DNA from: an uncultured Lentisphaeraceae bacterium | GTDB lineage: Bacteria; Verrucomicrobiota; Kiritimatiellia; RFP12; UBA1067 | Assembly: GCA_964557205.1 (NCBI GenBank) | Contig: CAZKZI010000001.1 | Location: 29,284-93,283, forward strand | DNA length: 64,000 bases | Direction of reading: 5' to 3' | Shown: piece by piece, positions 1 to 64,000 of the stretch | Position numbering within the stretch: the first letter of the stretch is position 1 | Layout of the letters: each line of letters opens with the position of its first letter | Program-made: the position numbers and the translations under genes | Notes under the pieces: model-generated | What the model saw: the letters and a program-made list of their open reading frames with translations, nothing else | What the model was told of the DNA's origin: nothing | The model's database searches: none

Positions 1-272
1 ATAGTATGGTTAAACACTTCAGGGAGCTGAAAGAAGGGCGAGTCTCGCGGGACGGGAATTCTTCAAGATAAAGCCCGGTCGCCTCTCGGAGGTTTTCAAC
101 CCCGAATTTTTATGTGGCGGCATGATTTCTGCGCTCCCCCTGCAATCCCAGTGCATACTTATGCAATCCTAAGGCATATCCTTTGGTTTGGTTCCAGGCC
201 TATTTTCGTGGTAGAATGGTATCATAGATGTAGAAGGAATGCATGTTAATCCGTCTTGAAGGGTTGTAAACA

Positions 273-1274
273 ATGAAGAACATCGGGATCGCTGCCGGGG
301 TAATGATTTCTGTTGGCTGTGCGCAGGCGGATGCGGTTGTTTCGTCAGTGTTCCTCGGCGACCCGCTGCCGACGCCGTCGTGCCACGCCTCGACGATAAC
401 GGAGACTTCGGGGGGGATGGTGGCGGCGTGGTTCGGCGGCACACATGAGCAGCACCCGGATGTGGGCATCTGGCTGGCGCGGCAGGAGAGCGGAAAATGG
501 CTGCCCGCGCGGGAGGTTGCGAACGGTGTGCAGCCGGACGGCACGCGTCACCCTTGCTGGAACCCGGTGCTCTATACGGCCAAGGACGGGACGCTGGTGT
601 TGTTCTATAAGGTCGGGGCGGACTGCACATGGTGGTGGGGCGAGCGCATGGTCTCGCGCGACGGGGGTAAAACCTGGTCCGTGCCGGTCAAGCTGCCGAA
701 CGGCATGATCGGCCCGATCAAGAACAAGCCGCTGGCTTTGCCGGACGGGCGTGTGCTGTGCGGAGCCAGCACCGAGTTCGGTCCGTGGCTGGTGCATGTC
801 GAGACGACCGACGACGCGGGTGCGGTCTGGTCGCGCACGGGAAACCTGCACGGGCGGCACATCAACGCGATCCAGCCGAGTTTTCTGACACATCCGGATA
901 ACGTGCTGCAGATGGTCGGGCGGACAAAGGAGAAGCGGGTCTTCTCGATCTTCTCCAGTGACGGTGGCGCGACATGGGGCGAGATGACACTGCTGGAGGT
1001 GCCGAACCCGTGTTCGGGGACCGATGCGGTGACGCTCAAGGACGGACGGCACCTGCTGGTCTGCAATCCGGTGGAGAAGGGGCGTTCGCCGCTGTCGGTA
1101 ATGCTCTCCGGCGACGGCGTCAAGTGGCGCGAGGCGCTGGTTCTCGAAGACGAGCCCGGCAAGGAGTTCTCTTATCCGGCAGTGATTCAGGCGGCGGACG
1201 GCAAAGTGCATGTGACGTACACATGGAAGCGGAAAAACGTGCGGCATGTTGTGATCGATACGACGAAACTATAA
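273..1274 (+). CDS. BNR/Asp-box repeat exo-alpha-sialidase-like glycoside hydrolase (GH33-like), probable lipoprotein
   Basis: 333-aa ORF. N-terminal signal with Cys (ISVGCAQ). Asp-box motifs SRDGGKTWS and SSDGGATWG. Overall sialidase beta-propeller-like composition. Antisense ORF 345..1247 judged spurious. Confidence 0.75.
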   Translation: MKNIGIAAGVMISVGCAQADAVVSSVFLGDPLPTPSCHASTITETSGGMVAAWFGGTHEQHPDVGIWLARQESGKWLPAREVANGVQPDGTRHPCWNPVLYTAKDGTLVLFYKVGADCTWWWGERMVSRDGGKTWSVPVKLPNGMIGPIKNKPLALPDGRVLCGASTEFGPWLVHVETTDDAGAVWSRTGNLHGRHINAIQPSFLTHPDNVLQMVGRTKEKRVFSIFSSDGGATWGEMTLLEVPNPCSGTDAVTLKDGRHLLVCNPVEKGRSPLSVMLSGDGVKWREALVLEDEPGKEFSYPAVIQAADGKVHVTYTWKRKNVRHVVIDTTKL

Positions 1275-1299
1275 TGCGATACACGAAAGGAAAAGCCAA

Positions 1300-2529
1300 A
1301 TGACGACAAAACGAGCAATCAGCATGTTGATCATGTGTTTAGCGGGTATTGTGGCTGTGGGCGCACTGGCTGATACCCCGGAAATTACGGGCGTGACAGT
1401 GCGGCAGCGCTGGCCGTGGAGCCGGCTGGTGGACATTGATTATGTCCTGACCTGTAACCCGACGCAGCGGGTGGACATTGCTGTACATGCCTATAACGGG
1501 TCGGAGAAACTCTTTTTTCCCTTAGATGCTTTATCCGGTGATCTGATGAATATCGGACAGGGTGCCAAGCGCATCGTCTTGGATCCCGTTAAAACCGGCT
1601 ACACGAACGAAGCGCTCACGCAGTTCAGCGTGGAACTGACACCGACTGATCCGCCCGTTTACATGATCGTGGATCTGACCAGGGATGCGGGGACGGAAGG
1701 CCAGATCGAGTATGTGTACGAAGCGGATTTGACGAACGGCTTCTGGGGTTCCTGGGAGAGAAACCCGATTACAAATGAGACTGGAGAGGCCCTTGTCGAG
1801 TCTGTCATCTGGACCGGCGTGACGACCAATGCTATCTATAAGACGGACAAGCTCGTTCTGAGACGCGCGTCGGCGGGCTCCTTCACAATGGGAGATCCAC
1901 CCGGGACTTTGACGGAGGTAGATGAAGATTTCTACGTGAGCGTGTTCGCTGTGACTCAAGCGCAATGGGACAAGGTCACGGGAGGGAGCAGTACAGCCGT
2001 TACGCCTAAAGCGGCTTTGTCTTACAATGCCCTTCGGGGTGCGACGACAAACTCGCCCGCTGTTGACTGGCCCGAGACAGAATCCTATGTCGCGCCTGCC
2101 AGTTTCATAGCCAGGCTCCGAAATAAGACCGGTATCACCGACTTCGACCTGCCCACGCAAACGCAGTGGGAGTATGCGTGCCGGGCGGAAACAACAACCT
2201 ACTACAACGATGGCATAGAGGGGGACATCACAACCTACACCAACCGATTGGACAATCTGGCGTGGTGGAAAAACAACAGTGGTGGCGGTATAAAGGAAGT
2301 CGGGCTGAAGACCGCGAATGCCTGGGGGTTGTACGATATGCACGGCAATGTCTGGGAGTGGTGTCTGGATTGGTTTGATATATCATGCACGCAGCGCTAT
2401 ACGCGGGGCGGGGACAGACGTGTCGACTTCGATATCTGCCGTTCAGGGTTTAATGACAACGGTGGCGATCCGTCTGTCGGACAAAGCGGTTTCGGCTTGC
2501 GTCTTGTCCGAACACTGGAATGCCCTTGA
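1300..2529 (+). CDS. secreted protein with C-terminal formylglycine-generating-enzyme (FGE/SUMF1-type) domain and uncharacterised N-terminal domain
   Basis: 409 aa with signal peptide. Hallmark FGE-sulfatase motifs FTMGDPPG...VSVFAVTQAQW and GLYDMHGNVWEWCLDWF in the C-terminal half. N-terminal ~180 aa are not recognisable. Confidence 0.7.
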   Translation: MTTKRAISMLIMCLAGIVAVGALADTPEITGVTVRQRWPWSRLVDIDYVLTCNPTQRVDIAVHAYNGSEKLFFPLDALSGDLMNIGQGAKRIVLDPVKTGYTNEALTQFSVELTPTDPPVYMIVDLTRDAGTEGQIEYVYEADLTNGFWGSWERNPITNETGEALVESVIWTGVTTNAIYKTDKLVLRRASAGSFTMGDPPGTLTEVDEDFYVSVFAVTQAQWDKVTGGSSTAVTPKAALSYNALRGATTNSPAVDWPETESYVAPASFIARLRNKTGITDFDLPTQTQWEYACRAETTTYYNDGIEGDITTYTNRLDNLAWWKNNSGGGIKEVGLKTANAWGLYDMHGNVWEWCLDWFDISCTQRYTRGGDRRVDFDICRSGFNDNGGDPSVGQSGFGLRLVRTLECP

Positions 2530-2540
2530 CCTGAGCGGTT

Positions 2541-3977
2541 TTGGGGATGAATAAAAAAACCATAATGGCCTTGGGGGTTTTGTCGGCTGGGGTTTTATGG
2601 GCTAGTCCGCTCATTCACTCTGATTGTGCGAACGACCGGAAGGCGCCCTTGGTCTGGGACCGTCCGAAGGAGTTTGATCCCGGCAAGCCGCATCTCGGCC
2701 TGCCGGTACTGACAGGCGCAACCCATCGTGTGCTTTACGATCCGCTCCCGAGCGAGGCCGACAAGACCGGACGCTACGAAAGTCTGCGGCACGGCACTTA
2801 TAACCACCATCAAAGTTTTGTCCGCTACAAGGATCGGGTGATCGTACTGTGGACCAATCACATGCGGGATGAAAACGGTCCGGGAATGCGTTTTTTGGCG
2901 AAGACCGGACGACTGGCGGCAGACGAGTCGGATATCGATTGGGGCAAAGACGAGACGCTTTCGGAAATCGGCCCGTCCGCGCATCCGGTGCGGCGGCGCC
3001 GAAACAAGGACGACACTTCAGTGATCGACGGGATTTTCGTCAACTCGGGGCTGGAAGTTCTGGAAGACGGACGCCTGTTCGTCTCGACAAGTCTGAAAGT
3101 CTGCGACGGCTGGGCGGATGACATTCAATATCATGTGGGGCAGGGACTGCGGGAACCGATACCGGATGAGCATTACGAGGCTTATAAAACTGTTGGGCCT
3201 GACCGTAAGCGGGGGTTCCGCTGGGACATCTACTGGTACGTGGGGCGTTACTTGCAGCAGGTGGAGATGGATGATGCGGGCAGGATCAAGCCTGCGGGAC
3301 AGATGTATGTAGTCGGAAAACCGCCGAAGACTGAAATGCGCCTGACCCCGACAATCACCAAAAAACTCTTGCCGCTGAATGAACCCTACCGCAGCGCGGT
3401 GCCATACGGGAAGGCGCCTGAAGAGTTGCGGAGCGCCTATTCCACGGGGCGGAGGGTTGCATCCTGCGGGCGTACGCCGCGATACGCGCCCGGCACATTC
3501 AAACTGGCGGAAAACGGTAAAAACGGCTTGTTCCACAACACGGAGTTTGTTCGTCCGGACGGCATGTGGGTCGCGGTGCGGGACAATCTGCTCGATACGG
3601 AAATATATTACGCGGCAGTTAAAGGCGACAAAGACGGGTTTTATCCGCCGGGGCGCAGAACCAACATGTTCGGAGGCGTCATGCCGGTGGCAGGCGAGCT
3701 GCCGAGCGGCGCGGTCTGGCTGATCGGCAGCAACCTGAACCGCACGGAGGCCTTCATCACGCTCGCAAAGGACGGTATTCATTTCAACAAAACGTGGTCG
3801 CTGCTTTCGCTGAATCTAAAGGCCACGCTAGGCATCTGCAAGGGTAGCGGCGGCGCGCAGTATTTCAGACAGATCACTATCGGACCGAACATCTGGGTCG
3901 TGTACAGTATTGCCAAGGAACAGGTTGGGATCACGAAGATTCCAGTCGCGTTGCTGGAACAAAAATTGAAGGAATGA
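2541..3977 (+). CDS. secreted hypothetical protein, tandem paralog A (unknown fold; possibly a glycan-active beta-propeller)
   Basis: 478 aa with signal peptide. Long collinear identity with the next ORF, e.g. HRVLYDPLPSEADKTGRYESLRHGTYNHHQ and GPNIWVVYSIAKEQVGITKIPVALLEQKLK in both. No family recognised by eye. Confidence 0.6.
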   Translation: MGMNKKTIMALGVLSAGVLWASPLIHSDCANDRKAPLVWDRPKEFDPGKPHLGLPVLTGATHRVLYDPLPSEADKTGRYESLRHGTYNHHQSFVRYKDRVIVLWTNHMRDENGPGMRFLAKTGRLAADESDIDWGKDETLSEIGPSAHPVRRRRNKDDTSVIDGIFVNSGLEVLEDGRLFVSTSLKVCDGWADDIQYHVGQGLREPIPDEHYEAYKTVGPDRKRGFRWDIYWYVGRYLQQVEMDDAGRIKPAGQMYVVGKPPKTEMRLTPTITKKLLPLNEPYRSAVPYGKAPEELRSAYSTGRRVASCGRTPRYAPGTFKLAENGKNGLFHNTEFVRPDGMWVAVRDNLLDTEIYYAAVKGDKDGFYPPGRRTNMFGGVMPVAGELPSGAVWLIGSNLNRTEAFITLAKDGIHFNKTWSLLSLNLKATLGICKGSGGAQYFRQITIGPNIWVVYSIAKEQVGITKIPVALLEQKLKE

Positions 3978-4004
3978 GGAAATCCGCGGGGAAGGTAAGG
4001 ACGT

Positions 4005-5408
4005 ATGATGTTTTTCAGAAGTGGTCTTGCGGCGCTGGCCGCCGCGCTGGTTTGCGCGGAGGAGCCCCCGTTGGTCTGGAAGCAGCCTGCCGGGTTCGAT
4101 CCCGGTAAGGCGGGACTGGGCCTGCCGGTGCTTACGGGGACGACCCATCGGGTGCTTTACGATCCGCTTCCGAGCGAGGCCGACAAGACCGGGCGCTATG
4201 AAAGTCTGCGCCACGGGACGTATAACCACCATCAAACGTTTTTCCGTTATAACAACCGTGTGATTATACGGTGGACCAACCACATGCAGGATGAAAATGG
4301 CCCCGGACAACGCTGCCTGGCGAAGACCGGACGGCTGACGGAAGACGGATCGGATATTGACTGGGGCGGGGACGAGACACTCTCCGAGCTGTGTCCGCCC
4401 CCGCATCCTGTACGCCGCCGCAGGAGCGCGGACACCAATTCCGTGATAGACGGGTTATTCGCCACAGCAGGACTTCATATACTGGAAGACGGGCAGATGT
4501 TTGTTTCTGTCCAGGTGAAACTCTGTGAGGGCTGGACGGATGACCTGAAATATCACACCGGCCTTTCGGAGCCGGTTCCGGACGAACACTACAATCCGGG
4601 ACCCGACCGGAAGCGGGGTTTCAAGTGGGATATTTACTGGAAGATGGGTAATTACCTGCGGCAGGTCGAGATGGATGATACGGGCAGGATCATGCCGATT
4701 GGACCGATGTACATCATAGGAAAGCCGCCGCTTACAACGGAGTTGCAGATCACCCCGACGATCGCCAAAAAAATATTGCCTATGAACGAGCCCTACCGCA
4801 GCGCGGTGCCTTATGAGACCGCGCCTAAAGAGATCAGGGACGCCTATTCCAAGGGGCCAAGGGTTCCGTCTTGCAGACGTTCGCTAAAGTATGCACCGGG
4901 CACGTCTCTGCTGGCCGAGAACGGTAAGAACGGGTTGATGCACAGTACAGAGTTTGTCCGTCCGGACGGAAAATGGGTTGCGGTGCGGGACAACCTGCTG
5001 GATCTCAGGATTTATTACGCGGCGGTCAAGGACAAGCAAGACGAGGTTTATCCGCCGGGGCGCAGGACCAACCTTTTTGGGGCCGTGATGCCGGTCGCGG
5101 GAGAATTGCCGAGCGGCGCGGTCTGGCTGATCGGCAGCAATCTGAGCCGTACAGAGGCTTACATCACGCTCGCCAAGGACGGTATTCATTTCGAAAAAAC
5201 ATGGTCGCTGCTATCTTCACAGAATCTCAGAGCCATGCATGGCATCAGTAAGGCATCGTCCGGCATCTGCAAAGGCGGTGACGGCGCGCAGTATTTTCAT
5301 TCAGTGACTATCGGACCGAACATCTGGGTCGTGTACAGTATTGCCAAGGAACAGGTGGGGATCACGAAGATTCCGGTCGCGTTGTTGGAACAGAAGCTGA
5401 AAAAGTAA
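4005..5408 (+). CDS. secreted hypothetical protein, tandem paralog B
   Basis: 467 aa, roughly 65-70% identical to the 2541..3977 product over its full length. Signal peptide MMFFRSGLAALAAALVCA. Confidence 0.6.
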   Translation: MMFFRSGLAALAAALVCAEEPPLVWKQPAGFDPGKAGLGLPVLTGTTHRVLYDPLPSEADKTGRYESLRHGTYNHHQTFFRYNNRVIIRWTNHMQDENGPGQRCLAKTGRLTEDGSDIDWGGDETLSELCPPPHPVRRRRSADTNSVIDGLFATAGLHILEDGQMFVSVQVKLCEGWTDDLKYHTGLSEPVPDEHYNPGPDRKRGFKWDIYWKMGNYLRQVEMDDTGRIMPIGPMYIIGKPPLTTELQITPTIAKKILPMNEPYRSAVPYETAPKEIRDAYSKGPRVPSCRRSLKYAPGTSLLAENGKNGLMHSTEFVRPDGKWVAVRDNLLDLRIYYAAVKDKQDEVYPPGRRTNLFGAVMPVAGELPSGAVWLIGSNLSRTEAYITLAKDGIHFEKTWSLLSSQNLRAMHGISKASSGICKGGDGAQYFHSVTIGPNIWVVYSIAKEQVGITKIPVALLEQKLKK

Positions 5409-5416
5409 GGAGAAAA

Positions 5417-6331
5417 ATGTTGCCGAAACCTTTAAGGGGGGTGGTGCCGCCGATGGTCACCCCGTTGCTGGATAACGCTACGCTGGACGTTAAAGGTCTG
5501 GAGCGTCTGGTGGAGCATATGCTGGAGGGGCATATACACGGCCTGTTCCTGCTGGGGACGACGGGCGAGGCGCCGGACCTGAGTTACGAGCTGCGGCACG
5601 AACTGGTCAAAAGGGTCTGCAAGCTGGTGAAGGGACGCGTGCCGGTGCTGGTGGGCGTGACCGACACGGTATTCAAGGAAAGCCTGCGTCTGGCGGTCAC
5701 GGCCGCGGAGGCGGGGGCGGTGGCGGCGGTGGCCGCGCCGCCGTACTATTTCGCGCCGGGACAGCCGGAACTGGTCGAGTATTACAACCATCTGGCCGAC
5801 AGCCTGCCCTTGCCGCTGTTCCTCTACAACATGCCCTCGCACACGAAGGTCATGATCGACCCGTACACGGTCAAGGCGCTTGCGGGAAACGCGAATATCG
5901 TCGGCATCAAAGACAGCTCGGCGAATATCGTCTATTTCAACGCCGTGCGGCATATCCTGCGGGAACGCGCGGACTTCTCGGTGTTGCTGGGGCCGGAAGA
6001 GGCTTTGGGCGAAGTGGTGCTGATGGGCGCGCACGGCGGGGTGTGCGGCGGCGCAAACATCTTTCCACAGTTGTTCGTGGACGTTTACAATGCCGCGGTC
6101 GCCAGGGATGTGCGGCTGGTGCTGGAACTGCAGGAACGCGTCATGACCGTCAGCAGCTCGCTTTACGGGGTCGGCAGGCACATGTCTAGCTTCTTGAAAG
6201 GTGTGAAGTGCTCGCTGGATCTGATGGGTATATGCAGCGATTACATGGCGGATCCTTTCAGCCGCTTTCGCGAGGAGGAGCGCTCCATCATACGCGAGCG
6301 CCTGATCGCGCTGGGCGTGAAGGTGAAGTGA
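5417..6331 (+). CDS. dihydrodipicolinate synthase/N-acetylneuraminate lyase family (class I aldolase) protein, NanA-like paralog
   Basis: 304 aa. DapA/NanA-family motifs (GLFLLGTTGE, IVGIKDSS Schiff-base lysine context). A separate bona fide dapA lies at 61575..62444. Confidence 0.8.
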   Translation: MLPKPLRGVVPPMVTPLLDNATLDVKGLERLVEHMLEGHIHGLFLLGTTGEAPDLSYELRHELVKRVCKLVKGRVPVLVGVTDTVFKESLRLAVTAAEAGAVAAVAAPPYYFAPGQPELVEYYNHLADSLPLPLFLYNMPSHTKVMIDPYTVKALAGNANIVGIKDSSANIVYFNAVRHILRERADFSVLLGPEEALGEVVLMGAHGGVCGGANIFPQLFVDVYNAAVARDVRLVLELQERVMTVSSSLYGVGRHMSSFLKGVKCSLDLMGICSDYMADPFSRFREEERSIIRERLIALGVKVK

Positions 6332-6440
6332 ATAGTTAAGAGTGATAATTCTCATACGGGTTGAGAGTAGAGAGTTGAATGTTGGAAGGTGAGAGTTCAG
6401 GAAAACGTTCAACGTTCAACGTTGATTGACAGGGAGGGGT

Positions 6441-7928
6441 ATGCCGGGGTTGGCGCTGGTTGATCTTTTGGTGTTTGCGGCCTATATGGCGGGGGTGATC
6501 CTGTTCGGGTGCTCCTTCTATTTCCGCAAGGGGGCGCGGCAGGCGGCGACTTTCACGTCGGGGGCTGGCAGGCTGCCAGCCTGGGCGGTGGGGATGTCGA
6601 TCTTCGCGACTTTCGTGAGCAGCATCAGCTTTCTGGGGCTGCCGGCCAAGGCTTACACCGGCAACTGGAACGCCTTTGTCTTCAGCCTGACGATACCGGT
6701 GGCGGCTTGGATGGCGGCGCGCTTTTTCGTGCCGCTTTACCGGGGTATCGGCAGCGTTTCGGCCTACAGCTATCTGGAGACGCGTTTCGGGCCGTGGGCG
6801 CGGGTGTACGCTTCGCTCTGCTATCTGGTGACGCAGGTGGCGCGGATGGGCACGATCATGTATCTGCTGGCGTTGCCGCTGAACGCGCTGTTGGGGTGGC
6901 CGGTTCCGCTGATCATTCTGGTGACGGGCGTGGGGGTGCTGCTGTATTCAACGATGGGCGGCATCCAGGCTGTAATCTGGACGGATGCAGTGCAGGGGAT
7001 CGTACTGATCGCGGGGACGTTGCTGTGTCTGATGGTGCTGCTTTTCTCCTTGCCGGGCGGGCCGGGGCAGGCGTGGGAAATCGCGGTGGCGGCGGACAAG
7101 TTCAGCCTTGGGAGCTGGAGCCTGACGGATTGGGGCAGCGAGACCTTCTGGGTCTGTTTCATATACGGCGTGTTCATGAACCTGCAGAACTACGGTATCG
7201 ACCAGAACTACATCCAGCGTTACATGACCGCGCGGAATCAGCGCGACGCGGTGCGCTCGACGCTGTTCGGATCGTTGCTGTACGTGCCGGTCTCGTTCCT
7301 CTTTTTCGCGATCGGCACCGCGCTTTTCGCCTATTATCAGGCGCGTCCGGAGCTTCTGCCGCTTGAGGTGGCGGCGCGGCCGGACCAGGTTTTGCCGTTC
7401 TTTATCGTGCGGGGCTTGCCGAAAGGGGTTACGGGCTTGCTGATAGCGGCGATTTTCGCGGCAGGCATGAGCACGATCTCGACAAGCTTGAACAGCGGCA
7501 CAACGATCTTGTTGGAGGATTACTACAAGCGCTATGTCAACCGTGACGCGGATGACGCGCAGTCGCTGCGGGTGTTGCGTGTGGGAACGCTGGTGTTGGC
7601 GGCGTTGGGCGTGGGGTGCGCGTTGGCGATGATGCGTGTGCGCAGCGCCTTGGACGCCTGGTGGGCTTTGTCATCGGTTTTCAGCGGCGGTATGCTGGGA
7701 TTGTTCCTGTTGGGCTACTTCTCGAAAAAAGCGCGTAATTTCGAAGCGGCCATCGGCGCCGTGTTGGGGATCATGGTGATCGCCTGGATCAGCCTGATGC
7801 AGAAAATGTGGCCGCTGCCGGTCAAGATCCACACGAATCTGTCGATCGTGTTGGGCACGACGGTGATTTTTGTGTCGGGGTTCGCGCTGGCGGCGTTGCG
7901 CGGCAGGTGTCACGCAAGAAGGCAGTAG
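6441..7928 (+). CDS. sodium:solute symporter (SSS family) transporter
   Basis: ~495 aa polytopic membrane protein with SSS-family topology and composition. ATG at 6441 is preceded by GGGAGGGG RBS. The track start 6426 is a TTG. Confidence 0.8.
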   Translation: MPGLALVDLLVFAAYMAGVILFGCSFYFRKGARQAATFTSGAGRLPAWAVGMSIFATFVSSISFLGLPAKAYTGNWNAFVFSLTIPVAAWMAARFFVPLYRGIGSVSAYSYLETRFGPWARVYASLCYLVTQVARMGTIMYLLALPLNALLGWPVPLIILVTGVGVLLYSTMGGIQAVIWTDAVQGIVLIAGTLLCLMVLLFSLPGGPGQAWEIAVAADKFSLGSWSLTDWGSETFWVCFIYGVFMNLQNYGIDQNYIQRYMTARNQRDAVRSTLFGSLLYVPVSFLFFAIGTALFAYYQARPELLPLEVAARPDQVLPFFIVRGLPKGVTGLLIAAIFAAGMSTISTSLNSGTTILLEDYYKRYVNRDADDAQSLRVLRVGTLVLAALGVGCALAMMRVRSALDAWWALSSVFSGGMLGLFLLGYFSKKARNFEAAIGAVLGIMVIAWISLMQKMWPLPVKIHTNLSIVLGTTVIFVSGFALAALRGRCHARRQ

Positions 7929-8056
7929 AGATTAGTAGCCTCCCACCCGGGATTCCGGAAATGAACGAGGTGGCAACGGTTATCAACGAATTAACCGAAT
8001 GAGACGAATTATAATTAGCGTAATTCGGTGATAAAACTTGAAGTTGCCGACAAGGT

Positions 8057-10060
8057 GTGGGTATGATGAAAAAAAGAGTGTTGGCGTGCGCGGTGTTGGC
8101 GTGTGCGGTCGGTTTGTGTGCGCAGGAGGTCGGCAAGCAGAGGGTAGGCGAGCTGAAGCGTATGCCGTACAACAACCCTGGGCTGGAGACGGATTTGGGC
8201 GTTGGGCTTTGGGCATGGCCGCTACCTATGGATTACGACGGCGACGGCGATCTGGACCTGGTGGTGTCTTGTCCTGACAAGCCGTACAACGGAACCTATT
8301 ATTTTGAGAATCCGACCGGAACTACCGCGCGCAAGAAAGGGTTTTTAGGACTGGGAGGATCCGGGGCCATGCCGGTCTTCAAAGCGGGCCGGAGAATCGG
8401 GCGCGGTTTCACGAATATCCAGTTGTCGCAGGCGGGAGGGCGGACGGTGGTCACGGTTCCCGGGCAGATGTTTCCGGATTTCGCGAAATCGGTGTTTGAC
8501 CAGGGTGTGGCGATTGCAGGTGTCAAATCCAATATCCATTCCAACAACGTGCGTGGGAATGTCTGGCGGTTGGTGGATTACGATGGCGACGGCGTTCAAG
8601 ACATCGTGGTCGGTGTCGGCGACTGGAAGGCATACGGCTGGGATGACGGGTACGATGCTGAAGGCAACTGGACGCGCGGTCCGTTGCACGGCCTCGTTTA
8701 TTGGCTCCGCAACACCGGCACGGACGGGGAGCCGGTATATGCGGCGGCAAAACAGGTGCTCGCGGACGGCAAGCCGGTGGACGTTTACGGCAATCCGATG
8801 CCCATGTTCGAAGATTGGGACGATGACGGCGACCTCGACCTGATCTGCGGCGAGTTCATCGATGGTTTCACCTGTTTCGATAATGTCGGCACAAGGACGC
8901 GGCCGAGCTATGCGGCGGGGCAACGGGTGCATAGTAAGAGCGGCGCTCCGCTGGTGATGGACTTGCAGATGATCACGCCCACGGCCATCGACTGGGACGG
9001 CGACGGCGATTTAGACATAATCTGCGGTGACGAAGACGGGCGCGTGGCGTTCATCGAGAATACCGGAAGGCTGGACGCGCGGCATGTGCCGATATTCCGT
9101 GATCCGCGCTATTTCCGGCAGGAGGCCGCCGACATAAAGTTCGGCGCGCTGGTCACGCCGGTCGGCGTGGATTGGGACGGCGACGGCGACTGGGATTTTA
9201 TCTGCGGCAGCACAGCCGGGTATATCGCTTTCATCGAGAACTTGAGCGGCGCCGGGGTGGCGCATCCGAAATGGGCAGAGCCGCGACGGCTGGAGGCGGC
9301 GGGAGAGCCGATTCGCATATCGGCAGGGCCGAACGGAAGTATCCAGGGACCGTGCGAGGCCAAGTGGGGATACACGACCGTGAGCGTTGCTGACTGGGAC
9401 GGCGACGGTCTACCCGATCTGTTGGTGAACTCGATTTTAGGCAAGATCGTTTGGCACCGCAATGTTGGAACTCGGCATTCGCCGCGTCTGTCCGAGGCGC
9501 AGACCGTGGAGATCGAGTGGGAGGGCGCGCAACCGGAACTCGCGTGGGGGTGGATGCGTCCCGAGGGCAAGGCGCTGTTGACGCAGTGGCGCACCACGCC
9601 GGTGGCAGTGGACTGGAACAAAGACGGGCTGGTGGATTTGGTGATGCTGGATCATGAAGGATATCTGGCCTTTTTCGAGCGGGCGGAACGCGGCGGACGA
9701 CGTGTGCTGCTGCATCCGAAGAGAATTTTCCGCAACGCTAAAGGCGAACCTTTGCGCTTTAGCAGCGGACGGGCCGGCGGCAGCGGCCGCCGCAAGATTT
9801 GTATCGCGGATTGGAACGGTGACGGGAGGCTTGACATCCTGATCAACTCGAAAAACGTCGAGTTCTGGCGTCAGTTGGATGCTAAGGACGGACTCTGCCG
9901 CTTCGAGAACATGGGGTCGGTTTCGATGACCGTGCTGGCCGGCCACACCACCAGTCCGACCATCGTTGATTTCGACGCGGACGGGATTCCCGAAATGGCG
10001 ATCGGCGCGGAAGATGGTTATTTGTACTATCTCCATAACCCGCGTACGCCAGAAAAATAG
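8057..10060 (+). CDS. FG-GAP/VCBS repeat beta-propeller protein, secreted
   Basis: 667 aa. Signal peptide. At least 8 repeats of DxDGDGxxD(L/I)(V/I) type (DYDGDGDLDLVV, DWDDDGDLDLICG, DWDGDGDLDIICGDEDG, DWDGDGDWDFICG, DWNGDGRLDILIN, DFDADGIPEMAIGAEDG). Confidence 0.75.
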   Translation: MGMMKKRVLACAVLACAVGLCAQEVGKQRVGELKRMPYNNPGLETDLGVGLWAWPLPMDYDGDGDLDLVVSCPDKPYNGTYYFENPTGTTARKKGFLGLGGSGAMPVFKAGRRIGRGFTNIQLSQAGGRTVVTVPGQMFPDFAKSVFDQGVAIAGVKSNIHSNNVRGNVWRLVDYDGDGVQDIVVGVGDWKAYGWDDGYDAEGNWTRGPLHGLVYWLRNTGTDGEPVYAAAKQVLADGKPVDVYGNPMPMFEDWDDDGDLDLICGEFIDGFTCFDNVGTRTRPSYAAGQRVHSKSGAPLVMDLQMITPTAIDWDGDGDLDIICGDEDGRVAFIENTGRLDARHVPIFRDPRYFRQEAADIKFGALVTPVGVDWDGDGDWDFICGSTAGYIAFIENLSGAGVAHPKWAEPRRLEAAGEPIRISAGPNGSIQGPCEAKWGYTTVSVADWDGDGLPDLLVNSILGKIVWHRNVGTRHSPRLSEAQTVEIEWEGAQPELAWGWMRPEGKALLTQWRTTPVAVDWNKDGLVDLVMLDHEGYLAFFERAERGGRRVLLHPKRIFRNAKGEPLRFSSGRAGGSGRRKICIADWNGDGRLDILINSKNVEFWRQLDAKDGLCRFENMGSVSMTVLAGHTTSPTIVDFDADGIPEMAIGAEDGYLYYLHNPRTPEK

Positions 10061-10074
10061 TTAAAGGCACGGGT

Positions 10075-10101
10075 TGACCGCGTATAAACGGTGTGATAAT
10101 C
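10075..10101 (+). promoter_or_regulatory. candidate sigma70 promoter of rpmH-rnpA-yidD-yidC (TTGACC -35; extended -10 TGtGATAAT)
   Basis: TTGACC at 10075-10080 and TGtGATAAT at 10093-10101 (15-nt spacer). Sits ~45 nt upstream of rpmH ATG, which has an AGGAG RBS. Confidence 0.4.
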
Positions 10102-10145
10102 TTTAAAGTCAATTTTTCAATGAATTGAAGTAGGAGAACAAAGCG

Positions 10146-10283
10146 ATGAAAATGACGTGGCAACCATCGAAGATCAAGCGTAAACGTAAGATCGGGTTTC
10201 GTGCCCGCATGGCCACAAGAGGGGGCCGCGCGATCATCAAGGCCCGTCGCCGCAAGGGACGTGTGCGTTTGACGCAGGTTTAA
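10146..10283 (+). CDS. rpmH: 50S ribosomal protein L34
   Basis: Translates to [45 protein letters not shown] (45 aa). Not in ORF track because under 60 aa. AGGAG RBS. Confidence 0.9.
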
Positions 10284-10678
10284 TGGAAATGCCGGGGGGC
10301 GGCATGTTCGGATCGGATGAGATTGGACGCGGTCCCGTGAACAAGTCTGGCGTATGTCGGCTTGAATCTTCAAAGTACAAAGGCGTTTTTGCCGAAAGCA
10401 GGAAAGTTTACGGGCGGACTCTGGTGATATGGTTTGCGCGTAAGGAGGATGCCGGTCGCAAGGCCGGCGTTGTTGTTTCAAAGCGGGTATTTCGCAGGGC
10501 GGTTGACCGTAATCGCGCCAAGCGGTTGATGCGGGAGGCTTTCCGGCAGAAGCGGCATCTGCTGACCGGTGATGTTGATCTGATCATGGTGGCGCGCAAG
10601 GGTATTGCCGGGCGACGTTGTGTAGAGGTGGCATTTGACCTTGAGGCTGTCTTCCGGCGCGCGGGGCTGATGTCGTGA
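10283..10678 (+). CDS. rnpA: ribonuclease P protein component
   Basis: RnpA motifs (KVYGRTLVIWFARKE..., RNRAKRLMREAFR). Immediately follows rpmH. Exact start uncertain (possibly ATG at 10304). Confidence 0.85.
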   Translation: MEMPGGGMFGSDEIGRGPVNKSGVCRLESSKYKGVFAESRKVYGRTLVIWFARKEDAGRKAGVVVSKRVFRRAVDRNRAKRLMREAFRQKRHLLTGDVDLIMVARKGIAGRRCVEVAFDLEAVFRRAGLMS

Positions 10679-10699
10679 GCGCGGGGCAGTGGTCGAACG

Positions 10700-11032
10700 G
10701 TGACGGAGGCGCAGATGAAAAGGATCGTGTTAGCCGTCAGCGCACTGGTTAAGGGCGTGTTGATTTTTTTAGTCAGGGCATACCAGATGGTGCTTGCGCC
10801 GCATTTGGGGCATTGTTGCCGCTTTGAGCCATCATGTTCGGCATATTGCATTGAGGCTCTGCAAAAACACGGCGTTATCAAAGGCGGATGGCTTGCTGTG
10901 CGCAGGGTGCTGCGTTGCCGTCCGTTCGGCGCCTGCGGGCCAGACCCTGTGCCGCCGGTAAAAGACCGCGGCCAAAAAAACCGAGACTGCGCCGGAAGTG
11001 ACGCAAAGTGCCGCACCGAAAAAACAGAATAA
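10700..11032 (+). CDS. yidD: membrane protein insertion efficiency factor YidD
   Basis: Conserved YidD core LIFLVRAYQMVLAPHLGHCCRFEPSCSAYCIEALQKHGVIKGGWLAVRRVLRCRPF. C-terminal extension. Confidence 0.8.
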   Translation: MTEAQMKRIVLAVSALVKGVLIFLVRAYQMVLAPHLGHCCRFEPSCSAYCIEALQKHGVIKGGWLAVRRVLRCRPFGACGPDPVPPVKDRGQKNRDCAGSDAKCRTEKTE

Positions 11033-11051
11033 TAATTTTGGGATTAGCAGC

Positions 11052-12869
11052 ATGAATAAACAAGAGAGAATTTTTGCCGCCGTTTTGGGATTGGCCCTGG
11101 TGGCTTGGATGTTTTACAGCAACAAGACTGCGGCACAACGGGCAAAAGAGCGCGCGTTGGCTTCGCCGCCCGCCGCAACCGTGCAGCCCGCCGCAACCGT
11201 GCGGCCTGCCGCAACGCAGCAGGTTGAACTGAATGCCGCTGCGTCCGAGCCGCAGCAGCAGGCGTTCGAAAATATCCTTCCGCCCGCTCCTGCCGTTGCT
11301 GAACAGGTCATGGAACTCACCAGCGGCGCAATGAAGCTGGCGGTTTCTTCGCACGGGGCAGTGCTTAAAGGTGCCACGCTCAGCGGCTACAACTCGCACC
11401 CGGGGCATGCCGGGCCTGATAATCCTTCGGTGACGCTTGATTTCAGCGAGTCGCCGGGGTTGCAATTAGCGGGGGTTGTCGGCTTGGCTCCCAATGCCGC
11501 CTACGAGGTCGAAAGCGTGGCGGACGGTAAAACCGTGACGTTGAAAAGCGTTACTGGTGACGGGCTGGTCATTACCCGCACTATTGAACTTCAGGAAGAT
11601 TATTGCGTCAAGGTCACTGACACCCTGCGCAACGCTGGTGACAAGGTGCTGACGCTGGTAACCAACAGTGTGTCGGTCGGGGTGATGTCGCGTGGAGGAT
11701 CGAAGAACGACATACTCTCGGTTGACTCGCTGCCGGCCTTTGAAAAGGCTAAGACCCGCTATTGGGACAAGGACAAGGCGACCAAACAGTATTTGTCCGG
11801 CGCGGGCGGCGGTTTCGGCTGCGGTGGCAAGGCGTCTGCCCAGGGTATGCCGGAAAACATCACCTTGCCGGTAGCCGAACCGCAAAACTGGGTCGCGATT
11901 AAATCGCGATTTTTTGTAACGATTTTTTCTTCATCGGAGACCAACAGCGGTTTCGCGATACGGGTGTCGCGTGACACTTCCAAACCGTCATACACTTTAA
12001 GGAACGTTTCAGCCCGTGTGTTTTATCCTGGGCGGGTTTTGGGTCAGGGCGAAGCATTCAGCCGCGAATACTCGCTGTATGTAGGTCCGAAGAAACTGTC
12101 GCTTTTGCAGGCTATGGGCAACGGGATGGATGCCGTGATGCAGTTCGGCATGTTCACATGGTTCTGCAAGCTGCTGGTGCCGACCCTTAACTTTTTTTAC
12201 CGGGTGATACCGAGCTACGGCGTGGCGATAATTCTGCTGACTTTCCTGGTGCGCATCATATTCTGGCCCTTGACGCACCACAGCACCAAGAGCATGAAGA
12301 AGATGCAGGAGATACAGCCCAAGCTGAAAGAGTTGCAGGCCAAGCTCAAGGGCAACCCGCAGAAACTGCAGCAGGAGACGTGGGCGATATACCGTGAGAA
12401 CAAGGTCAATCCGATGTCGAGCTGTCTGCCGATGCTGATCCAGATCCCGGTGTTCATTGCCTTGTTCACGGTGCTGCGCAGCGCGGTGGAGCTACGCTAC
12501 GCGCCTTTCTTGTGGATATCCGACTTGAGCGAACCGGAAAACCTTTTCGCGGGGGTGTTGCCGATACCGCTGAACATTTTGCCGATCCTGATGTCTGGCA
12601 CCATGGCGTTGCAGAGTTACCTGACGCCTTCGGCCGGTGACCCGCAGCAGCAGAAGATGATGATGGTGATGATGCCGCTGATGATGCTGTTCATGTTTTA
12701 CAGTTTTCCGGCGGCTTTGTCACTGTACTGGACTGTCAGCCAGATCGTTTCCATAGTGCAGATGTGGATGATGCGGCGTAAGAGCGCGCAAAAGGCCGAT
12801 GCGTCTGGCATAACGGTTGAAGCGCCGATGACACGGCAACAACGGCGGCATGGCGCTCAACAAGAATGA
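11052..12869 (+). CDS. yidC: membrane protein insertase YidC
   Basis: Large periplasmic N-domain plus conserved C-terminal 5-TM core (YGVAIILLTFLVRIIFWPL..., PMLIQIPVFIALF). ATG at 11052 (MNKQERIF) chosen over track start 10998. Confidence 0.9.
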   Translation: MNKQERIFAAVLGLALVAWMFYSNKTAAQRAKERALASPPAATVQPAATVRPAATQQVELNAAASEPQQQAFENILPPAPAVAEQVMELTSGAMKLAVSSHGAVLKGATLSGYNSHPGHAGPDNPSVTLDFSESPGLQLAGVVGLAPNAAYEVESVADGKTVTLKSVTGDGLVITRTIELQEDYCVKVTDTLRNAGDKVLTLVTNSVSVGVMSRGGSKNDILSVDSLPAFEKAKTRYWDKDKATKQYLSGAGGGFGCGGKASAQGMPENITLPVAEPQNWVAIKSRFFVTIFSSSETNSGFAIRVSRDTSKPSYTLRNVSARVFYPGRVLGQGEAFSREYSLYVGPKKLSLLQAMGNGMDAVMQFGMFTWFCKLLVPTLNFFYRVIPSYGVAIILLTFLVRIIFWPLTHHSTKSMKKMQEIQPKLKELQAKLKGNPQKLQQETWAIYRENKVNPMSSCLPMLIQIPVFIALFTVLRSAVELRYAPFLWISDLSEPENLFAGVLPIPLNILPILMSGTMALQSYLTPSAGDPQQQKMMMVMMPLMMLFMFYSFPAALSLYWTVSQIVSIVQMWMMRRKSAQKADASGITVEAPMTRQQRRHGAQQE

Positions 12870-12928
12870 CGAAAGAACCATTTGGGAGATGCCGATAGCA
12901 ATGCCGCTACGCTACCAACGCGAAACGC

Positions 12929-12958
12929 GCGGTTCTGGTCAATGCATTCCAGAACCGC
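12929..12958. terminator. GC-rich hairpin between convergent yidC and pgl (possible bidirectional terminator)
   Basis: Perfect 10-bp inverted repeat gcggttctgg / ccagaaccgc with 10-nt loop. No clear U-tract. Confidence 0.3.
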
Positions 12959-12967
12959 ACGCAATCG

Positions 12968-14038
12968 TTAAATTGCTGCGCCGAATTTGACGCAGACGGG
13001 TCTGTACATCGCGAGCGGGTCGTGCGCGGGGGTCAGGCGCCCCGTGACCGGGTCGTAGGCGTATGACATCAGCTCGTTTGAATTCTCATGCCCCAGCAGC
13101 ACGAACTTGCCGCCCGGCATGAACTCGAAGTCACGCGGCGATTGGCCTGCCAGTTTCGAGATCGCCAGCAACGACATCCTGCCGGTCTCGGAGTCGATGT
13201 CATAGGCGGCGATGCTGTCGTGGCCGCGGTTGGAGCCGAAAAGGCGGTGTCCGTCCGGCGCGAACTTGAGTGCCGAGGCTTTGCTGTAATCTTTGAAGTC
13301 GGGCGGCAGCATGCTGACGGTCTGGATGTGAACGAAAGCGTCGCCGGTATAAATGAAAGACGAGATGGTGTTGTTAAGCTCGTGCAGGAGATAGGCTGTC
13401 TTACGGTTGGAATGAAAAACTATGTGGCGCGGGCCTGCGCCGCCGGCGCTGGTGATCGTCAGTTCCGCTTTTTCCTTCAAGCCGGAGGCACGTCCCGGAA
13501 AGTCATAAACCTTGACCCGGTCGATACCGAGGTCAACTACGCACAGGTGTCGGCTGTCCGGCGACACTTCGGCGCAATGCGTGTGCGCCTTCTGCTGTCT
13601 TTTGGGGTCGGGCCCGCTGCCGGTGTGCTGGACGGTGACAGGCGGCGTGTCGGCAATGCTGCCATCGGGATTAATTTCAAAGACGCCTGCCACAGCGTTT
13701 GTGTATTCGGCGAAAACCAGCGCCCGCTCTGCAGGATCGAGAGCCACATAGCAGGGCGGCGTGACTCCGACGGGCTTGTGGTTGATCGGTAGCAGTTTAT
13801 CGTCTTTGATGGCGTACGCGGCTACGGCTCCGTTCGTGGCGCTGGGGCCGTACTCGGCCAGACTTTGGGCAGCATAAAGAAAGGTGTTGCTCCGGTTGAG
13901 CGTCAGGTAGATGGCGTTTTGGATGCCGCTGACAACGCCGACGGGCTGGAACGTGCCTTTTTCGGCATCAGTCTCGACAATGTGGATACCCTCTTTTTTC
14001 TCGTCAGTATAACATCCCACATAGGTGATGTATTTCAT
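12968..14038 (-). CDS. pgl: 6-phosphogluconolactonase (lactonase, 7-bladed beta-propeller / 3-carboxymuconate-cycloisomerase-type)
   Basis: 356 aa. N-terminus MKYITYVGCYTDEKKEGIHIV and overall Pgl/lactonase-family pattern. Confidence 0.7.
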   Translation of the reverse strand: MKYITYVGCYTDEKKEGIHIVETDAEKGTFQPVGVVSGIQNAIYLTLNRSNTFLYAAQSLAEYGPSATNGAVAAYAIKDDKLLPINHKPVGVTPPCYVALDPAERALVFAEYTNAVAGVFEINPDGSIADTPPVTVQHTGSGPDPKRQQKAHTHCAEVSPDSRHLCVVDLGIDRVKVYDFPGRASGLKEKAELTITSAGGAGPRHIVFHSNRKTAYLLHELNNTISSFIYTGDAFVHIQTVSMLPPDFKDYSKASALKFAPDGHRLFGSNRGHDSIAAYDIDSETGRMSLLAISKLAGQSPRDFEFMPGGKFVLLGHENSNELMSYAYDPVTGRLTPAHDPLAMYRPVCVKFGAAI

Positions 14039-14147
14039 AGCGGACTTTCTTTAGAGGGAAGTTTAATTGCCGTCAGCAGAAAAATATAATTGTCGCTGAC
14101 CAGTTTGGTATGCTGGCCTTTAAAATTTTCTGGCAGTCGTCTGACGC

Positions 14148-15542
14148 TTAACGCCGTCCGCGAAGGCGGCCGTGTTTCAGGAAACCGTCGTAGTTGCGCA
14201 TCAGCAGGTGCGACTCCATCTGGCGCAAGGTGTCCAACGCCACACCAACAATAATCAGCAAGCTGGTGCCACCGAAGAATGACGCCATCTCCCAAGGCAA
14301 CTGCATCATGCCTCGCAGCAATTGCGGCACAAGCGCGATGATCAAAAGCCCCGTGCCGCCGATAAGCGTCACACGCGTCATCAAGGCGTCCAGATATTCC
14401 GCCGTAGTCCTTCCCGGACGGATGCCCGGCACATACGAACCTTCGCGCTTCAGGTTTTCCGATATCTGCATAGCGTTGAACTGTGTCGCCACCCAGAAGA
14501 AGGCGAAGAACATGATCAGGAGGGCATAGACCGTCAGATGGATCGGACTCGTCATATCCACCAGTTGCGTTCCCAGCCACTTCAACCAAGCCAGCCAAGT
14601 GTACTCGGGAGGGATACGGCTAAGAATAATCGACGGGAACTGTATCAGCGGCCCCGCGAAGATGATCGGCATAACACCGGTGTAATTCACGCGCAACGGC
14701 ATATAGGTCTGCTGCATGCCGTATGACCTGCCACCACCCCCCGCCGCCGCGGTTCGACGCGTGGAATGAATCGGCACCTTGCGCATACCCTGGGTAAGCA
14801 TGACCGTACCCATCGTGATGGCAAAGCCGAAAAGCAAAAGAAGCAAAAGCTCAATCGGACTGTGGGTGGCATTGATGCCGCCCAAGCCGAAATACCGCGT
14901 CCAAGCCTCCACGATCGCAACCGGCAAGCGCGATGTGATGTTGATCATAATGATCAGCGAAGTGCCGTTGCCGATGCCGCGCTGCGTAATCTGGTCGGCC
15001 AGCCACATCACAAACAGCGAGGCCGTGGTCATACAGATCACAGTCACTATATTGAATCCCAATCCCGGTCGCGTGACGATCTGCACATTACCCAACCCGA
15101 AAGAGGCCGGGTTCTGCAAGGCCGTCGCAAGGGCGAACGACTGGAATACACAAATGCCGATAGTGAGATAGCGTGTATAATGGGCCAGTTTCATGCGCCC
15201 CGACTCCCCTTCCCGAGACAAACGCTCAAGTTGGGGAATCACCGCCGTCAGCAACTGGATAATAATCGAGGCGCTGATGTACGGCCAGATACTCAGAAAG
15301 CCCACAGCGCATTGGTTGAGCGCACCACCGCTGAACACGTTGAACCAATCCATAAGCCCGCCGCCAGCGACCGACTGTTTGCGAATCTCGTCCAAAGCGT
15401 GCTGCAGGGTCTGCCAATCCACGCCCGGCGTAGGGATCATGGAGATCAGTCGGCTGACAAAAACCAGACCGGCCGTCAATAGTATCCTTTTTCGTAATTC
15501 AGGTATCTTGAACGTGTTCGCGAAAGTGGCAAGCATTGGCAT
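14148..15542 (-). CDS. secY: preprotein translocase subunit SecY
   Basis: 464 aa, 10-TM. SecY-family N-terminus (FKIPELRKRILLT) and conserved core. Last gene of the ribosomal block. Confidence 0.9.
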   Translation of the reverse strand: MPMLATFANTFKIPELRKRILLTAGLVFVSRLISMIPTPGVDWQTLQHALDEIRKQSVAGGGLMDWFNVFSGGALNQCAVGFLSIWPYISASIIIQLLTAVIPQLERLSREGESGRMKLAHYTRYLTIGICVFQSFALATALQNPASFGLGNVQIVTRPGLGFNIVTVICMTTASLFVMWLADQITQRGIGNGTSLIIMINITSRLPVAIVEAWTRYFGLGGINATHSPIELLLLLLFGFAITMGTVMLTQGMRKVPIHSTRRTAAAGGGGRSYGMQQTYMPLRVNYTGVMPIIFAGPLIQFPSIILSRIPPEYTWLAWLKWLGTQLVDMTSPIHLTVYALLIMFFAFFWVATQFNAMQISENLKREGSYVPGIRPGRTTAEYLDALMTRVTLIGGTGLLIIALVPQLLRGMMQLPWEMASFFGGTSLLIIVGVALDTLRQMESHLLMRNYDGFLKHGRLRGRR

Positions 15543-15553
15543 GATTCAGTTCC

Positions 15554-15994
15554 TCAAACAATTTCAACACTGCCGCCCGCAGCTTCGATCTTGGCTTTGG
15601 CCGAAGCGCTGGCACCGTTGACCTTGACCGACAATTTTTTCGTCAATTCGCCGTCGCCGAGAACTTTCACGCCGTCGTACTTGCTCGAGAACAGGCCGTT
15701 AGCGCGCAAGAGGTCAAGAGTCACCTCTGTCCCGTCCGCAAAACGCTCAAGCTCTTTAACGTTGAGCGCGAAATACTCGACGCGGTTATAATTCGTGAAG
15801 CCGCGTTTAGGCAAGCGCCGGATCAGAGGCATCTGACCGCCCTCGAAACCGAGTTTGACCTTGTGTCCCTTGCGGGCCTGTTGCCCCTTATGGCCGCGCG
15901 TAGAGGTTTTACCCGTGCCGGAAGCCCGGCCGCGCCCCACGCGTTTAGGTGCTTTGCGCGCGCCCGGCGTATTTTTCAATGATGACAGATCCAT
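15554..15994 (-). CDS. rplO: 50S ribosomal protein L15
   Basis: MDLSSLKNTPGARKAPKRVGRGRASGTGKTSTRGHKGQ... typical L15. Confidence 0.9.
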   Translation of the reverse strand: MDLSSLKNTPGARKAPKRVGRGRASGTGKTSTRGHKGQQARKGHKVKLGFEGGQMPLIRRLPKRGFTNYNRVEYFALNVKELERFADGTEVTLDLLRANGLFSSKYDGVKVLGDGELTKKLSVKVNGASASAKAKIEAAGGSVEIV

Positions 15995-16011
15995 GATTAA
16001 CTCCTAGATTC

Positions 16012-16509
16012 TTAAGCGCGGGCGGCCGCGATCTCCTCAGCCGAACGCAGATTGTTCAGCGCGTCAACAGTAGCCTTGACCACGTTCAGGCGGTTTTTGC
16101 TGCCCAGCGATTTGCCGATAGCGTCGCGGACCCCGGCGGCTTCAAGCACCGGACGCATCCCGCCCCCGACGATCAGCCCCGTGCCGTCAGGCGCCGGCTT
16201 CAATAGCACACGCCCGCCGTCACAAACCCCGGTCACCGCATGCGGTATGGTCTTGCCTGCCAGCTTGATGCGCATCATCTCCTTCTTGGCAGACTCGCCA
16301 CCCTTGCGGATAGCGTCGCTGACCTCATTGGCCTTGCCGAAACCGAAACCGACCCGTCCATTGCGGTCACCTACAACCACCACCGCGCTGAAACTGAAAC
16401 GGCGGCCGCCTTTAACGACTTTGGCACACCTGTTCACGAACACAACGCGTTCGTCCAACTCTTTCTGACCATGCCCCTCACTGCGGGGAAATTTAGCTTC
16501 TGCGCTCAC
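16012..16509 (-). CDS. rpsE: 30S ribosomal protein S5
   Basis: S5 motif [30 protein letters not shown]. Confidence 0.9.
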
Positions 16510-16886
16510 TTTGCCTCCTCTGCCACCTCAGCGGCACGCTCGGATATTTTCAGCCCCGCCGCGGTCGCGGCGTCCACGATCTGCTTGACACGCCCGTGGA
16601 ACTTGAACCCGCCGCGGTCCACGACCACCAGCGATATTCCTTTCCCCTTGGCCAAGTTAGCGGCCTGTTCCCCGACAAGTCTTGCGGTTTCCAGATTGCA
16701 TGGCTTCGACTCTTTCAGCGTGGAAGTCGAAGCTAACGTGCACATGGCACTGTCATCGATAAACTGCACATAAATGTGCTTATTCGAGATATAAATTGCC
16801 ATGCGCGGACGTTCAGCCGTCCCTTTGATGCGCTGACGCAGTCGCATATGACGGCGGGCACGTTGTGTTTTACGGTTAAAACTCAT
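16506..16886 (-). CDS. rplR: 50S ribosomal protein L18
   Basis: 126 aa. Conserved position and sequence in spc operon. 4-nt overlap with rpsE. Confidence 0.9.
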
Positions 16887-16909
16887 TTATCATCAGCTCC
16901 GTTCAGGCG

Positions 16910-17449
16910 TTAAGCGACAGTCTTGCCCTGCTTGCGGCGTATCTGTTCGCCAGCGTACTTGATCCCCTTGCCCTTGTATGGCTCGGCCGGGTAATAATTG
17001 CGGATGCGGGCGGCCGCTTCACCGACCAGCTCCTTGCTGATTCCCTCAACCGTCACGTTCAGGCCGGAAGCATCAACAGTGACTTTGACACCATCGGGTA
17101 TCAGATACTCTTTAGGCGAAGCGAACCCCAGTGACAGACTCAGCTTCTGACCTTGCAGCACGGCCTTGAAACCGGTGCCGTCAATGTTCAGCGCTTTCTT
17201 GTAGCCATTGGTCACGCCCTCGATCATATTCTTGACCAAAGTGCGGCTCAACCCGTGGCAGCTCTTTTGCATGCGCGAGTCATCCGCACGAGTGACCAGC
17301 ACTTGACCGTCTTCTACCTTGACGGTTATCCCTTTCTGGAAGGTCCGGCTCATCTCGCCAAGCTTGCCATTGACAGTCACAGCGTTATCCTGTGCCGTGA
17401 CCGTGACTCCGGCAGGGATCGCGACCGGTTGTTTACCAATTCTCGACAT
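16910..17449 (-). CDS. rplF: 50S ribosomal protein L6
   Basis: MSRIGKQPVAIPAGVTV... typical L6. Confidence 0.9.
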   Translation of the reverse strand: MSRIGKQPVAIPAGVTVTAQDNAVTVNGKLGEMSRTFQKGITVKVEDGQVLVTRADDSRMQKSCHGLSRTLVKNMIEGVTNGYKKALNIDGTGFKAVLQGQKLSLSLGFASPKEYLIPDGVKVTVDASGLNVTVEGISKELVGEAAARIRNYYPAEPYKGKGIKYAGEQIRRKQGKTVA

Positions 17450-17462
17450 TGTTGCAGCCCTC

Positions 17463-17855
17463 TTACCAGATTGTGCAGATCAACTCACCGCCAAGCTTAA
17501 GCTTGCGGGCTTCGTTACCGCTCAAGATACCGCTAGACGTGCTCACAATCGCGACACCCAGGCCGCCCAGCACTTTAGGTATATCTTGAGCCTTACAGAA
17601 TTTACGTAGCCCGGGCCTGCTTTCGCGGCGTAAACCGCGTATGGCTGGCTCGGCATCTTCGTTATACTTCAAATCGATGCTCAGAATACTCGGCACCGTC
17701 TTGGTCATTGTGAAGTCCGTGATATAGCCCTCTTCCTTCAAGACACGGGCAATCTCGCCTTTTATGCGTGAACCCGGAAGCTCGATAGCAGGATGCTCGG
17801 CCTTCAGTCCGTTGCGTATGCGCAACAGCATGTCAGAAATAGGATCCGACGTCAT
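17463..17855 (-). CDS. rpsH: 30S ribosomal protein S8
   Basis: MTSDPISDMLLRIRNG... typical S8. Confidence 0.9.
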   Translation of the reverse strand: MTSDPISDMLLRIRNGLKAEHPAIELPGSRIKGEIARVLKEEGYITDFTMTKTVPSILSIDLKYNEDAEPAIRGLRRESRPGLRKFCKAQDIPKVLGGLGVAIVSTSSGILSGNEARKLKLGGELICTIW

Positions 17856-17865
17856 TATAATCTCC

Positions 17866-18051
17866 TCACCAGCTTGCCTTAGTCACACCCGGGATCATTC
17901 CCGAAACCGCCAGCTCGCGGAAGCAGATACGACAGAGCTGGAACTTACGAAGATAAGCACGCGGGCGTCCGCAACGGGAACACCTGTAGTACTTGCGCGA
18001 AGAAAACTTCGGCGGACGTTTGGCTTTTTCTATCAGACAGGTCTTAGCCAT
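17866..18051 (-). CDS. rpsZ: 30S ribosomal protein S14 type Z (zinc-binding)
   Basis: 61 aa with CSRCGRP...CRIC zinc ribbon. Confidence 0.9.
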
Positions 18052-18066
18052 ATTGAAAAACTCTCC

Positions 18067-18606
18067 TTATTTGCCGGCGAACGGCATTCCCAGTATAGCG
18101 AGCAGTTCGCGCGCACTCTTGTCGTCTTGAGCTGTCGTCACAAAAGTGATGTCCATACCGACATCATTGCCGTGCATGCCGGAGTCCTCCAGCTCGGGAA
18201 AAATGGTGTGCTCTTTCACACCCAGCGTGTAGTTGCCGCGCCCGTCAAAACCGCGTACCGACACTCCGCGGAAGTCGCGGATACGCGGCAAGGCACTGTT
18301 TACCAGACGATCGAAGAACTCGAACATCCGTGTCCCGCGCAAAGTGACTTTCGCGGCGATAATCATGCCTTCGCGAAGCTTGAAATTAGAAATGCTCTTG
18401 CGAGCCTTGCACAACATCGGCTTCTGGCCGGACAACTTGGCAAAGTCATCCAAAATCGCCTTCTGCACATCCTTCTCGACAATGCCGAAAGCCATGTTGA
18501 TCACCACCTTTTCCAGTCGCGGCACCAACATCTTGTTTTTGACACCGAGCTTCTCCTGAAGCTGCGGCGCCAGTTCCTTAACATATTTATCTCTGAGTCT
18601 GGCCAT
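18067..18606 (-). CDS. rplE: 50S ribosomal protein L5
   Basis: MARLRDKYVKELAPQLQEKLG... typical L5. Confidence 0.9.
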   Translation of the reverse strand: MARLRDKYVKELAPQLQEKLGVKNKMLVPRLEKVVINMAFGIVEKDVQKAILDDFAKLSGQKPMLCKARKSISNFKLREGMIIAAKVTLRGTRMFEFFDRLVNSALPRIRDFRGVSVRGFDGRGNYTLGVKEHTIFPELEDSGMHGNDVGMDITFVTTAQDDKSARELLAILGMPFAGK

Positions 18607-18617
18607 TTCCGTCTCCC

Positions 18618-18935
18618 TTAGTCAAGGATCTTGCCCGAAGCCTTGGATTTACGCACCATCCTGTCGCCGTCTTTAACCCTGCTGATACGCACACCCTTTT
18701 TCGCATCAGGGTCGTACGGCATCAGATTCGAAAGGTTGATCGGTGCTTCCCGCTCCACGAACCCGCCGTTAGGCGCGGTCTCGGAGCGGCGGATAGACTT
18801 CTTAACCATATTCAGACCCTGCACAACCGCCACCCCTTTATTCGGGATAACGCGAAGCACCTTGCCGGTCTGTCCGGCGGCATCGCCGGTCATGACGATG
18901 ACAGTGTCATCTTTTTTTATTCTCGCAATACTCAT
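18618..18935 (-). CDS. rplX: 50S ribosomal protein L24
   Basis: Conserved L24 KOW core (MSIARIKKDDTVIVMTGDAAGQTGKV...). Track ORF is N-extended to 19019; trimmed to ATG at 18935. Confidence 0.85.
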   Translation of the reverse strand: MSIARIKKDDTVIVMTGDAAGQTGKVLRVIPNKGVAVVQGLNMVKKSIRRSETAPNGGFVEREAPINLSNLMPYDPDAKKGVRISRVKDGDRMVRKSKASGKILD

Positions 18936-19055
18936 GCTCTTTCCTAACCCGTAACCGTTTTGAAACCCCGCGACCGGTCCGACCGGTCTCGCAGCCTCAT
19001 CAGCGTCACGGACGCTCACTGGTGATGAAAACCTTGTTTGGTCTTGTAAGCCGCA

Positions 19056-19421
19056 TCACACGACTTCCGGCGCCAGTGAAATAATCTTCATGTAGTTCTT
19101 GTCGCGCAACTCTCGGGCCACAGGACCGAAAATGCGCGATCCTACCGGATTCATCTTGTTGTCGACTATCACACAGGCATTTTGGTCGAAGCGCACAACC
19201 GAGCCGTCACTACGGGTGATCTGCTGGCCGGTACGCACAATCACAGCCGTGCAGACCTGCCCCTTCTTGATGGCGCCGGCAGGAGCCGCCTCCTTAATGG
19301 CCACACGGATAATATCGCCAAGATGCGCATACCGCTTGCGCTGCCCTAGTATGCGGAAACACATGGCTCTTTTAGCGCCGGTGTTGTCCGCCACCACCAT
19401 TTCAGTCTGTTCCTGAATCAT
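19056..19421 (-). CDS. rplN: 50S ribosomal protein L14
   Basis: [26 protein letters not shown]... typical L14. Confidence 0.9.
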
Positions 19422-19422
19422 T

Positions 19423-19686
19423 TTACTTGACCTCCGGTTTGACGATGCGCCAACGTTTGGTCGCGCTCAACGGACGGGTCTCCATGATGGTGACTTTGTC
19501 ACCCACCTGGGCCGTGTTGTCCTCATCGTGCGTATGGTATTTCTTGAAGCTGCGCACAACTTTACCGTACAAAGGATGGCGCTTACGCCGTTCACCTTGC
19601 ACTATAACTGATTTGATGCCGCTCTTGCTGACCACAATGCCCTCTCGGACTTTGCGCGCGCCGCGCTCTTGAATTGACTCGGCCAT
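19423..19686 (-). CDS. rpsQ: 30S ribosomal protein S17
   Basis: 87 aa, typical S17. Confidence 0.9.
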
Positions 19687-19687
19687 G

Positions 19688-19882
19688 CTATTTAGCCTCC
19701 CGCTCGGCTTGCACCGTTTTCATACGCGCGATGTCACGACGCATCCCGCGCATAATGACAGGTTTGTCAACCGTGACGCCCGACCTGTGCCTGATGCGCA
19801 TGTCGTTCAGTTCCTGCGACAACTCACGCTGCTTCAGTTCGAGCTCCTCGGCTCCTAATTCTCTCAAGTCTCTTGCTTTCAT
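19688..19882 (-). CDS. rpmC: 50S ribosomal protein L29
   Basis: [32 protein letters not shown]... 64 aa. Track ORF extended upstream; ATG at 19882 verified in sequence. Confidence 0.85.
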
Positions 19883-19889
19883 CGTTACG

Positions 19890-20312
19890 TCAGGCCCCCG
19901 TTGCGTTACGCGCGACCAGCTTAGTCCTGATGCCGAGCTTCGTGTCAGCCAAACGCAGGCATTCACGGGCAACGGAATCCGGCACGCCGCCGATCTCGAA
20001 CAATATCTTGCCGGGCAGAATAACAGCCACCCATAACTCAGGGTTGCCTTTGCCGCCACCCATACGAACTTCAATCGGTTTACGCGTGACCGGCTTGTCC
20101 GGGAATATGCGAATCCATAGCTTGCCCTTACGCTTCATTTCACGATTGATCACAACACGACAGGCTTCAATCTGGGTGTTGGTAAGGAACCCGCGTCCCA
20201 GCGCCTTCAATCCAAACTCGCCGTAGGCAAGCTGATCGCCTGAAGTCGCGAATCCCGAACGGTTGCCTTTAAACTGTTTGCGGTGTTTAACCCGCTTAGG
20301 CATTAGAGGCAT
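19890..20312 (-). CDS. rplP: 50S ribosomal protein L16
   Basis: [18 protein letters not shown]... typical L16. Confidence 0.9.
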
Positions 20313-20973
20313 CTTTTCTCCTCCTCTGGCCGCCGGAACGCACCGGCTGGAAATCGTCTTTCTTGCATATCCAAACCTTGACGCCGATCAATCCCGCAGT
20401 GGTGTGCGACTCCGCGAAACCGTAATCGATGTTGGCGCGCAACGTGTGCAACGGCACCTTGCCCTGCTTGCTCCACTCCACGCGCGAAATCTCGGCCCCG
20501 TTGATACGTCCGCTGCAGCGGATCTTGATGCCGTCCACGCCCATATCCATCGCGACCTTCTCGGCACGCTTCATGGCGCGTTTCAATGCCACACGTCGCT
20601 CGACCTGCTGCGCGATACTTTCAGCCACCAGCTGTGCATTGGCATCCGGATCACGCACTTCCTGTATCTCAAGGTATATCTCTTTGCCGGTCTTCTTAGC
20701 CAACTCTTGACGAATGTTGTCCACATCCTGTCCCTTGCGCCCGATCACCACGCCTGGACGGGCGGTGAAAAGATTGATGCGCACGCGGTTTGCATAACGC
20801 TCGATCAGGATCTGTGTGATCGCTGCATTCTCGAGGCGTTTCTTAACCAGCTCACGAATCATCAGGTCTTCAGACAGCAGTTCGCCGAACTGCCGCTTGT
20901 TGGCATACCAACGGCTGCGCCACTGCTTGTCAACCGCGACCCGGAAACCAATCGGATTTACTTTCTGTCCCAA
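20296..20973 (-). CDS. rpsC: 30S ribosomal protein S3
   Basis: [24 protein letters not shown]... KH domain, typical S3. Confidence 0.9.
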
Positions 20974-21002
20974 TGTTTTGCTCCTTTAAAAAGTCGCTGG
21001 CG

Positions 21003-21338
21003 TCACTGACCGTCGGTCAGTACCACCTTGCAATGACTCATCCTCTTGGCAATCGGACTCGCACTTCCGCGGGCACGTGGCCAGAAACGACGCATGCGCG
21101 TCCCCTCATCGAACACACAAAGGCTCACCTTGAGTATGTCCACATCGAGGTTTGCGTTATTCCGCGCGTTCGCCACCGCCGACTTGAGCGTCTTGCTCAA
21201 AATCAGCGCAGCCTTGCGCGGACTGAATTCAACTACTTTCAGGGCTTCGTCCACTGGCAACCCCTGGCACTTGCGCGCCAATGGGCGGCCTTTCTGGGCC
21301 GACATCCTGACATTACGGGTAATTGCAGTCACTTCCAT
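21003..21338 (-). CDS. rplV: 50S ribosomal protein L22
   Basis: 111 aa, typical L22. Confidence 0.9.
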   Translation of the reverse strand: MEVTAITRNVRMSAQKGRPLARKCQGLPVDEALKVVEFSPRKAALILSKTLKSAVANARNNANLDVDILKVSLCVFDEGTRMRRFWPRARGSASPIAKRMSHCKVVLTDGQ

Positions 21339-21351
21339 TCTTCAGACTCCG

Positions 21352-21633
21352 TTATTTCGCGACCGCCTTGTCAGTGTGAACACCGTGAGATCTGAAAGAA
21401 CGCGTCGGCGCAAACTCGCCCAGACGGTGCCCCACCATGTTCTCGGTGATGAAGATCGGCATATGCTGCTTGCCATTGTGTATGGCGAACGTATGCCCGA
21501 CAAAATCCGGCAGAATCATGGAACGGCGCGACCAAGTTTTGATCGGCTGCTTCCTGCCAGAGGCGTTCATTTTCTCGACTTTTTCGAGCAGGCTCTTCTG
21601 AACGTAAGGGCCTTTTTTAATAGACCTAGACAT
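21352..21633 (-). CDS. rpsS: 30S ribosomal protein S19
   Basis: [19 protein letters not shown]... typical S19. Confidence 0.9.
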
Positions 21634-21636
21634 GCT

Positions 21637-22461
21637 TTACTTTCTCCGCTTCAAGATGTACCTGCTGCTGGTCTTGCGGCGGCTACGTGTCTTGCCACCC
21701 TTAGCCAGCTTACCCCAAGGCGAACGAGGGTGATTACCGCCGGAAGTGCGGCCCTCACCACCACCCATCGGATGGTCAACCGGGTTCATCGCCACACCGC
21801 GCACGGTCGGACGGATACCCAACCAGCGTTTGCGGCCGGCCTTGCCGAGTTTGATGCCACTCCACTCAGCGTTACCGACCTGTCCGACAGTCGCCATGCA
21901 GTTCGCGCGAACCAAGCGAATCTCGCCGGACGGCAGCTTCAACGTCACGAAGTCGCCGTCACGCGCCATCACTTGACAACTGTTGCCCGCCGACCGGGCC
22001 AGCTTGCCGCCCTTGCCGGGAACCATCTCAATATTGTGTACGTACAACCCCAGTGGTATCTGCGACAACGGCAGGGCGTTCCCCACACTGGGCTCAGCCT
22101 CCGGACCCGCGATCACAGCATCATTCACCTGTAATCCGGCCGGTGCCAGAATATAGCGCTTCTCGCCGTCCACATATTTCAGCAAAGCCAGGTTTGCAGA
22201 ACGGTTGGGGTCGTAAGCGATCGCCTCCACACGCGCCGGAATGCCGATCTTGTCACGCCGGAAATCGACAATGCGATACCTGCGCTTAACGCCGCCGCCC
22301 CGGTGACGCACCGTGATGCGCCCCCTGTTGTTACGGCCTGCGTTGTTCTTGCGCGCCTCGGTCAACCTCTTAAGAGGCTTGCCCTCGGTAATCTCTTCGA
22401 AGGTCGACGCAACCCGATGCCGCAGACCTTCGCTTCTAGGTTTGAATGTCTTAAGCCCCAT
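21637..22461 (-). CDS. rplB: 50S ribosomal protein L2
   Basis: 274 aa with conserved L2 C-terminal motifs ([18 protein letters not shown]). Confidence 0.9.
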
Positions 22462-22485
22462 GGCTAGTTATCCTCTCCGGCGGCT

Positions 22486-22764
22486 TTAGATTATCTCTAT
22501 GCGCTCGCCCGCTTTGACCGTGATGATCGCGCGCTTCCATGAAGGATCGCGCACCACACGGCGATTGCGCAACGTCCGCAAAACGCCCTTGTAATTCTGG
22601 GTTCTGACACCCAACACATGTACGCCGAACTGCTCTTCAACAGCCTTCTTGATCTCGATCTTGTTGGCAGCATGTGCAACCTCCAGCATGTACCTGTTTT
22701 CACAGGCCAGCCGCGTACCCTTTTCAGTGATCTGCACCCTGCGGATTATCCCGGCGTGTTTCAT
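22486..22764 (-). CDS. rplW: 50S ribosomal protein L23
   Basis: 92 aa, typical L23. Confidence 0.9.
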   Translation of the reverse strand: MKHAGIIRRVQITEKGTRLACENRYMLEVAHAANKIEIKKAVEEQFGVHVLGVRTQNYKGVLRTLRNRRVVRDPSWKRAIITVKAGERIEII

Positions 22765-23411
22765 GCGCCCACCTCCGTAGATTTGCCCTTCTGCATGCGC
22801 TTCTGCAATGCCTCGAAGCCTGCCCGTGTCGCCACCAGCGACCGGTACCGCAACAGCGAATAAACGTCAACTTCAGCCGCACTGACAACCTCGACCTTGG
22901 GCAAATTGCGCGCCGCCAGCATCACTTTATCCTCATGCTGGTCCAACACGATTAAAGTTGAGGCTTCCGCACCCAGCTTCTTCAAGAGATCCTTGATCAG
23001 CTTGGTCCTGGGCTCCGCCAAGTCGAATCGCTCGATGACCGTCAACTGACCGCCCGCGATCTTCTCGCTCAACGCTCGGTCAAAAGCCAACTGCCGTACC
23101 TTGCGGTTGATCTTCTGTGTGAAATCACGCGGCTTGGGACCGAATGCCACACCGCCGCCGCGCCACACCGGGCTCTGACGGAGACCGGCTCGAGCCCGTC
23201 CCGTGCCCTTCTGCCGCCACGGCTTCTTGTTGCTTCCCGCGACCTCGCCCTTGCTCAGGGTCGATGCCGAACCGGCACGGCTAGCGTTCCGAATCGCCAC
23301 CACCGTGTCTTTCACGGCCTGCTCGCCCTTGTCGAGCACCAGCATATCGTCCGCGACAGCTATCTCGCCCGCGGCATCTCCTGCCGGATTAAAAACCTTG
23401 ATAGCACTCAT
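22761..23411 (-). CDS. rplD: 50S ribosomal protein L4
   Basis: 216 aa, typical L4. Confidence 0.9.
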   Translation of the reverse strand: MSAIKVFNPAGDAAGEIAVADDMLVLDKGEQAVKDTVVAIRNASRAGSASTLSKGEVAGSNKKPWRQKGTGRARAGLRQSPVWRGGGVAFGPKPRDFTQKINRKVRQLAFDRALSEKIAGGQLTVIERFDLAEPRTKLIKDLLKKLGAEASTLIVLDQHEDKVMLAARNLPKVEVVSAAEVDVYSLLRYRSLVATRAGFEALQKRMQKGKSTEVGA

Positions 23412-23425
23412 CGGTTCTCCAACCC

Positions 23426-24052
23426 CTATTTCTTCAGGGCTTTCCTGATAATGACAACGCCGTTCTTCGGTCCCGGAACCGAGCCGCGCACCAGAAGCAG
23501 ATTCTCCTCGCCGCGCACCTGGGCAACCGCCAAATTGCGTCCCTTCCGGTTAACCGCGCCCATGTGACCCGGCATCCGCTTACCTTTCTCAACCCAACCC
23601 GGAAGATCACACGCGCCGATCGAACCGATGCGGTGCTTCGAGTGTCCGCCATGCGTGTGCGCGCCGCCGCCGATGCGGTAGCGGCGTATAACGCCCGCGA
23701 AACCGCGTCCTTTGGTGACGCCCGACACGTCGACGTATTTAACGCCGTCAAAAATGTTCACCGTGACTGTATCGCCAGCCTTGATCTCCTCGCCGTCGCC
23801 CCGACCAAACTCTTTGGTCACGCGGCAAGGCGTCACGCCCGCAAGCTCGAATCGCTTGGCCTGCGCCTTGGAAAGACGCGAAGCCCTCTGCTCCTCGAAG
23901 CCTAGCTGCACGGCACTGTACCCATCAGTTTCAGGATTCTTCACCTGAACCACCGGACACGGCCCCGCCTCTATAACAGTCACCGCAACCCTACGCCCCT
24001 GATCATCATAGATCTGGGTCATACCTATTTTTCTGCCGATTAAGCCTTCCAT
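23426..24052 (-). CDS. rplC: 50S ribosomal protein L3
   Basis: 208 aa, typical L3. Confidence 0.9.
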   Translation of the reverse strand: MEGLIGRKIGMTQIYDDQGRRVAVTVIEAGPCPVVQVKNPETDGYSAVQLGFEEQRASRLSKAQAKRFELAGVTPCRVTKEFGRGDGEEIKAGDTVTVNIFDGVKYVDVSGVTKGRGFAGVIRRYRIGGGAHTHGGHSKHRIGSIGACDLPGWVEKGKRMPGHMGAVNRKGRNLAVAQVRGEENLLLVRGSVPGPKNGVVIIRKALKK

Positions 24053-24065
24053 GGTGTCACCGTCC

Positions 24066-24374
24066 TTAAACCCGAATTGTGATATCCACGCCAGCAGGCA
24101 GGTTCAACTTCTTGAGCTCGTCGACGGTTTTGGCCGTCGGCCCTACAATATCCAGCAGCCGTTTGTGCGTGCGCATCTCGAACTGATCCATGGACTTTTT
24201 GTCCACGTGCGGACTCCGGTTCACCGTGAAACGCTCAATCCTCGTCGGCAGAGGAATGGGTCCCACAACCTGTGCTCCGGTGCCACGGGCCGTGTCGATT
24301 ATATCGCTCACCGCCTGATCCAGCACCCTGTGATCGTACGCTTGCAAACGTATGCGTATACGCTGACTTTGCAT
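24066..24374 (-). CDS. rpsJ: 30S ribosomal protein S10
   Basis: [29 protein letters not shown]... typical S10. Confidence 0.9.
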
Positions 24375-24381
24375 TCTAACG

Positions 24382-26520
24382 TTACCTGTTCAGTAGTTGT
24401 TCTCTAACCGTCCGCGGCACCACCGCAAATTTGCCCGGTTCCATCGTGTAACCGGCCCGGCCGCGTGAAAGCGACCGGATTGCGGTTGAATACCCGAATA
24501 GTTCTGCCAACGGCACAAGCGCGCGCACGATCTGCATGTCTCCACGCGTCGTCATATCACGCACCGAACCGCGGCGGCCGTTAATGTCCCCCATGATGTC
24601 GCCGACATAATCGGCAGGCGTCACGATGTCGAGAGACATGATCGGCTCCAGCAATTCCGGCGCCGCGGCCAGAGCCGCTTCGCGGAATCCCATCACGGCC
24701 GCGGTTCTGAAAGCCACGTCTGTCGCCGTCTCCTCATCCATAAACACGGCATCAGTGACCTTCGCCAGCACGTCCTTCATAGGGTAGCGCGCCAAGACTC
24801 CAGTCAAAATGCCGTCCGTCAATCCCTGCTCTATGCAGTCGGCCAGTTTCTCGTCCGGCAACTTGCGCCTTACGCTGGAGGATATCTCCACCGCATAGCC
24901 TTCGCCACGCTCCCGAGGAACCACCTCTACCGTCAGTTGCGCGTAATGCCGCTTCCCGCCCAGTTCGCGATCGAAGAGATATGTGCTCTTCGACGACGCT
25001 GTGACGGTCTCGTAATACGACACCATCGGACGGCCGGTGTTGGCCTCGCATTTGAACTCTCGGCGCAGGCGATCCACCAGTATCTCCAGATGTAACTCAC
25101 CCATGCCGCTCAAAATCGTCTGTCCCGTCTCTGCGTCAACACGCACCTGACAGGTCGGATCCTCTGCACCCAGCAACACTATCGACTCCTCGAGTCTTTC
25201 CTTGTCGGCGCGCGATTTGGGCTCTATCGCCATGAACATCACCGGCTCCGGCACCGTGATGCGTTCCAGATATACCGGCTGGTGCTCCGCGCAGAGAGTG
25301 TCGCCCGTGGTCGATTCTTTAAGGCCTACAACCGCTCCGATCTCTCCCGCTCCCAGCTCTTCCACTTCGGTCTGCTCATCCGCGAAAAGACGCACAATTT
25401 TCAACACGCGCTCACGCTTGCGGCTACGCGGGTTGAAAACGTTCTGCCCCTTCTTGACCACGCCGGAATAAACACGCACAAAAAACAGCCGGCCTACATA
25501 AGCGTCAGACGCGATTTTGAAGACCAGCGCCGTCAAAGGCGCCGACACACTGTGTTCGCGTGTCACCTTCTGCTCGCTCTTCAAATCAGTCGCTTCTACC
25601 GGCGGCCGGTCCAACGGCGTCGGCAGATACCAGACCACTGCGTCCAGCAACGGCTGCACACCCTTGTTCCGCAAAGACGATCCGCACAAAACCGGCACCA
25701 GCCTGCAGGCGATCACCGAACGCCGTAACGAGGCACGCAAAATATCCGCGGAAAGCTCCGGATTATCGAAATAGTCATCAACCAGCAATTCGTCAGCCTC
25801 AGCCGCCTTCTCGCACAATTTCGCACGGGCAGCCTTTGCCGCTTCTTTCAGCTCGTCCGGAATCTCAAACTCCCGCACCTCGCGCCCTTCGCTACCATCG
25901 TCAAACGCCAAAGCCTTCATCTCCAGCAAGTCGATCACGCCTCTAAAGGTCTCAGCCTGTCCGATCGGTATCTGAAGGCACACCGGATTGGCCTTCAACT
26001 TCGATCGTATTTCAGACACACATGCGTCGAAATCAGCCCCCATCCGATCCATCTTGTTGACGAAAGCTAGGCGCGGAACACCGTAACGGTCCGCCTGACG
26101 CCAAACCGTCTCGGACTGCGGCTGCACTCCGCCCACGGCACAAAAAACGCCCACGGCGCCATCCAACACGCGCAATGAGCGTTCAACTTCTATCGTAAAA
26201 TCAACATGCCCTGGCGTGTCTATCAGGTTTATACGCACGTTCCGCCAGACACAGGTTATCGCGGCGCTGGTAATCGTGATTCCGCGCTCGCGCTCTTGTA
26301 GCATCCAGTCGGTGACAGTGTTGCCTTCGTCCACGTTTCCGAGACGGTGCGTGCGCCCGGCATAGAAAAGAATACGCTCGGTCGTTGTGGTCTTGCCCGC
26401 ATCAATGTGGGCCATAATGCCGATGTTGCGTACTTCGCAAAGCGATACCGTACCGCCCGCCGGAACTTGCCCGGACGCAGTCGAACCACATTTATCTGCC
26501 TTGCTTTCCAAGACGCTCAC
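24382..26520 (-). CDS. fusA: translation elongation factor G
   Basis: G-domain motifs [28 protein letters not shown] and full EF-G domain architecture. True start may be ~20 codons downstream of track start (conserved N-terminus begins near EVRNIGI). Confidence 0.9.
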
Positions 26521-26612
26521 CCTTCACCCTGATTTTTCAAAGAACAGCGGATGGTTCGGCAATTTGCCGACTTATCCAAAATAAGGGCAGACACTGAGGC
26601 CTGCCCCTACGA

Positions 26613-27083
26613 TTACCACGCGTAATGAGCGAAAGCCTTGTTGGCTTGCGCCATCTTGTGCGTATCATCTCGCTTCTTGATCACATTTCCTTGATTGTTA
26701 TATGCATCGATCAATTCTAATGCCACTGCCTTGGGCATAGCTGTGCCGCGTCGCGAACTGGCGCAAGTTGCCATCCACCGAAGCGCCAGCGACAATTGGC
26801 GCGCCGGCCTGATCTCCACCGGAACCGGATAGGTAGTGCCGCCGACGCGGCGTGACTTAACTTCCACCTTTGGCTTCATGTTGGCGATCGCCGTGTCCAT
26901 AACCTCGACCGGGTCTTTGCCGGTTTTCTCACGCAACTCTTCAATCGCCCCATACACGATCCGCTCCGCCGTAGTCTTCTTGCCGCTCTTCATCAAAGCG
27001 CGCACAACCCGGGCAACCAACTCGCTGTTGAATTTGGGATCCGCCGGATGCGCCCGTTTAACTGCTCTACGCCGTCTTGCCAT
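26613..27083 (-). CDS. rpsG: 30S ribosomal protein S7
   Basis: 156 aa, typical S7. Confidence 0.9.
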   Translation of the reverse strand: MARRRRAVKRAHPADPKFNSELVARVVRALMKSGKKTTAERIVYGAIEELREKTGKDPVEVMDTAIANMKPKVEVKSRRVGGTTYPVPVEIRPARQLSLALRWMATCASSRRGTAMPKAVALELIDAYNNQGNVIKKRDDTHKMAQANKAFAHYAW

Positions 27084-27104
27084 ATTGTTTAGCTCCGCCC
27101 GTCT

Positions 27105-27485
27105 CTATTCAGACTTCTTTTGACGCTTCATGCCGTACTTTGAACGGCTACGTTTACGCCCGGACACGCCCAGACTGTCAAGGCATCCGCGCACGATGTG
27201 ATAACGCACACCCGGAAGATCCTTGATACGTCCGCCACGCACCAGAACAACACTGTGCTCTTGCAGATTGTGCCCCTCACCGGGAATGTAGGCCGACACC
27301 TCGTAACCCGTCGTCAAACGCACACGCGCTACCTTGCGCAACGCCGAATTAGGCTTCTTGGGTGTCTGGGTTTTAACGACAAGGCATACGCCACGACGCT
27401 GCGGACACGCTTCGAGCGCGGGCGACTTGCTCTTCTTGCGCATCGGGGTACGTCCCTTGCGCACTAACTGGTTAATCGTCGGCAT
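27105..27485 (-). CDS. rpsL: 30S ribosomal protein S12
   Basis: [24 protein letters not shown]... typical S12. 158-nt upstream leader/promoter region. Confidence 0.9.
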
Positions 27486-27643
27486 CTAATTTTTACCCTT
27501 CCAATTGGTAATAAATGGATAGATAAGTTAGCACATGAGGCTTGTCGTAAGCAAGCGTGGATTTAAACAATTTGAATATTTTTTTAAAGCGCACAAAAGC
27601 GCATCTCTGCACCGTACTTGAGCCGTCCATATACCCGCTTAAG

Positions 27644-28243
27644 CTAATCGCACTCGACACGCCCTTTGATCGCGCGCTTCAGGGTCAACGGATCGGAGTA
27701 ACCTACCCCGCTATCTGCCGGCAGGCCGAATGCCAAACGCGTCACGCGCGCCCCACTGCCCTTCAGCAGCTCTCCGACATAACCGGCCGTGGCATCACCC
27801 TCCATGTCCGTGCTCAGCGCCAGCAGCACTTCGCGAACACCACCCCGCGCCAAGCGGTCCGTCAACGCCTGCAACCGCAAATCGCCAGGTCCGATCTGCC
27901 GCGCCGATGACAGCTTGCCGAGCAACGCATGATAACGGCCTCTGAAGCCGCCTGATCGCTCAATGGCAAAAATGTCCGAGGGCTCTTCAACCACGCACAG
28001 TAACGCGCCGTCCCTGGATACGTCTGAACACAGAGCGCAAGGATCGCGGTCAACCGATGTGAAACCTCCGCAGACTGAACAGCAGCAGACCGACTCGCGG
28101 GCTTCACGCAACGCCAAGATCAACCCGTCCATCACCGTGTCCGGCCTGCGCAACAACGCCAGTGCCGCACGTTCCGCAGATCGGCGCCCGAGCCCCGGCA
28201 GCTTGGACAACGCGCGTATAAGGCTGTCAACCTGCTGGATCAT
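27644..28243 (-). CDS. recR: recombination protein RecR
   Basis: HhH N-terminus (LIRALSKLPGLGRRSAERAA), C4 zinc finger (CSVCGG...CALC), Toprim region. Confidence 0.85.
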   Translation of the reverse strand: MIQQVDSLIRALSKLPGLGRRSAERAALALLRRPDTVMDGLILALREARESVCCCSVCGGFTSVDRDPCALCSDVSRDGALLCVVEEPSDIFAIERSGGFRGRYHALLGKLSSARQIGPGDLRLQALTDRLARGGVREVLLALSTDMEGDATAGYVGELLKGSGARVTRLAFGLPADSGVGYSDPLTLKRAIKGRVECD

Positions 28244-28250
28244 GTCAACT

Positions 28251-28568
28251 TCAGCCTCCGAAGATGTCGCCCATGCCAGCGCCCTGCATCATCTTGGACA
28301 TGGCCTCTTGAGTCTGTTTCTTTACACCCTTCAGGGCACCGTTGACGACATTGCCCAGCATGGTCTCGAAACGCTCTGGCTTGCCAGCCATCGCTTCCTG
28401 CAATGCCTCCGGGGCCACCTTGAGCGACACGATCGTGAAGTCACCGCGCACCACACATGTGATTCCGCCGTTGGCATACTCGCAAGTGATCTTTTCAATC
28501 TCCGATTGTATGCGTTTGGCCTCTTTGCGCATCTGCATAGTCTGCTTCATCTGATCCAACATTCCCAT
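28251..28568 (-). CDS. ybaB: nucleoid-associated protein YbaB/EbfC
   Basis: 105 aa, conserved YbaB pattern. Directly upstream of recR as in many bacteria. Confidence 0.8.
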   Translation of the reverse strand: MGMLDQMKQTMQMRKEAKRIQSEIEKITCEYANGGITCVVRGDFTIVSLKVAPEALQEAMAGKPERFETMLGNVVNGALKGVKKQTQEAMSKMMQGAGMGDIFGG

Positions 28569-28659
28569 AAAAACCTCCTGAAATTGAAGATTGTGACAAC
28601 TTTACCGCGCTACCTTAGCGCTTCTTTGTTTTTTAGTTTATTACAACTCTGCGCCACCC

Positions 28660-30282
28660 TCAAGCTTGTTTGCGCAACTTATTGCGGACCAGACAAAAAA
28701 CCTCATGCATCTCACCGATCCGCAGACCGTAAGCCGCCGCTAGATATAGCAACCCGAAAACTCCGCCGGCCATAGCGAGGCGTAAGGCCTCGCCGACCTT
28801 GCCCCCAACACCCGCCATCAAGCCAGCTTGCAGGCTAAGCCAGGCGCCAAGAGCGGCAACCGCTGCCGCCAGAGACACCCGCGCCAGAAAAACCAGAGTC
28901 TCGACAAAAGGGAACACCGGCGCGTTTTTCTTCAACATCTCGACCAGAGTGAAACACTTGAGAACACGCGACAAAGTGAAGCCGCCGGCAATGAAGGCCA
29001 GCACCACCAGATCTCGCCCTCCGTAAAACCTGATCCCTAACCAGCTCACAATCATGCTTAACGTCGAGAACACAATCCCGATCAGAGTTACCGTTATCAT
29101 CCGCCGGTTGGCGAAAAAAGCCTGCATCACGAGCGTCTCGATCGCGGCGGCTGGCAACGCGAAAGTATAGAAAATCAATGCCACGGAAGTCCGCCGCACA
29201 GCCACATCATCGAAATACCCCCCGCCGAAAACCAGCGCGGTCAACGGAACCGCCGCCACCGCCACAAAAAACGCCACCGGCGCGAATAGCGACAGCAGCA
29301 TGCGGCCGAAACGTGTAACCAGACGGCCTAGACCGGCCGCATCCTCTTTGCTGACAAGCTCACAAAAAAAAGGGAAGGCGGCTATCGACAATGTGTAGGG
29401 CACCAGATACAGCAGCGCGCCCTGCAGCTTGCGCCCCATTGAATTGGCCTGCATCAGACCCGACCGGTCTAAAGAACTTAACAAATAGACGTGATTCACC
29501 TGATCACGCATCTTCGCCACCAGTATACCCAGCAACAAAGGCAACGCCAGCAGGCACAGGGTCTTGATCGCCGGGTGCGACAAATTCAAAGCCGGACGGA
29601 AATTACGCAGCTTGTCGCGCAAACCGAAAAGATGCGTCAGCAGCTTACATATCGAACCTGCCAACAACCCCCAAACCAGCATCTTCGAACTGTCATGCGA
29701 GAATATGGCGCCAGCCAGCAGGAAAAAAACAACGCAAAACTTCCATACCGCGTCACCGAAAGCCGCCAGGAAAAAACGCTTGTAGCTGTTAAGCAGCACA
29801 TAAGTCGTAGACCCTAGTGAAAGCCCGATCAACGCCGGCGCCAAAGCCCTCACGCTGTCCTGCGCCATCTTGTATTTATCAGGCGACGAGTTCGGGCTCC
29901 ACTGCGTGAGAAAACTCACGGCCGCCCCTGGAAAAAAGCACAAGGCGCAAGCCAACAAAACCAGCGCGAAAAACTGGAGAGTCAAGAGGGTGTTGGCGAC
30001 GACCCATGCGCTTTTTTCGCTTTTCACATTCAACTCGCGCATGAACACCGGAAGGAAAGCCGGGCCTAAAACCTCCTCCCCTATCAGGAAAAGCAGATAT
30101 ATGCAGTTCTCGAACGCAAAGACATAAACAACATCAAACGCATCCTGCGGCAGATAATGCCCCATCGCCTTGGCCTGTATCAGACCTGCCAGCTTGAAAA
30201 GCTGATGCGCTATGAGAATCAGAAAAGTGGCCTTGAAAATGCTCTTTTCCAAGGTGGGCTTATGTATACTCATTCCCCCCAT
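28660..30282 (-). CDS. murJ: lipid II flippase MurJ (MviN family)
   Basis: 540 aa, 14-TM MOP-superfamily protein with MurJ-like N-terminus and C-terminal extension. Confidence 0.8.
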   Translation of the reverse strand: MGGMSIHKPTLEKSIFKATFLILIAHQLFKLAGLIQAKAMGHYLPQDAFDVVYVFAFENCIYLLFLIGEEVLGPAFLPVFMRELNVKSEKSAWVVANTLLTLQFFALVLLACALCFFPGAAVSFLTQWSPNSSPDKYKMAQDSVRALAPALIGLSLGSTTYVLLNSYKRFFLAAFGDAVWKFCVVFFLLAGAIFSHDSSKMLVWGLLAGSICKLLTHLFGLRDKLRNFRPALNLSHPAIKTLCLLALPLLLGILVAKMRDQVNHVYLLSSLDRSGLMQANSMGRKLQGALLYLVPYTLSIAAFPFFCELVSKEDAAGLGRLVTRFGRMLLSLFAPVAFFVAVAAVPLTALVFGGGYFDDVAVRRTSVALIFYTFALPAAAIETLVMQAFFANRRMITVTLIGIVFSTLSMIVSWLGIRFYGGRDLVVLAFIAGGFTLSRVLKCFTLVEMLKKNAPVFPFVETLVFLARVSLAAAVAALGAWLSLQAGLMAGVGGKVGEALRLAMAGGVFGLLYLAAAYGLRIGEMHEVFCLVRNKLRKQA

Positions 30283-30306
30283 CCCCTCATTGTCATAATC
30301 TTGGCG

Positions 30307-32265
30307 CTATGACATCATCTGCATGTCACACAGCTTGCGGTAGGCTCCCCCGGCCGCGTAAAGCTGTTCATGCGTGCCGCGCTCCACAATCTGCCCTTTC
30401 TCCATTACCAGGATCAGACAGGCATTGCGGATTGTGCTCAAACGGTGGGCGATGGCGAACGTCGTGCGATTGGCCATCAACTTGTTTATGGCGTCTTGCA
30501 CCAAACGCTCCGTAACAGTGTCAAGGGCGCTAGTGGCCTCATCCAGCACCAGTATCGGCGGATTTTTCAGAATCGCGCGCGCGATCGCCACCCTCTGCCG
30601 CTCACCACCGCTCAAGGCAAACCCCTTCTCGCCGACCACGCGCTCATAACCTTCCGGATGCGCCACTATGAATTCGTGCGCGTTTGCCATCTTGGCCGCT
30701 TCAACCACCTGCTCCCGCGTGGCGCCCGGCGACCCGTATGCGATGTTGTTGGCGACCGTGTCGTTGAAAAGCACCGTCTCTTGCGTAACCACGCCGACCA
30801 GACGGCGCAGATCCGATATTTCAAGCCGACTTAAATCCACCCCGTCCATCGTGACTTTCCCCGCCACCGGATCGCAGAAACGCGCCAGCAGAGCCGCCAG
30901 CGTGGTCTTTCCGGCCCCCGTGCCGCCGACAACCGCCACAACCGAGCCACAGAGCATGTCAAATGTAACATCTTTGACCGCAAACTCGGCGCCGGAGCCA
31001 TAGGTGAAACATACCTGCTCAAAGCTGACACGGTCATGAAAATTCTCTTTCCTGACCGGATCCGCAGCTAACGGCAGGCTCATGTCCGTGTCCAACAACG
31101 AGAACACGCGGGCTAACGCCGCCCTGCCGCGCTCAATCTGCGCCTGGACTTTGCCCAGTTGCTTCATCGGGCGGTACGCCACAAAAAACGGCACCAGCAA
31201 CGGGGTGATGTCTTGCAACTCGATCTCCCTGAAGAAACAATACACTACAAACACAAAAATCAGCGAAATCCCGACACATTCGACCGCCGGCGTTATCAAC
31301 AGCTCCAGCCGTATGGCGCGCAACACACTCTTGACATAAAACGCGTTGACACCCTTGTACTTTTCAATCTCAAATTCCTCGGTGTGATAGGCCTTGACAA
31401 CCCGGATGCCGGTGAGATTCTCGTGTATCTTGGACGAAATGAATGAGATGCGGCGCAAGACCTTCCGCGCCCACTTGCGCACCATCGCCCCTAAAAACGC
31501 CATGGGCAGCAGAAGCAAAGGAAAACCGATCAGAACCATAACCAGCGTCTCGATCATGTTGTTCCTGACCGCGAAATATATGACATATCCCACAGCCACA
31601 ACTACTTCAAACGGTGCCCGGCACAAATCCGCCACGGTGTGCGAGATCACATAATCGATGTGCTGTGGATCAGTCGTGCAGCGGCTCATCAGTTGTCCCA
31701 CATCCGTCCGCGCGTAAAACTGCAGCGACTGCTTCTGCAGGTGGCTGAACAAATCCACCCGGAAATCCTGCACCACTTTCGCGCCAACCCATCGCAGACA
31801 ATAATTATTCAGGTACGTCGTAACCAGCTTAACCAGCATTACCAGAGGCACTATAAAGAAGGTGATCAACAGCAACTCGCCAGTCATATGGCCATGCGCG
31901 TCACGGAAACTGATGCCAGCACGGTTGGCGAAACCCTCCGCCCTCTCAAACCAAGACGGCAGCTTCTTACTCTTCGGCGAGAGTTTTTTTACGCCCGCCG
32001 CCGCTGTCGGCCCGGCAAGCTCTACAACTTCCGACACAGGTTTCTGCCCTAAACTCTCCGCCTGAACACGCGGATGATCTTCATCAATGGTCTGGACCTG
32101 CTTAAGTATCGGCTGTATCACCTGAAATATCGGAACCCATGATCCTGCGGTTATAGAGCCGGCCAACAATCCCACAATCAGCCGCACACGATATTTACTG
32201 GCATAACGGTACAACCTTCCGTAAGCCTCTTTCGCCGTATACTCTTTGTCAAAAAACTCGGGCAT
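30307..32265 (-). CDS. ABC transporter permease/ATPase fusion, MsbA-like lipid exporter
   Basis: 652 aa. 6-TM domain plus NBD with Walker A GGTGAGKTT, signature LSGGERQR, Walker B ILVLDEATSALD. Unusual ~90-aa insertion between TM1 and TM2. Confidence 0.8.
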   Translation of the reverse strand: MPEFFDKEYTAKEAYGRLYRYASKYRVRLIVGLLAGSITAGSWVPIFQVIQPILKQVQTIDEDHPRVQAESLGQKPVSEVVELAGPTAAAGVKKLSPKSKKLPSWFERAEGFANRAGISFRDAHGHMTGELLLITFFIVPLVMLVKLVTTYLNNYCLRWVGAKVVQDFRVDLFSHLQKQSLQFYARTDVGQLMSRCTTDPQHIDYVISHTVADLCRAPFEVVVAVGYVIYFAVRNNMIETLVMVLIGFPLLLLPMAFLGAMVRKWARKVLRRISFISSKIHENLTGIRVVKAYHTEEFEIEKYKGVNAFYVKSVLRAIRLELLITPAVECVGISLIFVFVVYCFFREIELQDITPLLVPFFVAYRPMKQLGKVQAQIERGRAALARVFSLLDTDMSLPLAADPVRKENFHDRVSFEQVCFTYGSGAEFAVKDVTFDMLCGSVVAVVGGTGAGKTTLAALLARFCDPVAGKVTMDGVDLSRLEISDLRRLVGVVTQETVLFNDTVANNIAYGSPGATREQVVEAAKMANAHEFIVAHPEGYERVVGEKGFALSGGERQRVAIARAILKNPPILVLDEATSALDTVTERLVQDAINKLMANRTTFAIAHRLSTIRNACLILVMEKGQIVERGTHEQLYAAGGAYRKLCDMQMMS

Positions 32266-32274
32266 ATCCCTAAC

Positions 32275-33192
32275 CTAAACGGAGTCGATGTAGCGCTCGG
32301 CCTCCAGCGCGGCCATGCAGCCGGAACCAGCCGCGGTCACCGCCTGCTTGTAAGCCCTGTCTTGCACATCTCCGGCAGCGAAAACCCCTGGCGCGGAAGT
32401 GCGAGTGCGGTCGGTAACAATGTATCCCTCCGCGTCAAGTTCCAACTGCCCTGACAGAAACGCCGTGTTCGGGACATGCCCGATGGCAATGAATACCCCC
32501 GGAACCTCAAGCTCCGAGACCGCGCCGCTCTTGACATTCTTTAAACGTAGCCCGGCGACCGCTCCAGCCTTGTCCCCTACAATCTCCTCAACCACCGAAT
32601 CCCACACGACATCAATCTTGTCCTGTCCCAAAACCCGGTCCGCCATTATTTTAGACGCCCGGAACTGGTCGCGCCTGTGAATCACCGTCACTCTTTCAGC
32701 CATGCGCGACAAATACAGGGCATCCTCCATCGCGGTGTCGCCACCCCCGACCACCGCCACTCGCTGTCCTTTGAAAAAAGCTCCGTCACATGTGGCGCAT
32801 GCTGAAATCCCTTTGCCCATAAACCGCTGTTCAGACTCCAACCCCAAATACCTCGCGCTGGCGCCGGTGGCAACAATAACCGCGCGGGTCTCCAGCTCAC
32901 CGTTCATTTCGGTCTTGATTTTTTTTACATCACCCGACAGTTCGCACGATGAAACCTCGTCCATCATGATCCGCACGCCTAACCGCTCCGCCTGTTTGCG
33001 CATGGTCTCAACCAGTACGGTGCCGTCAATCGCATTCTCGAACCCCGGATAGTTTTCCACATCCGTCGTCTGCGTCAACTGGCCACCTGGTTGCATACCG
33101 CTAACCAGCACCGGCTCCAAATTGGCCCGCGCCGCATAAATTGCAGCCGTGTATCCTGCCGGACCGCTACCGATAATCACTACGTTCTCCAC
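32275..33192 (-). CDS. trxB: thioredoxin-disulfide reductase
   Basis: GSGPAGYTAAIYAAR FAD motif, CATC redox-active disulfide, NADPH motif. 305 aa. Confidence 0.9.
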   Translation of the reverse strand: MENVVIIGSGPAGYTAAIYAARANLEPVLVSGMQPGGQLTQTTDVENYPGFENAIDGTVLVETMRKQAERLGVRIMMDEVSSCELSGDVKKIKTEMNGELETRAVIVATGASARYLGLESEQRFMGKGISACATCDGAFFKGQRVAVVGGGDTAMEDALYLSRMAERVTVIHRRDQFRASKIMADRVLGQDKIDVVWDSVVEEIVGDKAGAVAGLRLKNVKSGAVSELEVPGVFIAIGHVPNTAFLSGQLELDAEGYIVTDRTRTSAPGVFAAGDVQDRAYKQAVTAAGSGCMAALEAERYIDSV

Positions 33193-33237
33193 AACCCACT
33201 CTCCTCACTAATGCGTCAATTAAATGATGCGCTTCCA

Positions 33238-34956
33238 CTATGTGTACCTCAGCACCTCGTCAACTGTAGTGTACCCGTCCTGCACGTTCCTGATGGCGTC
33301 TTCCCGCAGCGTGCGCATTCCCAGTTCGCGCGCTCGCTCCCTGATGAACAATGTGGGCCGGCGCTCATTGATCAGATCACGGATCGGATCGGTCACCCGC
33401 AGATACTCAAACACGCCTTTGCGCCCCTTGTATCCCGTGCCGTTACACTTGGAACAGCCTCGCCCGTAATAAAAAGAACGGTCGCCTACATCTGTGCGCT
33501 TGAGTTCCATACGGGTCAAAGTCTCGTCATCCGGCATGTATGGCTCCTTGCAATTCAGACAGATCGTACGCACAAGCCGTTGTCCCAAGACCGCCTCCAG
33601 TGTTGATGCTATCAGATATGGCGCCACGTTCATGTCAACCAGACGCGTCACCGCGCCGGACGCGTCATTGGTGTGCAGCGTACTGAACACCAGATGCCCC
33701 GTCAACGAAGCCTGCACGGCAATTTCAGCGGTCTCCAAGTCACGAATTTCACCAATCATCATAATGTCAGGGTCTTGACGCAAGAACGCGCGCAAAACTT
33801 TCGGGAAGGTATTGCCGGTACTAGGGTTGATCTGCACCTGCACAATCCCGTCCATGTTGTACTCGACCGGCTCCTCGGCCGTCAATAACTTCGAGTCGAT
33901 CGTGTTGATCATCCGCAGACACGAATACAGCGTTGTAGTCTTACCCGAACCGGTCGGCCCCGTCACGATGATGATCCCGTTGGGCTTCTCTATGTCCATT
34001 GTCAAAATTTCATAGATGTCTTCCGGCAAGCCGACATTCTCTAGGTCTAGCGACACCACGCTGCGGTCTAAAACACGCAAAACCACGCTTTCGCCGTGAG
34101 CCGTCGGCAGGCACGATACACGCAGATCCACCGAGTGCCCGGCCACCGTCAGAGAAATGCGCCCGTCTTGCGGCACACGCCGCTCGGCGATATTCAAACC
34201 TGACATGACCTTGATACGCGAAATGATAGGCAAAGCCAGACGCCGCGGCGGCGGCGACATCTCGTACAACGCGCCGTCAACACGGTAACGAATCTTGAAA
34301 TCAGTCTCGAACGGCTCGAAATGTATGTCCGAGGCACGGTCCGTCACCGCCTGATACAGCACAAGGTTGACAAACCGGATCACCGGAGCGGCCGCCGCGG
34401 CCGACTCCAGGCTCTTGTCATCCGCGTCATCGACATTCAGCGAGGTGTCCAGCGCCAAATCCGACTCCAGACTGTTCAGCATGTCGGAAACCGTCGCGCT
34501 ATCATCGCCGTAATGCTCAACAATACGCTCCCTGACATCTTTCTCACGCGCCATCACAAACTGGACATCCCGCGTCAGGACAAACATCAGCTCGTCCATC
34601 ACATGAGGGTCGATCAGATCGCATGTGGCCAGCGTAATTGTGCCTGCCGTCGCATGCACCGGCAACACATTGTACATGCGCGCGACACTGGCCGGTATGC
34701 TCTGGATCACATCCGTGTCCAGCGACATCACGCCCAGATCGATCACGTCGCACCCCTGATAGGCCGCCATCATGCCCAGCAGGTCGTCCTCAGTGACATA
34801 ACCGTTGTCGACAAGCAGTTTACGCATCGGCTTCCCGGTGTTCTTGTGCTCATCGCGCATCTCTTCCACCTGCTGCTGGTCAATAATCCCGTTGCTGACC
34901 ACCAGATCGAGTAGCGGATCGTAGGATTGTGTTATCGGCACTAATGTTTCTGCCAT
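33238..34956 (-). CDS. type II secretion/type IV pilus assembly ATPase, GspE/PilB family (with N-terminal T2SSE_N domain)
   Basis: 572 aa. Walker [16 protein letters not shown], Asp box, His box, tetracysteine motif CLNCK...CSKCNGTG. AGAGG RBS. Confidence 0.85.
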   Translation of the reverse strand: MAETLVPITQSYDPLLDLVVSNGIIDQQQVEEMRDEHKNTGKPMRKLLVDNGYVTEDDLLGMMAAYQGCDVIDLGVMSLDTDVIQSIPASVARMYNVLPVHATAGTITLATCDLIDPHVMDELMFVLTRDVQFVMAREKDVRERIVEHYGDDSATVSDMLNSLESDLALDTSLNVDDADDKSLESAAAAAPVIRFVNLVLYQAVTDRASDIHFEPFETDFKIRYRVDGALYEMSPPPRRLALPIISRIKVMSGLNIAERRVPQDGRISLTVAGHSVDLRVSCLPTAHGESVVLRVLDRSVVSLDLENVGLPEDIYEILTMDIEKPNGIIIVTGPTGSGKTTTLYSCLRMINTIDSKLLTAEEPVEYNMDGIVQVQINPSTGNTFPKVLRAFLRQDPDIMMIGEIRDLETAEIAVQASLTGHLVFSTLHTNDASGAVTRLVDMNVAPYLIASTLEAVLGQRLVRTICLNCKEPYMPDDETLTRMELKRTDVGDRSFYYGRGCSKCNGTGYKGRKGVFEYLRVTDPIRDLINERRPTLFIRERARELGMRTLREDAIRNVQDGYTTVDEVLRYT

Positions 34957-34959
34957 ACT

Positions 34960-36045
34960 TTACCTCTTTGCGTGAAGTTCTTCTTTGAGCTTCTGGACCA
35001 AAGTGTCGGGGTCCTGCGACTTCGTGACCAGATCGTCATAGGAAATCAAACCCTTCAGATAAAGATCCATCAGATGCGAATCCAGTGAAATCATGCCGTA
35101 CTTGGCGCCGGTCTGGATATCCGAACTGATCTGGAATGTCTTGTTGTCACGTATGCGAGAACGGATCGACGGGGTCGAGATCATAATCTCGAAAGCCGCC
35201 ACCCGCCCGGGCTTGTCGACTCGCGACAGCAACAACTGCGATATCACCGCAACCAACCCTACGGACAACTGCGTGCGCACCTGTTCCTGCTGGTCGGTCG
35301 GGAACGCGTCAACAATACGGTCCACCGTGGCGGCAGCACCGGTGGTGTGCAATGTCGCGAACACAAGATGGCCGGTTTCAGCCGCCGTGATCGCGGCCTG
35401 CATGGTCTCCAAATCACGCATTTCACCGACCAATATCACATCCGGGTCCTGCCGTAAGGCGCGCCGGATAGCCTCTGCAAAAGTCGGCACGTCATGCCCG
35501 ATCTCCCGTTGCGTCACCACCGCTTTCTTGTGCGGATGATAATACTCGATAGGATCCTCAACCGTTATGATATGCACATCACGCTCTTTGTTGATGATGT
35601 CGATCATGGTGGCCAGCGTGGTCGTCTTGCCGGAACCGGTCGGCCCGGTAACCAGAATCAACCCGCGCGGACGGAAGAGCAATTCCTTGACCTGCTCCGG
35701 CAGACCGATCTGCTCCAAAGTCAGCAGTTTATTGGGAATCTGGCGCAACACAATGCCAAAATTGCCCCTTTCCTTAAACACGCTGACACGGAAACGCGCG
35801 AGGTCTCCAAAAGGTAACGCTAAATCCGCCCCGCCGCACTGCTCTACCTCCAGCCGTTTGTCTTCCTCTAATATAGAGAGCGCCAACGCCTCGGTGTCCT
35901 CCGCTTTCAAAGGCGGGCTGTCCAGCGGCGTCAACGCGCCGTTGATGCGGAGCATCGGCGGCACACCTACGCGTATATGCAGGTCGGACGAACCTTCATC
36001 CACCGTCGCCTGCAACAAGTCTGTCATGTTCATGTCTGTGCTCAT
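34960..36045 (-). CDS. pilT: type IV pilus retraction ATPase PilT
   Basis: 361 aa. [21 protein letters not shown], PilT-type core without N-terminal T2SSE_N domain. Confidence 0.85.
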
Positions 36046-37733
36046 CAGTCAGCATCTCCCATTGTTGCCCTTAAAACCTCTTCCAATGTCGTCATACCTG
36101 ACGCAACCTTTAAAAGCCCGTCCTCACGTAATGTCCGCATTCCCATCTCGCGCGCCCTAATCCGCAGCACGGTAGCGGGCGAACGGTCGAATATAAGACG
36201 CTGGATCGCATCGTCGATCTGGAATATCTCAAAGATGCCTTTGCGCCCTTTATATCCTGACTGACCGCATGCGGCGCAGCCTTTACCCTTATACATTGTT
36301 GAAACATTAGCCCCTTTAGAAAATGCTCCCAGCATCTTAAGCTCGCGTTCGGTCGGCGTATATTCGTCCCGGCACTTGTCACAGATGGCGCGCACCAACC
36401 GCTGAGCCATAGCCGCGCGCACGGCTGAAGCGACCAGAAACGGCTTGACACCGATGTCCAACAGACGTGTCACCGCACTTGGCGCGTCGTTGGTGTGCAA
36501 CGTGCTGAACACAAGATGTCCGGTCAAAGCCGCCTCCATGGCAATATTGGCTGTTTCACTGTCACGAATTTCACCGATCATCACAATGTTGGGCGCCTGC
36601 CGCAGAATCGAACGCAAAGCCGCGGAGAAATCCAGACCGACATCTTTATTCACCTGCACCTGATTAATGCCGGACATCTGGTATTCGACCGGATCTTCCA
36701 CCGTGATGATTTTCCTGTCCGGCAGGTTGATCTGCCCAAGACAGGCATAAAGCGTCGTGGTCTTGCCTGAACCGGTGGGGCCTGTCACCAGCAACACCCC
36801 GTCCGGCAGACCAATCAAGCGCTCAAATCTATTCTGGTCATCCGACAGAAAGCCCAGTTGCGGCAAACCCAAAGACAAGTTGGACTTGTCTAAAATACGC
36901 ATCACTATGCTCTCACCGTGGTTTGTCGGCACGGAAGACACACGGAAATCCAGATCTTTCCCCTGCACCTTCGCCTGAATACGCCCGTCTTGCGGTGTGC
37001 GCTTTTCGGATATTTTCATATTGGACATGATCTTCAAGCGACTGAGAATCGCGGCCTGCAGACGCTTGGGCGGATTGTCCATCTGACGCAGTACTCCGTC
37101 AATCCTGTAACGCACCCGGAAATGTCTTTCCATAGGTTCAAGATGAATGTCCGAAGCGCCAAGCTTGCACGCCTCTGTGATGATCATGCTTACCAGACGA
37201 ATGACCGGCGCATCAGAATCCTTGGCGTCTGACGAGCCGAGCCCCTTCTCCTTTTCGGCCACGTCAATCTCATCATCCGACATCGCACCGTAAATGTTCT
37301 CAAACTCTTGCGGGTACAATTTGTCCAGCGCGGATTTGACTTCCGCTGTCGGCGCGATTACAGCGTCAACATTCACCTTCAGCACGTACCGTAGACTGTC
37401 GACGGTGTCGTATCCCATCGGATCGCTCAAAGCCACCGTCACCGTGCCATCGTTCATGCATACCGGCACCACACCGTACTTTCGCGCGACATCCGCAGGG
37501 ATAACCTCTTTGACCGCCGGATCGATGGCATCTGCATTTACATGCACATACTCCATCCCGAACTGCGCGGCAATCATAGCCAACACGTCATCCTCGCCGA
37601 CTACCCCTGCCTGCACCAGAATGTCCAGTGTCGTCTCGCCCTCCTGCTTGATCGAGTTCAACACCGCCTCGACCTGCTCGGAGGTCACATGCCCCTGCTC
37701 CTGTAAAAGTTCCAACACATAATCATCGTTAGA
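36045..37733 (-). CDS. second GspE/PilB-family secretion/pilus ATPase
   Basis: Walker [19 protein letters not shown], tetracysteine CDKCR...CAACGQSG, T2SSE_N N-domain. GTG at 37733 with perfect AGGAGG RBS 6 nt upstream chosen. Track start 37802 would overlap gatB by 29 nt and is not a start codon in my reading. Confidence 0.8.
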
Positions 37734-37773
37734 TGTCACAGCCTGCCTCCTAAAACATTGTTCATCAGCCCCG

Positions 37774-39210
37774 TTAAGGCCGCGCCAACCTGTCCGCCAC
37801 AAGCTTGCCGACCAGCTTCGGATCTGCCTTGCCCTTGCTCAGTTTCATCACCTGCCCCACCAGAAAACCTGCGGCAGCCTTTTTGCCGGCCAGATAGTCC
37901 TCGGCCGATTTGGGATTCGTAGCGAAAGCACGGTCGATCAAAGCCTTCAGAGCCGCGCTGTCGCTGACCTGCCCTAAGCCACGCTCTTCGACCAGAACCG
38001 CTGGCATGCCGCCGCTCCGAAAAAGCTCCGGCAACAACTCTTTCGCGGTCGGACCGTTTATAACTCCGCCATCTACCAGACACACCAGCTCCGCCAGCGC
38101 GCCCGGCGTCAACGCGCATCCGTCCACAGACAAACCTGTATCGGACAACAACCGCATGACCTCTGTCATAAACCAGTTGGACACGGTCTTGCCCAATCCG
38201 GGCTTGCACGCCCGCACTGCGGCTTCAAAAAAATCGGCGTTCTCTTTAGCGTCCGCCAACACTCCCGCGTCATACGCCGGAATGCCATATTCAGCCATCA
38301 TCCGCTCGCGCCGCGCGCCCGGCGCCTCGGGCAAACGCCCCCGCCATGACTCCACCAACTCTTCGCCAAGCTCCACCGGCACCAGATCAGGCTCCGGAAA
38401 ATACCGGTAGTCGTGCGCGTTCTCCTTGCTGCGCATCGACTGCGTCTCGCCCAGCTCCGGATCCCAGCGCCTCGTCTCCTGCACCAGCGCCACGCCTCCC
38501 TTCACCGCGGCGAGCTGTCTCGCAGTCTCGTACTCCAGCGCCGCGTAAATCCCCTTGAAGGTGTTCATGTTCTTGATCTCCACCTTCGTGCCCAGCTGCT
38601 CCTGACCCTCCGGCCGCACGCTGATGTTAACATCCGACCGCATATTACCCTCTTCAAGATTGCAGTCGCTCACTCCCGCATACACGAGCGTCTGCTTCAA
38701 CGAGTGCAGATAGGCCATGACCTCGTCCGGCGAAGCCATGTCCGGCTCCGATACGATCTCCATCAAGGGTGTCCCGCAACGGTTGAAATCCACTCCGCTG
38801 CAACCGGCGTAATGGTTTATCTTGGCCGCGTCCTCCTCGATATGGATATGATTGATGCTGACCGTCTTCGCCACCTCCCGCGTCTCGATCGTCACGCCGC
38901 CGCCCAGACAGAGAGGATGCGTGTTCTGTGAAATCTGATAGTCTTTGGACATGTCCGGATAAAAGTAGTTCTTGCGGTCGAACGTGCTGTGACGGTTGAT
39001 GCGGCATCCCAGCATAAGACCGGACATGACCGTGAGACGTATCGCCTCGCGGTTTATCACCGGTAGCGCCCCCGGATACCCCAGACACACCGGACAGACG
39101 TTGGTGTTCGGCTTCTCTCCAAACATCAGGCTGCAACCGCAGAACATCTTGGTGCGGGTCTTGAGCTGGACGTGCGTCTCCAGCCCTATGGTGACCAGGT
39201 ACCTGCTCAT
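37774..39210 (-). CDS. gatB: Asp-tRNA(Asn)/Glu-tRNA(Gln) amidotransferase subunit B
   Basis: MSRYLVTIGLETHVQLKTRTKMFCGC... typical GatB. Track ORF N-extended to 39462; ATG at 39210 overlaps gatA stop (ATGA). Confidence 0.9.
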   Translation of the reverse strand: MSRYLVTIGLETHVQLKTRTKMFCGCSLMFGEKPNTNVCPVCLGYPGALPVINREAIRLTVMSGLMLGCRINRHSTFDRKNYFYPDMSKDYQISQNTHPLCLGGGVTIETREVAKTVSINHIHIEEDAAKINHYAGCSGVDFNRCGTPLMEIVSEPDMASPDEVMAYLHSLKQTLVYAGVSDCNLEEGNMRSDVNISVRPEGQEQLGTKVEIKNMNTFKGIYAALEYETARQLAAVKGGVALVQETRRWDPELGETQSMRSKENAHDYRYFPEPDLVPVELGEELVESWRGRLPEAPGARRERMMAEYGIPAYDAGVLADAKENADFFEAAVRACKPGLGKTVSNWFMTEVMRLLSDTGLSVDGCALTPGALAELVCLVDGGVINGPTAKELLPELFRSGGMPAVLVEERGLGQVSDSAALKALIDRAFATNPKSAEDYLAGKKAAAGFLVGQVMKLSKGKADPKLVGKLVADRLARP

Positions 39211-40643
39211 GCCCGCACCTCCCGCTCCACCGCCTGCCCGGCCCTCAACATCGCGCACTCGCCGAACGTCGGCCCGAGTATCTGGAGACCCACCGGCAAC
39301 CCTGCCGCCGTACTCCCGCACGGCACCGCAAGCCCGCAGACGCCGGCCAGATTGGCGGGCACCGTGAAAATGTCGCCCAGATACATCTTGAGCGGATCGT
39401 CGCACGCCTCGCCAATGCGGTAGGCCGCCGTCGGCGCCACCGGCGTCATGATCACGTCGCAATGTTTGAATGCCTCGTCAAAATCCCGTCGTACCAAGGT
39501 CCTGACCTTCTGCGCACGACCGTAATAGGCATCATAATATCCGCTGCTCAAAACGTACGTCCCGAGAATTATGCGCCGCTTGACCTCCATGCCGAACCCC
39601 TCCGCCCGGCTTCTGGCGTACAGGTCAAACACCGAATCGGGATTCTTGGCGCGGTGCCCGTAGCGCACACCGTCAAAACGCGCCAAGTTGGCCGAAGCCT
39701 CGGCCATGGCCACGATGCAGTACACTGCGACCGCGTATTCCGTATGCGGCAGGCTCACCTCGATTATCTCCGCTCCGGCCGCCGCGCACACATCCACGGT
39801 CCCGCGTATACAGGCCATAACCTCAGGATCGCTACCTCCGATGTAATACTCTTCCGGCAACCCGATCTTCATGCCCTTGATACCTCCGCCCAGTGCCGCC
39901 CTGTAGTCCGGCACCGGCGCGTCCAGCGTCGTTCCGTCACGCGGGTCTACCCCTGCCAAAACCTGCAGCAGCATTGCCGCGTCCTCGACCGTGCGGGTTA
40001 TGGGCCCCACCTGATCCAGCGAAGAAGCGAACGCCGTGACACCATAGCGCGAAACGCGCCCGTACGATGGCTTCAACCCCACGCAGCCACAGAACGAGGC
40101 CGGCTGGCGGATCGATCCGCCCGTGTCCGTGCCCAGAGCCGCGATTGCCTCGCCGCCAGCCACCGCCGCCGCAGAGCCTCCGCTCGAACCGCCTGGAACC
40201 CGGCGCAGATCATGCGGATTGCAAGTGACCTTGAAGGCCGACCTCTCGGTCGAAGAACCCATCGCGAACTCGTCCATGTTGGTCCGGCCCGCGAAAACCG
40301 CACCGGCCTGCCGCAGCCGCGCCGATACCGTCGCGTCATACGGCGAGACATAACCCGTCAATATTTTGGATGCGCACGTGCAAGGCTGCCCCTCGACATT
40401 TATCAGATCCTTGATTGCCACTGGAATACCAGACAGTTCGCCGACAACTCCGACAGAACGCGCCGCATCCGATGCCGCCGCCTGCCGCAAAGCGTAATCG
40501 GCGTCAACACTCAGGTAGGCTTTCAACTTGCCGTCCTTGGCGTTGATCGCCTCCAGCACAGCATGCGTCAACTCAACGGACGAGAACTCTTTATGCTTGA
40601 GCCCTTCCGCCGCCGCGCATAGTGTCAATCCCGAAATATCCAT
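39207..40643 (-). CDS. gatA: Glu-tRNA(Gln) amidotransferase subunit A
   Basis: Amidase signature GGSSGGSAAAVAGGEA and GatA-like N-terminus. ATG at 40643 with GGAG RBS preferred over TTG at 40679. Confidence 0.9.
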   Translation of the reverse strand: MDISGLTLCAAAEGLKHKEFSSVELTHAVLEAINAKDGKLKAYLSVDADYALRQAAASDAARSVGVVGELSGIPVAIKDLINVEGQPCTCASKILTGYVSPYDATVSARLRQAGAVFAGRTNMDEFAMGSSTERSAFKVTCNPHDLRRVPGGSSGGSAAAVAGGEAIAALGTDTGGSIRQPASFCGCVGLKPSYGRVSRYGVTAFASSLDQVGPITRTVEDAAMLLQVLAGVDPRDGTTLDAPVPDYRAALGGGIKGMKIGLPEEYYIGGSDPEVMACIRGTVDVCAAAGAEIIEVSLPHTEYAVAVYCIVAMAEASANLARFDGVRYGHRAKNPDSVFDLYARSRAEGFGMEVKRRIILGTYVLSSGYYDAYYGRAQKVRTLVRRDFDEAFKHCDVIMTPVAPTAAYRIGEACDDPLKMYLGDIFTVPANLAGVCGLAVPCGSTAAGLPVGLQILGPTFGECAMLRAGQAVEREVRA

Positions 40644-40665
40644 CTTGCCGACTCCACACCCAGAA

Positions 40666-40732
40666 GCTTGATGCATCAAGCCCCTACTCTTTCACTCTTC
40701 TCTCTTCACTGTAGGGGCTTGATGCATCAAGC
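40666..40732. repeat. 22-bp perfect inverted repeat (itself containing the 16-bp palindrome gcttgatgcatcaagc) with 23-nt pyrimidine-rich loop, between gatC and gatA
   Basis: Left arm gcttgatgcatcaagcccctac (40666-40687). Loop tctttcactcttctctcttcact. Right arm gtaggggcttgatgcatcaagc (40711-40732), exact reverse complement. Loop motif recurs at 47131-47160. Confidence 0.7.
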
Positions 40733-40740
40733 CCCTGCCG

Positions 40741-41031
40741 TCAGGCGTCCTCGACGATCTTGGGCAACCTGAACTCATCGCCGCTGAGGTCAGGCGCGTT
40801 AGCAAGAAACCGCTCGCGCGCAACGGAAGGCACAACCTCATCCTCACGGAAAACATTGGTCAGAGGCAGCCCGTGCAATGTGGCCTCAATGCCGGAAACG
40901 TCAACGCCGCCGATCTTATCGACATATTCGACAATGGTTTCCAACTGCCCCTGGAACAGCAGCTTTTCGTCTTGCGTCAAATCCAGACGCGCAAGTTCCG
41001 CCACGTATGAAACATCGATCTTTTGTCTCAC
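40741..41031 (-). CDS. gatC: Glu-tRNA(Gln) amidotransferase subunit C
   Basis: (V)RQKIDVSYVAELARLDLTQDEKLLFQGQLETIVEYVDKI matches GatC N-terminus. GTG start at 41031 inferred; track ORF extends to 41103. Confidence 0.75.
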   Translation of the reverse strand: MRQKIDVSYVAELARLDLTQDEKLLFQGQLETIVEYVDKIGGVDVSGIEATLHGLPLTNVFREDEVVPSVARERFLANAPDLSGDEFRLPKIVEDA

Positions 41032-41211
41032 CCTGAAAACTCCCGGCCGAACCGACTCCAGCCCTTTTAAACAAATGGTTAAAGTGTACTCCTCTGACAC
41101 CAATGACTCAATTCAAATCTAGCCTGCGCCAGGACAAAAATGCCCGACATAAAACAGAACGGGCACGGCTGACGCCGCGCCCGCCCACAAGATTTTTTCA
41201 AAGACCTCGGC

Positions 41212-41880
41212 TTATTCGCGCCCGTAGATCTCCACTTCCGTGTAGTGGTTCATCTCGTTCGAGGTGTTGCCGCGGCTTGAGAAGCGCACATAGCGCCCCT
41301 TTACGCCGGAAATTGCGAACGGACGACCGTAGTGCTCTTCGATATACTCCTTGTCCTTGCCCTCTCCCAGCTTAGACGAGTTGTCGTGGTCGTTGTTGAA
41401 GACTGTCACAACCCCGTCAATGAAGTCAGGGTCATTCGATATCTGGCAGATCACATCGCGGTAGACACGCGCCTCGCCGTGATAATGCCAGACGCACGCC
41501 GCGTGAATCTCTTTCTCCGCGCCAAGATCGACCTGCACCCACTGGGTGTTGGGTCCGAGTTCTACATACGTGGCGGCATCGTGCTCTTTGTCACCGTCCG
41601 TGATGTACTCAAGCTCGCCGATGATCGGCTCTGGGTCGCTCGATGTCACCTTGCAATCACGCGACAGAACCTTGTCCGCTCCAGCCGGCACATCTACCGG
41701 CGGACGCGGTTTGCCACCCCTGGGCGGCTCAAGATTCGGGGAGCGTATGTCCTTTGGCGTTCCCGTGAACTGCGGCTTAGGCAGTTCGATCTTCAACTGC
41801 ACTTTGCCCGCCTCCTGCGCCCCGGCCACAACGGCCAGTCCGGCCAGCACGGCCAACATCGTCATTCCTGTTTGTTTCAT
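41212..41880 (-). CDS. secreted F5/8 type C (discoidin/galactose-binding-like) domain protein
   Basis: 222 aa. Signal peptide MKQTGMTMLAVLAGLAVVAGA. Pro-rich linker then discoidin-like domain (WVQVDLG...VRFSSRGNTSNEMNHYTEVEIYG). AGGAGAG RBS. Confidence 0.65.
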   Translation of the reverse strand: MKQTGMTMLAVLAGLAVVAGAQEAGKVQLKIELPKPQFTGTPKDIRSPNLEPPRGGKPRPPVDVPAGADKVLSRDCKVTSSDPEPIIGELEYITDGDKEHDAATYVELGPNTQWVQVDLGAEKEIHAACVWHYHGEARVYRDVICQISNDPDFIDGVVTVFNNDHDNSSKLGEGKDKEYIEEHYGRPFAISGVKGRYVRFSSRGNTSNEMNHYTEVEIYGRE

Positions 41881-41911
41881 GTTTCTCTCCTTTGTTGCTT
41901 GGTTCGTTTTT

Positions 41912-41956
41912 TTCAGACCTGTCCAACCTATCAGACCTGTCCGACACGTCAGACCC
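41912..41956. repeat. tandem CAGACCTGTC(C) repeats in 5' leader of the discoidin-domain gene
   Basis: cagacctgtcc at 41914-41924 and 41932-41942, gtcagaccc at 41948-41956. Same decamer family recurs at 45675-45714. Confidence 0.6.
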
Positions 41957-41969
41957 TAAACACCTCATG

Positions 41970-42926
41970 TCAATAAACGGCCGGAAACACTCCGAAAGTG
42001 CGCACCGGACTACGCAGCCGATCCAGCCATTCCGCCTGCCCGCGCGCCACCATCACGCCGCTTCCCTCCAATTCCGAACAAGCCCGCTCTATCTCACCCG
42101 GCGTCATAGCCAGGCTCGACGTCGAAAGCGCGTCCGCAACTGCCGCCGTCGGCGCGTATGCCCATGCGGCGCTGTGTCGCACTGCCGCATAACCTCTGCG
42201 CACGTCCACCACATGCGCGCCTTTGACCTCATACCCGGAACCGCTCAAGGCTCCGCCGGCCAACCTCACCGTTTCAAGTCCGGCACGCTTACGCCAGTCG
42301 CCGCCAACATCAACCGGCCAACCTTCAATTCCGTCCTCCATCGATCCTCGCGCAACAACCGTGCTGGTCCCTCCGTGGATCAGGAAATCTTTAAAATCCC
42401 AGTCACTTTCAAGCATTTCACATGCCATGTCCAAAGCGTAGCCCTTGGCTACCGCGCCGAAATCCATTTCCAGCGGCGCTGCCCGCCCAAGCCGATCCGG
42501 CTTGACCGACACCAACAGATTCTGCGTGTCGATGACCAGCCTGTTCATGCCGCACGCCGCCAACGCGCTCTCGCGCTCCTGCCCGGTCAGCGCCTGCCAG
42601 CGGTGCTTGACCTCGCGCAACGCATCCATCACCGTCCCGACCGTCACATCAAAGCAGCCGCCGGTTGCAGCACAAACCCGAGTCGAAATCAGCAGCAGCT
42701 CCAGCATCTCCGGCGCCACCCGGAAGGTTTCCCCGGGTTTCAGCCGACTGATCAGCGCCACCTCGCTGGCGTCAAGAAACCGACTGCACAACTGTTCAAG
42801 CTTGTCCACCTTCTGAAACACGGCGTGCGCCGCGCTGCCCGCCAACTGCCGGTCGGCGGCAACCACCAGCAATTCAAACACCGTCGACATCGCCTTGTGC
42901 TCAAACCGGCGGACGCGATCTGTCAT
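41970..42926 (-). CDS. apbE: FAD:protein FMN transferase (ApbE family)
   Basis: ApbE motifs AMSTVFELLVV (MGT-like), DFGAVAKGYALD, HGGTSTVVARG. ATG at 42926 (10 nt after cytochrome stop) chosen over track GTG 42953. No obvious signal peptide. Confidence 0.8.
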   Translation of the reverse strand: MTDRVRRFEHKAMSTVFELLVVAADRQLAGSAAHAVFQKVDKLEQLCSRFLDASEVALISRLKPGETFRVAPEMLELLLISTRVCAATGGCFDVTVGTVMDALREVKHRWQALTGQERESALAACGMNRLVIDTQNLLVSVKPDRLGRAAPLEMDFGAVAKGYALDMACEMLESDWDFKDFLIHGGTSTVVARGSMEDGIEGWPVDVGGDWRKRAGLETVRLAGGALSGSGYEVKGAHVVDVRRGYAAVRHSAAWAYAPTAAVADALSTSSLAMTPGEIERACSELEGSGVMVARGQAEWLDRLRSPVRTFGVFPAVY

Positions 42927-42936
42927 AGAACAACTC

Positions 42937-45663
42937 TTATTCCTTGCGGCCACCGGTCAGCAACATCCAGACCGACACGGCAAGGAACGCCATGGAGGAA
43001 CAACGGTGCAACCAAAGCATCGCCACCTGCCACTCCGTGCCAAACCATGTCATCATCGGCGCGACCGCCGAGACAATCACCAAAGCTCCAAGGATCATGG
43101 TGACCATCCACCAGCCGTTGCGCCGCATGTTCGACAGCCTGCGCCCGCCGCGGAACCAGATCAAGGCCACCAGACAGGCAGCGAAAAGACCGCCCGCCAC
43201 CATGTGGAAGACCAGCACATATCCGGTCATCAGATGGAACAGCCAGCCGGCCAGCCCCGAAAGACCCAGATAACCCCCGGCCAGACCCAGCCCGATCGCC
43301 GCCAGCTTGTCCAGAGTCATCATAAGCTTTTCGGACGAACGGCCGTACGGTATCCCGCCCTTCGACAAAACCGCAGGCAAAGCCACCGACACAAACGCCA
43401 CCGAAACCAAGGCGAGCAGCGCGCATACCGCCCACAGGAATATCTTGAAGAACGGGCGCATCAGGAAGGTGGTGCCGAACACCTTGTTGTAGCTGCCGCT
43501 CAATTCCATAAACGCATGCTGTGCCTTGACCAGCGTATGGGATGTCAATAGCGGTCCAGTGGAAGCTACCTGCGTAAAGAAAAACGCGGAGTCAATCGTG
43601 TGGCAATCGTCGCACTTGCTCGGTGCCGCGCCGCGCGCCATGCGCGCGGGCCGCACATCATGCCCAACCGCCCACGACACCGCCGCCGCCGCCGGCTCTT
43701 CGTGCGCGACCAATTTCGCATCCTGACCGAGTTCCCATACCTGACCGTGCGCCACGTAAACCGCGCGCTTTGTTCCAGCCTCACTCAGCCGCTTCAAGCC
43801 CGCCGCCACCATCTCTTCGGTCAGGGTGCAATCGCTGTCGCCCAGTTCTTTGACGTTGCGCACAACATACTCTGACAACAACGGCGAGAAAGTGCCGTTC
43901 TTATACCAGCCCGCCTGCGGTTTGGCGCACTCGACCGGCGAGTTGGTGCTTGTCATGGTGTCGCCGCTGCCGCCGCGGTAGAACAGCTTGCCGCCATACA
44001 CCACCGCACCGTATCCATTGGTCACCGCCATCGGCGACGCATCCAATGTCTGCAAAAGGTCTGACAGCTTCCTCTCTGCCTCATTGCGTGCGACAAGCTG
44101 GTCGTCTTCCATCTTCTCAGTGTCCGCGCCCGGCTCATACGCCGGAATCACGGCGAACAGATTGGTGTCGGTCTTGTAGAACCATCCGTCGGCAGACACT
44201 TTCCCGACGACCGGCTCCGCGACATTGTCCACGTTGCTCTGAAACAGCTTGCCGCCTACCGCCAGCACTGGCTTGCCTGGAATGTTGGCGTTGCTCGCGA
44301 GACCCGCCAGCATCCCCCCGACCTGTTCGCGCACATCCAACAGACCCGAGCAAGCCTGATGCACCGCCTCCGGCAACAGCGGGGTGACCTTGGCCGCGTC
44401 ATCCGAATCCCGCGCGCCCCAGAAAGCCGGCCAAACCATGCGCCGCGGCTCGATCTTGCCTTGGCTGTTGCGCACGAAAACCGGTTCGAGTATGAACGGC
44501 TGAGGCGTCACCCAGCGCGCCCGCCCGTACACACCCATGCGGTTGGCCCGCGAGGTGCGCACCTGCGCCAGTTTGCCCTCTTCCGTCACGCCGGAATGGC
44601 AAGCCGTGCAGCTCAAATTCTCGAAGTGGCTGACCGGTATGCCCACATGGCGCGGCAGCGGAGAGCCATGCCGACCGGCCTTGACCTTGTCCGTGCCCGA
44701 ATGACACCCCGCGCAACTGGCCGTCGCGCGTGTCTTGTCCATACACCCAGTCGTGTCGCCCTCATAGCCCCGCGCGACCGCGTGATCCAACCCGGCCGCA
44801 TGGCAGTCCGTGCAGGACATGCCAGCCCGCAGATGCACGTCGCCATCGATATCCTTATTCGCCATACCGGCCTGCGAGGTCGAATGACAGTTGAGGCAGT
44901 TCTCGGATTTCGGCTTGCCGACCTCCAACACCACACGATTCTTGGCGTCGAACTGACGCTGGTCGTATATCACATGCGGCGGCACGGCATAAATCGCATC
45001 GTCGCGGTTGATGCCCTTCAACAACCCCCAGTAGTCGGCCACGCGAAAGCCCATGCCGCGAATCTCGCCGAGCCCCAGCGCACCGGTCGCTGCCCAGCGG
45101 TAGTTCTGCCGCAGGATCAGCCGCACCCACTCGCTGTGGTCATAAGCCTTGCTGTGGCTGTGGCAGGCAAAACAATTGATCTCGACCGGTCCAGAAACCT
45201 CCCAGCGTGCCTGCGAGCCGCCCTCTGCAAACAGGTCTTCGGGCTCGGCTATGTCGCCGCCGGGCAGATGTCGCCCGAACGCATACACCCACTCCCAGTC
45301 GGTCATTCCCAACTCGCCCGGCTTGTGCGTCCCTGACCAGTCGCGCAGGCTCATCGGTATCTGCGATCCGCTCACCGGATCAACCAGAAACCACGGCTGT
45401 GCCGGACGCCCCGGCTCCTGCGCCGAAGACATGTTGGAATGCCAACCTGACGCGATCGTATCGTAGTCGTGGCACTGACCGCAGGTCGTGCGTGTGCTCA
45501 TAGGCAAGGCGTTCGGTGCGCCGGGCACTATCGGGTCGCCAAATTCGTCATTCAGCGCCAGACGGTGTACCGGCACATTGCGTCCGCCGTTCCAGTGCGA
45601 CTCTACCTTGGCCAGCGCCGCGACCGCCGCAAGCGCCAACATCATTGTCAAAAGTCTTTTCAT
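42937..45663 (-). CDS. multiheme c-type cytochrome (7 CxxCH) fused to C-terminal ~5-TM His-containing membrane (cytochrome b-like) domain; CbcL-like quinol oxidoreductase candidate
   Basis: Signal peptide MKRLLTMMLALAAVAALA. Heme motifs CGQCH, CFACH, CLNCH, CTDCH, CAGCH, CTACH, CDDCH. C-terminal hydrophobic helices with conserved His (WLFHLMTGY, VFHMVAGG, LWLHRCS). Track start 45723 trimmed to ATG 45663. Confidence 0.8.
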   Translation of the reverse strand: MKRLLTMMLALAAVAALAKVESHWNGGRNVPVHRLALNDEFGDPIVPGAPNALPMSTRTTCGQCHDYDTIASGWHSNMSSAQEPGRPAQPWFLVDPVSGSQIPMSLRDWSGTHKPGELGMTDWEWVYAFGRHLPGGDIAEPEDLFAEGGSQARWEVSGPVEINCFACHSHSKAYDHSEWVRLILRQNYRWAATGALGLGEIRGMGFRVADYWGLLKGINRDDAIYAVPPHVIYDQRQFDAKNRVVLEVGKPKSENCLNCHSTSQAGMANKDIDGDVHLRAGMSCTDCHAAGLDHAVARGYEGDTTGCMDKTRATASCAGCHSGTDKVKAGRHGSPLPRHVGIPVSHFENLSCTACHSGVTEEGKLAQVRTSRANRMGVYGRARWVTPQPFILEPVFVRNSQGKIEPRRMVWPAFWGARDSDDAAKVTPLLPEAVHQACSGLLDVREQVGGMLAGLASNANIPGKPVLAVGGKLFQSNVDNVAEPVVGKVSADGWFYKTDTNLFAVIPAYEPGADTEKMEDDQLVARNEAERKLSDLLQTLDASPMAVTNGYGAVVYGGKLFYRGGSGDTMTSTNSPVECAKPQAGWYKNGTFSPLLSEYVVRNVKELGDSDCTLTEEMVAAGLKRLSEAGTKRAVYVAHGQVWELGQDAKLVAHEEPAAAAVSWAVGHDVRPARMARGAAPSKCDDCHTIDSAFFFTQVASTGPLLTSHTLVKAQHAFMELSGSYNKVFGTTFLMRPFFKIFLWAVCALLALVSVAFVSVALPAVLSKGGIPYGRSSEKLMMTLDKLAAIGLGLAGGYLGLSGLAGWLFHLMTGYVLVFHMVAGGLFAACLVALIWFRGGRRLSNMRRNGWWMVTMILGALVIVSAVAPMMTWFGTEWQVAMLWLHRCSSMAFLAVSVWMLLTGGRKE

Positions 45664-45674
45664 CGTTAGTTCCC

Positions 45675-45714
45675 TGTCTGTCAGACCTGTCAGACGCGTC
45701 CGACCTGTCAGACT
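45675..45714. repeat. tandem CAGACCTGTC-family repeats in 5' leader of the multiheme cytochrome gene
   Basis: ctgtctgtcagacctgtcagacgcgtccgacctgtcagac. Same motif family as 41912-41956, same orientation relative to the downstream (minus-strand) gene. Confidence 0.6.
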
Positions 45715-45725
45715 TTTGCGCACTC

Positions 45726-47069
45726 TTACACGTGGAAGTCTTCAGGCTTGAAATGGATCGTCTTGCCCTCGGCCACTGAACGGTTGGCCGCCAACACCGC
45801 CACCGCCGACTCATAAGCCAACTCCGCCGGACAGGTCAGCAATTCGGGCTTGTTGCGACGCACCGCCAGGAAGAAGTTCTCCAGATGCGGCATGTGCGCC
45901 GGCTTGAGCAAGTCAACCGGCAGCGGCCAGCCGTCGGCCTCGGCCGTCACGCGCACGTCCAGCGCCACGTTGGAGGTCACGGCCGCCGCGACCGGTTTTT
46001 TGACCGGCAGCACCAGCCCCTGCTTGGCGAAAATGTCCCAGTTCGGCACGCCGTCACGCACCTCGCGCTGTACCGCGTTGCCGCGCGCCGCAATCTCCGA
46101 GATGGTCAGTGAGCCGTTCTCTCCCATGAACTGCTCGTAAAAGCCGCCGCGGCTGGAGGTCGTCAGCACCTGATAGTAGGCGCGGTTGACAACCCCCTCC
46201 TTGGTCTTGAACTCGTAAATCGTCATAACGTTGTCATTCATCTGGCGGTTGTAGTAATCGTTGCCGCCGATGGCCGTGACCGTTATCGGCGCGCAATCCC
46301 ACACCCAGAAGAAGAGGTCGATCTGATGCGAGCCCAAGTCCACCATCGGGCCGCCGCCGTACTTGTCGAACCAACGCCAGTTGAGAAACTGCTCCATGTT
46401 CTCGTAGCCGTACTTCTGCAAGGTCTCGGTCGGAATGTTCAGCCTTTCGCGCACGGTCAGGAACGGCGCCACCGAACGGTTCCATTGCCCATAGGCGTGA
46501 GTCACGCGGCCTAGCATCTTCGCCTCGCGGATCACGCGGTTGATGGCGTGCATATAGCGCGGATTGGATCGGCGCTGATGCCCGATCTGAAAGATTTTGC
46601 CGGTGCGGCGCTGCCCTAAAACCATCTCCCTGGCCTTCTCCATCCGGTTTGACATCTCTTTTTCGCAATAGACGTTCTTGCCCTTCTCCATACAGTAGAT
46701 GCTGTGCTCGGCATGCATCCAGTCCGGCGTCGCGACGATCACGCAGTCGATGTTCTTGTCTTCCTTGTCCAGCATCTCGCGGTAATCTTCGTACACGTTG
46801 ATATCGTGACCCAGCGCGCGCAGACGTCCACGCGCCATCTTGCGGCGGTAGCCCCAGATGTCACAGACCGCCTTGAAACGGACTCCCGGTATCTTCATCG
46901 CCGCATCGGTCAGAATCTCGCCTTCGGCACCGTACCCGATCACAGCCACGTTCACCTGGTCATCCTTCGGACCGATCGTGTTCTTGTCGTCACTCAGGAT
47001 ATTGAAAGTCGGCAGAATGGCCGCCGCGGCAGCGGTATTCTTGACAAATTGCCTGCGATTGAATTTCAT
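45726..47069 (-). CDS. Gfo/Idh/MocA family NAD(P)-dependent oxidoreductase with twin-arginine (Tat) signal peptide
   Basis: MKFNRRQFVKNTAAAAAILP Tat motif. Rossmann VAVIGYGAEGE. Gfo/Idh/MocA C-terminal domain. ATG 47069 with AGGAAAAGG RBS. Confidence 0.85.
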   Translation of the reverse strand: MKFNRRQFVKNTAAAAAILPTFNILSDDKNTIGPKDDQVNVAVIGYGAEGEILTDAAMKIPGVRFKAVCDIWGYRRKMARGRLRALGHDINVYEDYREMLDKEDKNIDCVIVATPDWMHAEHSIYCMEKGKNVYCEKEMSNRMEKAREMVLGQRRTGKIFQIGHQRRSNPRYMHAINRVIREAKMLGRVTHAYGQWNRSVAPFLTVRERLNIPTETLQKYGYENMEQFLNWRWFDKYGGGPMVDLGSHQIDLFFWVWDCAPITVTAIGGNDYYNRQMNDNVMTIYEFKTKEGVVNRAYYQVLTTSSRGGFYEQFMGENGSLTISEIAARGNAVQREVRDGVPNWDIFAKQGLVLPVKKPVAAAVTSNVALDVRVTAEADGWPLPVDLLKPAHMPHLENFFLAVRRNKPELLTCPAELAYESAVAVLAANRSVAEGKTIHFKPEDFHV

Positions 47070-47130
47070 GTCCATAACCTTTTCCTCTGTTCTATACCTT
47101 GCACTTTCAGCCTCTAGCGAAAGCGAGCAC

Positions 47131-47160
47131 TCTTTCACTTTTTCACTCTTCCCTCTTCAC
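47131..47160. repeat. pyrimidine-rich 30-nt element related to loop of the gatC-gatA palindrome
   Basis: tctttcactttttcactcttccctcttcac shares a 21/22-nt core (TTCACTCTTCyCTCTTCAC) with 40688-40710. Lies between ETF-QO stop and Gfo/Idh/MocA start. Confidence 0.45.
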
Positions 47161-48801
47161 TCACATGCGCGTGTAGCGCGGCCCGTCCCCGCCCTGCGGG
47201 AAGGTCCACTCGATGTTCTGGAACGGGTCCTTGATCTGACACGTCTTGCAGTGCACGCAGTTGGAGAAATCCACATGTATTTGGCCATCCTCCAACCGGT
47301 ACACCTCGGCGGGACAGAACCTTTGACAAGGAGCGCCGTAAAGGTTAATGCATTTTTCACACACTTTACGATCCAAAATTTTGAGGTGGCAAGGCTGATC
47401 CTCGTCATGGATCGTGCCTGACATGAAGACGTCGGTCAAACGGTCGGGCGAGAGCGGGCCGCTTTCGAGTTCCTCCGGCTCCGGCAACCTGCCGCCTTTC
47501 AGCGGCAACATCTCCTCGTGGTCCGGTGCCATCGGCACCTGCCAGAACGGGAACTTGCCGAAGGTCGCCCAGGCGGCACCCGCGCTCATCACACCCAGGA
47601 TCAGATTCGTCGAAAACGGCGCGCGCACGTTCTTGACCCGCTTCAACTGCTTCCAGCCCTCGGTTTTCTTCAGACGCTCACTATAAGGTTTCAAAGCTTC
47701 CAGCGAAAAATCGTCTTTGTTAAAGCACTCCGCCAGGGTCTCGGCCGCCGCCCGCCCGGACTGCGCCGCAATGTGAATGCCCTTGATGCGCAGCGTGTCG
47801 AGCAGACCCGCGCCGTCACCCACGATCAGCACGCCGTCGGCCACCACCTGCGGCACAGAATAATACCCGCCTTCGGGAATGACCTTTGCCCCGTAGGCCA
47901 CCGCCTTGCCGCCCTTGATGTGTTCCGCGATCACCGGATGCGCCTTGAACTTACGGAAAAGCAGGTGCGGGTCAGCCTCCGGCCGCGCATAATCCAAAGC
48001 ATACGCGAAACAGATCATAACCTGCGTCGGTGACACATGATAGACGAAACCGCCGCCGTAGGTGCTCCAGTCTGAAGGATAGCCGAAGGTGTGCGCGATC
48101 TCACCCGCCCGCGACTCGTCGGCCGGCACCTCGATCACCTCTTTTACGCCTACGGCATAAGACTGCGCGCGACTCCCCGCCAGCCCCTTGCGCGCGATCA
48201 GCTTCTCTGTCAGGATTCCGCACCCGCCCTCGCCGAGCACGACGACCTTGGCGTATATCTCCTCGCCGGCCGTGAAGTTCGTTTGGGGCTTGCCGTCACG
48301 GTCCACACCCTTGTCACCGGTGCGCACGCCGATCACGCGCCCCTTGGCGTCCTCGATCAGCTCGACCGCCGCGAACCCGGTGTAGACCTCGGCACCCTCT
48401 TTCTCACAAAGCTGCGCCAAGTACTGCGTCAGCCGGGTCAGCGACCCCACCGGATACCCGTGCGCCTGCATCATCGGCGGTACCCAGGGTATCCTCATCG
48501 CATGCTTGGCGTCGAAAAACATGTGGAACGCCTCTTTGCTCACATGCGCCTCGACCGGCATCTTGCCGATCTCTTCCTCCGTCAGCAAACCGGCAAACCC
48601 GCTCATGTCGATCACCGCGCCGGAAAGCACATGACTGCCGATATTACGCCCCTTGTCAATCACCGTCACACGCGGCACAGACTTGCCCTGAGCCTTCAGC
48701 GTACGCAAAAGCGCCAGCGCCGTTGACAGCGAGGCGACGCCTGCCCCAACGCACAGTATATCGGTTTGTATCGGCTGTTTAGTTTTGTTCGCCATAAACA
48801 C
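47161..48801 (-). CDS. electron-transfer flavoprotein:quinone oxidoreductase (ETF-QO, FixC-like with C-terminal 4Fe-4S ferredoxin domain)
   Basis: 546 aa. FAD motif ILCVGAGVASLSTA. C-terminal CPAEVYRL...CVHCKTCQIKDP iron-sulfur motif typical of ETF-QO. Confidence 0.85.
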   Translation of the reverse strand: MFMANKTKQPIQTDILCVGAGVASLSTALALLRTLKAQGKSVPRVTVIDKGRNIGSHVLSGAVIDMSGFAGLLTEEEIGKMPVEAHVSKEAFHMFFDAKHAMRIPWVPPMMQAHGYPVGSLTRLTQYLAQLCEKEGAEVYTGFAAVELIEDAKGRVIGVRTGDKGVDRDGKPQTNFTAGEEIYAKVVVLGEGGCGILTEKLIARKGLAGSRAQSYAVGVKEVIEVPADESRAGEIAHTFGYPSDWSTYGGGFVYHVSPTQVMICFAYALDYARPEADPHLLFRKFKAHPVIAEHIKGGKAVAYGAKVIPEGGYYSVPQVVADGVLIVGDGAGLLDTLRIKGIHIAAQSGRAAAETLAECFNKDDFSLEALKPYSERLKKTEGWKQLKRVKNVRAPFSTNLILGVMSAGAAWATFGKFPFWQVPMAPDHEEMLPLKGGRLPEPEELESGPLSPDRLTDVFMSGTIHDEDQPCHLKILDRKVCEKCINLYGAPCQRFCPAEVYRLEDGQIHVDFSNCVHCKTCQIKDPFQNIEWTFPQGGDGPRYTRM

Positions 48802-48840
48802 TGCCCCCTAAAAAAATTATGAAATCAGGTTGCCGTCGCC

Positions 48841-50043
48841 TCAACGCCCGTTGCCCTTGTTTGCAAGCGCCTCGATCAGCATCGGCAGCACCTCAAACAG
48901 ATCTCCCACAATTCCCAGATCGGCAATGTTGAAAATCGGAGCGTGCGTATCTGTGTTGACCGCGATGATCGTGTCTGAAGAGCGCATTCCCTCCAGATGC
49001 TGTATCGCGCCCGAGATGCCGAAAGCCAGATAAATCTTCGGACTCACGGTCTTGCCGGTCTGCCCCACCTGATGCGCGGCAGAAATCCAGCCCGCGTCGA
49101 TACAAGCGCGCGAGGCACCCACCACGCCTCCCAGCAGATCCGCCAATTTCTGCAACTGCGCCAGATTCTCGGCCTTCTTCAAGCCGCGCCCGCCAGCAAC
49201 GATGATCTCAGCCTCGGCGATGTTGACGCCGCCAACGTTACGCTCGGCCTTGACAATCCTGCTCCTGGCCGACACCAGCTTCAGCGTCTCGTGCAACATC
49301 TCGCCCTTGCGCCGCGGATCAGGCGTGTTCATCTTAAAGACTTTCGGGCGCACCGTGGCCATCTGCGGCCGATGGTGTGGCGTCATGATCGTGGCCATGA
49401 TGTTGCCGCCGAACGCCGGACGAGTCTGGTGCAGCAGGTGGCTCTCTTTATCAATCGACAGTGCCGTGCAGTCGGCCGTCAGCCCCGTGCGGGCACGCAC
49501 CGCCACCTTCGCGAAAAACGCCCGACCGACTGCCGTGGCGCCGGCCAGGATGACCTCGGGCTTGTATTTGGCGATAAGCTGGTTGAGCGCGTCAGTGTAA
49601 ACGTCTGCCGCGTACTCCGCCAAAGCCGGCTGGTCAACCACATACACCTTGTCGGCTCCCGCCGCGATCAGATAGTTCGCCGACTCTGTTATATTGTGAC
49701 CAAGTATCACTGCCGCCAACTCGCAGCCGCGGTCCTTGGCCAGACGCCGCCCCGTCGAAAGCAGCTCGTAAGCCACCTCCAGAACCTTGCCGTGATGCTG
49801 CTCGGCGAAAACCCAGATGCCCTTGAAAGCCGAAAGATCAACCTTCACCACATTTTCTTCAGCGGTGGACGAGATGGCTTTGAAAGGACACGCTTTGATG
49901 CAGGCGTTGCACGCGCGGCACTCTTCAGGTTTCACCACCGCCAGCTTGCCTTCCATATAAAGAGCATCAAACGGACAGGCGGGTATGCACTTTTTGCAAC
50001 CGCGGCACTTCTCGGGATCAATGTAAATCGGTGCGTCAGCCAT
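48841..50043 (-). CDS. etfA: electron transfer flavoprotein alpha subunit with N-terminal 2x[4Fe-4S] ferredoxin domain
   Basis: CRGCKKCIPACP and CRACNACIKACP ferredoxin motifs followed by EtfA/FixB-like FAD-binding domain (IYLAFGISGAIQHLEGM). Confidence 0.85.
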   Translation of the reverse strand: MADAPIYIDPEKCRGCKKCIPACPFDALYMEGKLAVVKPEECRACNACIKACPFKAISSTAEENVVKVDLSAFKGIWVFAEQHHGKVLEVAYELLSTGRRLAKDRGCELAAVILGHNITESANYLIAAGADKVYVVDQPALAEYAADVYTDALNQLIAKYKPEVILAGATAVGRAFFAKVAVRARTGLTADCTALSIDKESHLLHQTRPAFGGNIMATIMTPHHRPQMATVRPKVFKMNTPDPRRKGEMLHETLKLVSARSRIVKAERNVGGVNIAEAEIIVAGGRGLKKAENLAQLQKLADLLGGVVGASRACIDAGWISAAHQVGQTGKTVSPKIYLAFGISGAIQHLEGMRSSDTIIAVNTDTHAPIFNIADLGIVGDLFEVLPMLIEALANKGNGR

Positions 50044-50046
50044 AAC

Positions 50047-50838
50047 TTACGCCACCCCCTTGTCTTGCAACAGCTTGACTATCGCCTGGACCGCAGCTTC
50101 CGGCGCCTCACGCCCGTCCATCTTCAAGCCCCCCGTCTTCGTCGGCGGCGCGAAAATCTTGACCACCTTGGTCGGCGAACCGTCCAGACCGCACATCTCC
50201 GCCACCGCCCCCACGTCCTTGGCCCCCCATCGCGGGATCTCGGCGCTCTTGGCCGACATCCAGCCGCTCAAACTCGCAAAACGCGGTGTCGAAGCCTCTT
50301 TAACCACCGTCATCACAGCCGGCAGCCGCCCTTCGAGCACGTCCACGCCCTCGTCCATTAGCGTCTCGGCCGTGAAAACCCCGTCGCTGACCTTGACACT
50401 CTTGACATAGGTAACCAGCGGCATGTCCAGAAACTCCGATACCCCCGGACCCACCTGCGCCGTGTCTCCGTCAATCGCCTGCTTACCGAAAAGCACCAGA
50501 TCCGGACGGGCGTTGATCTTTTTGATGGCTTGCGCGATGGCATAGGAGGTCGCCAGCGTGTCCGCCCCTGCAAAAGCGCGATCCGTCAAAAGCACCCCGT
50601 CATCCGCGCCGCGCGCCATAGCCTCGCGCAGCACCACGTCCGCCTGCGGCGGCCCCATGCTGATTACCGTCACACGCGCTCCCGTGACGTCCTTCAGGCG
50701 CAACGCCTCCTCCAGCGCATACTCGTCAAAGGGGTTCATGATACTCTCGACCCCCTCGCGCATCAAAGTATTGGTCTCCGGATTGATGCGCACGTTCGTC
50801 GTGTCCGGAACCTGCTTCACGCAAACAACAATATGCAT
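50047..50838 (-). CDS. etfB: electron transfer flavoprotein beta subunit
   Basis: MHIVVCVKQVPDTTNVRINPETNTLMREGVESIMNPFDEYALEEALRLKD is a canonical EtfB/FixA N-terminus. Confidence 0.85.
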   Translation of the reverse strand: MHIVVCVKQVPDTTNVRINPETNTLMREGVESIMNPFDEYALEEALRLKDVTGARVTVISMGPPQADVVLREAMARGADDGVLLTDRAFAGADTLATSYAIAQAIKKINARPDLVLFGKQAIDGDTAQVGPGVSEFLDMPLVTYVKSVKVSDGVFTAETLMDEGVDVLEGRLPAVMTVVKEASTPRFASLSGWMSAKSAEIPRWGAKDVGAVAEMCGLDGSPTKVVKIFAPPTKTGGLKMDGREAPEAAVQAIVKLLQDKGVA

Positions 50839-51217
50839 GGCTCTCCCCGTTTTATAAGCCCGCTCACAGGCCTGATACCTGTTTCATGCTGACTATTAAA
50901 CCAAAAATACGATACCCTGTCATGTCCACCATTTGGTTATATTTTTAGCAACCGCTCAGAAGTCAGTATTCACAAGGAAAACCCAGCCGGCCAAAAAGGA
51001 ACACCAAGCGAGAATGTAGATTGGGGATTTTCAATTTGCGATTTAGACTGGGTCTTGCGTCTTGGGGTCCTGAGTCCGAATAGCATGACCCTGAGGACGG
51101 TTCTGGGAACTATCCGCTCCAACATCTGCGATCCGCATGGTAGGGACGCATCCCCTGTTTTTCCCCTCTCCATTGCGTCCACTTGGTGGTCGCAATAACT
51201 GGTTCCTTAGTTTTCTC

Positions 51218-52363
51218 TTACGGGAGCTTGGTATTGGGTTTAACCGCATCTTGGGGCCAGGGATTCTTAGCTCCAAATACAAGCATCTGCGCACGAGTCT
51301 CGCTCACAAAAAAAGATTCGTCGATTTTTCCATCAACCTCGGTCACCCTGCTGAGATCCAGCTTTAAATGCTTTGCCAGAAAGGGGTAGGCTGCCATCCG
51401 TTTGGAAACGCCGTAATCATGCTTCTCCTCAGCAAAGTGGGCATTCTCAACTTTATCACCCGCATCGTAAAGCTCATAGACCTGCTTCACATAAGGATAT
51501 TCAACCTGCGGGGTGTTCACCGTCCAGTCATGTCCATTCGAAATCATCAGCATTGGACGTGGAGCGGCCATTGCGGCAATTTCAACATTGCTGGTTTTAT
51601 GCGTTTTGCTCCAGTGAATCGGCATACCGCTCTCGCATACACAGCCGCCAAAGAAATGGGCGGATATCTGGCAGACCGGAACACTCACCGCAATGCGAGG
51701 ATCAATCGCAGTCAGAATAAAAGTTTGTGTCCCGCCCCCTGAACAACCGGTCATTCCAATTCGCTTTGGATCGACATCCGGCAGCGTGAGCATAAAGTCC
51801 AGAACCCGAATGCTGTTCCATGTCATCAGCCTAAGAACCTCCGGTGTGTCTGCGTGTGACCAGCCAGCCTCCTTGGAATCGCCATAGCCAACCATGTCAT
51901 AAAGAAATACCGCCGCGCCCATCTTTGCCAGCACCGCGCAACGGCATTGGCGCGAATCTCGGAAACGTCCCCCATGTCCATGAGGGCAGAGAATACCGGC
52001 CAGCGAACCACTGAAATCGGCAGGACGGTAGAGAGTCCCCGTGACATAAAAACCAGGCGAACTTTGAATAGCTACGCTCTCGACAATATATCCGTTATAT
52101 GCACGCTTATTGTAAAACTGTGGCTTGAGATCAGTTCTCGCGGGAAGCTCTGTCAGCCTTGCACCTGCTAAAATGCCTGCCAATAAATTCGCCCGTCGTT
52201 TTTTCCATCCCGCCAAATCCGAGTAGGTGCTTTTAAACTCCGCGAGCTCTTTGACAGCTTCCTCCGGTGTCTGCGCATATCCCACCCGCAACTGAAGTTC
52301 ATCGGCATTGGCAGACACACAGAACAATAGTGATACAAACAAGAGAAACGTAATTTTTTTCAT
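51218..52363 (-). CDS. secreted alpha/beta-hydrolase esterase (acetyl-xylan-esterase/dienelactone-hydrolase-like)
   Basis: Signal peptide [20 protein letters not shown]. Nucleophile elbow TGCSGGG. GHGG oxyanion-like motif. GC content (~50%) lower than surrounding genome. Confidence 0.6.
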
Positions 52364-52492
52364 GTGCCAAAATATCTTTGTTTAATGGGAGTTTGTCAAG
52401 AATGTTAACTGGCGTGAGTTTATTTTAGGTTGTTTGTGTTTATATTTTTTGATTGTACTATCCCGCCCGTAAAGCTGATAATCTTTTCCACT

Positions 52493-53515
52493 ATGAAAAA
52501 AACATCTTTTGCATTCGTCGTCAGCGGTAGACTCTTGTCCGCCATCATCCTTGCGTTCACCACACTTGAAGGCACCGCCGCGCCATGTTGCGCTAACCCT
52601 TATATCGGCCGATGGGCCTTGACCATCCCCGGCGGAGGCGCGGGCTGGCTCGGCATCGAACAACAAGCCTGCGGCGCGCTCAAAGGCTCGATCCTCTGGG
52701 GCGGCGGTAGCGTCGTGCCCGTGAGCGAAACCAAGCTTGAAGGCAACACGCTGCTGATCGTCCGCAACCACAATCGCAAGAAGGACGGCAAGAGTGTGCA
52801 GTATGTCGAAACCATCACCGCCCGCCTCGATAACAACAAGCTGGCCCTGTCCACCCGCACCGTGGACGAGACCGGCAAACAGATCGGTCAGGCTGACTTC
52901 ACCGGCCAGCGCATTCCCGACCTTCCGTCGCGTCCGGATCTCGCCAAACTAAAGTTCGGTGCACCCGTCAAACTGATCGCCTCCACCGATCTCTCCGGCT
53001 GGAAGGCCATGAACGCGAAAGCCCCCAACTTCTGGTCGGTCGCCGACGGCACCCTCGGCAACCGTGTTCCAAAAGGCCCTGACAACAAAAAACTGCACGG
53101 CACCAACATCCGCACCGAGGCCGAGTTTGAGGATTTCAACCTCAAGACTGAAGTGCGCGTGCCCAAAAACGGCAACAGCGGCATCTACCTGCGCGGCATC
53201 TACGAGGTGCAGGTCGCGGAAACCTTCGGCAAACCTTGCGACTCCCACAACATGGGCGCGCTCTACAGCCGCATCACCCCCTCCAGTGCCGCCGAGAAAC
53301 CGGCCGACGAGTGGCAGACCCTCGACATCACCCTCGCCAACCGCCACCTGACCGTGATCCTAAACAACACCGTCATCATCGACAACCAGCCCGTGCTCGG
53401 CTGTACCGGCGGTGCCATGACCTCTGACGAATTCCGCCCCGGCCCGATCTACCTGCAAGGCGACCACACCAATGTCGACTACCGCAACATGATCCTGACT
53501 CCGATCGTCAAATAA
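52493..53515 (+). CDS. DUF1080 (3-keto-disaccharide hydrolase / LamG-like jelly-roll) domain protein, secreted
   Basis: Signal peptide. Duplicated jelly-roll with GIYLRGIYEVQVAETFGK and IYLQGDHTNVDYRNMIL motifs typical of DUF1080. ATG 52493 chosen. Confidence 0.65.
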   Translation: MKKTSFAFVVSGRLLSAIILAFTTLEGTAAPCCANPYIGRWALTIPGGGAGWLGIEQQACGALKGSILWGGGSVVPVSETKLEGNTLLIVRNHNRKKDGKSVQYVETITARLDNNKLALSTRTVDETGKQIGQADFTGQRIPDLPSRPDLAKLKFGAPVKLIASTDLSGWKAMNAKAPNFWSVADGTLGNRVPKGPDNKKLHGTNIRTEAEFEDFNLKTEVRVPKNGNSGIYLRGIYEVQVAETFGKPCDSHNMGALYSRITPSSAAEKPADEWQTLDITLANRHLTVILNNTVIIDNQPVLGCTGGAMTSDEFRPGPIYLQGDHTNVDYRNMILTPIVK

Positions 53516-53550
53516 CCGGTTTCCCCATCCGGTCAACTTGGTCAATTGTT

Positions 53551-53567
53551 AACTAGGGGACAGGTTG
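53551..53567. repeat. direct repeat copy 1 (aacTaggggacaggttg) immediately 3' of fucosidase gene
   Basis: 16/17 identical to 55401-55417 (aacCaggggacaggttg). The pair brackets the low-GC fucosidase gene plus its AT-rich upstream region (~1.85 kb). Confidence 0.55.
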
Positions 53568-53570
53568 AAA

Positions 53571-55034
53571 TCACTTTACCTCTACCTTTAAGGCAAAACC
53601 CGGAACATTGTTTCTGTTAATGACAGGCAGACTGATGTCAATCTTATCGCCTGAAATTTTCCATTCCAGCCTTCCCTTTTCGCCCAGTAGTCTTACACTC
53701 TTGATCTCGTGCCGGAGATCGTAAAGTGCTTTAACGCTTACCTTCCGGTTCACATTGGAAGCAATGGATATAACATAAACATTGTTGCCCTTCCTGGTAA
53801 ACCAGAAATCATCTGACGTAAAAACAGTATTAAACCCATGTTCTTTCCTGTCGGCAGTGCCTTTCATATCCAGGGTGGTAGATCCTTCTTTCCGAGTTGT
53901 CCAGCTGCCGGTGCCATAAATAGCCTCTCCGTTAATCTTCATCCAGGCCCCTATATCCTTTAATATTTTAACACTGGCCTCCGGTATTACCCCATTTTCG
54001 TCTGGCCCGACATTCAGCAGGTAATTTCCTCCCTTGCTGGCAATCTCAACAATCCAGAAAAGCATTTCATTTAATGATTTCCAGTCTTTATCATAGCTCT
54101 TATACCCCCAGGTGTTATTCAATGTTCCCGGGGTCTCCCATATTTTGTATCTACTGTTTATGGCAGTTGGAATCTGGTTGTCTCCAGCAGTAAGCAGATC
54201 CCCGAATCCATTTCCCACACGACTGTTTACAAGGCATTCGGGTTGATATTCATATACAAGCTTATAGAAATCAAAACTCTGCTGCCTGTTCATGTACCTG
54301 GGGAAATCGTACCATATTTCAACCAGGTCGGGAAATCTGGCGAGTATCTCCCTCATCTGTGGTTTTGCTTTGTTTTCAATATATTCATCGTATGATACCG
54401 GGGATGGATCCCATGTATTGGATGCATGTGTGTCATTCATCTTCGGATTAGCCTTTTTAGCCTGTGCTATTCCGGCATCACCCCCGTCCATCCAGTCAAT
54501 TGAATGGGAATAATATATACCGAATCTGATTCCGTATTTCTGGCAGGCCTTGTAAAGCTCCTCCATAGGATCGCGTTTAAAGGGAGTCAGATCATAAATG
54601 TTATAATCTGTAACCTTTGAATGGTACATGGCAAAGCCGTCATGATGCTTTGGCATGGCGACAATATACTTCATTCCAGCATCTTTAGCCAGCTTAACCC
54701 ACTCTTCCGCATTGAATCCCACTGGATTGAATGTTTTTGCAATTTCCCGGTATTCATCCCGCGGTATCTGTGCACTGTACATTATCCATTCACCTATTAT
54801 GGCCTGTCCTCCATGCGTTTCAGGAATGATATTTACTCCCTTATATATTCCACCAAGCTTTGAGTAAACGCCCCAGTGTATGAACATACCAAATTTAAGT
54901 TCATTATAACTCTTAAACTGATCCTTCTTTGACGAATACATCTTTCCCCATTCTGACTGGATCATGTCTTCTTCCTGTGAAAAAGCAAATCCAAAAGAAC
55001 AAAGACAGACTACAGCAAACACTATTTCTTTCAT
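53571..55034 (-). CDS. alpha-L-fucosidase, glycoside hydrolase family 29
   Basis: GH29 hallmarks FGMFIHWGVYS, KYIVAMPKHHDGFAMYHSKVTDYNI. Signal peptide MKEIVFAVVCLCSFGFAFSQ. Markedly low GC (~45%) versus ~62% flanks. ATG 55034 chosen (track start 55043 is TTG). Confidence 0.85.
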   Translation of the reverse strand: MKEIVFAVVCLCSFGFAFSQEEDMIQSEWGKMYSSKKDQFKSYNELKFGMFIHWGVYSKLGGIYKGVNIIPETHGGQAIIGEWIMYSAQIPRDEYREIAKTFNPVGFNAEEWVKLAKDAGMKYIVAMPKHHDGFAMYHSKVTDYNIYDLTPFKRDPMEELYKACQKYGIRFGIYYSHSIDWMDGGDAGIAQAKKANPKMNDTHASNTWDPSPVSYDEYIENKAKPQMREILARFPDLVEIWYDFPRYMNRQQSFDFYKLVYEYQPECLVNSRVGNGFGDLLTAGDNQIPTAINSRYKIWETPGTLNNTWGYKSYDKDWKSLNEMLFWIVEIASKGGNYLLNVGPDENGVIPEASVKILKDIGAWMKINGEAIYGTGSWTTRKEGSTTLDMKGTADRKEHGFNTVFTSDDFWFTRKGNNVYVISIASNVNRKVSVKALYDLRHEIKSVRLLGEKGRLEWKISGDKIDISLPVINRNNVPGFALKVEVK

Positions 55035-55400
55035 GGTATGCAACCTTTCCGGGGCAACCTCGATACGCCCGGTAGTTTTCAGACAGGGAAGAGCGCGAAG
55101 AACGGCCCTTTATGCCTGTACGTTACCTTTTCCCCACCTGCACCTGCAGACAGTCCAAAACTAATCCTTTAAAGCGCCAAGATTATCGCCTTTGCCAATT
55201 ACCGGCAAGTGTAATTAATTGGATGTGGGACAAAAAAGTGACTTTACCTTGTAAAGCGGTTCATGCGGCCTTCTTACGAAGAGTCGCCCATCTTTTTTAT
55301 GACTGGTAATGCCTCAGTTATTGGCAGGTAATTACTTCTAATTCCGTAGATCAATAATTATGTGATGAAAAAAATAAGGCTCCTCGGCAGAATTTGTGGG

Positions 55401-55417
55401 TAAACCAGGGGACAGGT
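55401..55417. repeat. direct repeat copy 2 (aacCaggggacaggttg) upstream of fucosidase cassette
   Basis: See copy 1 at 53551-53567. Confidence 0.55.
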
Positions 55418-55547
55418 TGTTTATGTTACCATACCACTGACAGCCGCGCGGACGCGTCTGCACCCGCCGCCTCCCAAACGCGGGCTTTGCGGTGTTCCGG
55501 CGATGTGTTACAGTACATCTATGCTTTATAGGTGAAGAGAATGTGAC

Positions 55548-55850
55548 ATGCCCACACTGCAATGGTTGGACGACGACCAGGCCCGGAGAACCGTCGAAAA
55601 GGTGCCGTACCGGATGCTCCGGCCGGACGATGCGCTCTCGTGCGGTGACACTGACATTGTCACCATGCTCATTCTGGGCGACAAGCGCACGGCCAGCGGG
55701 AACGTGCTCAATTCTACGGTTTACGCCGGCCTGCCGCCGTTTGACGGGCCGAAGGTGATTTACGGGGAGTGGTGCCAATGGGGCACGGAGCGGCTCAAGC
55801 GTGAAAAGGTGGCGTTCAAGCAGACGCCGTATGACATCCGCGTGCGATGA
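55548..55850 (+). CDS. hypothetical protein (100 aa)
   Basis: GC-consistent ORF with purine-rich RBS-like sequence upstream. No recognisable family. No signal peptide. Confidence 0.35.
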   Translation: MPTLQWLDDDQARRTVEKVPYRMLRPDDALSCGDTDIVTMLILGDKRTASGNVLNSTVYAGLPPFDGPKVIYGEWCQWGTERLKREKVAFKQTPYDIRVR

Positions 55851-55915
55851 GAAAAAAGAGCGAAAGAGGTTTAGCCGCAAAGAGCGCAGAGAACGAAAAG
55901 AAGGGAGAGATGGGT

Positions 55916-56323
55916 ATGAAGACCATGAAAGAGTTGTGCGATATCGTGCGGGAAACGGCGTATGCGATACACGTCTATCATGGTCAGGGGCATTTGGAGA
56001 AGGTTTACGAGAACGCCTTAGCCCATCGGTTGCGTAAGGCCGGCGTTGAGGTGATGCAGCAACAGCCGCTCACCGTGTATGACGAGGACGGAACGGTGAT
56101 CGGCGAGTATTTTGCGGATCTGTTTGTGGACGGCCGGCTGATTGTCGAGTTGAAGGCGTGTCGCGCGTTGGCGCCGGAACACACCGCGCAGACGCTGGGA
56201 TACTTGAAATCTGCGAGGATTGAGGATGGGATGCTGATCAACTTCGGGAGCTTCAGGTTTCAGATACAGAAGTATGCGTTGCGTGATGCGGTAAGGCCGA
56301 AAGAGGGAATTGAAGAGGTTTAG
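55916..56323 (+). CDS. GxxExxY family protein (PD-(D/E)XK-like small protein family)
   Basis: ~135 aa. VYENALAHRLRKAGVEV...YFADLFVDGRLIVELKA...HTAQTLGYLKSARIEDGMLINFG matches the GxxExxY family pattern. ATG 55916 with AAGGGAGAG RBS. Confidence 0.75.
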   Translation: MKTMKELCDIVRETAYAIHVYHGQGHLEKVYENALAHRLRKAGVEVMQQQPLTVYDEDGTVIGEYFADLFVDGRLIVELKACRALAPEHTAQTLGYLKSARIEDGMLINFGSFRFQIQKYALRDAVRPKEGIEEV

Positions 56324-56790
56324 CCGCAAAGAACGCAGAGAACACAAAGAAGAGGGAGTAGTCAGCCGGTGACAGATTGTCACCGACTGGATTGATTCAA
56401 TCTCTGCGGTCCTTGCGTTCTTTGCGGCCAAATGAATTGGAGAGGTTTAGCCGCAGGGAAAGCAGAGAGTGCGAAGGAGCAAAGCGCATTAAGAAGGAAG
56501 GAAGCCAATCGGTGACAAATTGTCACCAGTTGAAAATGGAGGCCGAAGCCGGCAAGCTGCGTCTCACAAAACGCTGTTTGTGAGACGCAAATCAATTTGA
56601 GACGAATAGGTGAGACTCAAGCGGGACCGCTCAGAGAGAAAAGCGGGAGTCAAGTCAATCGGTTACAAATTGCAACCGGCTGGAATTCGGACACTGCTCC
56701 AATCTCTGCGATCCTTGCGTTCCTTGCGGCCAAATGAATTGGAGCGGTCTTAGCCGCAGACAGGGCCAGCCTGCGCGAGCAGGTGGCGCT
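56305..56790. repeat. array of three or more related structured repeat modules; first copy of the leader at 55862-55909 precedes the GxxExxY gene
   Basis: Each module has three parts: a leader motif gaggtttagccgca(a/g)ag..gcagagaac...aagaagggag; a perfect palindrome cggtgaca(g/a)attgtcacc (56366-56384, 56507-56524; variant caatcggttacaaattgcaaccgg at 56655-56680); and the reverse-complement motif caatctctgcgrtccttgcgttcyttgcggccaaatgaattggag (56398-56443, 56700-56745). Also a separate 11-bp-stem hairpin cgtctcacaaaacgctgtttgtgagacg (56557-56584). Confidence 0.65.
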
Positions 56791-56963
56791 TTCTATCCCG
56801 ATTTCGTCGCGCTCTTGAAAGATGGCCGTCGAAAATGACGAGTTCGGTCGTTCTGTGGAGGCTCAAATCAAAGCCGTATTAAAGAGCTGAATCGCACCCC
56901 GCGTCGTACTTTAAATCATTTCAGGCTTCAAATGCGCGCAGACGTAGAGTATAGTTAAAAACC

Positions 56964-58355
56964 ATGTCGAAAGCATACCTTTGCCTAATTTTTTGTTTTG
57001 TTTTCAAGCTTCTTCCGGTGACTGCGGATTGCGTCTCCTCTGATTGCGGCGGAGCTGCTGCCTGGCGCACGTTGCAACATGTGCAAAACGCCGTCGGCAC
57101 AACCAACTGCTTCTGGAACGGTGACTCGATATGTTTTTCCAACGCCCGGCAATCCGTGCGCTTCTACCTCAACCGCCGCAAGTCTGAAATTAACGGCGTG
57201 ACTGTTTGGCTCAACGCCCCGCCGGATGGCTCGGTGCCTAAAGGTGATTGGAGGCTGGCTGGAATCGATCTGGACTTGCTGCACCTGGCTGTGCTGCCGG
57301 AAACCGAAGGCCCGTTCAAACGCCTGCATGTCATGCTGGATCCCGGACACGGCGGCAGCGATAACGGCGCCAGCAGCCTCGACCCGCCGCTCAACGAGAA
57401 GGATCTGACACTGAAACTATCCCGCAAAATCGGCGCCGGCCTGAAAAAAATGGGGTTCAAAGTCAGCTACACACGAACCGGCGACTCCACCCTCACGCTG
57501 GACGAGCGTTCGCGGCTCGCCCGCAAAAAAAAGGCCGACCTTTTCGTAAGTATACACGCCAACCACGCCCGCAATAAAGCCGCCCAAGGTGTTGAGACCT
57601 TCGTGCTCCCGCCAAGCGGCTATCCGGGGACCGCCGCAGGCAGCCGCGTGCGCGGCTGGCAGATCGGCAACCGCAACGATTACCACAACACCCTGCTCGG
57701 TTTCTCGATCCACCGAGAGCTTACCGTACTGGCCGACTCAATAGACCGCGGACTCAAAAGGCAGTCGTTTTTTGTGTTGCGCGAGACAAGTTGCCCGGCC
57801 GTACTGCTCGAATTCGGATTTCTGTCAAATAAAGAGGAGACCCTGCGCATGCTGGATCCGGATTGGCAAACCCAAAGTACCGCTGCTGTGGCTGCCGGAA
57901 TAGCGTCATACGCCAAAAAAGTGGCAATTCTGGACCAATCTGTGGCCGCCAAGCGGGAAAGAGATGCCGAGACTAATGAGCGTTGGCGCAAACACTTGAC
58001 GGAACGCGGCGCCCAAATGACAAACGACCAACCGTCGATAATCGTCAGCGCGGCTAAAACACCATGCGTTTCAGAAAACGAGGCGGCTCCTGTGCCGATG
58101 ATTGCGAGCGCCCGGAAACCTTTGCCGGCTTATGCCGACGTACCTGATCCCGATCCTGTAACCGTACATGTGCCCGACCCGATGCCATCCTCAGCAACCA
58201 GATTCCCGGCTGCAGAGTCGCCTCCTTCTATAGAACTTAATAAAAAGTCTTCAGCACCACCTAAAGTCACGATCATAACCGGCACCAACACCGCACCGGT
58301 CCAGATCGACGCTCTGTTTGATTTTTATGAAACCGGCAAGGTACAACAACCATGA
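56964..58355 (+). CDS. N-acetylmuramoyl-L-alanine amidase (Amidase_3, AmiC-like) with N-terminal and low-complexity C-terminal extensions
   Basis: Catalytic-domain motifs VMLDPGHGGSDNGA, DLFVSIHANHA, GVETFVLPP. Signal-like N-terminus. Confidence 0.8.
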   Translation: MSKAYLCLIFCFVFKLLPVTADCVSSDCGGAAAWRTLQHVQNAVGTTNCFWNGDSICFSNARQSVRFYLNRRKSEINGVTVWLNAPPDGSVPKGDWRLAGIDLDLLHLAVLPETEGPFKRLHVMLDPGHGGSDNGASSLDPPLNEKDLTLKLSRKIGAGLKKMGFKVSYTRTGDSTLTLDERSRLARKKKADLFVSIHANHARNKAAQGVETFVLPPSGYPGTAAGSRVRGWQIGNRNDYHNTLLGFSIHRELTVLADSIDRGLKRQSFFVLRETSCPAVLLEFGFLSNKEETLRMLDPDWQTQSTAAVAAGIASYAKKVAILDQSVAAKRERDAETNERWRKHLTERGAQMTNDQPSIIVSAAKTPCVSENEAAPVPMIASARKPLPAYADVPDPDPVTVHVPDPMPSSATRFPAAESPPSIELNKKSSAPPKVTIITGTNTAPVQIDALFDFYETGKVQQP

Positions 58356-60133
58356 AACATACCTCCAATAACAACACCTCTCACGATGACGACTCACGGA
58401 TGAAACGGCAACAGCTCTTGCATACGGCACTTTTGTCTGTCGCCGTGCTGTTGATCCCGGTGCTTATGGGTATCCTGCTCGTGCTTGCGGCACATAAACT
58501 GCGGCCGCCTGCCGCTCCACCAGCAGCAGCAGAGAGCACCGTGAGCGTGGCCAACCGCCTTTACGAACTAGGCACCGCCACCAACAAGCATAGATTGGCG
58601 CGTCTGCGCCACGACCTGCGCGCGAAAGGCATGCCTTTCGAGGAGGTCAATCTGCGGCTGTGGGCCACGGAAATCACGGAACCGGAACGGCTTTTCCATG
58701 TGACTCCGCCCGACGCCGATAAAACGTGGGACTGGCATCTTTCACACGACGGATTATACGCGGTCGCGGTTACGGTCCAAAAAGACGAACTTGACCGGCG
58801 CAAAGTCGGACTCTATGACCTCATAAAAGGCAAGTGGCTTTGGCAAAACAAAATTCTTTGGCCAGATTCACATGGGCAACCATATATATTCAACGGTCAT
58901 CTGATTCTTCGCTACGCCAAAAACGCCGTGCGCTTCGCGCTCGAACTGGATGACGCCGGCCGTATAATCAGCATTGACACACTCGGGCCCGGCCAAGGAG
59001 AGGTCGTTCCGCGACCTCCGCTTGACCCTATGCTGCCCGGTCTGCCGGTGGCGGTCAAAAACGGCATAGTCTTCACGGTTAACCAAAAAAACTGTGATTT
59101 GTCTGGCTATGCCGCCGAGCGACTGCCCGGCCTGCGCTATGCCGGAAAAGGCGACGAAAACACCATCTTTCCCGGTAACGGGCTTTTGAAATTCGATGCC
59201 AAAGATGGCAATATATTCGTATATGACAGCTTGACCCAAACCCTGCTGCAGCGGATTGACGCTTGGCGCCACAACGCCAACACGAAAGTTACGGGAATGT
59301 GGACCGATCTAGAGGGCTCGTATCTGTCGGTTTTCTTTACCACGGAATTCGCGGTGGTCCCGCCTGTCAGACGCAACTGGCAAATCAACGTCAACATATA
59401 TACAGGACAAAAAGAAACGATCTTTAATCCAGATTCCGCCAGCCCTGAGCGTCAGTCCAACCATCAGGCGCAGTCACCTGACGGACGCTGGACGTTCTAC
59501 GTGACCGCCGACAACGCGCTGACGCTGTCGTGCGCCGAATCCGACCGCATCGCGGCGCAATTGCCGCTAAGCGCACTGGGCATCAAAGGCGCTGTCAACG
59601 CCATATCTTTTCTGAAAGGCGGACGCCATCTGCGCATAAGGCAAGACGACAATTTATGGCTGCTGGATTTTGCCGTTGCCCGCAGCTATGGTGACCTGCT
59701 GGCCCGTTGCGCCACAAGTGCAAATCCTGCCGACTGTGACGCGCCGGTTCCGTCCAACCACAGGCTCTTACAACCGCAACCGCTCCATGACAACTCGTTT
59801 GAGATCGATCCGGACACTTTGGCATATATAAAAGAGTCGAACAGCCCGTTGCCCTCCGCGTTGGCGCTCAAGGCAGAGCTGCTGGCAGCCAATCAGGCGT
59901 GGGGCTATGCCGCCGGCCTGCTCGAGAGGGTCGCCACTCTGCAGGAGTACGACCCCAGGGCGCCACATGTGAACCTGCTGCTGCTGGCCCGCTGTCAGAT
60001 TCTAGCGGGCAACCAGACCAAAGCCCGCCACACCTGCCGCACCGCACTCAACAAACTGATCGCCGACCCCACCAAGTATAACCGCATGATCCGCTACCAC
60101 CTTCAAGGCTTGTACTTTGCGGAAAGTTTATGA
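58352..60133 (+). CDS. membrane-anchored hypothetical protein with TPR-like C-terminus
   Basis: 593 aa. Single N-terminal TM (LLSVAVLLIPVLMGILLVLAA). ATG overlaps amidase stop (ATGA), implying translational coupling. No family recognised. Confidence 0.5.
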   Translation: MKHTSNNNTSHDDDSRMKRQQLLHTALLSVAVLLIPVLMGILLVLAAHKLRPPAAPPAAAESTVSVANRLYELGTATNKHRLARLRHDLRAKGMPFEEVNLRLWATEITEPERLFHVTPPDADKTWDWHLSHDGLYAVAVTVQKDELDRRKVGLYDLIKGKWLWQNKILWPDSHGQPYIFNGHLILRYAKNAVRFALELDDAGRIISIDTLGPGQGEVVPRPPLDPMLPGLPVAVKNGIVFTVNQKNCDLSGYAAERLPGLRYAGKGDENTIFPGNGLLKFDAKDGNIFVYDSLTQTLLQRIDAWRHNANTKVTGMWTDLEGSYLSVFFTTEFAVVPPVRRNWQINVNIYTGQKETIFNPDSASPERQSNHQAQSPDGRWTFYVTADNALTLSCAESDRIAAQLPLSALGIKGAVNAISFLKGGRHLRIRQDDNLWLLDFAVARSYGDLLARCATSANPADCDAPVPSNHRLLQPQPLHDNSFEIDPDTLAYIKESNSPLPSALALKAELLAANQAWGYAAGLLERVATLQEYDPRAPHVNLLLLARCQILAGNQTKARHTCRTALNKLIADPTKYNRMIRYHLQGLYFAESL

Positions 60134-60157
60134 ACGGGCAAACAGGAGAGACCGCCA

Positions 60158-61510
60158 ATGGACAAACAGACTCTGATAAACACCCTTTGCGATTTTAATG
60201 ATGACACGCGTCGCCACGCGCTGCAACAGTTGGCGGAGAAGACCCCTTTCCCGGCCCCCGACGCCAACTTCAACATGCACTGCCACTCGTTTTTCTCTTA
60301 TAACGCCGAGGGCTGGTCGCCTTCGCGCGTAGCTTACGAGTGCCGCGCGCGCGCGCTCTGCGCAGCGGCTTTGTGCGACTTCGACGTTCTGGACGGCTTG
60401 GACGAGTTTTTGGAAGTAGGCCGTCTGCTGGCGCTTCCTGTCGCAACGCATCTGGAAACACGAGTTTTTGTTAAAGAGTTGTCTGCCGTGGAGATCAGCT
60501 CGCCCGGTGAACCAGGCGTCGCTTATATCATGGGCTGCGGGTTCACAGGCATACCGACACCTGAGAGCGAGCAGAGTATAGTCTTGGCGCGTCTGCGCCA
60601 AGGCGCGCAAGACCGCAATCTGGCACTGATCGCGCGCATCAACGCCGCCTTGCCCGCGATTGCCTTGGATTACAATCAAGACGTGTTGCCGCTTACACCT
60701 AAAGGCGTCGCCACCGAGCGCCACATCGTCAGAGCCTATAACAAGCAGGCCTGTAAAGCTTTCCCGGATCAGGACGCGCGAGCAGCCTTCTGGGCGCCAC
60801 TGCTGAAATGTGCCCCGGAAGCATTCCCGGCAATCGAGGCGGATGTGCCGAAAATGGAGGACCTGATCCGCAACGCCCTGGCCAAACGCGGCGGTCTCGG
60901 CTACAGCCAGCCAGACGAAAAGACGTTTCCGCCCGCCGAAACCTTTGTCAAATGGGTCCGCGCCTGTGGTGCGATACCGACCATCGCCTGGCTTGACGGC
61001 ACCAGCGGCGGAGAGTCCGACTCCGATAAGCTGCTGGAGTTGATGACCGGCATGGGCTGCGCCGCCTTGAACATCATCCCGGACCGTAACTGGAACCTGA
61101 AAAAACCTGAAGAGGCCGCCCGCAAACAGGCACTGCTGGATGAGGTCGTTCAGGGATGTGTCAAAAGAAACCTGCCCATAAATGTCGGCACTGAAATGAA
61201 TAAGGGCGGCCTGCCTTTCGCCGATGACATCACCAGCGGCGTCCTCAGTAAATATGCCGAGCCTTTTACCCACGGCATGCGGGTCATGGTAGGCCAGACC
61301 TTGCTGGGCATCTATGCCAATATGCCTTACTTGGGCGAACGTGCCGCATCGGAATTCAAGGATGTGGCGCGGCGCAACGCCTTTTATGCGGCTATCGGCG
61401 CATTGCCGGCGCTGACCAACTGCCAAGCCGACAGCCTGATCGAGGCCGGTTACGAAAAAGCCTTCACCATGCTAGCCGATGCCGCGAAGGCCGAAGGCTG
61501 TGACCGTTAA
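60158..61510 (+). CDS. PHP-domain-like metal-dependent phosphoesterase (tentative)
   Basis: N-terminal NFNMHCHSFFS resembles PHP (HxH) metal-binding motif. 450 aa. AGGAGAG RBS. Assignment tentative. Confidence 0.45.
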   Translation: MDKQTLINTLCDFNDDTRRHALQQLAEKTPFPAPDANFNMHCHSFFSYNAEGWSPSRVAYECRARALCAAALCDFDVLDGLDEFLEVGRLLALPVATHLETRVFVKELSAVEISSPGEPGVAYIMGCGFTGIPTPESEQSIVLARLRQGAQDRNLALIARINAALPAIALDYNQDVLPLTPKGVATERHIVRAYNKQACKAFPDQDARAAFWAPLLKCAPEAFPAIEADVPKMEDLIRNALAKRGGLGYSQPDEKTFPPAETFVKWVRACGAIPTIAWLDGTSGGESDSDKLLELMTGMGCAALNIIPDRNWNLKKPEEAARKQALLDEVVQGCVKRNLPINVGTEMNKGGLPFADDITSGVLSKYAEPFTHGMRVMVGQTLLGIYANMPYLGERAASEFKDVARRNAFYAAIGALPALTNCQADSLIEAGYEKAFTMLADAAKAEGCDR

Positions 61511-61574
61511 ACAAAGTTGACCGTTCGGCGGCTTATGCTTCATACTTGAACCCGAAAACAACAAAGGTATTTTT

Positions 61575-62444
61575 ATGACACTTTCAGGAACTTTTACCGC
61601 TTTAGTAACGCCGTTTAACAATGATGGCAGTGTCGATTACACCGCCCTGCGTAATCTGGTGCAGTGGCAGATTGCGAATGGTGTCGAGGGTTTTGTGCCA
61701 ACGGGCACAACGGGCGAATCCCCCACACTGAATTTCGATGAGCACATCAAAGTGATCGAGACCACAATCGAAGCTGCTGCAGGAAAAGCCAAAGTCATAG
61801 CGGGCACCGGCGCAAATTCGACATCCGAGGCCTTGGGACTTACGCGCGCGGTGCTTAACTCGGGTGTCGACGCCTCGCTGCAGGTGACACCCTATTATAA
61901 CCGTCCGAACGCCGAAGGCCTTTACCGCCATTTCGCGGCAGTGGCCGACCTCGGACTTCCCGTAGTCCTGTACAATGTTCCCGGGCGCTCCGGACGGGAA
62001 ATACCTTTGGATGTGGTTGTGCGCCTCTCGGCGCACGAGCAAGTGGCGGCCATAAAAGAGGCCGCTGGAAGCGTGGACCGCGTTAGCGCCATTCGCGACG
62101 CGTGTGAGTTGCCGGTACTCTCGGGTGACGACAGCCTGGCCCTGCCAATGATCAGCGTCGGCGCCTGCGGCGTGATCAGCGTGGCATCCAATGTCATACC
62201 TAAAGAGATGTCGGCCATGGTGCGCCTGGCGCTGACTAACGACTTCCCCGCAGCCCGTGAACTGCACCGTAACTGGTACCCGCTTTTCCGCGACCTTTTC
62301 ATTGACACCAACCCAGTGCCTGTTAAAATGGCGCTGGCCATGATGAACCGTGTCGGCCCTGATTTCAGGTTGCCGCTGTGCGAGACTACCGAAAAGGTCA
62401 GAGAACAACTCGCCCACACCTTGCGCAGCTTCGGTCTTATCTAA
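61575..62444 (+). CDS. dapA: 4-hydroxy-tetrahydrodipicolinate synthase
   Basis: TALVTPF...GFVPTGTTGESPTL...YNVPGRSG... canonical DapA. Followed by dapB. Confidence 0.9.
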   Translation: MTLSGTFTALVTPFNNDGSVDYTALRNLVQWQIANGVEGFVPTGTTGESPTLNFDEHIKVIETTIEAAAGKAKVIAGTGANSTSEALGLTRAVLNSGVDASLQVTPYYNRPNAEGLYRHFAAVADLGLPVVLYNVPGRSGREIPLDVVVRLSAHEQVAAIKEAAGSVDRVSAIRDACELPVLSGDDSLALPMISVGACGVISVASNVIPKEMSAMVRLALTNDFPAARELHRNWYPLFRDLFIDTNPVPVKMALAMMNRVGPDFRLPLCETTEKVREQLAHTLRSFGLI

Positions 62445-62467
62445 CCCTTGGTAAAAAAAGACACAAT

Positions 62468-63280
62468 ATGAAAATCGCGATTCTTGGAGCAGCCGGACGC
62501 ATGGGGCAGAATCTTTTGCGCTGTGCCGGCAGGATAGAAGGATGTGAAATAGTAGCCGTGACAGAGCGTCCCGACCACCCTGCCATCGGTAAAAGCGTAA
62601 ACGCCGCTAGCAATACGCGGTTTGACACCCTGCCAGACAACTTATGCTATACTTCGGAGTGGCCTGAGACAGCCGAGGCAATAATCGACTTTACCTTTCA
62701 TACAACGACCCCCTCTAACCTGACTAATGCGGTCGCCTGCGGGCAAGCCTATGTGCTGGGCACCACCGGCCTCACAGAAGCTGAAAAATCTGCCGTGCGC
62801 GAAGCCGCCAAGAAAATCCCGATAGTCTGGGCGCCTAACATGAGTCTGGGCATCAACCTGCTGATCGAGCTGGTCCGCCGCTCAGCAGCCGTCTTGGGGC
62901 CGGAATACGACGCGGAGATTGTCGAGGTCCACCACCGTCTGAAAAAGGACGCCCCCAGTGGCACTGCTCTTGGTCTCGCCGAAGCCCTTGCCGACGGACG
63001 CGGCGTGAAACTCGATGAAGTCGCGTGTTACGGACGCGAAGGCATAACCGGTGAAAGACCCAAAGGTGAGATCGCGATACATGCTTTGCGCGGTGGCGCG
63101 GTGGTCGGTGACCATACTGTAATGTTCGTGGCCGACGAAGAGCGCGTCGAGCTTACCCATAAAGCCGGCAGCCGTGAGGCGTTCGCCTCTGGCGCCCTGC
63201 GTGCCGCACTCTGGCTGGCTGGCCGTGCGCCGGGCATCTATAACATGCGGCATGTGCTAGGCTTTGAGCCCGTGTGCTAG
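62468..63280 (+). CDS. dapB: 4-hydroxy-tetrahydrodipicolinate reductase
   Basis: MKIAILGAAGRMGQNLL Rossmann N-terminus. DapB C-terminal motifs (EVHHRLKKDAPSGTA). ATG 62468 chosen within track ORF. Confidence 0.9.
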   Translation: MKIAILGAAGRMGQNLLRCAGRIEGCEIVAVTERPDHPAIGKSVNAASNTRFDTLPDNLCYTSEWPETAEAIIDFTFHTTTPSNLTNAVACGQAYVLGTTGLTEAEKSAVREAAKKIPIVWAPNMSLGINLLIELVRRSAAVLGPEYDAEIVEVHHRLKKDAPSGTALGLAEALADGRGVKLDEVACYGREGITGERPKGEIAIHALRGGAVVGDHTVMFVADEERVELTHKAGSREAFASGALRAALWLAGRAPGIYNMRHVLGFEPVC

Positions 63281-63318
63281 ATCGGAGGGCCGCAGTGCCA
63301 GCCTGCCAACCTTGCCGA

Positions 63319-63849
63319 ATGCCCGCAACCGAAGCCGCGCTTTCCTTGGGCAGCAACTTGGGTGACCGCCTGCAATGGCTTGAGCAAGCGTGCGCCTTGA
63401 TCGCCAGCAACCCTGATATCCGCATCATTGCGACTTCCCCTGTCTATGACACTGAGCCGTGCGGCGCTCCAGAAGCTTTCTCCGCTCTTAATTACCTAAA
63501 CATGGTTGCTATCGTCGAGACTTCGCTGACGTCCCTTGTCTTCTCCGATGCCATTCATGCGATTGAATTTTTACTGGGCCGATGCCGTTCCGGCAAGCCT
63601 AATCATCCGCGCAACATCGATATCGACATCATCTGTTACGGCAGCCTCTCGATGCATACCCCCTCCCTTATCCTGCCACACCCGCGCGCCCATCTGCGCC
63701 GCTTTGTGCTTCAGCCACTCTCGGATCTCAGGCCGAACATGGTACTAGCCGGCCAAACCAGCACCGTTACGGAGTTGCTGAGCGGTCTGCCGGAAACACC
63801 GCGTGTCAAACACCTCGAGCAGGGACTTGCCGCCAGACAGCCGCTGTGA
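63319..63849 (+). CDS. folK: 2-amino-4-hydroxy-6-hydroxymethyldihydropteridine diphosphokinase (HPPK)
   Basis: LSLGSNLGDRLQWLEQA..., PVYDTEPCG, NIDIDIICYG, LPHPRAHLRRFVLQPL are typical HPPK motifs. Start between 63274 and 63319 uncertain. Confidence 0.8.
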   Translation: MPATEAALSLGSNLGDRLQWLEQACALIASNPDIRIIATSPVYDTEPCGAPEAFSALNYLNMVAIVETSLTSLVFSDAIHAIEFLLGRCRSGKPNHPRNIDIDIICYGSLSMHTPSLILPHPRAHLRRFVLQPLSDLRPNMVLAGQTSTVTELLSGLPETPRVKHLEQGLAARQPL

Positions 63850-63863
63850 TATTCTAATAAGTT

Positions 63864-64000
63864 ATGAAGACCTTGGTTAAATACTCTATGGGCATCGGCG
63901 ACCGCTTCGGTCAGCAAGGCCGAGCCCAGCTAGAAGCTTTCCGACTTTTAAACCTGAACGAGAAGGTGCTGGCGGCTCCAGTCTGGAACAAATCCAACCG
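63864..64000 (+). CDS. 5' end of a CDS of unknown function (truncated by window edge)
   Basis: ATG at 63864 (MKTLVKYSMGIGDRFGQQ...) open to the window end. No family call made. Confidence 0.3.
   Translation, partial: MKTLVKYSMGIGDRFGQQGRAQLEAFRLLNLNEKVLAAPVWNKSN

Follow-up and report, generated by a model that had tools for sequence, protein, structure and literature searches.

Gene content and organization of the locus

The window, i.e., the whole 64-kb stretch of DNA that was analysed, carries seven co-directional genes between positions 273 and 10060, listed below together with a tandem repeat read from the sequence.

273..1274, + strand: BNR_2 propeller protein, 333 aa
1300..2529, + strand: FGE-sulfatase-fold protein, 409 aa
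2541..3977, + strand: GH143-like β-propeller paralogue A, 478 aa, secreted
4005..5408, + strand: GH143-like β-propeller paralogue B, 467 aa, secreted
5417..6331, + strand: class I aldolase of the DHDPS/NAL superfamily, 304 aa, cytoplasmic
6405..6425, no strand: AACGTTC repeated three times in tandem, in the spacer between the aldolase and transporter genes
6426..7928, + strand: sodium:solute symporter (PF00474/TIGR00813)
8057..10060, + strand: FG-GAP/VCBS β-propeller protein, 667 aa, secreted

The genes are consistent with a single operon, as intergenic gaps are 8–128 bp and no convincing terminator was seen between them. Four of the gene types (BNR, FGE-domain, DHDPS-family, and symporter) had been named in an earlier sequence-only reading, and all were recovered on the + strand with the same boundaries; likewise, no kinase, epimerase, or regulator gene was found in or adjoining the cluster, as that reading had held. 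It had left out paralogues A and B, which make up 37% of the interval 273–7928, and the FG-GAP gene, a co-conserved member of the cluster. Across the 64-kb window, neither fucI nor a pentulose kinase or regulator gene was detected. The cluster is followed downstream by rnpA, yidD, and yidC, and a fragment of an IS110-type transposase lies upstream, as seen on a sister contig. Positions 1–12000 gave no Rfam family matches. The triple AACGTTC repeat is a possible operator.

Aldolase and symporter

The product of 5417–6331 was assigned to the DHDPS family (PF00701, 8e-56), and its Schiff-base machinery is intact, with K165, Y137, Y111, and the GTTGE motif all retained. It scored 187 bits on the dapA model (cut-off 206) and 93–117 bits on NanA models (cut-offs 281–382), was equidistant from DapA and NanA (24–26% identity), and carries a His at the position of DapA Arg138. 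A bona fide dapA is located at 61575–62444 (TIGR00674, 345 bits; cut-off 206), which bears out the earlier separation of the aldolase from this housekeeping gene; the label “NanA-like,” by contrast, is imprecise. The closest solved structure was PDB 4XKY (57% identity over the full length), followed by DapA and YagE proteins. At least 554 related stretches were retrieved from GTDB species representatives, the best 80 of which are 54–92% identical and span Kiritimatiellota, Verrucomicrobiota, Lentisphaerota, Planctomycetota, and Bacteroidota. Its sequence sets the aldolase apart from both DapA and NanA and places it in a tight orthologous group (55–92% identity over five phyla) that includes 4XKY; B. 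thetaiotaomicron encodes the 4XKY orthologue.

The symporter belongs to the SSF family (PF00474, 4e-44; TIGR00813, 230 bits, over the cut-off). Its open reading frame begins with TTG at 6426, and the ATG at 6441, preceded by GGGAGGGG, is the likelier start. Among solved structures, its best match was the sialic-acid transporter SiaT (5NV9, 1.2e-78). Arg135, Ser60, and the Na+ sites of SiaT were kept in all 49 aldolase-linked symporter orthologues, whereas SiaT Thr58, Phe78, and Gln82 were replaced in every one of them; Arg135 is the carboxylate-binding residue. The neighbourhood proved to be co-conserved, and strongly so in the case of the transporter: in 48 of the 69 loci with room for it, the gene immediately after the aldolase encodes a symporter, an MFS transporter takes its place in six loci, and the aldolase–SSS pair is conserved in five phyla. 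By analogy with SiaT, the symporter is predicted to import an ulosonic acid.

Secreted proteins

The 333-aa product of 273–1274 matched Pfam BNR_2 (1.9e-86) and has a signal/lipobox-like N-terminus, and its matches to solved sialidases were weak (best E-value 1.7e-5). In locus L080, a 1541-aa GH78+BNR_2 fusion adjoins the aldolase, and its BNR_2 module shares 47% identity (E-value 1e-80) with the 333-aa protein; the architecture of this fusion is also reported for BT1013, a rhamnosidase plus Kdo hydrolase (PMC13501991). Orthologues of the 333-aa protein adjoin the aldolase in 10–13 loci of five phyla, and the invariant residues of the family include H38, R217, R271, E292, and Y301, with H38 at the position of the sialidase RIP-motif Arg (the first Arg of the triad). 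The protein is predicted, by analogy, to be a six-bladed-propeller exo-hydrolase of a ketosidically linked ulosonic acid, similar to Kdo hydrolases; the suggested link to Kdo hydrolases consists solely of the architecture common with BT1013.

The tandem paralogues A and B (73% identical) had no Pfam match, and paralogue A had no NCBIfam match either. For paralogue B, the AlphaFold model reached a pLDDT of 94. The sole significant match of the family profile in the PDB was to residues 316–406 of BT1020 (E-value 2.6e-4), and the motif GPQY…WV.YS..KE…IP is common to the family and BT1020. The paralogues show the fold and motif of GH143 (Dha hydrolase), at only 15–17% identity to BT1020, and are predicted to hydrolyse Kdo or Dha ketosides. 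The family is small (56 representatives at an E-value of ≤ 1e-30) and is rarely found beside the aldolase, namely only in the window, in its sister contig, and in L005; in L006 and L007, a GH78 rhamnosidase gene has a member immediately downstream and DHDPS and SSF genes close by, and homologues in L002 and L003 stand in unrelated contexts.

In the product of 1300–2529, a Pfam FGE-sulfatase domain (PF03781, residues 192–404, 6.5e-26) follows an N-terminal domain of about 190 aa that matched no model and is conserved in the family; all NCBIfam matches were far under the cut-off. In comparison with human FGE, only the GNVWEW motif aligns and the catalytic segment holds a single Cys, alignments to solved FGEs end ahead of the catalytic segment, and a conserved catalytic Cys pair was absent from a 40-member family alignment. 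The family has over 7500 relatives, and single Kiritimatiellia contigs carry several of them; the public annotation of relatives is “formylglycine-generating enzyme family protein.” Fusions of the domain with BNR_2 occur in L009, L025, and L047, and P0112 carries one with the GH143-like family, in which the domain takes the same accessory position as the lectin-like Laminin_G_3 and DUF1080 domains. No sulfatase was present among the 27 long open reading frames of the window that were scanned. A role as sulfatase maturase was not supported, given the missing Cys pair, the propeller fusions, the many paralogues, and the lack of a sulfatase in these 27 frames; the secreted protein is predicted to be an accessory, non-catalytic (lectin-like) partner of the propeller hydrolases.

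The product of 8057–10060 matched FG-GAP_3 (2e-29) and had no relative in the PDB by sequence; its AlphaFold model (pLDDT 89) matched only generic propellers by fold. Orthologues with 47–71% identity adjoin the aldolase in eight loci, including those of Parabacteroides and Planctomycetota, and six of the relatives listed (more than 7500 in total) are fused to BNR_2. Rosetta-stone fusions comprise FGE with BNR_2, FGE with a GH143-like domain, and FG-GAP with BNR_2.

Neighbourhoods of related aldolases

In two rumen Prevotellaceae (L066 and L068), the operon runs from a BT1020 orthologue (1696 bits to 5MQR) through GH78 and the aldolase to the SSS gene, with overlapping gene boundaries. In L080, a GH142-like gene and the GH78+BNR_2 fusion come after the aldolase; in L059, the aldolase gene is preceded by GH106, SASA-type esterase, DUF5703, and GH2 genes, a set resembling RG-II PULs. 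Operons that combine the pair with a BT1020 orthologue, GH78, GH142-like, and GH106 genes are thus seen in Bacteroidales. Parabacteroides (L038 and L047) and Kiritimatiellia (L014) have fucI directly next to the aldolase, and this gene occurs in or near seven loci in total, with an AraB-type ribulokinase gene in L047 and an FGGY kinase gene in L037. In four Planctomycetota loci, kdsB lies two to three genes from the aldolase; these genomes are closely related and represent few independent events. A YhcH/NanQ-like anomerase gene follows the aldolase in L038 and L030. BNR_2, GH143, or FGE–BNR propellers were encoded within 10 kb in at least 19 of the 80 loci, covering all five phyla. The pair stands alone in Bacteroides L065, with no glycosidase nearby, and Peptidase_C11-like genes recur beside it in two phyla. 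Neither nanK, nanE, AGE, nor ROK kinase genes were found in the window or in the recurrent or individually annotated neighbours of the 80 loci, and neighbour annotations revealed no dehydrogenase, lactonase, or dehydratase of non-phosphorylative sugar pathways beside the pair.

Proposed pathway and alternative explanations

Kdo (8-carbon) and Dha (7-carbon) are relatives of sialic acid and occur in pectic rhamnogalacturonan-II (RG-II), in the walls and scales of green algae, and in bacterial LPS and capsules. Kdo aldolase yields D-arabinose and pyruvate, and D-arabinose is also isomerised by FucI. Based on fold, gene context, and analogy, the operon 273–10060 probably serves to scavenge 3-deoxy-2-ulosonic acids of the Kdo/Dha type. 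The five exported proteins would act outside the cytoplasm, where the BNR_2 propeller and the two GH143-like propellers would cut the ketosidic bond to release the free acid; the FGE-fold protein and the FG-GAP propeller may assist, probably via glycan binding, or, in the case of the FG-GAP protein, by a further catalytic step; the roles of these two proteins are the weakest part of the model. The SiaT-like Na+ symporter would then take up the acid, with the conserved Arg recognising its carboxylate, and the aldolase, predicted by analogy to be a class I Kdo (and/or Dha) pyruvate-lyase, would split it in the cytoplasm into pyruvate and an aldose, i.e., D-arabinose from Kdo or a four-carbon uronic aldehyde from Dha. 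D-arabinose could enter the pentose-phosphate pathway via L-fucose/D-arabinose isomerase and ribulokinase, the genes of which adjoin the aldolase in relatives and not in the window. As the product would not be ManNAc, nanK and nanE would not be needed.

Precedents exist for release and uptake: the C-terminus of BT1013 is a Kdo hydrolase and the N-terminus of BT1020 a GH143 Dha hydrolase (PMC13501991), the catalytic subunit of the Kdo hydrolase KdhAB is sialidase-like (PMC3573668), and Kdo is imported by the sialic-acid transporter NanT (PMC12199768). According to a 2026 preprint, B. thetaiotaomicron growing on RG-II secretes free D-Kdo (10.64898/2026.03.13.711244). This secretion despite the 4XKY orthologue argues against Kdo, at least in B. 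thetaiotaomicron, and moves weight to Dha; moreover, fucI and ribulokinase genes beside the aldolase may mirror no more than the L-fucose and L-arabinose of the same polysaccharide. Further points against the proposed pathway are the scarcity of GH143-like genes beside the aldolase, the few independent events behind the kdsB linkage, and the absence of fucI, a pentulose kinase, and a regulator from the window. Kdo alone is still rated first among the substrates, at somewhat less than an even chance, followed by Kdo with Dha and by Dha only, which are equally and distinctly less probable, and by something else as the least probable.

A variant locus for Neu5Ac, Kdn, legionaminic, or pseudaminic acid, with sialidase propellers, a SiaT orthologue, a divergent NanA, and ManNAc genes elsewhere in the genome, is considered unlikely. 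The BNR_2 domain and sialidase-like folds, SiaT as best solved relative, the NanQ-like anomerase in two loci, the SASA-type (sialate O-acetylesterase family) esterase in L059, and a GlcNAc 2-epimerase-family gene beside a distant GH143-like homologue in L002 would fit such a locus, but the aldolase falls far short of the NanA cut-offs, the Neu5Ac genes are missing from the window and the annotated neighbours of the 80 loci, three SiaT residues are replaced throughout, and the 333-aa family has a His at the first Arg of the sialidase triad. Furthermore, B. thetaiotaomicron has an orthologue and is not known to catabolise Neu5Ac, and in Bacteroidales the genes around the pair encode enzymes that act on RG-II chains C and D, not mucin enzymes. 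Gene context points to 8- and 7-carbon ulosonic acids (Kdo and Dha) over nonulosonic acids. The earlier proposal of a variant nonulosonic or sugar-acid pathway was partly supported: a sialic-acid-like locus for release, import, and lyase cleavage other than the canonical Neu5Ac (nan) system was upheld, and its nonulosonic part was not.

Equally improbable is an aldolase–SSS pair for an unrelated carboxylate (KDG, 2-keto-3-deoxy-L-fuconate/-rhamnonate, or a hydroxyproline-derived intermediate), where the enzyme might be a dehydratase or deaminase and the propellers a general glycan-degrading neighbourhood. The DHDPS family does hold KDG/KDF aldolases, KdgD dehydratases, and Pyr4H2C deaminase, DapA and YagE proteins come next after 4XKY, the C. 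jejuni L-fucose/D-arabinose locus includes a DHDPS-family enzyme (PMC6946681), and both the solitary pair of L065 and the recurrent Peptidase_C11-like genes would agree with this explanation. It is opposed by the lack of non-phosphorylative pathway genes with the pair, the propellers within 10 kb across five phyla, the overlapping boundaries in operons with the BT1020 orthologue and GH78, and a transporter closest to a sialic-acid carrier. Scavenging of sulfated sialoglycans with the FGE-domain protein maturing sulfatases, as also proposed earlier, is suggested by PF03781, by the public annotation of relatives, and by the large sulfatase repertoires of Kiritimatiellia, and is very improbable for an exported, massively paralogous family with glycosidase-like fusions and without the Cys pair.

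Comparison with known systems

The locus resembles nan/sia clusters in combining an extracellular β-propeller ketosidase, a carboxylate-recognising SSS of the SiaT clade, and a cytoplasmic class I pyruvate lyase. It differs in that the lyase is not a NanA orthologue, nanK, nanE, and nagAB are lacking, the transporter pocket residues differ, the propellers are without the RIP arginine, and the context in relatives is RG-II chains C and D with D-arabinose/Kdo genes instead of host-glycan genes. True orthologues of BT1020 (GH143 Dha hydrolase plus GH142) share operons with the aldolase–SSS pair, and the 333-aa protein resembles a module of a BT1013-like (GH78 plus Kdo hydrolase) fusion; unlike BT1020 and BT1013, the propellers of the locus are single-domain and secreted, and the window has no GH142 or GH78 domain. 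In contrast to the B. thetaiotaomicron RG-II PUL, the locus belongs to a PVC bacterium without SusC/D, and the FGE-like and FG-GAP proteins that accompany its propellers do not appear in the descriptions of that PUL that were consulted.

The FGE-fold protein shares the FGE/C-type-lectin-like fold and GNVWEW motif with FGE (SUMF1), PvdO, GldK/PorK, and the EgtB C-domain. Unlike SUMF1, it is an exported protein without the Cu-binding Cys pair and with an additional conserved N-terminal domain; its paralogues in Kiritimatiellia are extremely numerous, and fusions to BNR propellers are frequent. The aldolase shares its subfamily signature (YNMP-x-H-T-K, GPEE, and GGAN-x-FP) with 4XKY, a B. thetaiotaomicron structure deposited as dihydrodipicolinate synthase; the name DapA probably describes this subfamily wrongly, as it has His for Arg138 and the window genome holds a separate true DapA. 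For Kdo aldolase (EC 4.1.2.23), an activity described in 1966, no gene was found in the searchable literature, and a 2025 paper cites the enzyme only via enzymology of 1966–1990 (PMC12199768). The enzyme studied at that time, from Enterobacteriaceae and actinobacteria, could be another protein; the reaction predicted here, Kdo to pyruvate and D-arabinose, would be the same, and fucI, ribulokinase, and kdsB genes adjoin the aldolase in relatives. If the proposed pathway is true, the lyase–transporter core could be a genetic route for the breakdown of Kdo/Dha.

Gene content and organization of the locus

Positions 273–10060 hold a real, co-conserved operon of seven co-directional genes spaced by 8–128 bp, followed downstream by rnpA, yidD, and yidC.

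Genes of the operon, and further features of the window (coordinates are those of the window)
273–1274: BNR_2 β-propeller protein, 333 aa
1300–2529: protein whose C-terminal FGE-sulfatase domain follows an N-terminal domain without a match, 409 aa
2541–3977 and 4005–5408: tandem paralogues, 73% identical to each other, no Pfam or NCBIfam match
5417–6331: DHDPS-family protein (aldolase)
6426–7928: sodium:solute symporter (SSS)
8057–10060: FG-GAP/VCBS repeat protein, 667 aa
12968–14038: 7-bladed lactonase
42937–45723: multihaem cytochrome c, 928 aa
51218–52363: CE15-like glucuronoyl esterase
53571–55043: GH29 α-L-fucosidase

Signal- or lipobox-like hydrophobic N-termini were read from the translations of five of the seven gene products, and the translated DHDPS-family protein started without a hydrophobic signal. 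The sequence-only reading had described 273–7928 as a sialidase-like, FGE-domain, aldolase, and symporter gene set without kinase, epimerase, or regulator. This gene set was confirmed, but the description had omitted the tandem paralogues, which make up 37% of that interval, as well as the co-conserved FG-GAP gene. No kinase, epimerase, or regulator was found in the surroundings of the cluster. More specifically, nanK/nanE, an AGE with a ROK kinase, and a regulator were absent from window positions 1–12900, and nanK/nanE and AGE/ROK kinase genes were absent from the recurrent or individually annotated neighbours of the 80 aldolase loci compared, in agreement with the earlier view that this is not a canonical sialic-acid locus.

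Upstream, the nearest gene encoded the C-terminal part of an IS110-type transposase; it was located at 2–346 of a 3.1-kb sister contig (L001), about 865 bp before the BNR_2 start, and the window begins within the intervening non-coding stretch. A promoter and terminator scan of positions 1–10400 gave no convincing candidate, and an Rfam scan of positions 1–12000 gave zero matches. Within the 94-bp spacer between aldolase and symporter, the heptamer AACGTTC occurs three times in tandem (AAAACGTTCAACGTTCAACGTTGA, 6405–6425) and is possibly a protein-binding site. The symporter reading frame was listed from a TTG at 6426; the ATG at 6441, which is preceded by GGGAGGGG, is the likelier start and would give a protein of 495 aa. 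GC skew turned from positive to negative at about 14 kb, a change that coincided with the flip from plus to minus gene orientation (convergent at about 13 kb, just past rnpA-yidD-yidC), so that the skew may simply track the coding strand. The remaining genes of the window were of housekeeping type (SecY, EF-G, MurJ, type II secretion ATPases, GatA/B, ETF).

Aldolase and symporter

The aldolase retained the class I pyruvate-aldolase residues K165, Y137, and Y111 as well as the GTTGE motif, all invariant in the alignment, and matched PF00701 at 8e-56, the profile of a DHDPS/NAL class I superfamily member. Its proposed distinctness from the housekeeping dapA (61575–62444) was borne out: on the DapA model TIGR00674 it scored 187 bits, under the cut-off of 206, with His (Leu in some orthologues) in the column of Arg138 (E. 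coli numbering), the residue with which DapA binds aspartate semialdehyde, whereas dapA itself scored 345 bits and retained Arg. A second DapA was thus rejected, given the missing Arg138 and the separate true dapA in the window. The earlier designation as NanA-like held for the superfamily but not for NanA proper, which was rejected because the NanA models TIGR00683 and NF003164 gave 92.7 bits (equivalog cut-off 382) and 116.6 bits (cut-off 281), respectively. The aldolase was 26% identical to E. coli NanA and equally far from DapA and NanA (24–26% identity) in a comparison with E. coli reference sequences. PDB entry 4XKY, deposited as DapA of B. thetaiotaomicron, was 57% identical and carried the same His at the Arg138 column; a literature search for 4XKY returned no match. 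Judged by sequence, its deposited name is probably wrong, and 4XKY would belong with the subfamily of the window aldolase. A scan covering each GTDB species by a single genome found at least 554 stretches encoding relatives; the best 80 of these were 54–92% identical and came from Kiritimatiellota, Verrucomicrobiota, Lentisphaerota, Planctomycetota, and Bacteroidota. Because identity across phyla is so high, the aldolase fits one conserved, specific function.

The symporter scored 230 bits on TIGR00813 (cut-off 184), and its closest solved structure was the sialic-acid transporter SiaT of Proteus mirabilis (5NV9, 1.2e-78). With the SSF fold, the Na2/Na3 residues, and Arg135, it has the features of the SiaT clade. 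Residues R135, S60, A339, and S342 were kept in all 49 aldolase-linked symporter orthologues, in which the Na+-site residues were invariant or conservatively swapped. In the window symporter and all 49 orthologues, Thr58 was replaced by F/Y, Phe78 by A/P, and Gln82 by S/A/L. We take these three residues to form the Neu5Ac-specific SiaT pocket, and Arg135 to bind the carboxylate (Wahlgren et al. 2018). The likeness to SiaT considered in the sequence-only reading therefore extends to Arg135 but not to the Neu5Ac pocket, and from the kept Arg135, Ser60, and Na+ sites together with the replaced pocket the substrate is very probably a sialic-acid-like carboxylate other than Neu5Ac.

Propellers and accessory proteins

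The BNR_2 protein comprised a BNR_2 domain with one Asp-box. Invariant in its family, by sequence alignment, were H38 (at the position where GH33 exo-sialidases have the (F/Y)RIP arginine of their Arg triad), R217, R271, E292, and Y301. It was 47% identical (E 1e-80) to residues 918–1252 of a GH78+BNR_2 fusion protein in L080, one of the related loci.

The tandem paralogues belong to a family of about 116 close members from Kiritimatiellae, Verrucomicrobiota, and Lentisphaeria; of 1.84 billion cluster representatives searched, only 56 fell within E≤1e-30. A few members showed faint BNR_2 matches. The AlphaFold model was confident (pLDDT 94), and a search of the family profile against all PDB sequences gave a sole significant match, to residues 316–406 of the B. 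thetaiotaomicron rhamnogalacturonan-II (RG-II) enzyme BT1020 (E 2.6e-4), with the shared motif GPQY…WV-YS--KE…IP. In both fold and sequence, the paralogues are related to the GH143 founder, the N-domain of BT1020, which is a Dha hydrolase. Since hhalign matched the BNR_2 and GH143-like families weakly and over the last blades only (probability 36%), the two families are distinct. Accessory domains in GH143-like members were Laminin_G_3, DUF1080, or FGE. In one locus that also held DHDPS and SSF genes, a gap of 24 bp separated a GH78 rhamnosidase gene from the GH143-like member that follows it. Distant homologues in two loci (L002, L003) stood in unrelated gene context, so linkage of this family to the aldolase is not universal.

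The idea that the FGE-domain protein matures sulfatases within a sulfated-sialoglycan scavenging system did not stand. Its alignment to human FGE was confined to the surroundings of GNVWEW, and alignments to solved FGEs ended at residue 362, short of the catalytic segment. The segment corresponding to R-G-G-S-x-x-C-x-x-x-x-C contained one Cys instead of two, and a conserved Cys pair was absent from the 40-member family alignment; the catalytic, Cu-binding cysteines of human FGE are C336 and C341. In addition, no sulfatase (PF00884) was found among the 27 long ORFs scanned in the 64-kb window, and with the Cys pair absent a sulfatase maturase was rejected. At E≤1e-10, the architecture of N-domain plus FGE fold had over 7500 member proteins, several per Kiritimatiellia contig; public records call these proteins without the Cys pair "formylglycine-generating enzyme family protein". 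The FGE domain was fused to BNR_2 in three related loci (L009, L025, L047) and to the GH143-like family in one protein of that family (P0112). Because of these fusions, the absent Cys pair, and the absence of sulfatases among the scanned ORFs, we infer an accessory partner of the propellers, probably glycan-binding.

The FG-GAP protein belongs to the module as well. Its family is very large, with 60–73% identity among the proteins listed and a BNR_2 fusion in six of the listed members. No PDB sequence match was obtained, and Foldseek on the model (pLDDT 89) retrieved generic propellers only, e.g., Tc toxin, CRTAC1, and DDB1.

Conservation across related loci

Of the 69 loci whose sequence extended far enough downstream, 48 had a symporter orthologue starting on the same strand no more than 400 bp past the aldolase, a result that bears out the co-conservation of neighbours on which the sequence-only reading depended. 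A symporter orthologue was present anywhere in the locus in 57/80 cases, and in six loci an MFS transporter took its place. Orthologues of the 333-aa BNR_2 protein were found in 10–13 loci covering all five phyla, FG-GAP orthologues (47–71% identity) in eight loci including Parabacteroides and a planctomycete, and FGE-domain proteins in six to seven loci, there mainly as FGE–BNR_2 fusions. The nearest relatives shared the module with a variable middle.

Module composition in the nearest related loci
L009: BNR–FGE–BNR fusion, aldolase, SSS, BNR_2, FG-GAP
L010: BNR_2, BNR-like 438-aa protein, aldolase, SSS, FG-GAP
L005: two such modules, three FGE paralogues, and a homologue of the tandem paralogues

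The aldolase–SSS pair stood alone in the closest Bacteroides loci; in the one closest to 4XKY (L065), its neighbours were an HTCS regulator and unrelated transporters, a setting that gives no hint of the substrate. Several other genes recurred near the pair: Peptidase_C11 (clostripain-like) genes within a few kb in Planctomycetota (L018, L020, L024, L026, L056, L063) and also in Bacteroidota (L039, L052, L054), URO-D-like genes in ten loci, and an 899-aa protein without Pfam match in 13 Planctomycetota loci.

Links to RG-II and Kdo metabolism

Two loci of rumen Prevotellaceae (L066, L068) combined a BT1020 orthologue (matching 5MQR along its entire length at 1696 bits), a GH78 homologue, the aldolase, and SSS, with overlapping or abutting gene boundaries. 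In these loci (L066 3321–12412, L068 2673–12432), the BT1020 orthologue (GH143+GH142, about 1400 aa) carried an N-terminal extension of about 300 aa, and a conserved protein of about 380–430 aa followed SSS. BT1020 (GH143 and GH142) takes off Araf-Dha from RG-II chain D, and BT1013 (GH78 and a C-terminal Kdo hydrolase) takes off Rha-Kdo from chain C (PMC13501991). In L080, the aldolase was followed by a GH142-like gene and then by a 1541-aa protein made up of GH78, BNR_2, and a second BNR module; going by this architecture, the fusion may be orthologous to BT1013. A further locus (L059) contained GH106, a SASA-type esterase, DUF5703, GH2, the aldolase, and an MFS transporter, and three of its families correspond to BT0986, BT0985, and BT0984, which PMC13501991 lists as consecutive genes; assigning DUF5703 to GH139 is our guess. 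A precedent for sialidase-like Kdo hydrolases is KdhAB, which acts on LPS Kdo and whose catalytic subunit is sialidase-like (PMC3573668).

The fucI equivalog was found in or near seven loci and abutted the aldolase in Parabacteroides (L038, L047; 7-bp gaps) and Kiritimatiellia (L014). L-fucose isomerase FucI also isomerises D-arabinose. The gene order in L047 was fucI – aldolase – SusC – SusD – FGE/BNR_2 fusion – ribulokinase (AraB equivalog) – SSS, a set which, as predicted from sequence, would cover each step from Kdo-glycan to pyruvate and ribulose phosphate; fucI and ribulokinase could also reflect L-fucose and L-arabinose of the same polymer. Further links were an FGGY kinase immediately upstream of the aldolase in L037 and a YhcH/NanQ-like anomerase after it in L038 and L030. 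Moreover, four closely interrelated Planctomycetota loci had kdsB (CMP-Kdo synthetase; TIGR00466 score over the cut-off) at a distance of two to three genes from the aldolase, which fits salvage of imported Kdo.

Interpretation and comparison with known systems

The locus would most likely serve the release, uptake, and cleavage of Kdo/Dha-type ulosonic acids, a reading held with moderate confidence. More tentatively, the 4XKY-type aldolase and the SiaT-like symporter might together supply the missing pathway by which free Kdo and/or Dha is catabolised. Both acids are constituents of every plant primary wall (as part of RG-II) and of green-algal coverings, and Kdo is present in almost every Gram-negative envelope. 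The searchable literature assigned no transporter or lyase gene to Kdo/Dha catabolism, and literature searches returned neither a described Kdo catabolic cluster nor relevant Kiritimatiellae sialidase loci. In a 2026 preprint (10.64898/2026.03.13.711244), free D-Kdo is reported in RG-II cultures of B. thetaiotaomicron, and Kdo is still regarded as a secreted end product whose consumers are unconfirmed. Because free D-Kdo occurs there despite the 4XKY orthologue, and the pair stands alone in the closest Bacteroides loci, Dha as substrate or poor induction is favoured for B. thetaiotaomicron.

With aldolase relatives in at least 554 species-representative stretches, including human-gut and rumen Bacteroidota, the pair is a candidate Kdo/Dha route. 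If this is true, Kdo aldolase (EC 4.1.2.23), long known as an activity, would gain a gene, and the use of ulosonic acids from RG-II, algal walls, and bacterial necromass by gut Bacteroidota and environmental PVC bacteria would be explained. In Kiritimatiellae, the substrates of the route would then be supplied by a new GH143-related family of hydrolases together with FGE-fold and FG-GAP partners, for which no part in glycan breakdown has been described. As the GH143-like, Cys-less FGE-fold, and FG-GAP families are fused to sialidase-like propellers in relatives, they are likely new glycan-degrading parts; the Cys-less FGE-fold family is hugely expanded in Kiritimatiellia, and the FG-GAP propeller is highly conserved.

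The locus is neither a canonical sialic-acid system nor a sulfatase-related one. Compared with the sialic-acid-utilisation design, it is a variant with a GH143-related family lacking a Pfam model and two accessory families.

Follow-up and report, generated by a model that had tools for sequence, protein, structure and literature searches.

The tandem genes A and B of an uncultured Lentisphaeraceae bacterium, located in the stretch of 64,000 nucleotides that was analysed (the window), are best explained, with a probability of roughly 0.55, as encoding secreted, five-bladed retaining exo-hydrolases that release an ulosonic acid of the Kdo, Dha, Kdn or sialic type, coupled to import and aldolase cleavage of the product. 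The two proteins can be firmly placed in the sialidase-like superfamily, where they represent a divergent branch of a known kind; of the characterised families, GH143 is the closest to them. The fold, the homology, the conservation of residues and their mapping onto sialidase residues, the recurrence of the gene context and the presence of an aldolase distinct from DapA are observed; that A and B are catalytically active and work with retention, which sugar they release and how they divide the task between them is inferred.

Gene A (2541..3977, + strand) encodes a putative hydrolase of 478 aa from a TTG codon; in public data its probable start is the ATG at 2547, giving 476 aa (P0001). Gene B (4005..5408, + strand), of the same family, encodes 467 aa, or 466 aa from the probable ATG start at 4008 in public data (P0003). 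An earlier note on this DNA had described a tandem pair of secreted paralogs of about 470 aa that are 65-70% identical. Both open reading frames were recovered, the three shared blocks that the note quoted are present in A as well as in B, and the paralogy is clear, with a measured identity slightly higher than proposed (334/459, or 73%; BLASTP, E = 0). The dN/dS of 0.19 at a dS of about 0.95 indicates an old duplication with purifying selection on both copies, and A and B each retain 74-75 of the 77 columns that are at least 90% conserved among the other 88 family members. Secretion was judged from the N-termini, in which a basic n-region is followed by a hydrophobic stretch (mean Kyte-Doolittle values of 2.2 and 2.7 over 10 residues for A and B, respectively), an arrangement also present in 60 of the 90 family members. 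No third paralog of the family was found within the window, and a 439-aa BNR protein encoded upstream on the source contig proved, when tested, to lie outside the family.

The cluster genes around A and B are all on the + strand and are separated by intergenic gaps of 8-128 nt. The neighbours are as the earlier note had described them. On one side are a BNR_2 sialidase-like beta-propeller protein with a hydrophobic N-terminus (273..1274, + strand, 333 aa; Pfam PF13088 over the full model, 1.9e-86), whose matches to sialidases among PDB sequences are weak (best 1.7e-5), and a secreted protein of the FGE-sulfatase fold (1300..2529, + strand), in which PF03781 (6.5e-26) covers the C-terminal domain, residues 192-404, and the N-terminal ~190 aa lie outside the assigned domain. 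On the other side are a DHDPS/NanA-family class I (pyruvate) aldolase paralog (5417..6331, + strand; PF00701 8e-56) and a sodium:solute symporter (SSS) that is nearest to SiaT (6426..7928, + strand, probable start 6450; PF00474 4e-44). A secreted FG-GAP/VCBS-repeat protein (8057..10060, + strand; PF13517 2e-29, PF01839 1.6e-12) is encoded by the final gene of the co-directional cluster, ahead of rnpA. No kinase, epimerase or other downstream gene is present in the window's cluster, and scans for promoters, terminators, Rfam families and DnaA boxes added nothing informative. Taken as a whole, the cluster looks built for the release, import and splitting of a sialic-acid-like sugar acid. A function on sulfated sugars had also been proposed, and this idea was rejected because the cluster encodes no sulfatase. 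A CxxxxC cysteine pair is the mark of true formylglycine-generating enzymes, and the FGE-domain protein, as read from its sequence, appears to be without it.

The proposal that A and B form an unrecognised, possibly novel glycoside hydrolase family holds with respect to curated HMM libraries. Neither protein has a match at E <= 1 in Pfam-A or NCBIfam, so that the gathering threshold of Pfam BNR_2 (PF13088, 31.4 bits) is not reached, and the best phmmer match in the PDB is at E = 0.12; among the relatives, 40 of 90 have sub-threshold matches to BNR_2 (best E 1.1e-6). The proposal does not hold with respect to structure and profile-profile comparison, which place A and B in the sialidase-like superfamily. 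In particular, the high-confidence fold model of the family has five blades, with BT1020 as the best structural and profile match and GH33 sialidases as a second tier of fold matches. A search with the profile of the 90 family sequences (A1) retrieved 5mqr_A at E 1.4e-4, and hhalign of A1 against a GH143 alignment gave a Prob of 94.6-95% (E 4e-8 to 7e-8, 343-357 columns). The two are bridged by a family of ~400-aa BT_1020-like propellers (alignment A3; PF24067 plus BNR_2) that are usually annotated as 'exo-alpha-sialidase'. A3 is homologous to the A/B family over its full length (hhalign Prob 100%, E 1.7e-52; HMM scores of 125-177 bits, with 125 bits for A and 147 bits for B) and matches BT1020 at E 3.4e-47. 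Homology between A1 and GH143 across the catalytic propeller is thus detectable directly and also transitively through A3. A1 and A3 have in common the motifs WxNH..DE.GPGQR, RPDG, R..S.DG..FDR, GxQY and YS..KE, and the two types are fused in one protein (P0279), but A1 is ~70 aa longer and falls under Pfam thresholds. All members of both groups are uncharacterised, and the activity of A1 is a predicted one.

With BT1020 as the best match, A and B might be true GH143 Dha hydrolases for side chain D of rhamnogalacturonan-II (RG-II), too diverged for HMM libraries. GH143 is described in a passage of PMC6811678 as a five-fold propeller that keeps the Tyr-Glu pair. A and B likewise have five blades and equivalents of Tyr372 and Arg332 of BT1020, whose N-terminal part is the Dha hydrolase, and the fusion of a family protein with a pectate lyase (P0292) and the presence of the family in plant-fibre-degrading gut PVC bacteria would also fit. 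We nevertheless consider this explanation quite improbable. Identity to GH143 is about 20%, and a GH143 HMM built here and PF24067 (Beta-prop_BT_1020), which served as proxies for dbCAN family recognition, did not recover the family: the former reached at most 29 bits over ~80 of 615 positions (~13% of the HMM length), and the latter had no match at E <= 1 for A and B and none at E <= 0.1 in the 90 members. The intact BT1020 ORF was taken from a metagenome scan; a 93-aa BT1020 fragment used as homolog query returned short gene fragments only, and loci on frameshifted long-read contigs gave no clean sequence. GH143 proper is a tight family, as the top 120 hits are at least 62% identical; PF24067 is present in all of these, and the Sialidase-like CBM PF22585 in nearly all that are full-length, in an architecture where this module follows the propeller and a fusion to GH142 is frequent. 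PF22585 is absent from A and B, both of which end right after the propeller, and longer family members bear Laminin_G_3, 3keto-disac_hyd or AXE1 in its place. The context of A and B is nan-like and not that of an RG-II PUL: no GH142 or other beta-L-arabinofuranosidase partner was found nearby and, among all loci tested, GH142 was found in none and GH78 in L007 only, so that a link to RG-II chain C or D is anecdotal. In Geminisphaera, the gene immediately upstream of the family gene encodes a GH78 rhamnosidase, mirroring the pairing of GH78 and Kdo hydrolase in BT1013.

Residues invariant in both A1 and GH143 are (A1/BT1020) Y87/Y75, H89/H77, E111/E99, R401/R332, K434/K366, Q440-Y441/Q371-Y372, Y455-S456/Y392-S393 and K459-E460/K396-E397. 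When aligned through A3 and 8axs, A1 H332, R347 (within one residue) and R401 correspond to E218, R234 and R305 of AmGH181, which are the Glu beside the nucleophile position and two arginines common to GH33 (PMC10067855). Tyr441, the equivalent of BT1020 Tyr372, lies 40 residues after R401, with the same spacing as the nucleophile position in A3 and GH181. Conservation therefore extends to a candidate nucleophile (Tyr441), two Glu (E111 and E460) and two Arg at sialidase positions, while R117 and D110 are candidates for the first sialidase Arg and the acid/base. The canonical sialidase Glu slot is occupied by an invariant His332 in A1, by Ala265 in BT1020 and by the canonical Glu (E269) in A3. 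Eight arginines that are invariant in GH143 (R59, R62, R153, R188, R191, R301, R360 and R374) are not conserved in A1, and therefore the substrate of A and B need not be Dha; judged from sequence, the absence of these substrate-side residues argues for a specificity other than Dha and weighs further against a GH143 assignment. A set of residues particular to A1 is invariant (H107, D110, R117, R152/153, H332, R338, R347, D348 and N349), and A1 has insertions relative to GH143 at about 68-84 and 258-329. In all, ~20 polar residues are invariant or near-invariant across the 90 sequences and lie on one propeller face; the invariant ones are all located at A-strand starts or in B-C loops, and strand topology suggests that the conserved residues gather in one pocket.

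Inactive sialidase-like proteins exist, such as the T. cruzi trans-sialidase isoform 3pjq that is among the fold matches, and the activity of A and B is itself a prediction; they could accordingly be non-catalytic pseudo-enzymes or lectins that bind glycans with a sialidase-like fold. The probability of this is very small, given the near-invariant polar residues on one face, including the Tyr, Glu and Arg common to GH143, the dN/dS of 0.19 and the fusions to catalytic and CBM-like modules, which are typical of enzymes. It is also improbable that the same fold serves a non-ulosonic sugar or another chemistry (lyase, transglycosylase or esterase) and that the symporter and the aldolase belong to another step, since all characterised members of GH143, GH33 and GH181 act on 2-keto-3-deoxy acid sugars, the Tyr is invariant, two Arg are found at the carboxylate-binding positions of sialidases, and a SiaT-like transporter is directly adjacent in four phylogenetically distant loci.

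As exo-hydrolases of ulosonic acids, A and B would be periplasmic or exposed at the surface and would cleave a terminal 2-keto-3-deoxy acid sugar from an anionic, possibly O-acetylated glycan. In this mechanism the nucleophile would be Tyr441, the C1 carboxylate would be bound by R347, R401 and probably R117, and the acid/base and Tyr-activating positions would be those of D110/E111 and His332. The SiaT-like Na+ symporter encoded next to A and B would then take up the freed sugar acid, which the adjacent DHDPS-family aldolase would split in the cytoplasm to pyruvate and an aldose. Fold, conserved residues and gene context all support the earlier suggestion that A and B are active on carbohydrates, in this case on a sialic-like or ulosonic sugar.

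The two neighbouring genes were examined for their affiliation. The best PDB match of the symporter is 5nv9 (SiaT; 268 bits, E 1.2e-78), and the residue aligned with SiaT Arg135 is retained. The aldolase scores 187 bits with TIGR00674 dapA, under the cut-off of 206, and carries LYNMPSHT as compared with LYNVP(S/G)RT in genuine DapA, in which the His takes the place of an Arg in 2yxg and 3pud; we take this His to sit at the aspartate-semialdehyde-binding Arg position (E. coli R138). A true dapA (345 bits) is found with dapB at 61575..63280 (61.5-63.3 kb). A housekeeping DapA function for 5417..6331 was rejected on the basis of the sub-cut-off score, the His motif and the separate dapA-dapB pair. 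The NanA-like lyase of the earlier note is thus a DHDPS-family paralog that resembles DapA-like proteins more than it does NanA.

GH33 exo-sialidases and Kdo hydrolases (for example, the C-terminal domain of BT1013) and GH181 (Akkermansia Amuc_1547) belong to the same superfamily, with propellers of the clan GH-E type. They act on ulosonic acids, and their two carboxylate-binding Arg positions and nucleophile Tyr position are kept in A and B. However, their propellers have six blades and those of A and B five, and sequence similarity is undetectable without intermediate profiles. GH33 enzymes also have a RIP motif and 3-5 Asp-boxes, whereas the RIP tripeptide is absent from both A and B, PF02012 BNR has no match in A, B or the family, and there is only one degenerate S-x-D-G-x-x-F box, at 409-415, which is common to BT1020. 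Another explanation is that A and B are sialidases of the ordinary type, which would act on Neu5Ac or other nonulosonic acids present in host mucins or at the surface of microbes, as part of a minimal nan system (sialidase, SiaT, NanA). The best solved relative of the transporter is indeed a Neu5Ac symporter, GH33 sialidases form the second tier of fold matches, many family members are from gut PVC bacteria (Victivallis, horse-faeces Lentisphaeria and termite Opitutaceae), and in one locus (L003) a GlcNAc 2-epimerase gene adjoins that of the family. Like nan clusters, which comprise a sialidase, a SiaT-type SSS and NanA, with the NanS esterase in addition, the cluster combines a secreted hydrolase, a SiaT-like symporter and a DHDPS/NanA-family aldolase, and an esterase also occurs in several relatives. 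Ordinary sialidases are an unlikely explanation. Unlike in nan clusters, the aldolase is not a NanA equivalog and the hydrolase is GH143-like and not GH33. ManNAc-processing genes (NanE/NanK, GlcNAc 2-epimerase) would be expected if the sugar were Neu5Ac; none were found in the window's cluster or in the related loci L128 and L129, and L003 alone has such a neighbour.

The nan-type trio of sialidase-fold hydrolase, transporter and aldolase, which lies here in one co-directional block, recurs in other loci. Of 33 family loci with flanking sequence of at least 4 kb, nine have an SSS homolog near the family gene, directly adjacent in the four distant loci mentioned above, and six have a DHDPS-family gene near it; loci bearing either span several phyla and classes (Victivallis, Lentisphaeria, Opitutaceae and Planctomycetes). 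The symporter or aldolase thus accompanies the family gene in no more than 18-27% of loci, and many others have unrelated contexts. In L128, a 65% homolog is accompanied by nearly all genes of the set, with three tandem FGE-domain copies upstream of the family gene; the FG-GAP protein of the window's cluster has a 676-aa homolog there. In the Kiritimatiellae locus L004, an 84% identical BNR_2 copy adjoins the family gene, and an FGE-domain homolog (53% identical) is immediately upstream. An AXE1-type esterase is beside or fused to family genes in several relatives. The neighbourhood is therefore conserved in relatives (L004, L128 and the SSS/aldolase loci), and the lack of conservation that the earlier note had named as evidence against its proposal is not what was found.

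These results overturn no concept, as there are precedents for the fold, for the likely chemistry and for the logic of the cluster. Only one enzyme of GH143 is characterised, and little work has been done on enzymes with the sialidase fold that act on Kdo, Dha or other non-sialic ulosonic acids; a literature search on the A/B family and on new Kdo or ulosonic hydrolase families returned nothing relevant. The clade is a lead for enzyme discovery, with a candidate active site in which the canonical Glu slot is, unusually, occupied by His. Its characterisation could add a specificity or a GH family or subfamily and could reveal how PVC bacteria use the acidic sugars of pectin, algal walls, capsules or LPS in guts and sediments. 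A bolder reading, to which we assign a low probability, is that the A1 clade is a new GH family, or a deep subfamily of GH143, for non-aminated ulosonic acids of the Kdo type or related to it, with Tyr paired with His332, and that together with the symporter and the His-for-Arg DHDPS paralog it makes up an undescribed PVC catabolic module. If this were true, the gene of the adjacent aldolase would be a candidate for the Kdo aldolase activity (EC 4.1.2.23), to which, to our knowledge, no gene has been assigned. For this activity, a 2025 paper gives only the EC number and biochemical studies dating from 1966-1990.

The clade is small and PVC-centred: of 1.84 billion cluster representatives, ~59 belong to it at E <= 1e-30. 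Strains in culture that have it are Victivallis vadensis DSM 14823, Geminisphaera colitermitum TAV2 and Poriferisphaera sp. WC338, and it is therefore directly testable.

Genes A (2541..3977, + strand) and B (4005..5408, + strand) are open reading frames of 478 and 467 aa, lying where the earlier note had placed them, and both contain the three sequence blocks that it quoted. Public gene calls begin slightly later, by two codons in A (ATG at 2547, P0001) and by one in B (ATG at 4008, P0003). The similarity of the two products does extend over their full length, while their identity is 73% (334/459 in BLASTP, E = 0) rather than the ~65-70% first estimated, and together with a foreign homolog, P0002, they make up one sub-clade. 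Of the 77 columns conserved at 90% or more among the other 88 family members, each retains 74-75, and dN/dS between them is 0.19 at a dS of ~0.95, which points to an old tandem duplication with purifying selection on both copies. At the N-terminus, both carry a basic n-region followed by a hydrophobic stretch, which, with the low confidence of the predicted model at residues 1-31, fits a putative cleaved signal peptide. The last 95 nt of A (3876..3970) are 94% identical to those of B (5307..5401), with an exact run of ~50 nt, as compared to 75% nucleotide identity for the whole gene; synonymous third positions in this tract are ~90% identical, versus ~60% elsewhere, and a second, weaker tract of high identity lies at codons ~55-85. 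These tracts suggest gene conversion between the tandem copies.

The pair had been regarded as an unrecognised family and possibly a novel glycoside hydrolase. Indeed, Pfam-A and NCBIfam give no match to A or B at E <= 1, phmmer gives none against PDB sequences, and every one of the 125 proteins found by homolog search is named 'hypothetical'. The A/B family proper is small: when 1.84 billion cluster representatives were searched exhaustively with its profile, E cut-offs of 1e-30, 1e-10 and 1e-3 gave only 59, 347 and 771 matches, respectively. The species-representative genomes contain 42 loci with a family gene; PVC phyla (Kiritimatiellae, Lentisphaerae/Victivallis, Verrucomicrobiota/Opitutaceae and Planctomycetota) account for ~36 of these, and a few are in Latescibacterota, Polyangiaceae and Desulfobacteraceae. 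Isolates carrying the gene include Victivallis vadensis DSM 14823, Geminisphaera colitermitum TAV2 and Poriferisphaera sp. WC338.

Although missed by curated HMM libraries, the family can be placed by profile comparison. The N-terminal domain of BT1020 is the founding member of GH143, a Dha hydrolase acting on chain D of rhamnogalacturonan-II, and GH143 has been described as a five-fold propeller with a retained Tyr-Glu pair (PMC6811678; PMC13501991). The A/B family profile matches the BT1020 entry 5mqr_A at E 1.4e-4. In the intact BT1020 ORF (L049:2059..5388), Pfam recognises PF24067 Beta-prop_BT_1020 (27-263), a weak BNR_2 (283-381), a Sialidase-like CBM (432-587) and a GH142 domain. GH143 proper is large yet tight, with 3366 matches, the best 120 of which are at least 62% identical and all carry PF24067. 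An ordinary GH143 HMM reaches A/B family members at no more than 29 bits and over only ~80 of 615 positions; hhalign, run with the A/B family alignment against one of 30 GH143 sequences, aligns ~350 columns with 20% identity (Prob 94.6-95%, E 4e-8 to 7e-8). The second tier of the exhaustive search consists of ~400-aa proteins that match both PF24067 and BNR_2. Their alignment bridges BT1020 (E 3.4e-47) and the A/B family (Prob 100%, E 1.7e-52), and their HMM gives full-length matches to A (125 bits) and B (147 bits). The profile-level comparison that the earlier note had proposed, run by hhalign and with this HMM, thus finds A and B GH143-like: they form a diverged branch of the BT_1020-like superfamily that lies two steps away from its sole characterised enzyme, and superfamily membership as such is nearly certain.

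Residues invariant in both the A/B family and GH143 (A/BT1020 numbering) are Y87/Y75, H89/H77, E111/E99, W134/W117, R401/R332, K434/K366, Q440-Y441/Q371-Y372, Y455-S456/Y392-S393 and K459-E460/K396-E397. In the predicted model, the invariant polar residues of the A/B family map to the starts of A strands or to B-C loops, which would bring them to one propeller face. When the bridging proteins are aligned with Akkermansia GH181 (8axs, offset +21), E218, the Glu that neighbours the nucleophile position, and R234 and R305, the arginines common with GH33 (PMC10067855), correspond to E269, R285 and R351 and, in turn, to H332, R347 and R401 in the A/B family, R347 being placed with a one-residue register shift on the same 'RD' motif as R285. 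R401 and Tyr441 are 40 residues apart, the nucleophile spacing being 40 in the bridging proteins and 45 in GH181. A further set is invariant in the A/B family specifically (H107, D110, N112, R117, R152/153, H332, R338, D340, R347, D348, N349). Against the rival of true Dha hydrolases of GH143, eight GH143-invariant arginines are not retained in the A/B family and PF24067 matches 0 of its 90 members. We take this pattern of kept and lost residues to mean that a catalytic core is conserved, predicted to comprise a Tyr nucleophile and carboxylate-binding arginines, and that the substrate pocket differs from that of GH143. The canonical Glu slot holds His in the A/B family and Ala in BT1020, so that the partner of the Tyr may be E111/E99, E460/E397 or, in the A/B family, His332. 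Catalytic competence of A and B is likely, against the rival of a non-catalytic protein, and a ulosonic-acid substrate is probable, against that of a different chemistry in the same fold.

From 273 to 10060 all genes have + orientation and are separated by 8-128 nt. The order is a BNR_2 propeller (first gene, from 273; PF13088, 1.9e-86), an FGE-sulfatase-fold protein (1300..2529, FGE domain C-terminal), A, B and then, by Pfam search of the window, a DHDPS-family gene (5417..6331), an SSS symporter and an FG-GAP protein, the last two between that gene and 10060; housekeeping rnpA-yidD-yidC follow. On the source contig (L129), the glycan cluster extends upstream past the window start, with genes for a LamG/FG-GAP protein, an NHL/SGL propeller, a 439-aa BNR/Asp-box protein and an IS110-family transposase preceding the BNR_2 gene. 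The transposase (L129:5819-6862, ~1 kb upstream of window position 1) sits inside the cluster and splits the BNR_2 gene from the other three, which are contiguous with the cluster in L128, the closest long-contig relative (65% identity). The suggestion of a sulfated sugar finds no support, since the cluster contains no sulfatase gene and the FGE-fold protein shows, towards its C-terminal end, no CxxxxC motif, which in real FGEs supplies the catalytic Cys pair. This protein, apparently lacking that pair, has beside its FGE domain a ~190-aa N-terminal region without domain assignment. It is a conserved partner of the family gene within the Kiritimatiellae-like clade, as three tandem FGE-fold copies lie directly upstream of the family gene in L128 (5594-9738).

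The supposed NanA-like lyase does belong to the DHDPS-family aldolases, while its identity as NanA does not hold. With the dapA equivalog (TIGR00674, cut-off 206) its score is 187 bits, and it carries LYNMPSHT, where genuine DapA proteins have LYNVP(S/G)RT. Genuine dapA (61575..62444, +; TIGR00674 345 bits, cut-off 206) and adjoining dapB (62378..63280, +; TIGR00036 257 bits) are present in the window, which, together with score and motif, rules out 5417..6331 as the housekeeping DapA and marks it as a specialised paralog. Its closest solved relative is PDB 4XKY (392 bits; shared motif LYNMP(S/T)HT), deposited as Bacteroides thetaiotaomicron dihydrodipicolinate synthase; at the position of the substrate-binding Arg of canonical DapA this carries His, and it may itself be an aldolase paralog distinct from the housekeeping DapA. 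The symporter has as best solved relative the sialic-acid transporter SiaT (5nv9; 268 bits, E 1.2e-78) and retains the residue aligned with SiaT Arg135, which acts in carboxylate binding.

Collectively, A and B are proposed to be secreted retaining exo-hydrolases that would cleave a terminal ulosonic acid off an anionic glycan, perhaps an O-acetylated one; the SiaT-like symporter would take up the released sugar and the DHDPS-family aldolase would split it. We place this combined statement slightly above even odds (about 0.55). As to the rival of ordinary sialidases, the cluster contains no NanE, NanK or epimerase and its aldolase is not NanA; these points somewhat favour a non-aminated sugar, be it Kdo, Dha or Kdn, over Neu5Ac. 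The fold, probable chemistry and cluster logic of the proposed exo-hydrolases all have precedents, and no A/B family member is characterised. It is unlikely that they represent a new GH family that acts on Kdo-type sugars through a Tyr-His arrangement; the linked aldolase would then be a candidate gene for Kdo aldolase activity, so far given only by EC number in recent literature.

The gene neighbourhood is conserved in relatives. L128 has the same set, in the order BNR_2, SSF, three FGE-fold genes, family gene, NHL/SGL propeller, FG-GAP, 436-aa BNR protein, DHDPS, SSF and BNR_2, and a Kiritimatiellae locus (L004) has FGE, family gene and BNR_2 consecutively. Of 33 loci with at least 4 kb of flank, 9 contain a symporter homolog (in 4 of these it is the immediate neighbour), 6 contain a DHDPS-family gene and 7 contain nucleoside-hydrolase-like genes (PF01156). 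Aldolase, family gene and symporter form a compact module in Victivallis vadensis (L039) and in a horse-gut Lentisphaeria MAG (L013), the latter also with an FGGY kinase, a GFO/IDH/MocA oxidoreductase and a xylose-isomerase-like TIM protein. At L007, L011, L013, L014 and L037 the family gene has an AXE1-type esterase immediately downstream or close by. Many family loci show no such context. In a single case, Geminisphaera colitermitum TAV2 (L007:7042-9885), a GH78 alpha-L-rhamnosidase is directly upstream, recalling BT1013, whose GH78 and Kdo hydrolase act on chain C of RG-II (PMC13501991). The family domain also occurs naturally fused to a second BT_1020-like/BNR_2 propeller (P0279, 846 aa), to Ig domains and a pectate-lyase beta-helix (P0292, 1571 aa) and to an AXE1 esterase (P0090, 821 aa); such fusions are Rosetta-stone hints at acidic, acetylated polysaccharide substrates. 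Proteins with a prepilin-type N-terminal methylation motif lie beside family genes at nine loci (L013, L020, L027, L028, L029, L037, L039, L042, L045); the one tested (L027:1257-2024) matches PF07963.

Over the whole 64 kb, no Rfam family reaches its gathering score despite the large ribosomal-protein gene block. The region ~12900..14100 is origin-like, with a GC skew sign change and a flip in gene orientation from rnpA-yidD-yidC on + to a lactonase, secY and the ribosomal-protein operon on -, but DnaA-box-like 9-mers are no more frequent than in shuffles, and no dnaA gene lies nearby. At ~51200..56000, GC dips to 0.47 versus ~0.57 elsewhere, and two signal-peptide-bearing ORFs (51218..52363, 53571..55043) have no NCBIfam match; this may be a horizontally acquired patch.

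Follow-up and report, generated by a model that had tools for sequence, protein, structure and literature searches.

Within a window of 64,000 nucleotides from an uncultured Lentisphaeraceae bacterium, a row of seven genes raises the question of whether its products form one electron-transfer system and, if so, whether that system would feed electrons into the quinone pool or draw them out of it. A sequence-only reading had proposed a module for extracytoplasmic carbohydrate oxidation or electron export.

A conserved core and a clade-specific accessory

As that reading described, all seven open reading frames lie on the minus strand, closely spaced and in the order etfB, etfA, ETF-QO, Gfo/Idh/MocA, cytochrome, ApbE and discoidin. 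The intergenic gaps from etfB to the discoidin gene, in order of transcription, are 3, 39, 85, 62, 10 and 89 bp. The row ends 3′ of the discoidin gene at a terminator-like hairpin (41157..41186, minus strand), whose stem has 13 base pairs, 10 of them G-C, and which is followed by TGTTTTATGT; no comparable site was found within the cluster, including between ETF-QO and Gfo. When domains were assigned by Pfam and NCBIfam profile searches, EtfB, EtfA, ETF-QO, Gfo and ApbE were matched as expected and the discoidin protein marginally.

The genes were then compared across 79 related loci, mainly from Kiritimatiellia and Verrucomicrobiota, with some metagenome-assembled genomes labelled Aminicenantes or Acidobacteriota. 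Gfo lies immediately upstream of the cytochrome in 71 of 74 loci across phyla, ApbE was found in 65 of 67 and the discoidin gene in 53 of 60, and the order Gfo, cytochrome, ApbE, discoidin is repeated in ∼70 loci of other genomes. Neighbouring genes in independently called loci are separated by gaps of 2–4 bp or overlap by 4 bp, and in our own calls for related loci the Gfo and cytochrome genes often abut or overlap. Because this order recurs so widely and every complete cytochrome homologue carries exactly seven CxxCH motifs, the core arrangement goes beyond chance. No earlier account of a Gfo–cytochrome–ApbE–discoidin system was found in the literature searched.

Co-conservation of all seven genes, which the earlier reading implied, held for this four-gene block but not for the Etf/ETF-QO trio, which adjoins the module in only 16 of the 54 loci with enough upstream sequence and is never adjacent once cytochrome identity falls below about 47%. 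The set thus consists of two layers, a conserved core and an Etf/ETF-QO accessory that is a clade-specific addition and not part of a universal core.

The accessory begins with etfB (50047..50838, minus strand; Pfam ETF, E 6e-47), encoding the 263-residue small subunit of a bifurcating-type electron-transferring flavoprotein. It is nearest to bifurcating Etfs (CarD 6fah, 253 bits; 4kpu; 7koe_A, 224 bits), human ETF scoring 114 bits. The 400-residue EtfA (48841..50043, minus strand) carries an N-terminal 2x[4Fe-4S] ferredoxin domain (Pfam Fer4 families, residues 6–64) ahead of its ETF and ETF_alpha domains and has an AcrA-like NCBIfam match of 362 bits. ETF:quinone oxidoreductase (47161..48801, minus strand; 546 residues) is a fused FixC+FixX-like protein with Pfam ETFQO_UQ-bd and Fer4_ETF_QO domains. 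A bifurcating-type EtfB and a quinone reductase with a 4Fe-4S domain are shared with EtfABCX/Fix of Thermotoga maritima (7koe), a bifurcating NADH:menaquinone/ferredoxin oxidoreductase (PMC10765413). In contrast to that system, the quinone reductase here is a single ETF-QO-like polypeptide. It aligns over its full length with pig ETF-QO (2gmh) at 350 bits, but reaches only 115 bits with FixC (7koe_C), and is thus nearer to the mitochondrial enzyme. EtfA also differs in having the extra N-terminal ferredoxin domain seen in CarE-type Etfs.

The patchy adjacency, the presence of the complete module in loci without Etf and the 85-bp gap between ETF-QO and Gfo would all agree with unrelated units that are chance neighbours in this lineage, in which case the seven genes are not one system. 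We regard this as a serious possibility while leaning away from it, since the arrangement is kept among relatives down to about 55–60% cytochrome identity, the only strong terminator-like site follows the last gene, and the quinone pool is the predicted point of action of each unit. Fd-EtfAB/ETF-QO, directly upstream, is probably part of the same transcript as the module.

The heptahaem cytochrome and its membrane domain

The cytochrome gene (42937..45663, minus strand) encodes 908 residues that begin with a signal peptide, contain CxxCH exactly seven times and end in five transmembrane helices, as had been read from its sequence. Residues 1–384 (44512..45663) comprise the signal peptide and haems 1–6, with CxxCH at 61, 164, 256, 284, 317 and 352 in the 908-residue numbering; Pfam Cytochrome_C7 and c3_2 cover residues 293–380 in the numbering of the 928-residue open reading frame. 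A haem-free periplasmic middle domain without known fold follows (residues 385–665; 43669..44511), and residues 666–908 (42937..43668) hold haem 7 (C684xxCH), an anchor helix (TM1) and a cytochrome-b-like four-helix bundle (TM2–5). The six CxxCH motifs of haems 1–6 are invariant across 39 aligned homologues.

The membrane domain is fused to the cytochrome in this genome and is a separate gene elsewhere. PF01292 was matched by 14 of 32 family members (best E 4e-7), Pfam models gave no match to the window's own domain, and hhalign against Escherichia coli FdnI was non-significant (probability 1.2%). Its best structural matches are the FdnI and HyaC folds. These family and fold matches tie the domain remotely to the FdnI/HyaC/b561 cytochrome b family. 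Its invariant residues (S802-G803, H820, M870, H886 and R887) are confined to the half of the bundle that faces the periplasm. Since H820 and H886 are the only invariant histidines, there is at most one haem site, and the domain would fit one haem b and not two. The proposed c/b fusion with conserved histidines therefore stands as a multihaem c domain joined to a cytochrome-b-like bundle with just two such residues, while a dihaem b finds no support, two invariant histidines being too few for it.

The model invoked for that fusion, Geobacter CbcL, joins a multihaem c domain to a HydC/FdnI-type dihaem cytochrome b, carries nine haems and acts as an inner-membrane quinol oxidoreductase. By general description, each of the two proteins unites a periplasmic multihaem c domain and an FdnI/HyaC/b561-type membrane domain of four helices in one polypeptide, and each is predicted to exchange electrons with menaquinone. 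On the same descriptive footing, the protein here differs in having seven haems instead of nine, a 280-residue haem-free domain without known fold, two invariant membrane histidines allowing one haem site at most, a membrane domain that falls short of PF01292, and an entirely different gene context (Gfo, ApbE and discoidin).

The exported dehydrogenase, ApbE and the discoidin-like protein

The Gfo/Idh/MocA protein (45726..47075, minus strand; Pfam PF01408, PF22725 and PF02894) combines a GFO_IDH_MocA domain with C-terminal domains behind the Tat motif FNRRQFVK. Its RRxF core is kept in 71 orthologues, upholding the proposed Tat export over a cytoplasmic location. The NAD-binding GxGxxG motif is kept by the orthologues, which group tightly, diverge little and are specific to this gene context. 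Among solved or curated proteins, the nearest relatives are glycoside 3-dehydrogenases or oxidases, the closest structures being DgpA (7xr9, E 1e-18) and glucuronide-3-dehydrogenase (8tdi), making the protein a candidate glycoside or sugar 3-dehydrogenase. Its top NCBIfam match, glycoside 3-dehydrogenase BT_2158_fam, reached 81 bits against an equivalog cutoff of 750, and we rejected it as a BT2158 orthologue.

A Tat signal, a Rossmann fold, Gfo C-terminal domains, a periplasmic location and an expected tightly bound NAD(P) are shared with BT2158/AL3, glycoside 3-dehydrogenases of the 3-keto-glycoside pathway (PMC8121099, 10.1101/2024.03.25.586180), and with Zymomonas glucose-fructose oxidoreductase. 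Another likeness is that DUF1080 and xylose-isomerase-like lyases are sometimes encoded nearby. Members of these two lyase families have been characterised as 3-keto-glycoside lyases and hydratases (10.1101/2024.03.25.586180). Such genes are inserted between cytochrome and ApbE in loci L052, L063, L065 and L075, DUF1080-family members being among the insertions in L063 and L075, which supports the suggested link to carbohydrate oxidation. Counting against a glycoside-oxidising role, 3-keto-sugar lyase genes lie nearby in only ∼6 of 79 loci. In the window, a secreted DUF1080 protein (52493..53515, plus strand; PF06439, E 1e-33; signal peptide) is encoded 1.6 kb from the cluster and outside the operon, and is possibly linked to it functionally.

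The known enzymes depend on a second sugar substrate to regenerate their NAD; Gfo here is instead bound up with a haem protein of its own, with ApbE and with a CBM32-like protein. The ApbE-family flavin transferase (41970..42926, minus strand; about 318 residues) was confirmed by Pfam (ApbE, 119 bits), and its motifs FDVTVG, AKGYA, SGSGYE, HVVD and ADALST align with solved ApbEs, so that the catalytic motifs are kept. No signal peptide was found at any locus, the protein starting 10–16 residues before the first conserved strand in 71 loci; judged by this N terminus, ApbE is cytoplasmic throughout. There is a precedent in Klebsiella pneumoniae, where ApbE is cytosolic (PMC12052999). The protein shares its fold, its catalytic motifs and its Mg-binding motifs with the ApbEs of the NQR, RNF, NosR and PplA systems (PMC8238504), but in contrast to the flavinylation systems of that survey, neither the module nor its neighbours contain FMN_bind, DUF2271 or DUF3570 domains or a [ST]GA[ST] motif. 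The survey was filtered for components bearing signal peptides and would therefore miss this cluster. As no module protein has a flavin-binding domain or flavinylation motif, there is no identified carrier between bound NAD(P)H and haem.

The absence of any such hydride acceptor from the module would be explained if Gfo were self-contained and redox-neutral, using NAD transiently, with cytochrome, ApbE and discoidin serving a separate electron-transfer function in a shared operon. Published Tat-exported Gfo-type enzymes do recycle NAD by reducing 3-ketoglucose without a partner protein (10.1101/2024.03.25.586180). We nevertheless think this improbable: the cytochrome lies directly downstream in the great majority of loci across phyla, and just a few bases away where genes were called independently, the orthologues are tightly conserved and context-specific, and Pfam detected no GH109 C-terminal domain in Gfo. 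More generally, periplasmic Gfo-type enzymes can act partnerless, as in the published 3-keto pathway and GH109 glycosidases, which counts against a role in menaquinone reduction.

The last core gene (41212..41880, minus strand) encodes a secreted discoidin/CBM32-like protein of 222 residues. Its assignment to the discoidin/F5-8-type-C class stands in part, PF22633 being matched just above its cutoff (29.8 against 27.8 bits) and PF00754 falling below its own; it also weakly resembles the CBM32 module of AlyQ (7d29). The protein, including a proline-rich N-terminal stretch, is highly conserved in 62 loci.

Proposed electron flow

We give an even chance to the conserved unit being a four- or five-gene periplasmic dehydrogenase:menaquinone oxidoreductase. 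This reading, built on sequence and synteny, draws on gene content, signals, haem motifs, conservation and the remote homology of the membrane domain, all seen directly, and proposes from them a substrate, a direction of electron flow, a haem b, a flavinylation target and a coupling to Etf. Gfo would fold in the cytoplasm with NAD(P), be exported by Tat and oxidise a periplasmic carbohydrate, most likely a glycoside at C3. The dedicated, inner-membrane-anchored heptahaem cytochrome would re-oxidise its bound NAD(P)H, and the degenerate FdnI/b561-type bundle, whose periplasmic side would hold a single site for haem b or quinone, would pass the electrons to menaquinone. The signal-less ApbE may install a covalent FMN that converts two-electron hydride to one-electron transfers, its likeliest target being a protein folded before export, which here means the Tat substrate Gfo. 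The CBM32-like protein could be a substrate-binding or docking subunit. In this genome's clade, the upstream bifurcating-type Fd-EtfAB/ETF-QO would connect NADH and ferredoxin to this menaquinone pool as well. Relatives of Pontiella, a genus that makes menaquinones (PMC7356697), carry the module (L064, L071, L073 and L075).

The logic of periplasmic oxidising subunit, electron-transfer subunit, membrane cytochrome b and quinone is that of FdnGHI formate dehydrogenase-N, HyaABC hydrogenase-1 and LacABC, the last an FAD-type glucoside 3-dehydrogenase with a cytochrome c subunit (PMC8121099). In contrast, the catalytic subunit here is an NAD(P)-type Gfo instead of a Mo, NiFe or FAD enzyme, and seven c-type haems take the place of Fe-S clusters as the wire. 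The haem b ligands of the cytoplasmic side are missing, making an Fdn-type redox loop across the membrane unlikely.

Electrons might instead run from NADH through ETF-QO into menaquinol and on, by way of the b-like domain and then the seven haems, to an acceptor in the periplasm. Its reduction could fall to Gfo (a keto-sugar, for example) or to one of the cytochrome's own haems acting catalytically. In 16 of 54 loci the co-oriented EtfAB/ETF-QO directly upstream would place donor beside sink and complete this chain; EtfABCX-type enzymes reduce menaquinone (PMC10765413). The haem motifs weakly resemble those of NrfA and octahaem reductases, and the c/b architecture recalls, in general outline, quinol-oxidising cytochromes such as CbcL. 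Such a menaquinol-oxidising terminal branch appears unlikely, however, with Etf genes missing from most module-bearing loci and the likeness to catalytic multihaem reductases far under family thresholds. By textbook potentials, electron transfer from NAD(P)H (about −320 mV) to menaquinone (−74 mV) is favourable and the opposite transfer is not, and menaquinol is a poor donor to ketone/alcohol or NAD couples. The direction would thus probably be opposite to that of CbcL, and the electron export suggested earlier now seems less likely than input to the quinone pool by quinone reduction.

The electron acceptor of Tat-exported BT2158 has been named as unknown (PMC8121099). In the gene set described here, widely conserved yet uncharacterised, an exported NAD-type sugar dehydrogenase comes together with a seven-haem cytochrome of its own, anchored in the membrane, an arrangement that may explain how periplasmic NAD-type sugar dehydrogenases dispose of their electrons.

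A co-directional gene row with a conserved core

Seven open reading frames on the minus strand occupy 41212-50838, which bears out the co-directional row proposed in the sequence-only reading, and every assignment is backed by Pfam and NCBIfam. The genes encode, in order, EtfB (50838..50047), EtfA with an N-terminal 2x[4Fe-4S] domain (50043..48841), an ETF-QO-type quinone reductase (48801..47161), a Gfo/Idh/MocA oxidoreductase (Gfo; 47075..45726, likely start ATG 47075, giving MDMKFNRRQFVK), a 908-aa cytochrome (45663, ATG, to 42937), an ApbE-family protein (42926..41970, likely start ATG 42926) and a 222-aa secreted protein with a marginal F5/8-type-C match, termed discoidin-like here (41880..41212). 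Intergenic gaps from etfB to the discoidin-like gene measure 3, 39, 85, 62, 10 and 89 bp. A strong terminator-like hairpin (41186..41157) lies 3' of the last gene, and no comparable hairpin was found inside the row. A sigma-70 promoter scan gave nothing above shuffled expectation. No riboswitch or other known RNA was found in or around the cluster; the sole matches, of miRNA models to a hairpin lying between the gatC and gatA genes, are due to chance.

In a collection of 185,579 species, each represented by one genome, 496 genomes encode a relative of the cytochrome. For the 79 best loci, ORFs were searched with the seven window proteins, and counts refer to those loci with enough sequence at the side in question. 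A Gfo orthologue lies immediately upstream of the cytochrome in 71/74 loci, and downstream we found ApbE in 65 of 67 and the discoidin-like gene in 53 of 60. The EtfB-EtfA-ETF-QO trio stands directly upstream in only 16/54 loci. These counts define the conserved functional unit as Gfo, the cytochrome (with its membrane subunit), ApbE and the discoidin-like protein, hereafter the module. As a conserved unit, the seven-gene locus of the sequence-only reading is upheld for these four genes and not for the Etf trio. The complete trio was confined to loci whose cytochrome shares about 55% identity or more with that of the window, and single Etf genes were seen down to about 47% identity, with none below; the Etf genes are an addition in the window's clade. 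In independently called loci, neighbouring genes lie 2-4 bp apart or overlap by 4 bp. Verrucomicrobiota clearly have the module, as do Pontiellaceae whose records are titled as strains and not as MAGs (L064, L073), and it was also seen in MAGs labelled Aminicenantes or Acidobacteriota; MAG labels such as 'Akkermansia' or 'Eubacteriales' call for caution.

The loci vary in several ways. The discoidin-like gene, single in the window, is duplicated or triplicated in tandem in L001 (14014-15468) and in L015, L016, L019, L029, L031, L039 and L043. Some Kiritimatiellales loci carry genes of the PD-(D/E)XK family (PF13366) between the cytochrome and ApbE genes (L052 12706-13503; L067 11505-12317; L073 11519-12232), which are probably selfish or unrelated insertions. 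In the Verrucomicrobia locus L002 (3712-8587), two extra Gfo/Idh/MocA paralogues of the GFO_IDH_MocA_C2 type and a 671-aa HEAT-repeat protein precede the module, and L047-L050 likewise have series of additional Gfo paralogues. Three loci from gut or rumen MAGs (L055, L056 and L079) have the cytochrome without an adjacent Gfo, L056 also lacking ApbE and the discoidin-like gene; in these loci the module may have decayed or been rewired.

Downstream of the row lie gatCAB and then type II/IV secretion ATPases, of which three are encoded in tandem (33238-37802, minus strand), two PilB/GspE-like proteins with MshEN domains flanking one shorter PilT-like gene. A 386-aa ORF without a Pfam match (39462-40622, plus strand), antisense to gatA (39207-40679, minus strand), is almost certainly spurious. 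At the start of the window, a sialic-acid-type utilization cluster (273-7928, plus strand) encodes a BNR sialidase-like protein, an FGE-sulfatase-domain protein, a DHDPS/NanA-like lyase, a sodium:solute symporter and two proteins without a Pfam match (2541-3977 and 4005-5408). Cumulative GC skew peaks near 14 kb (about 13000-14500), where gene orientation turns from plus to minus, with yidC and a lactonase on one side and secY on the other. The peak may mark the point at which strand bias turns on the replicon, or reflect no more than skew linked to transcription.

A heptahaem cytochrome with a divergent membrane domain

The cytochrome has a Sec signal peptide and exactly seven CxxCH motifs, as had been read from the sequence. 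These motifs are invariant across 39 aligned homologues and present in every complete homologue among the 79 fetched loci. Low model quality is usual over haem-rich regions when haems are left unmodelled, and the AlphaFold model of the cytochrome was poor over the haem-rich first 385 residues. It was good for the haem-free middle domain and the five C-terminal helices (residues 723-902). When remodelled within a fragment spanning 385-700, the middle domain reached a pLDDT of 87 and a pTM of 0.81. Its ∼280 residues gave no fold match and no solved structural relative; as modelled, it does not correspond to FMN_bind or to any other fold that can be recognised. Foldseek with the full cytochrome model against the PDB gave a best E of 0.24. 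Resemblance to the catalytic multihaem reductases NrfA, octahaem tetrathionate reductase and HmcA was confined to haem motifs and lay far below cutoffs, and we rejected such an identity. NCBIfam holds no model for the protein, and the named homologues, which come from Kiritimatiellae MAGs, are labelled 'hypothetical' or 'cytochrome c3 family' by their sources; the origin of these homologues makes a glycan-degrading Kiritimatiellae bacterium the most likely source of the window. The cytochrome is not a demonstrable member of any curated family.

Kiritimatiellia have all five membrane helices in one polypeptide with the cytochrome. Loci of the Verrucomicrobia and Aminicenantes types retain the first helix alone on the cytochrome, and the other four form a separate gene product of 160-226 aa. 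Neither the window's membrane domain nor the split subunit of L002 matched a Pfam family at E<=10, and the family profile found no match among PDB sequences at the same threshold. A profile search of a large protein database recovered 31 relatives of the domain. PF01292 was the best Pfam family in all of the first eight relatives scanned, and across the window's domain and the 31 relatives it was matched by 14 of 32 (best E 4e-7, one just above the gathering score), any other family being matched by at most 3/32. By sequence, the domain thus probably belongs, as a divergent member, to the prokaryotic cytochrome b561/FdnI/HyaC superfamily.

Conserved residues in the membrane domain, numbered on the 908-aa protein, are limited to S802-G803, H820, G824, M870, H886 and R887. 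Alignments of fused and split forms leave H820 and H886 as the only invariant histidines, H810 being variable, and at the sites for cytoplasmic-side haem ligands, in the first helix of the four-helix bundle and ∼14 residues after H886, no histidine was found. Two invariant histidines allow one bis-His haem and not two. On this ground we rejected the dihaem-b membrane domain that had been proposed by analogy with CbcL: the module cytochrome resembles CbcL in domain layout, and probably in superfamily, but lacks the four conserved histidines that a CbcL-type protein needs for its two b haems. Judged from the helix boundaries of the model, with the cytochrome domain placed in the periplasm, the conserved residues would all lie in the periplasmic half of the bundle, and an Fdn-type redox loop is for this reason probably not the reaction. 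Comparing the membrane profile with Escherichia coli FdnI in hhalign gave no significant alignment and no mapping of the His ligands.

An exported dehydrogenase and a signal-less ApbE

Gfo matched PF01408 (58 bits), PF22725 and PF02894, all over cutoffs, corresponding to the Rossmann and Gfo C-terminal domains. The Tat signal assigned to it earlier was confirmed: the motif FNRRQFVK is followed by a hydrophobic stretch, and RRxF is kept in 71 orthologues. Gfo also carries a GxGxxG motif, and an acidic residue follows its second strand; tight binding of NAD(P), and its export with the folded protein, are predicted. Among solved structures, those nearest to Gfo are the C-glycoside 3-oxidase DgpA, a glucuronide 3-dehydrogenase and inositol dehydrogenases. 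The best NCBIfam match was the glycoside 3-dehydrogenase BT_2158 family (NF058561), at 81 bits far under its cutoff of 750, so an equivalog-level assignment was rejected. A GH109-type glycosidase was likewise dismissed, as there was no match to the GH109 C-terminal domain.

Four Kiritimatiellales loci (L052, L063, L065 and L075) carry genes for secreted xylose-isomerase-like TIM barrels and/or DUF1080 proteins between the cytochrome and ApbE genes. These families comprise the 3-keto-glycoside 1,2-lyases and hydratases of an alternative glycoside pathway (10.1101/2024.03.25.586180; PMC8121099). In the window, a secreted protein of the DUF1080/3-keto-disaccharide hydrolase family (52493-53515, plus strand; PF06439, E 1e-33) is encoded 1.6 kb upstream of etfB on the opposite strand, between a CE15-like esterase (51218-52363, minus strand) and a GH29-type fucosidase (53571-55043, minus strand). 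Most loci have no neighbour of the lyase/hydratase families. The inserted lyase-type genes and the nearby DUF1080 gene support, and do not prove, a role in C3 oxidation of glycosides.

The ApbE protein matched PF02424 at 119 bits and retains the FAD- and Mg-binding motifs, aligning with the solved ApbEs 1vrm, 4xgw and 2o18. At most 21 residues, none hydrophobic, precede its first conserved strand in the window, and in 71 loci the protein starts 10-16 residues ahead of that strand; no lipoprotein or Sec signal was found in the window or these 71 loci. One related genome encodes a further ApbE, which does have an ordinary lipoprotein signal. Cytosolic ApbEs have precedent (PMC12052999). A large survey of flavinylation clusters demanded a signal peptide (PMC8238504), and would therefore have missed the cluster of the signal-less ApbE.

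What this ApbE modifies was sought at several levels. The flavinylation motif D-x-x-[ST]-G-A-[ST] was absent from the module proteins and from candidate-target ORFs of at least 80 aa in the 79 loci, the sole strict match being an unrelated ORF in L056. Pfam detected no FMN_bind, DUF2271 or DUF3570 domain that could serve as a neighbouring target. Cytoplasmic loops of the membrane domain are unlikely targets, as they contain no conserved Ser/Thr. Most economically, the target would be a protein that is folded in the cytoplasm, and Gfo, being exported by Tat, is the obvious candidate. Alternatively, ApbE could hitch-hike with Gfo through Tat, or could modify a protein encoded elsewhere. A flavin would bridge the hydride of bound NAD(P)H and the one-electron haems.

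The discoidin-like protein scored 29.8 against a cutoff of 27.8 for PF22633, fell below the cutoff for PF00754 (26.8 versus 28.2) and weakly matched the AlyQ CBM32 module (E 0.006). A conserved, proline-rich stretch at its N-terminus is suggestive of a docking peptide.

Proposed electron path, Etf genes and significance

We infer all functional assignments from sequence, synteny and predicted structure. Taken together, they suggest a periplasmic carbohydrate dehydrogenase that reduces menaquinone through the cytochrome, a reading to which we give an even chance. NAD(P)-loaded, Tat-exported Gfo would oxidise a periplasmic carbohydrate and pass electrons, probably via a covalent flavin, to the haem chain of the cytochrome. 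They would leave this chain for menaquinone at a haem b or quinone site facing the periplasm, and the CBM32-like protein would bind substrate or dock subunits. Textbook potentials are −320 mV for NAD(P)H and −74 mV for menaquinone, and electron flow is therefore drawn toward menaquinone. This direction also fits the published need for re-oxidising such enzymes.

EtfB scored 253 bits with CarD, 236 with Acidaminococcus fermentans EtfB and 224 with Thermotoga maritima EtfB, versus 114 with human ETF, placing it by sequence in the bifurcating group and not with the non-bifurcating human protein. Over its full length the quinone reductase is of the ETF-QO kind, scoring 350 bits with the pig enzyme and 115 with FixC. 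It has ETFQO_UQ-bd and Fer4_ETF_QO domains and matches 2gmh as well as chains C and D of 7koe, as expected of a membrane-associated FAD/4Fe-4S partner of EtfAB. Complexes of the EtfABCX type oxidise NADH and reduce menaquinone and ferredoxin (PMC10765413). In the window's clade the trio may feed the same menaquinone pool as the module, or may run in reverse and return menaquinol electrons to NAD. Functional independence from the module is a minority reading, to which we give about one chance in three.

A wider proposal, which we consider improbable, joins all seven genes in one circuit, with an ApbE-flavinylated Gfo sending electrons to menaquinone and a confurcating Etf making NADH. Cytoplasmic ApbE would flavinylate Gfo ahead of Tat export, and the covalent FMN would split the NAD(P)H hydride into single electrons that travel over seven c haems and one b haem to menaquinone. 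Fd-EtfAB/ETF-QO would then confurcate menaquinol and reduced ferredoxin to NADH. If true, the circuit would carry the reducing power of periplasmic glycans into the cytoplasm, so that a fermentative anaerobe gains the electrons of sugars that it oxidises outside that compartment, and a flavinylated Gfo would be a first both for Tat cargo and for Gfo enzymes.

As a route from a periplasmic dehydrogenase through a cytochrome to quinone, the module would work like Fdn, Hya and the FAD-type glucoside 3-dehydrogenases, and it shares a Gfo-type catalytic subunit with BT2158/AL3. We found no description of it in the literature on Gfo/Idh/MocA proteins with multihaem cytochromes, ApbE or Kiritimatiellales. 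Its unusual features are the haem partner for an NAD-type periplasmic dehydrogenase, the signal-less ApbE without a recognisable target and the large domain of unknown fold.

Periplasmic NAD-bound dehydrogenases of the Gfo family are abundant in Bacteroidota and the PVC superphylum, where they initiate the recently reported 3-keto pathway of glycoside degradation. How such enzymes are re-oxidised in a compartment that has no free NAD has been posed explicitly as an open question (PMC8121099; 10.1101/2024.03.25.586180). The module is a candidate answer, in the form of a dedicated membrane-anchored heptahaem c/b cytochrome co-inherited with a Gfo-type enzyme in hundreds of species. If confirmed, it would pose a new question, the substrate of the signal-less ApbE; it would also represent a new class of quinone-reducing dehydrogenase complex and would tie glycan degradation directly to the menaquinone pool in supposed fermenters.
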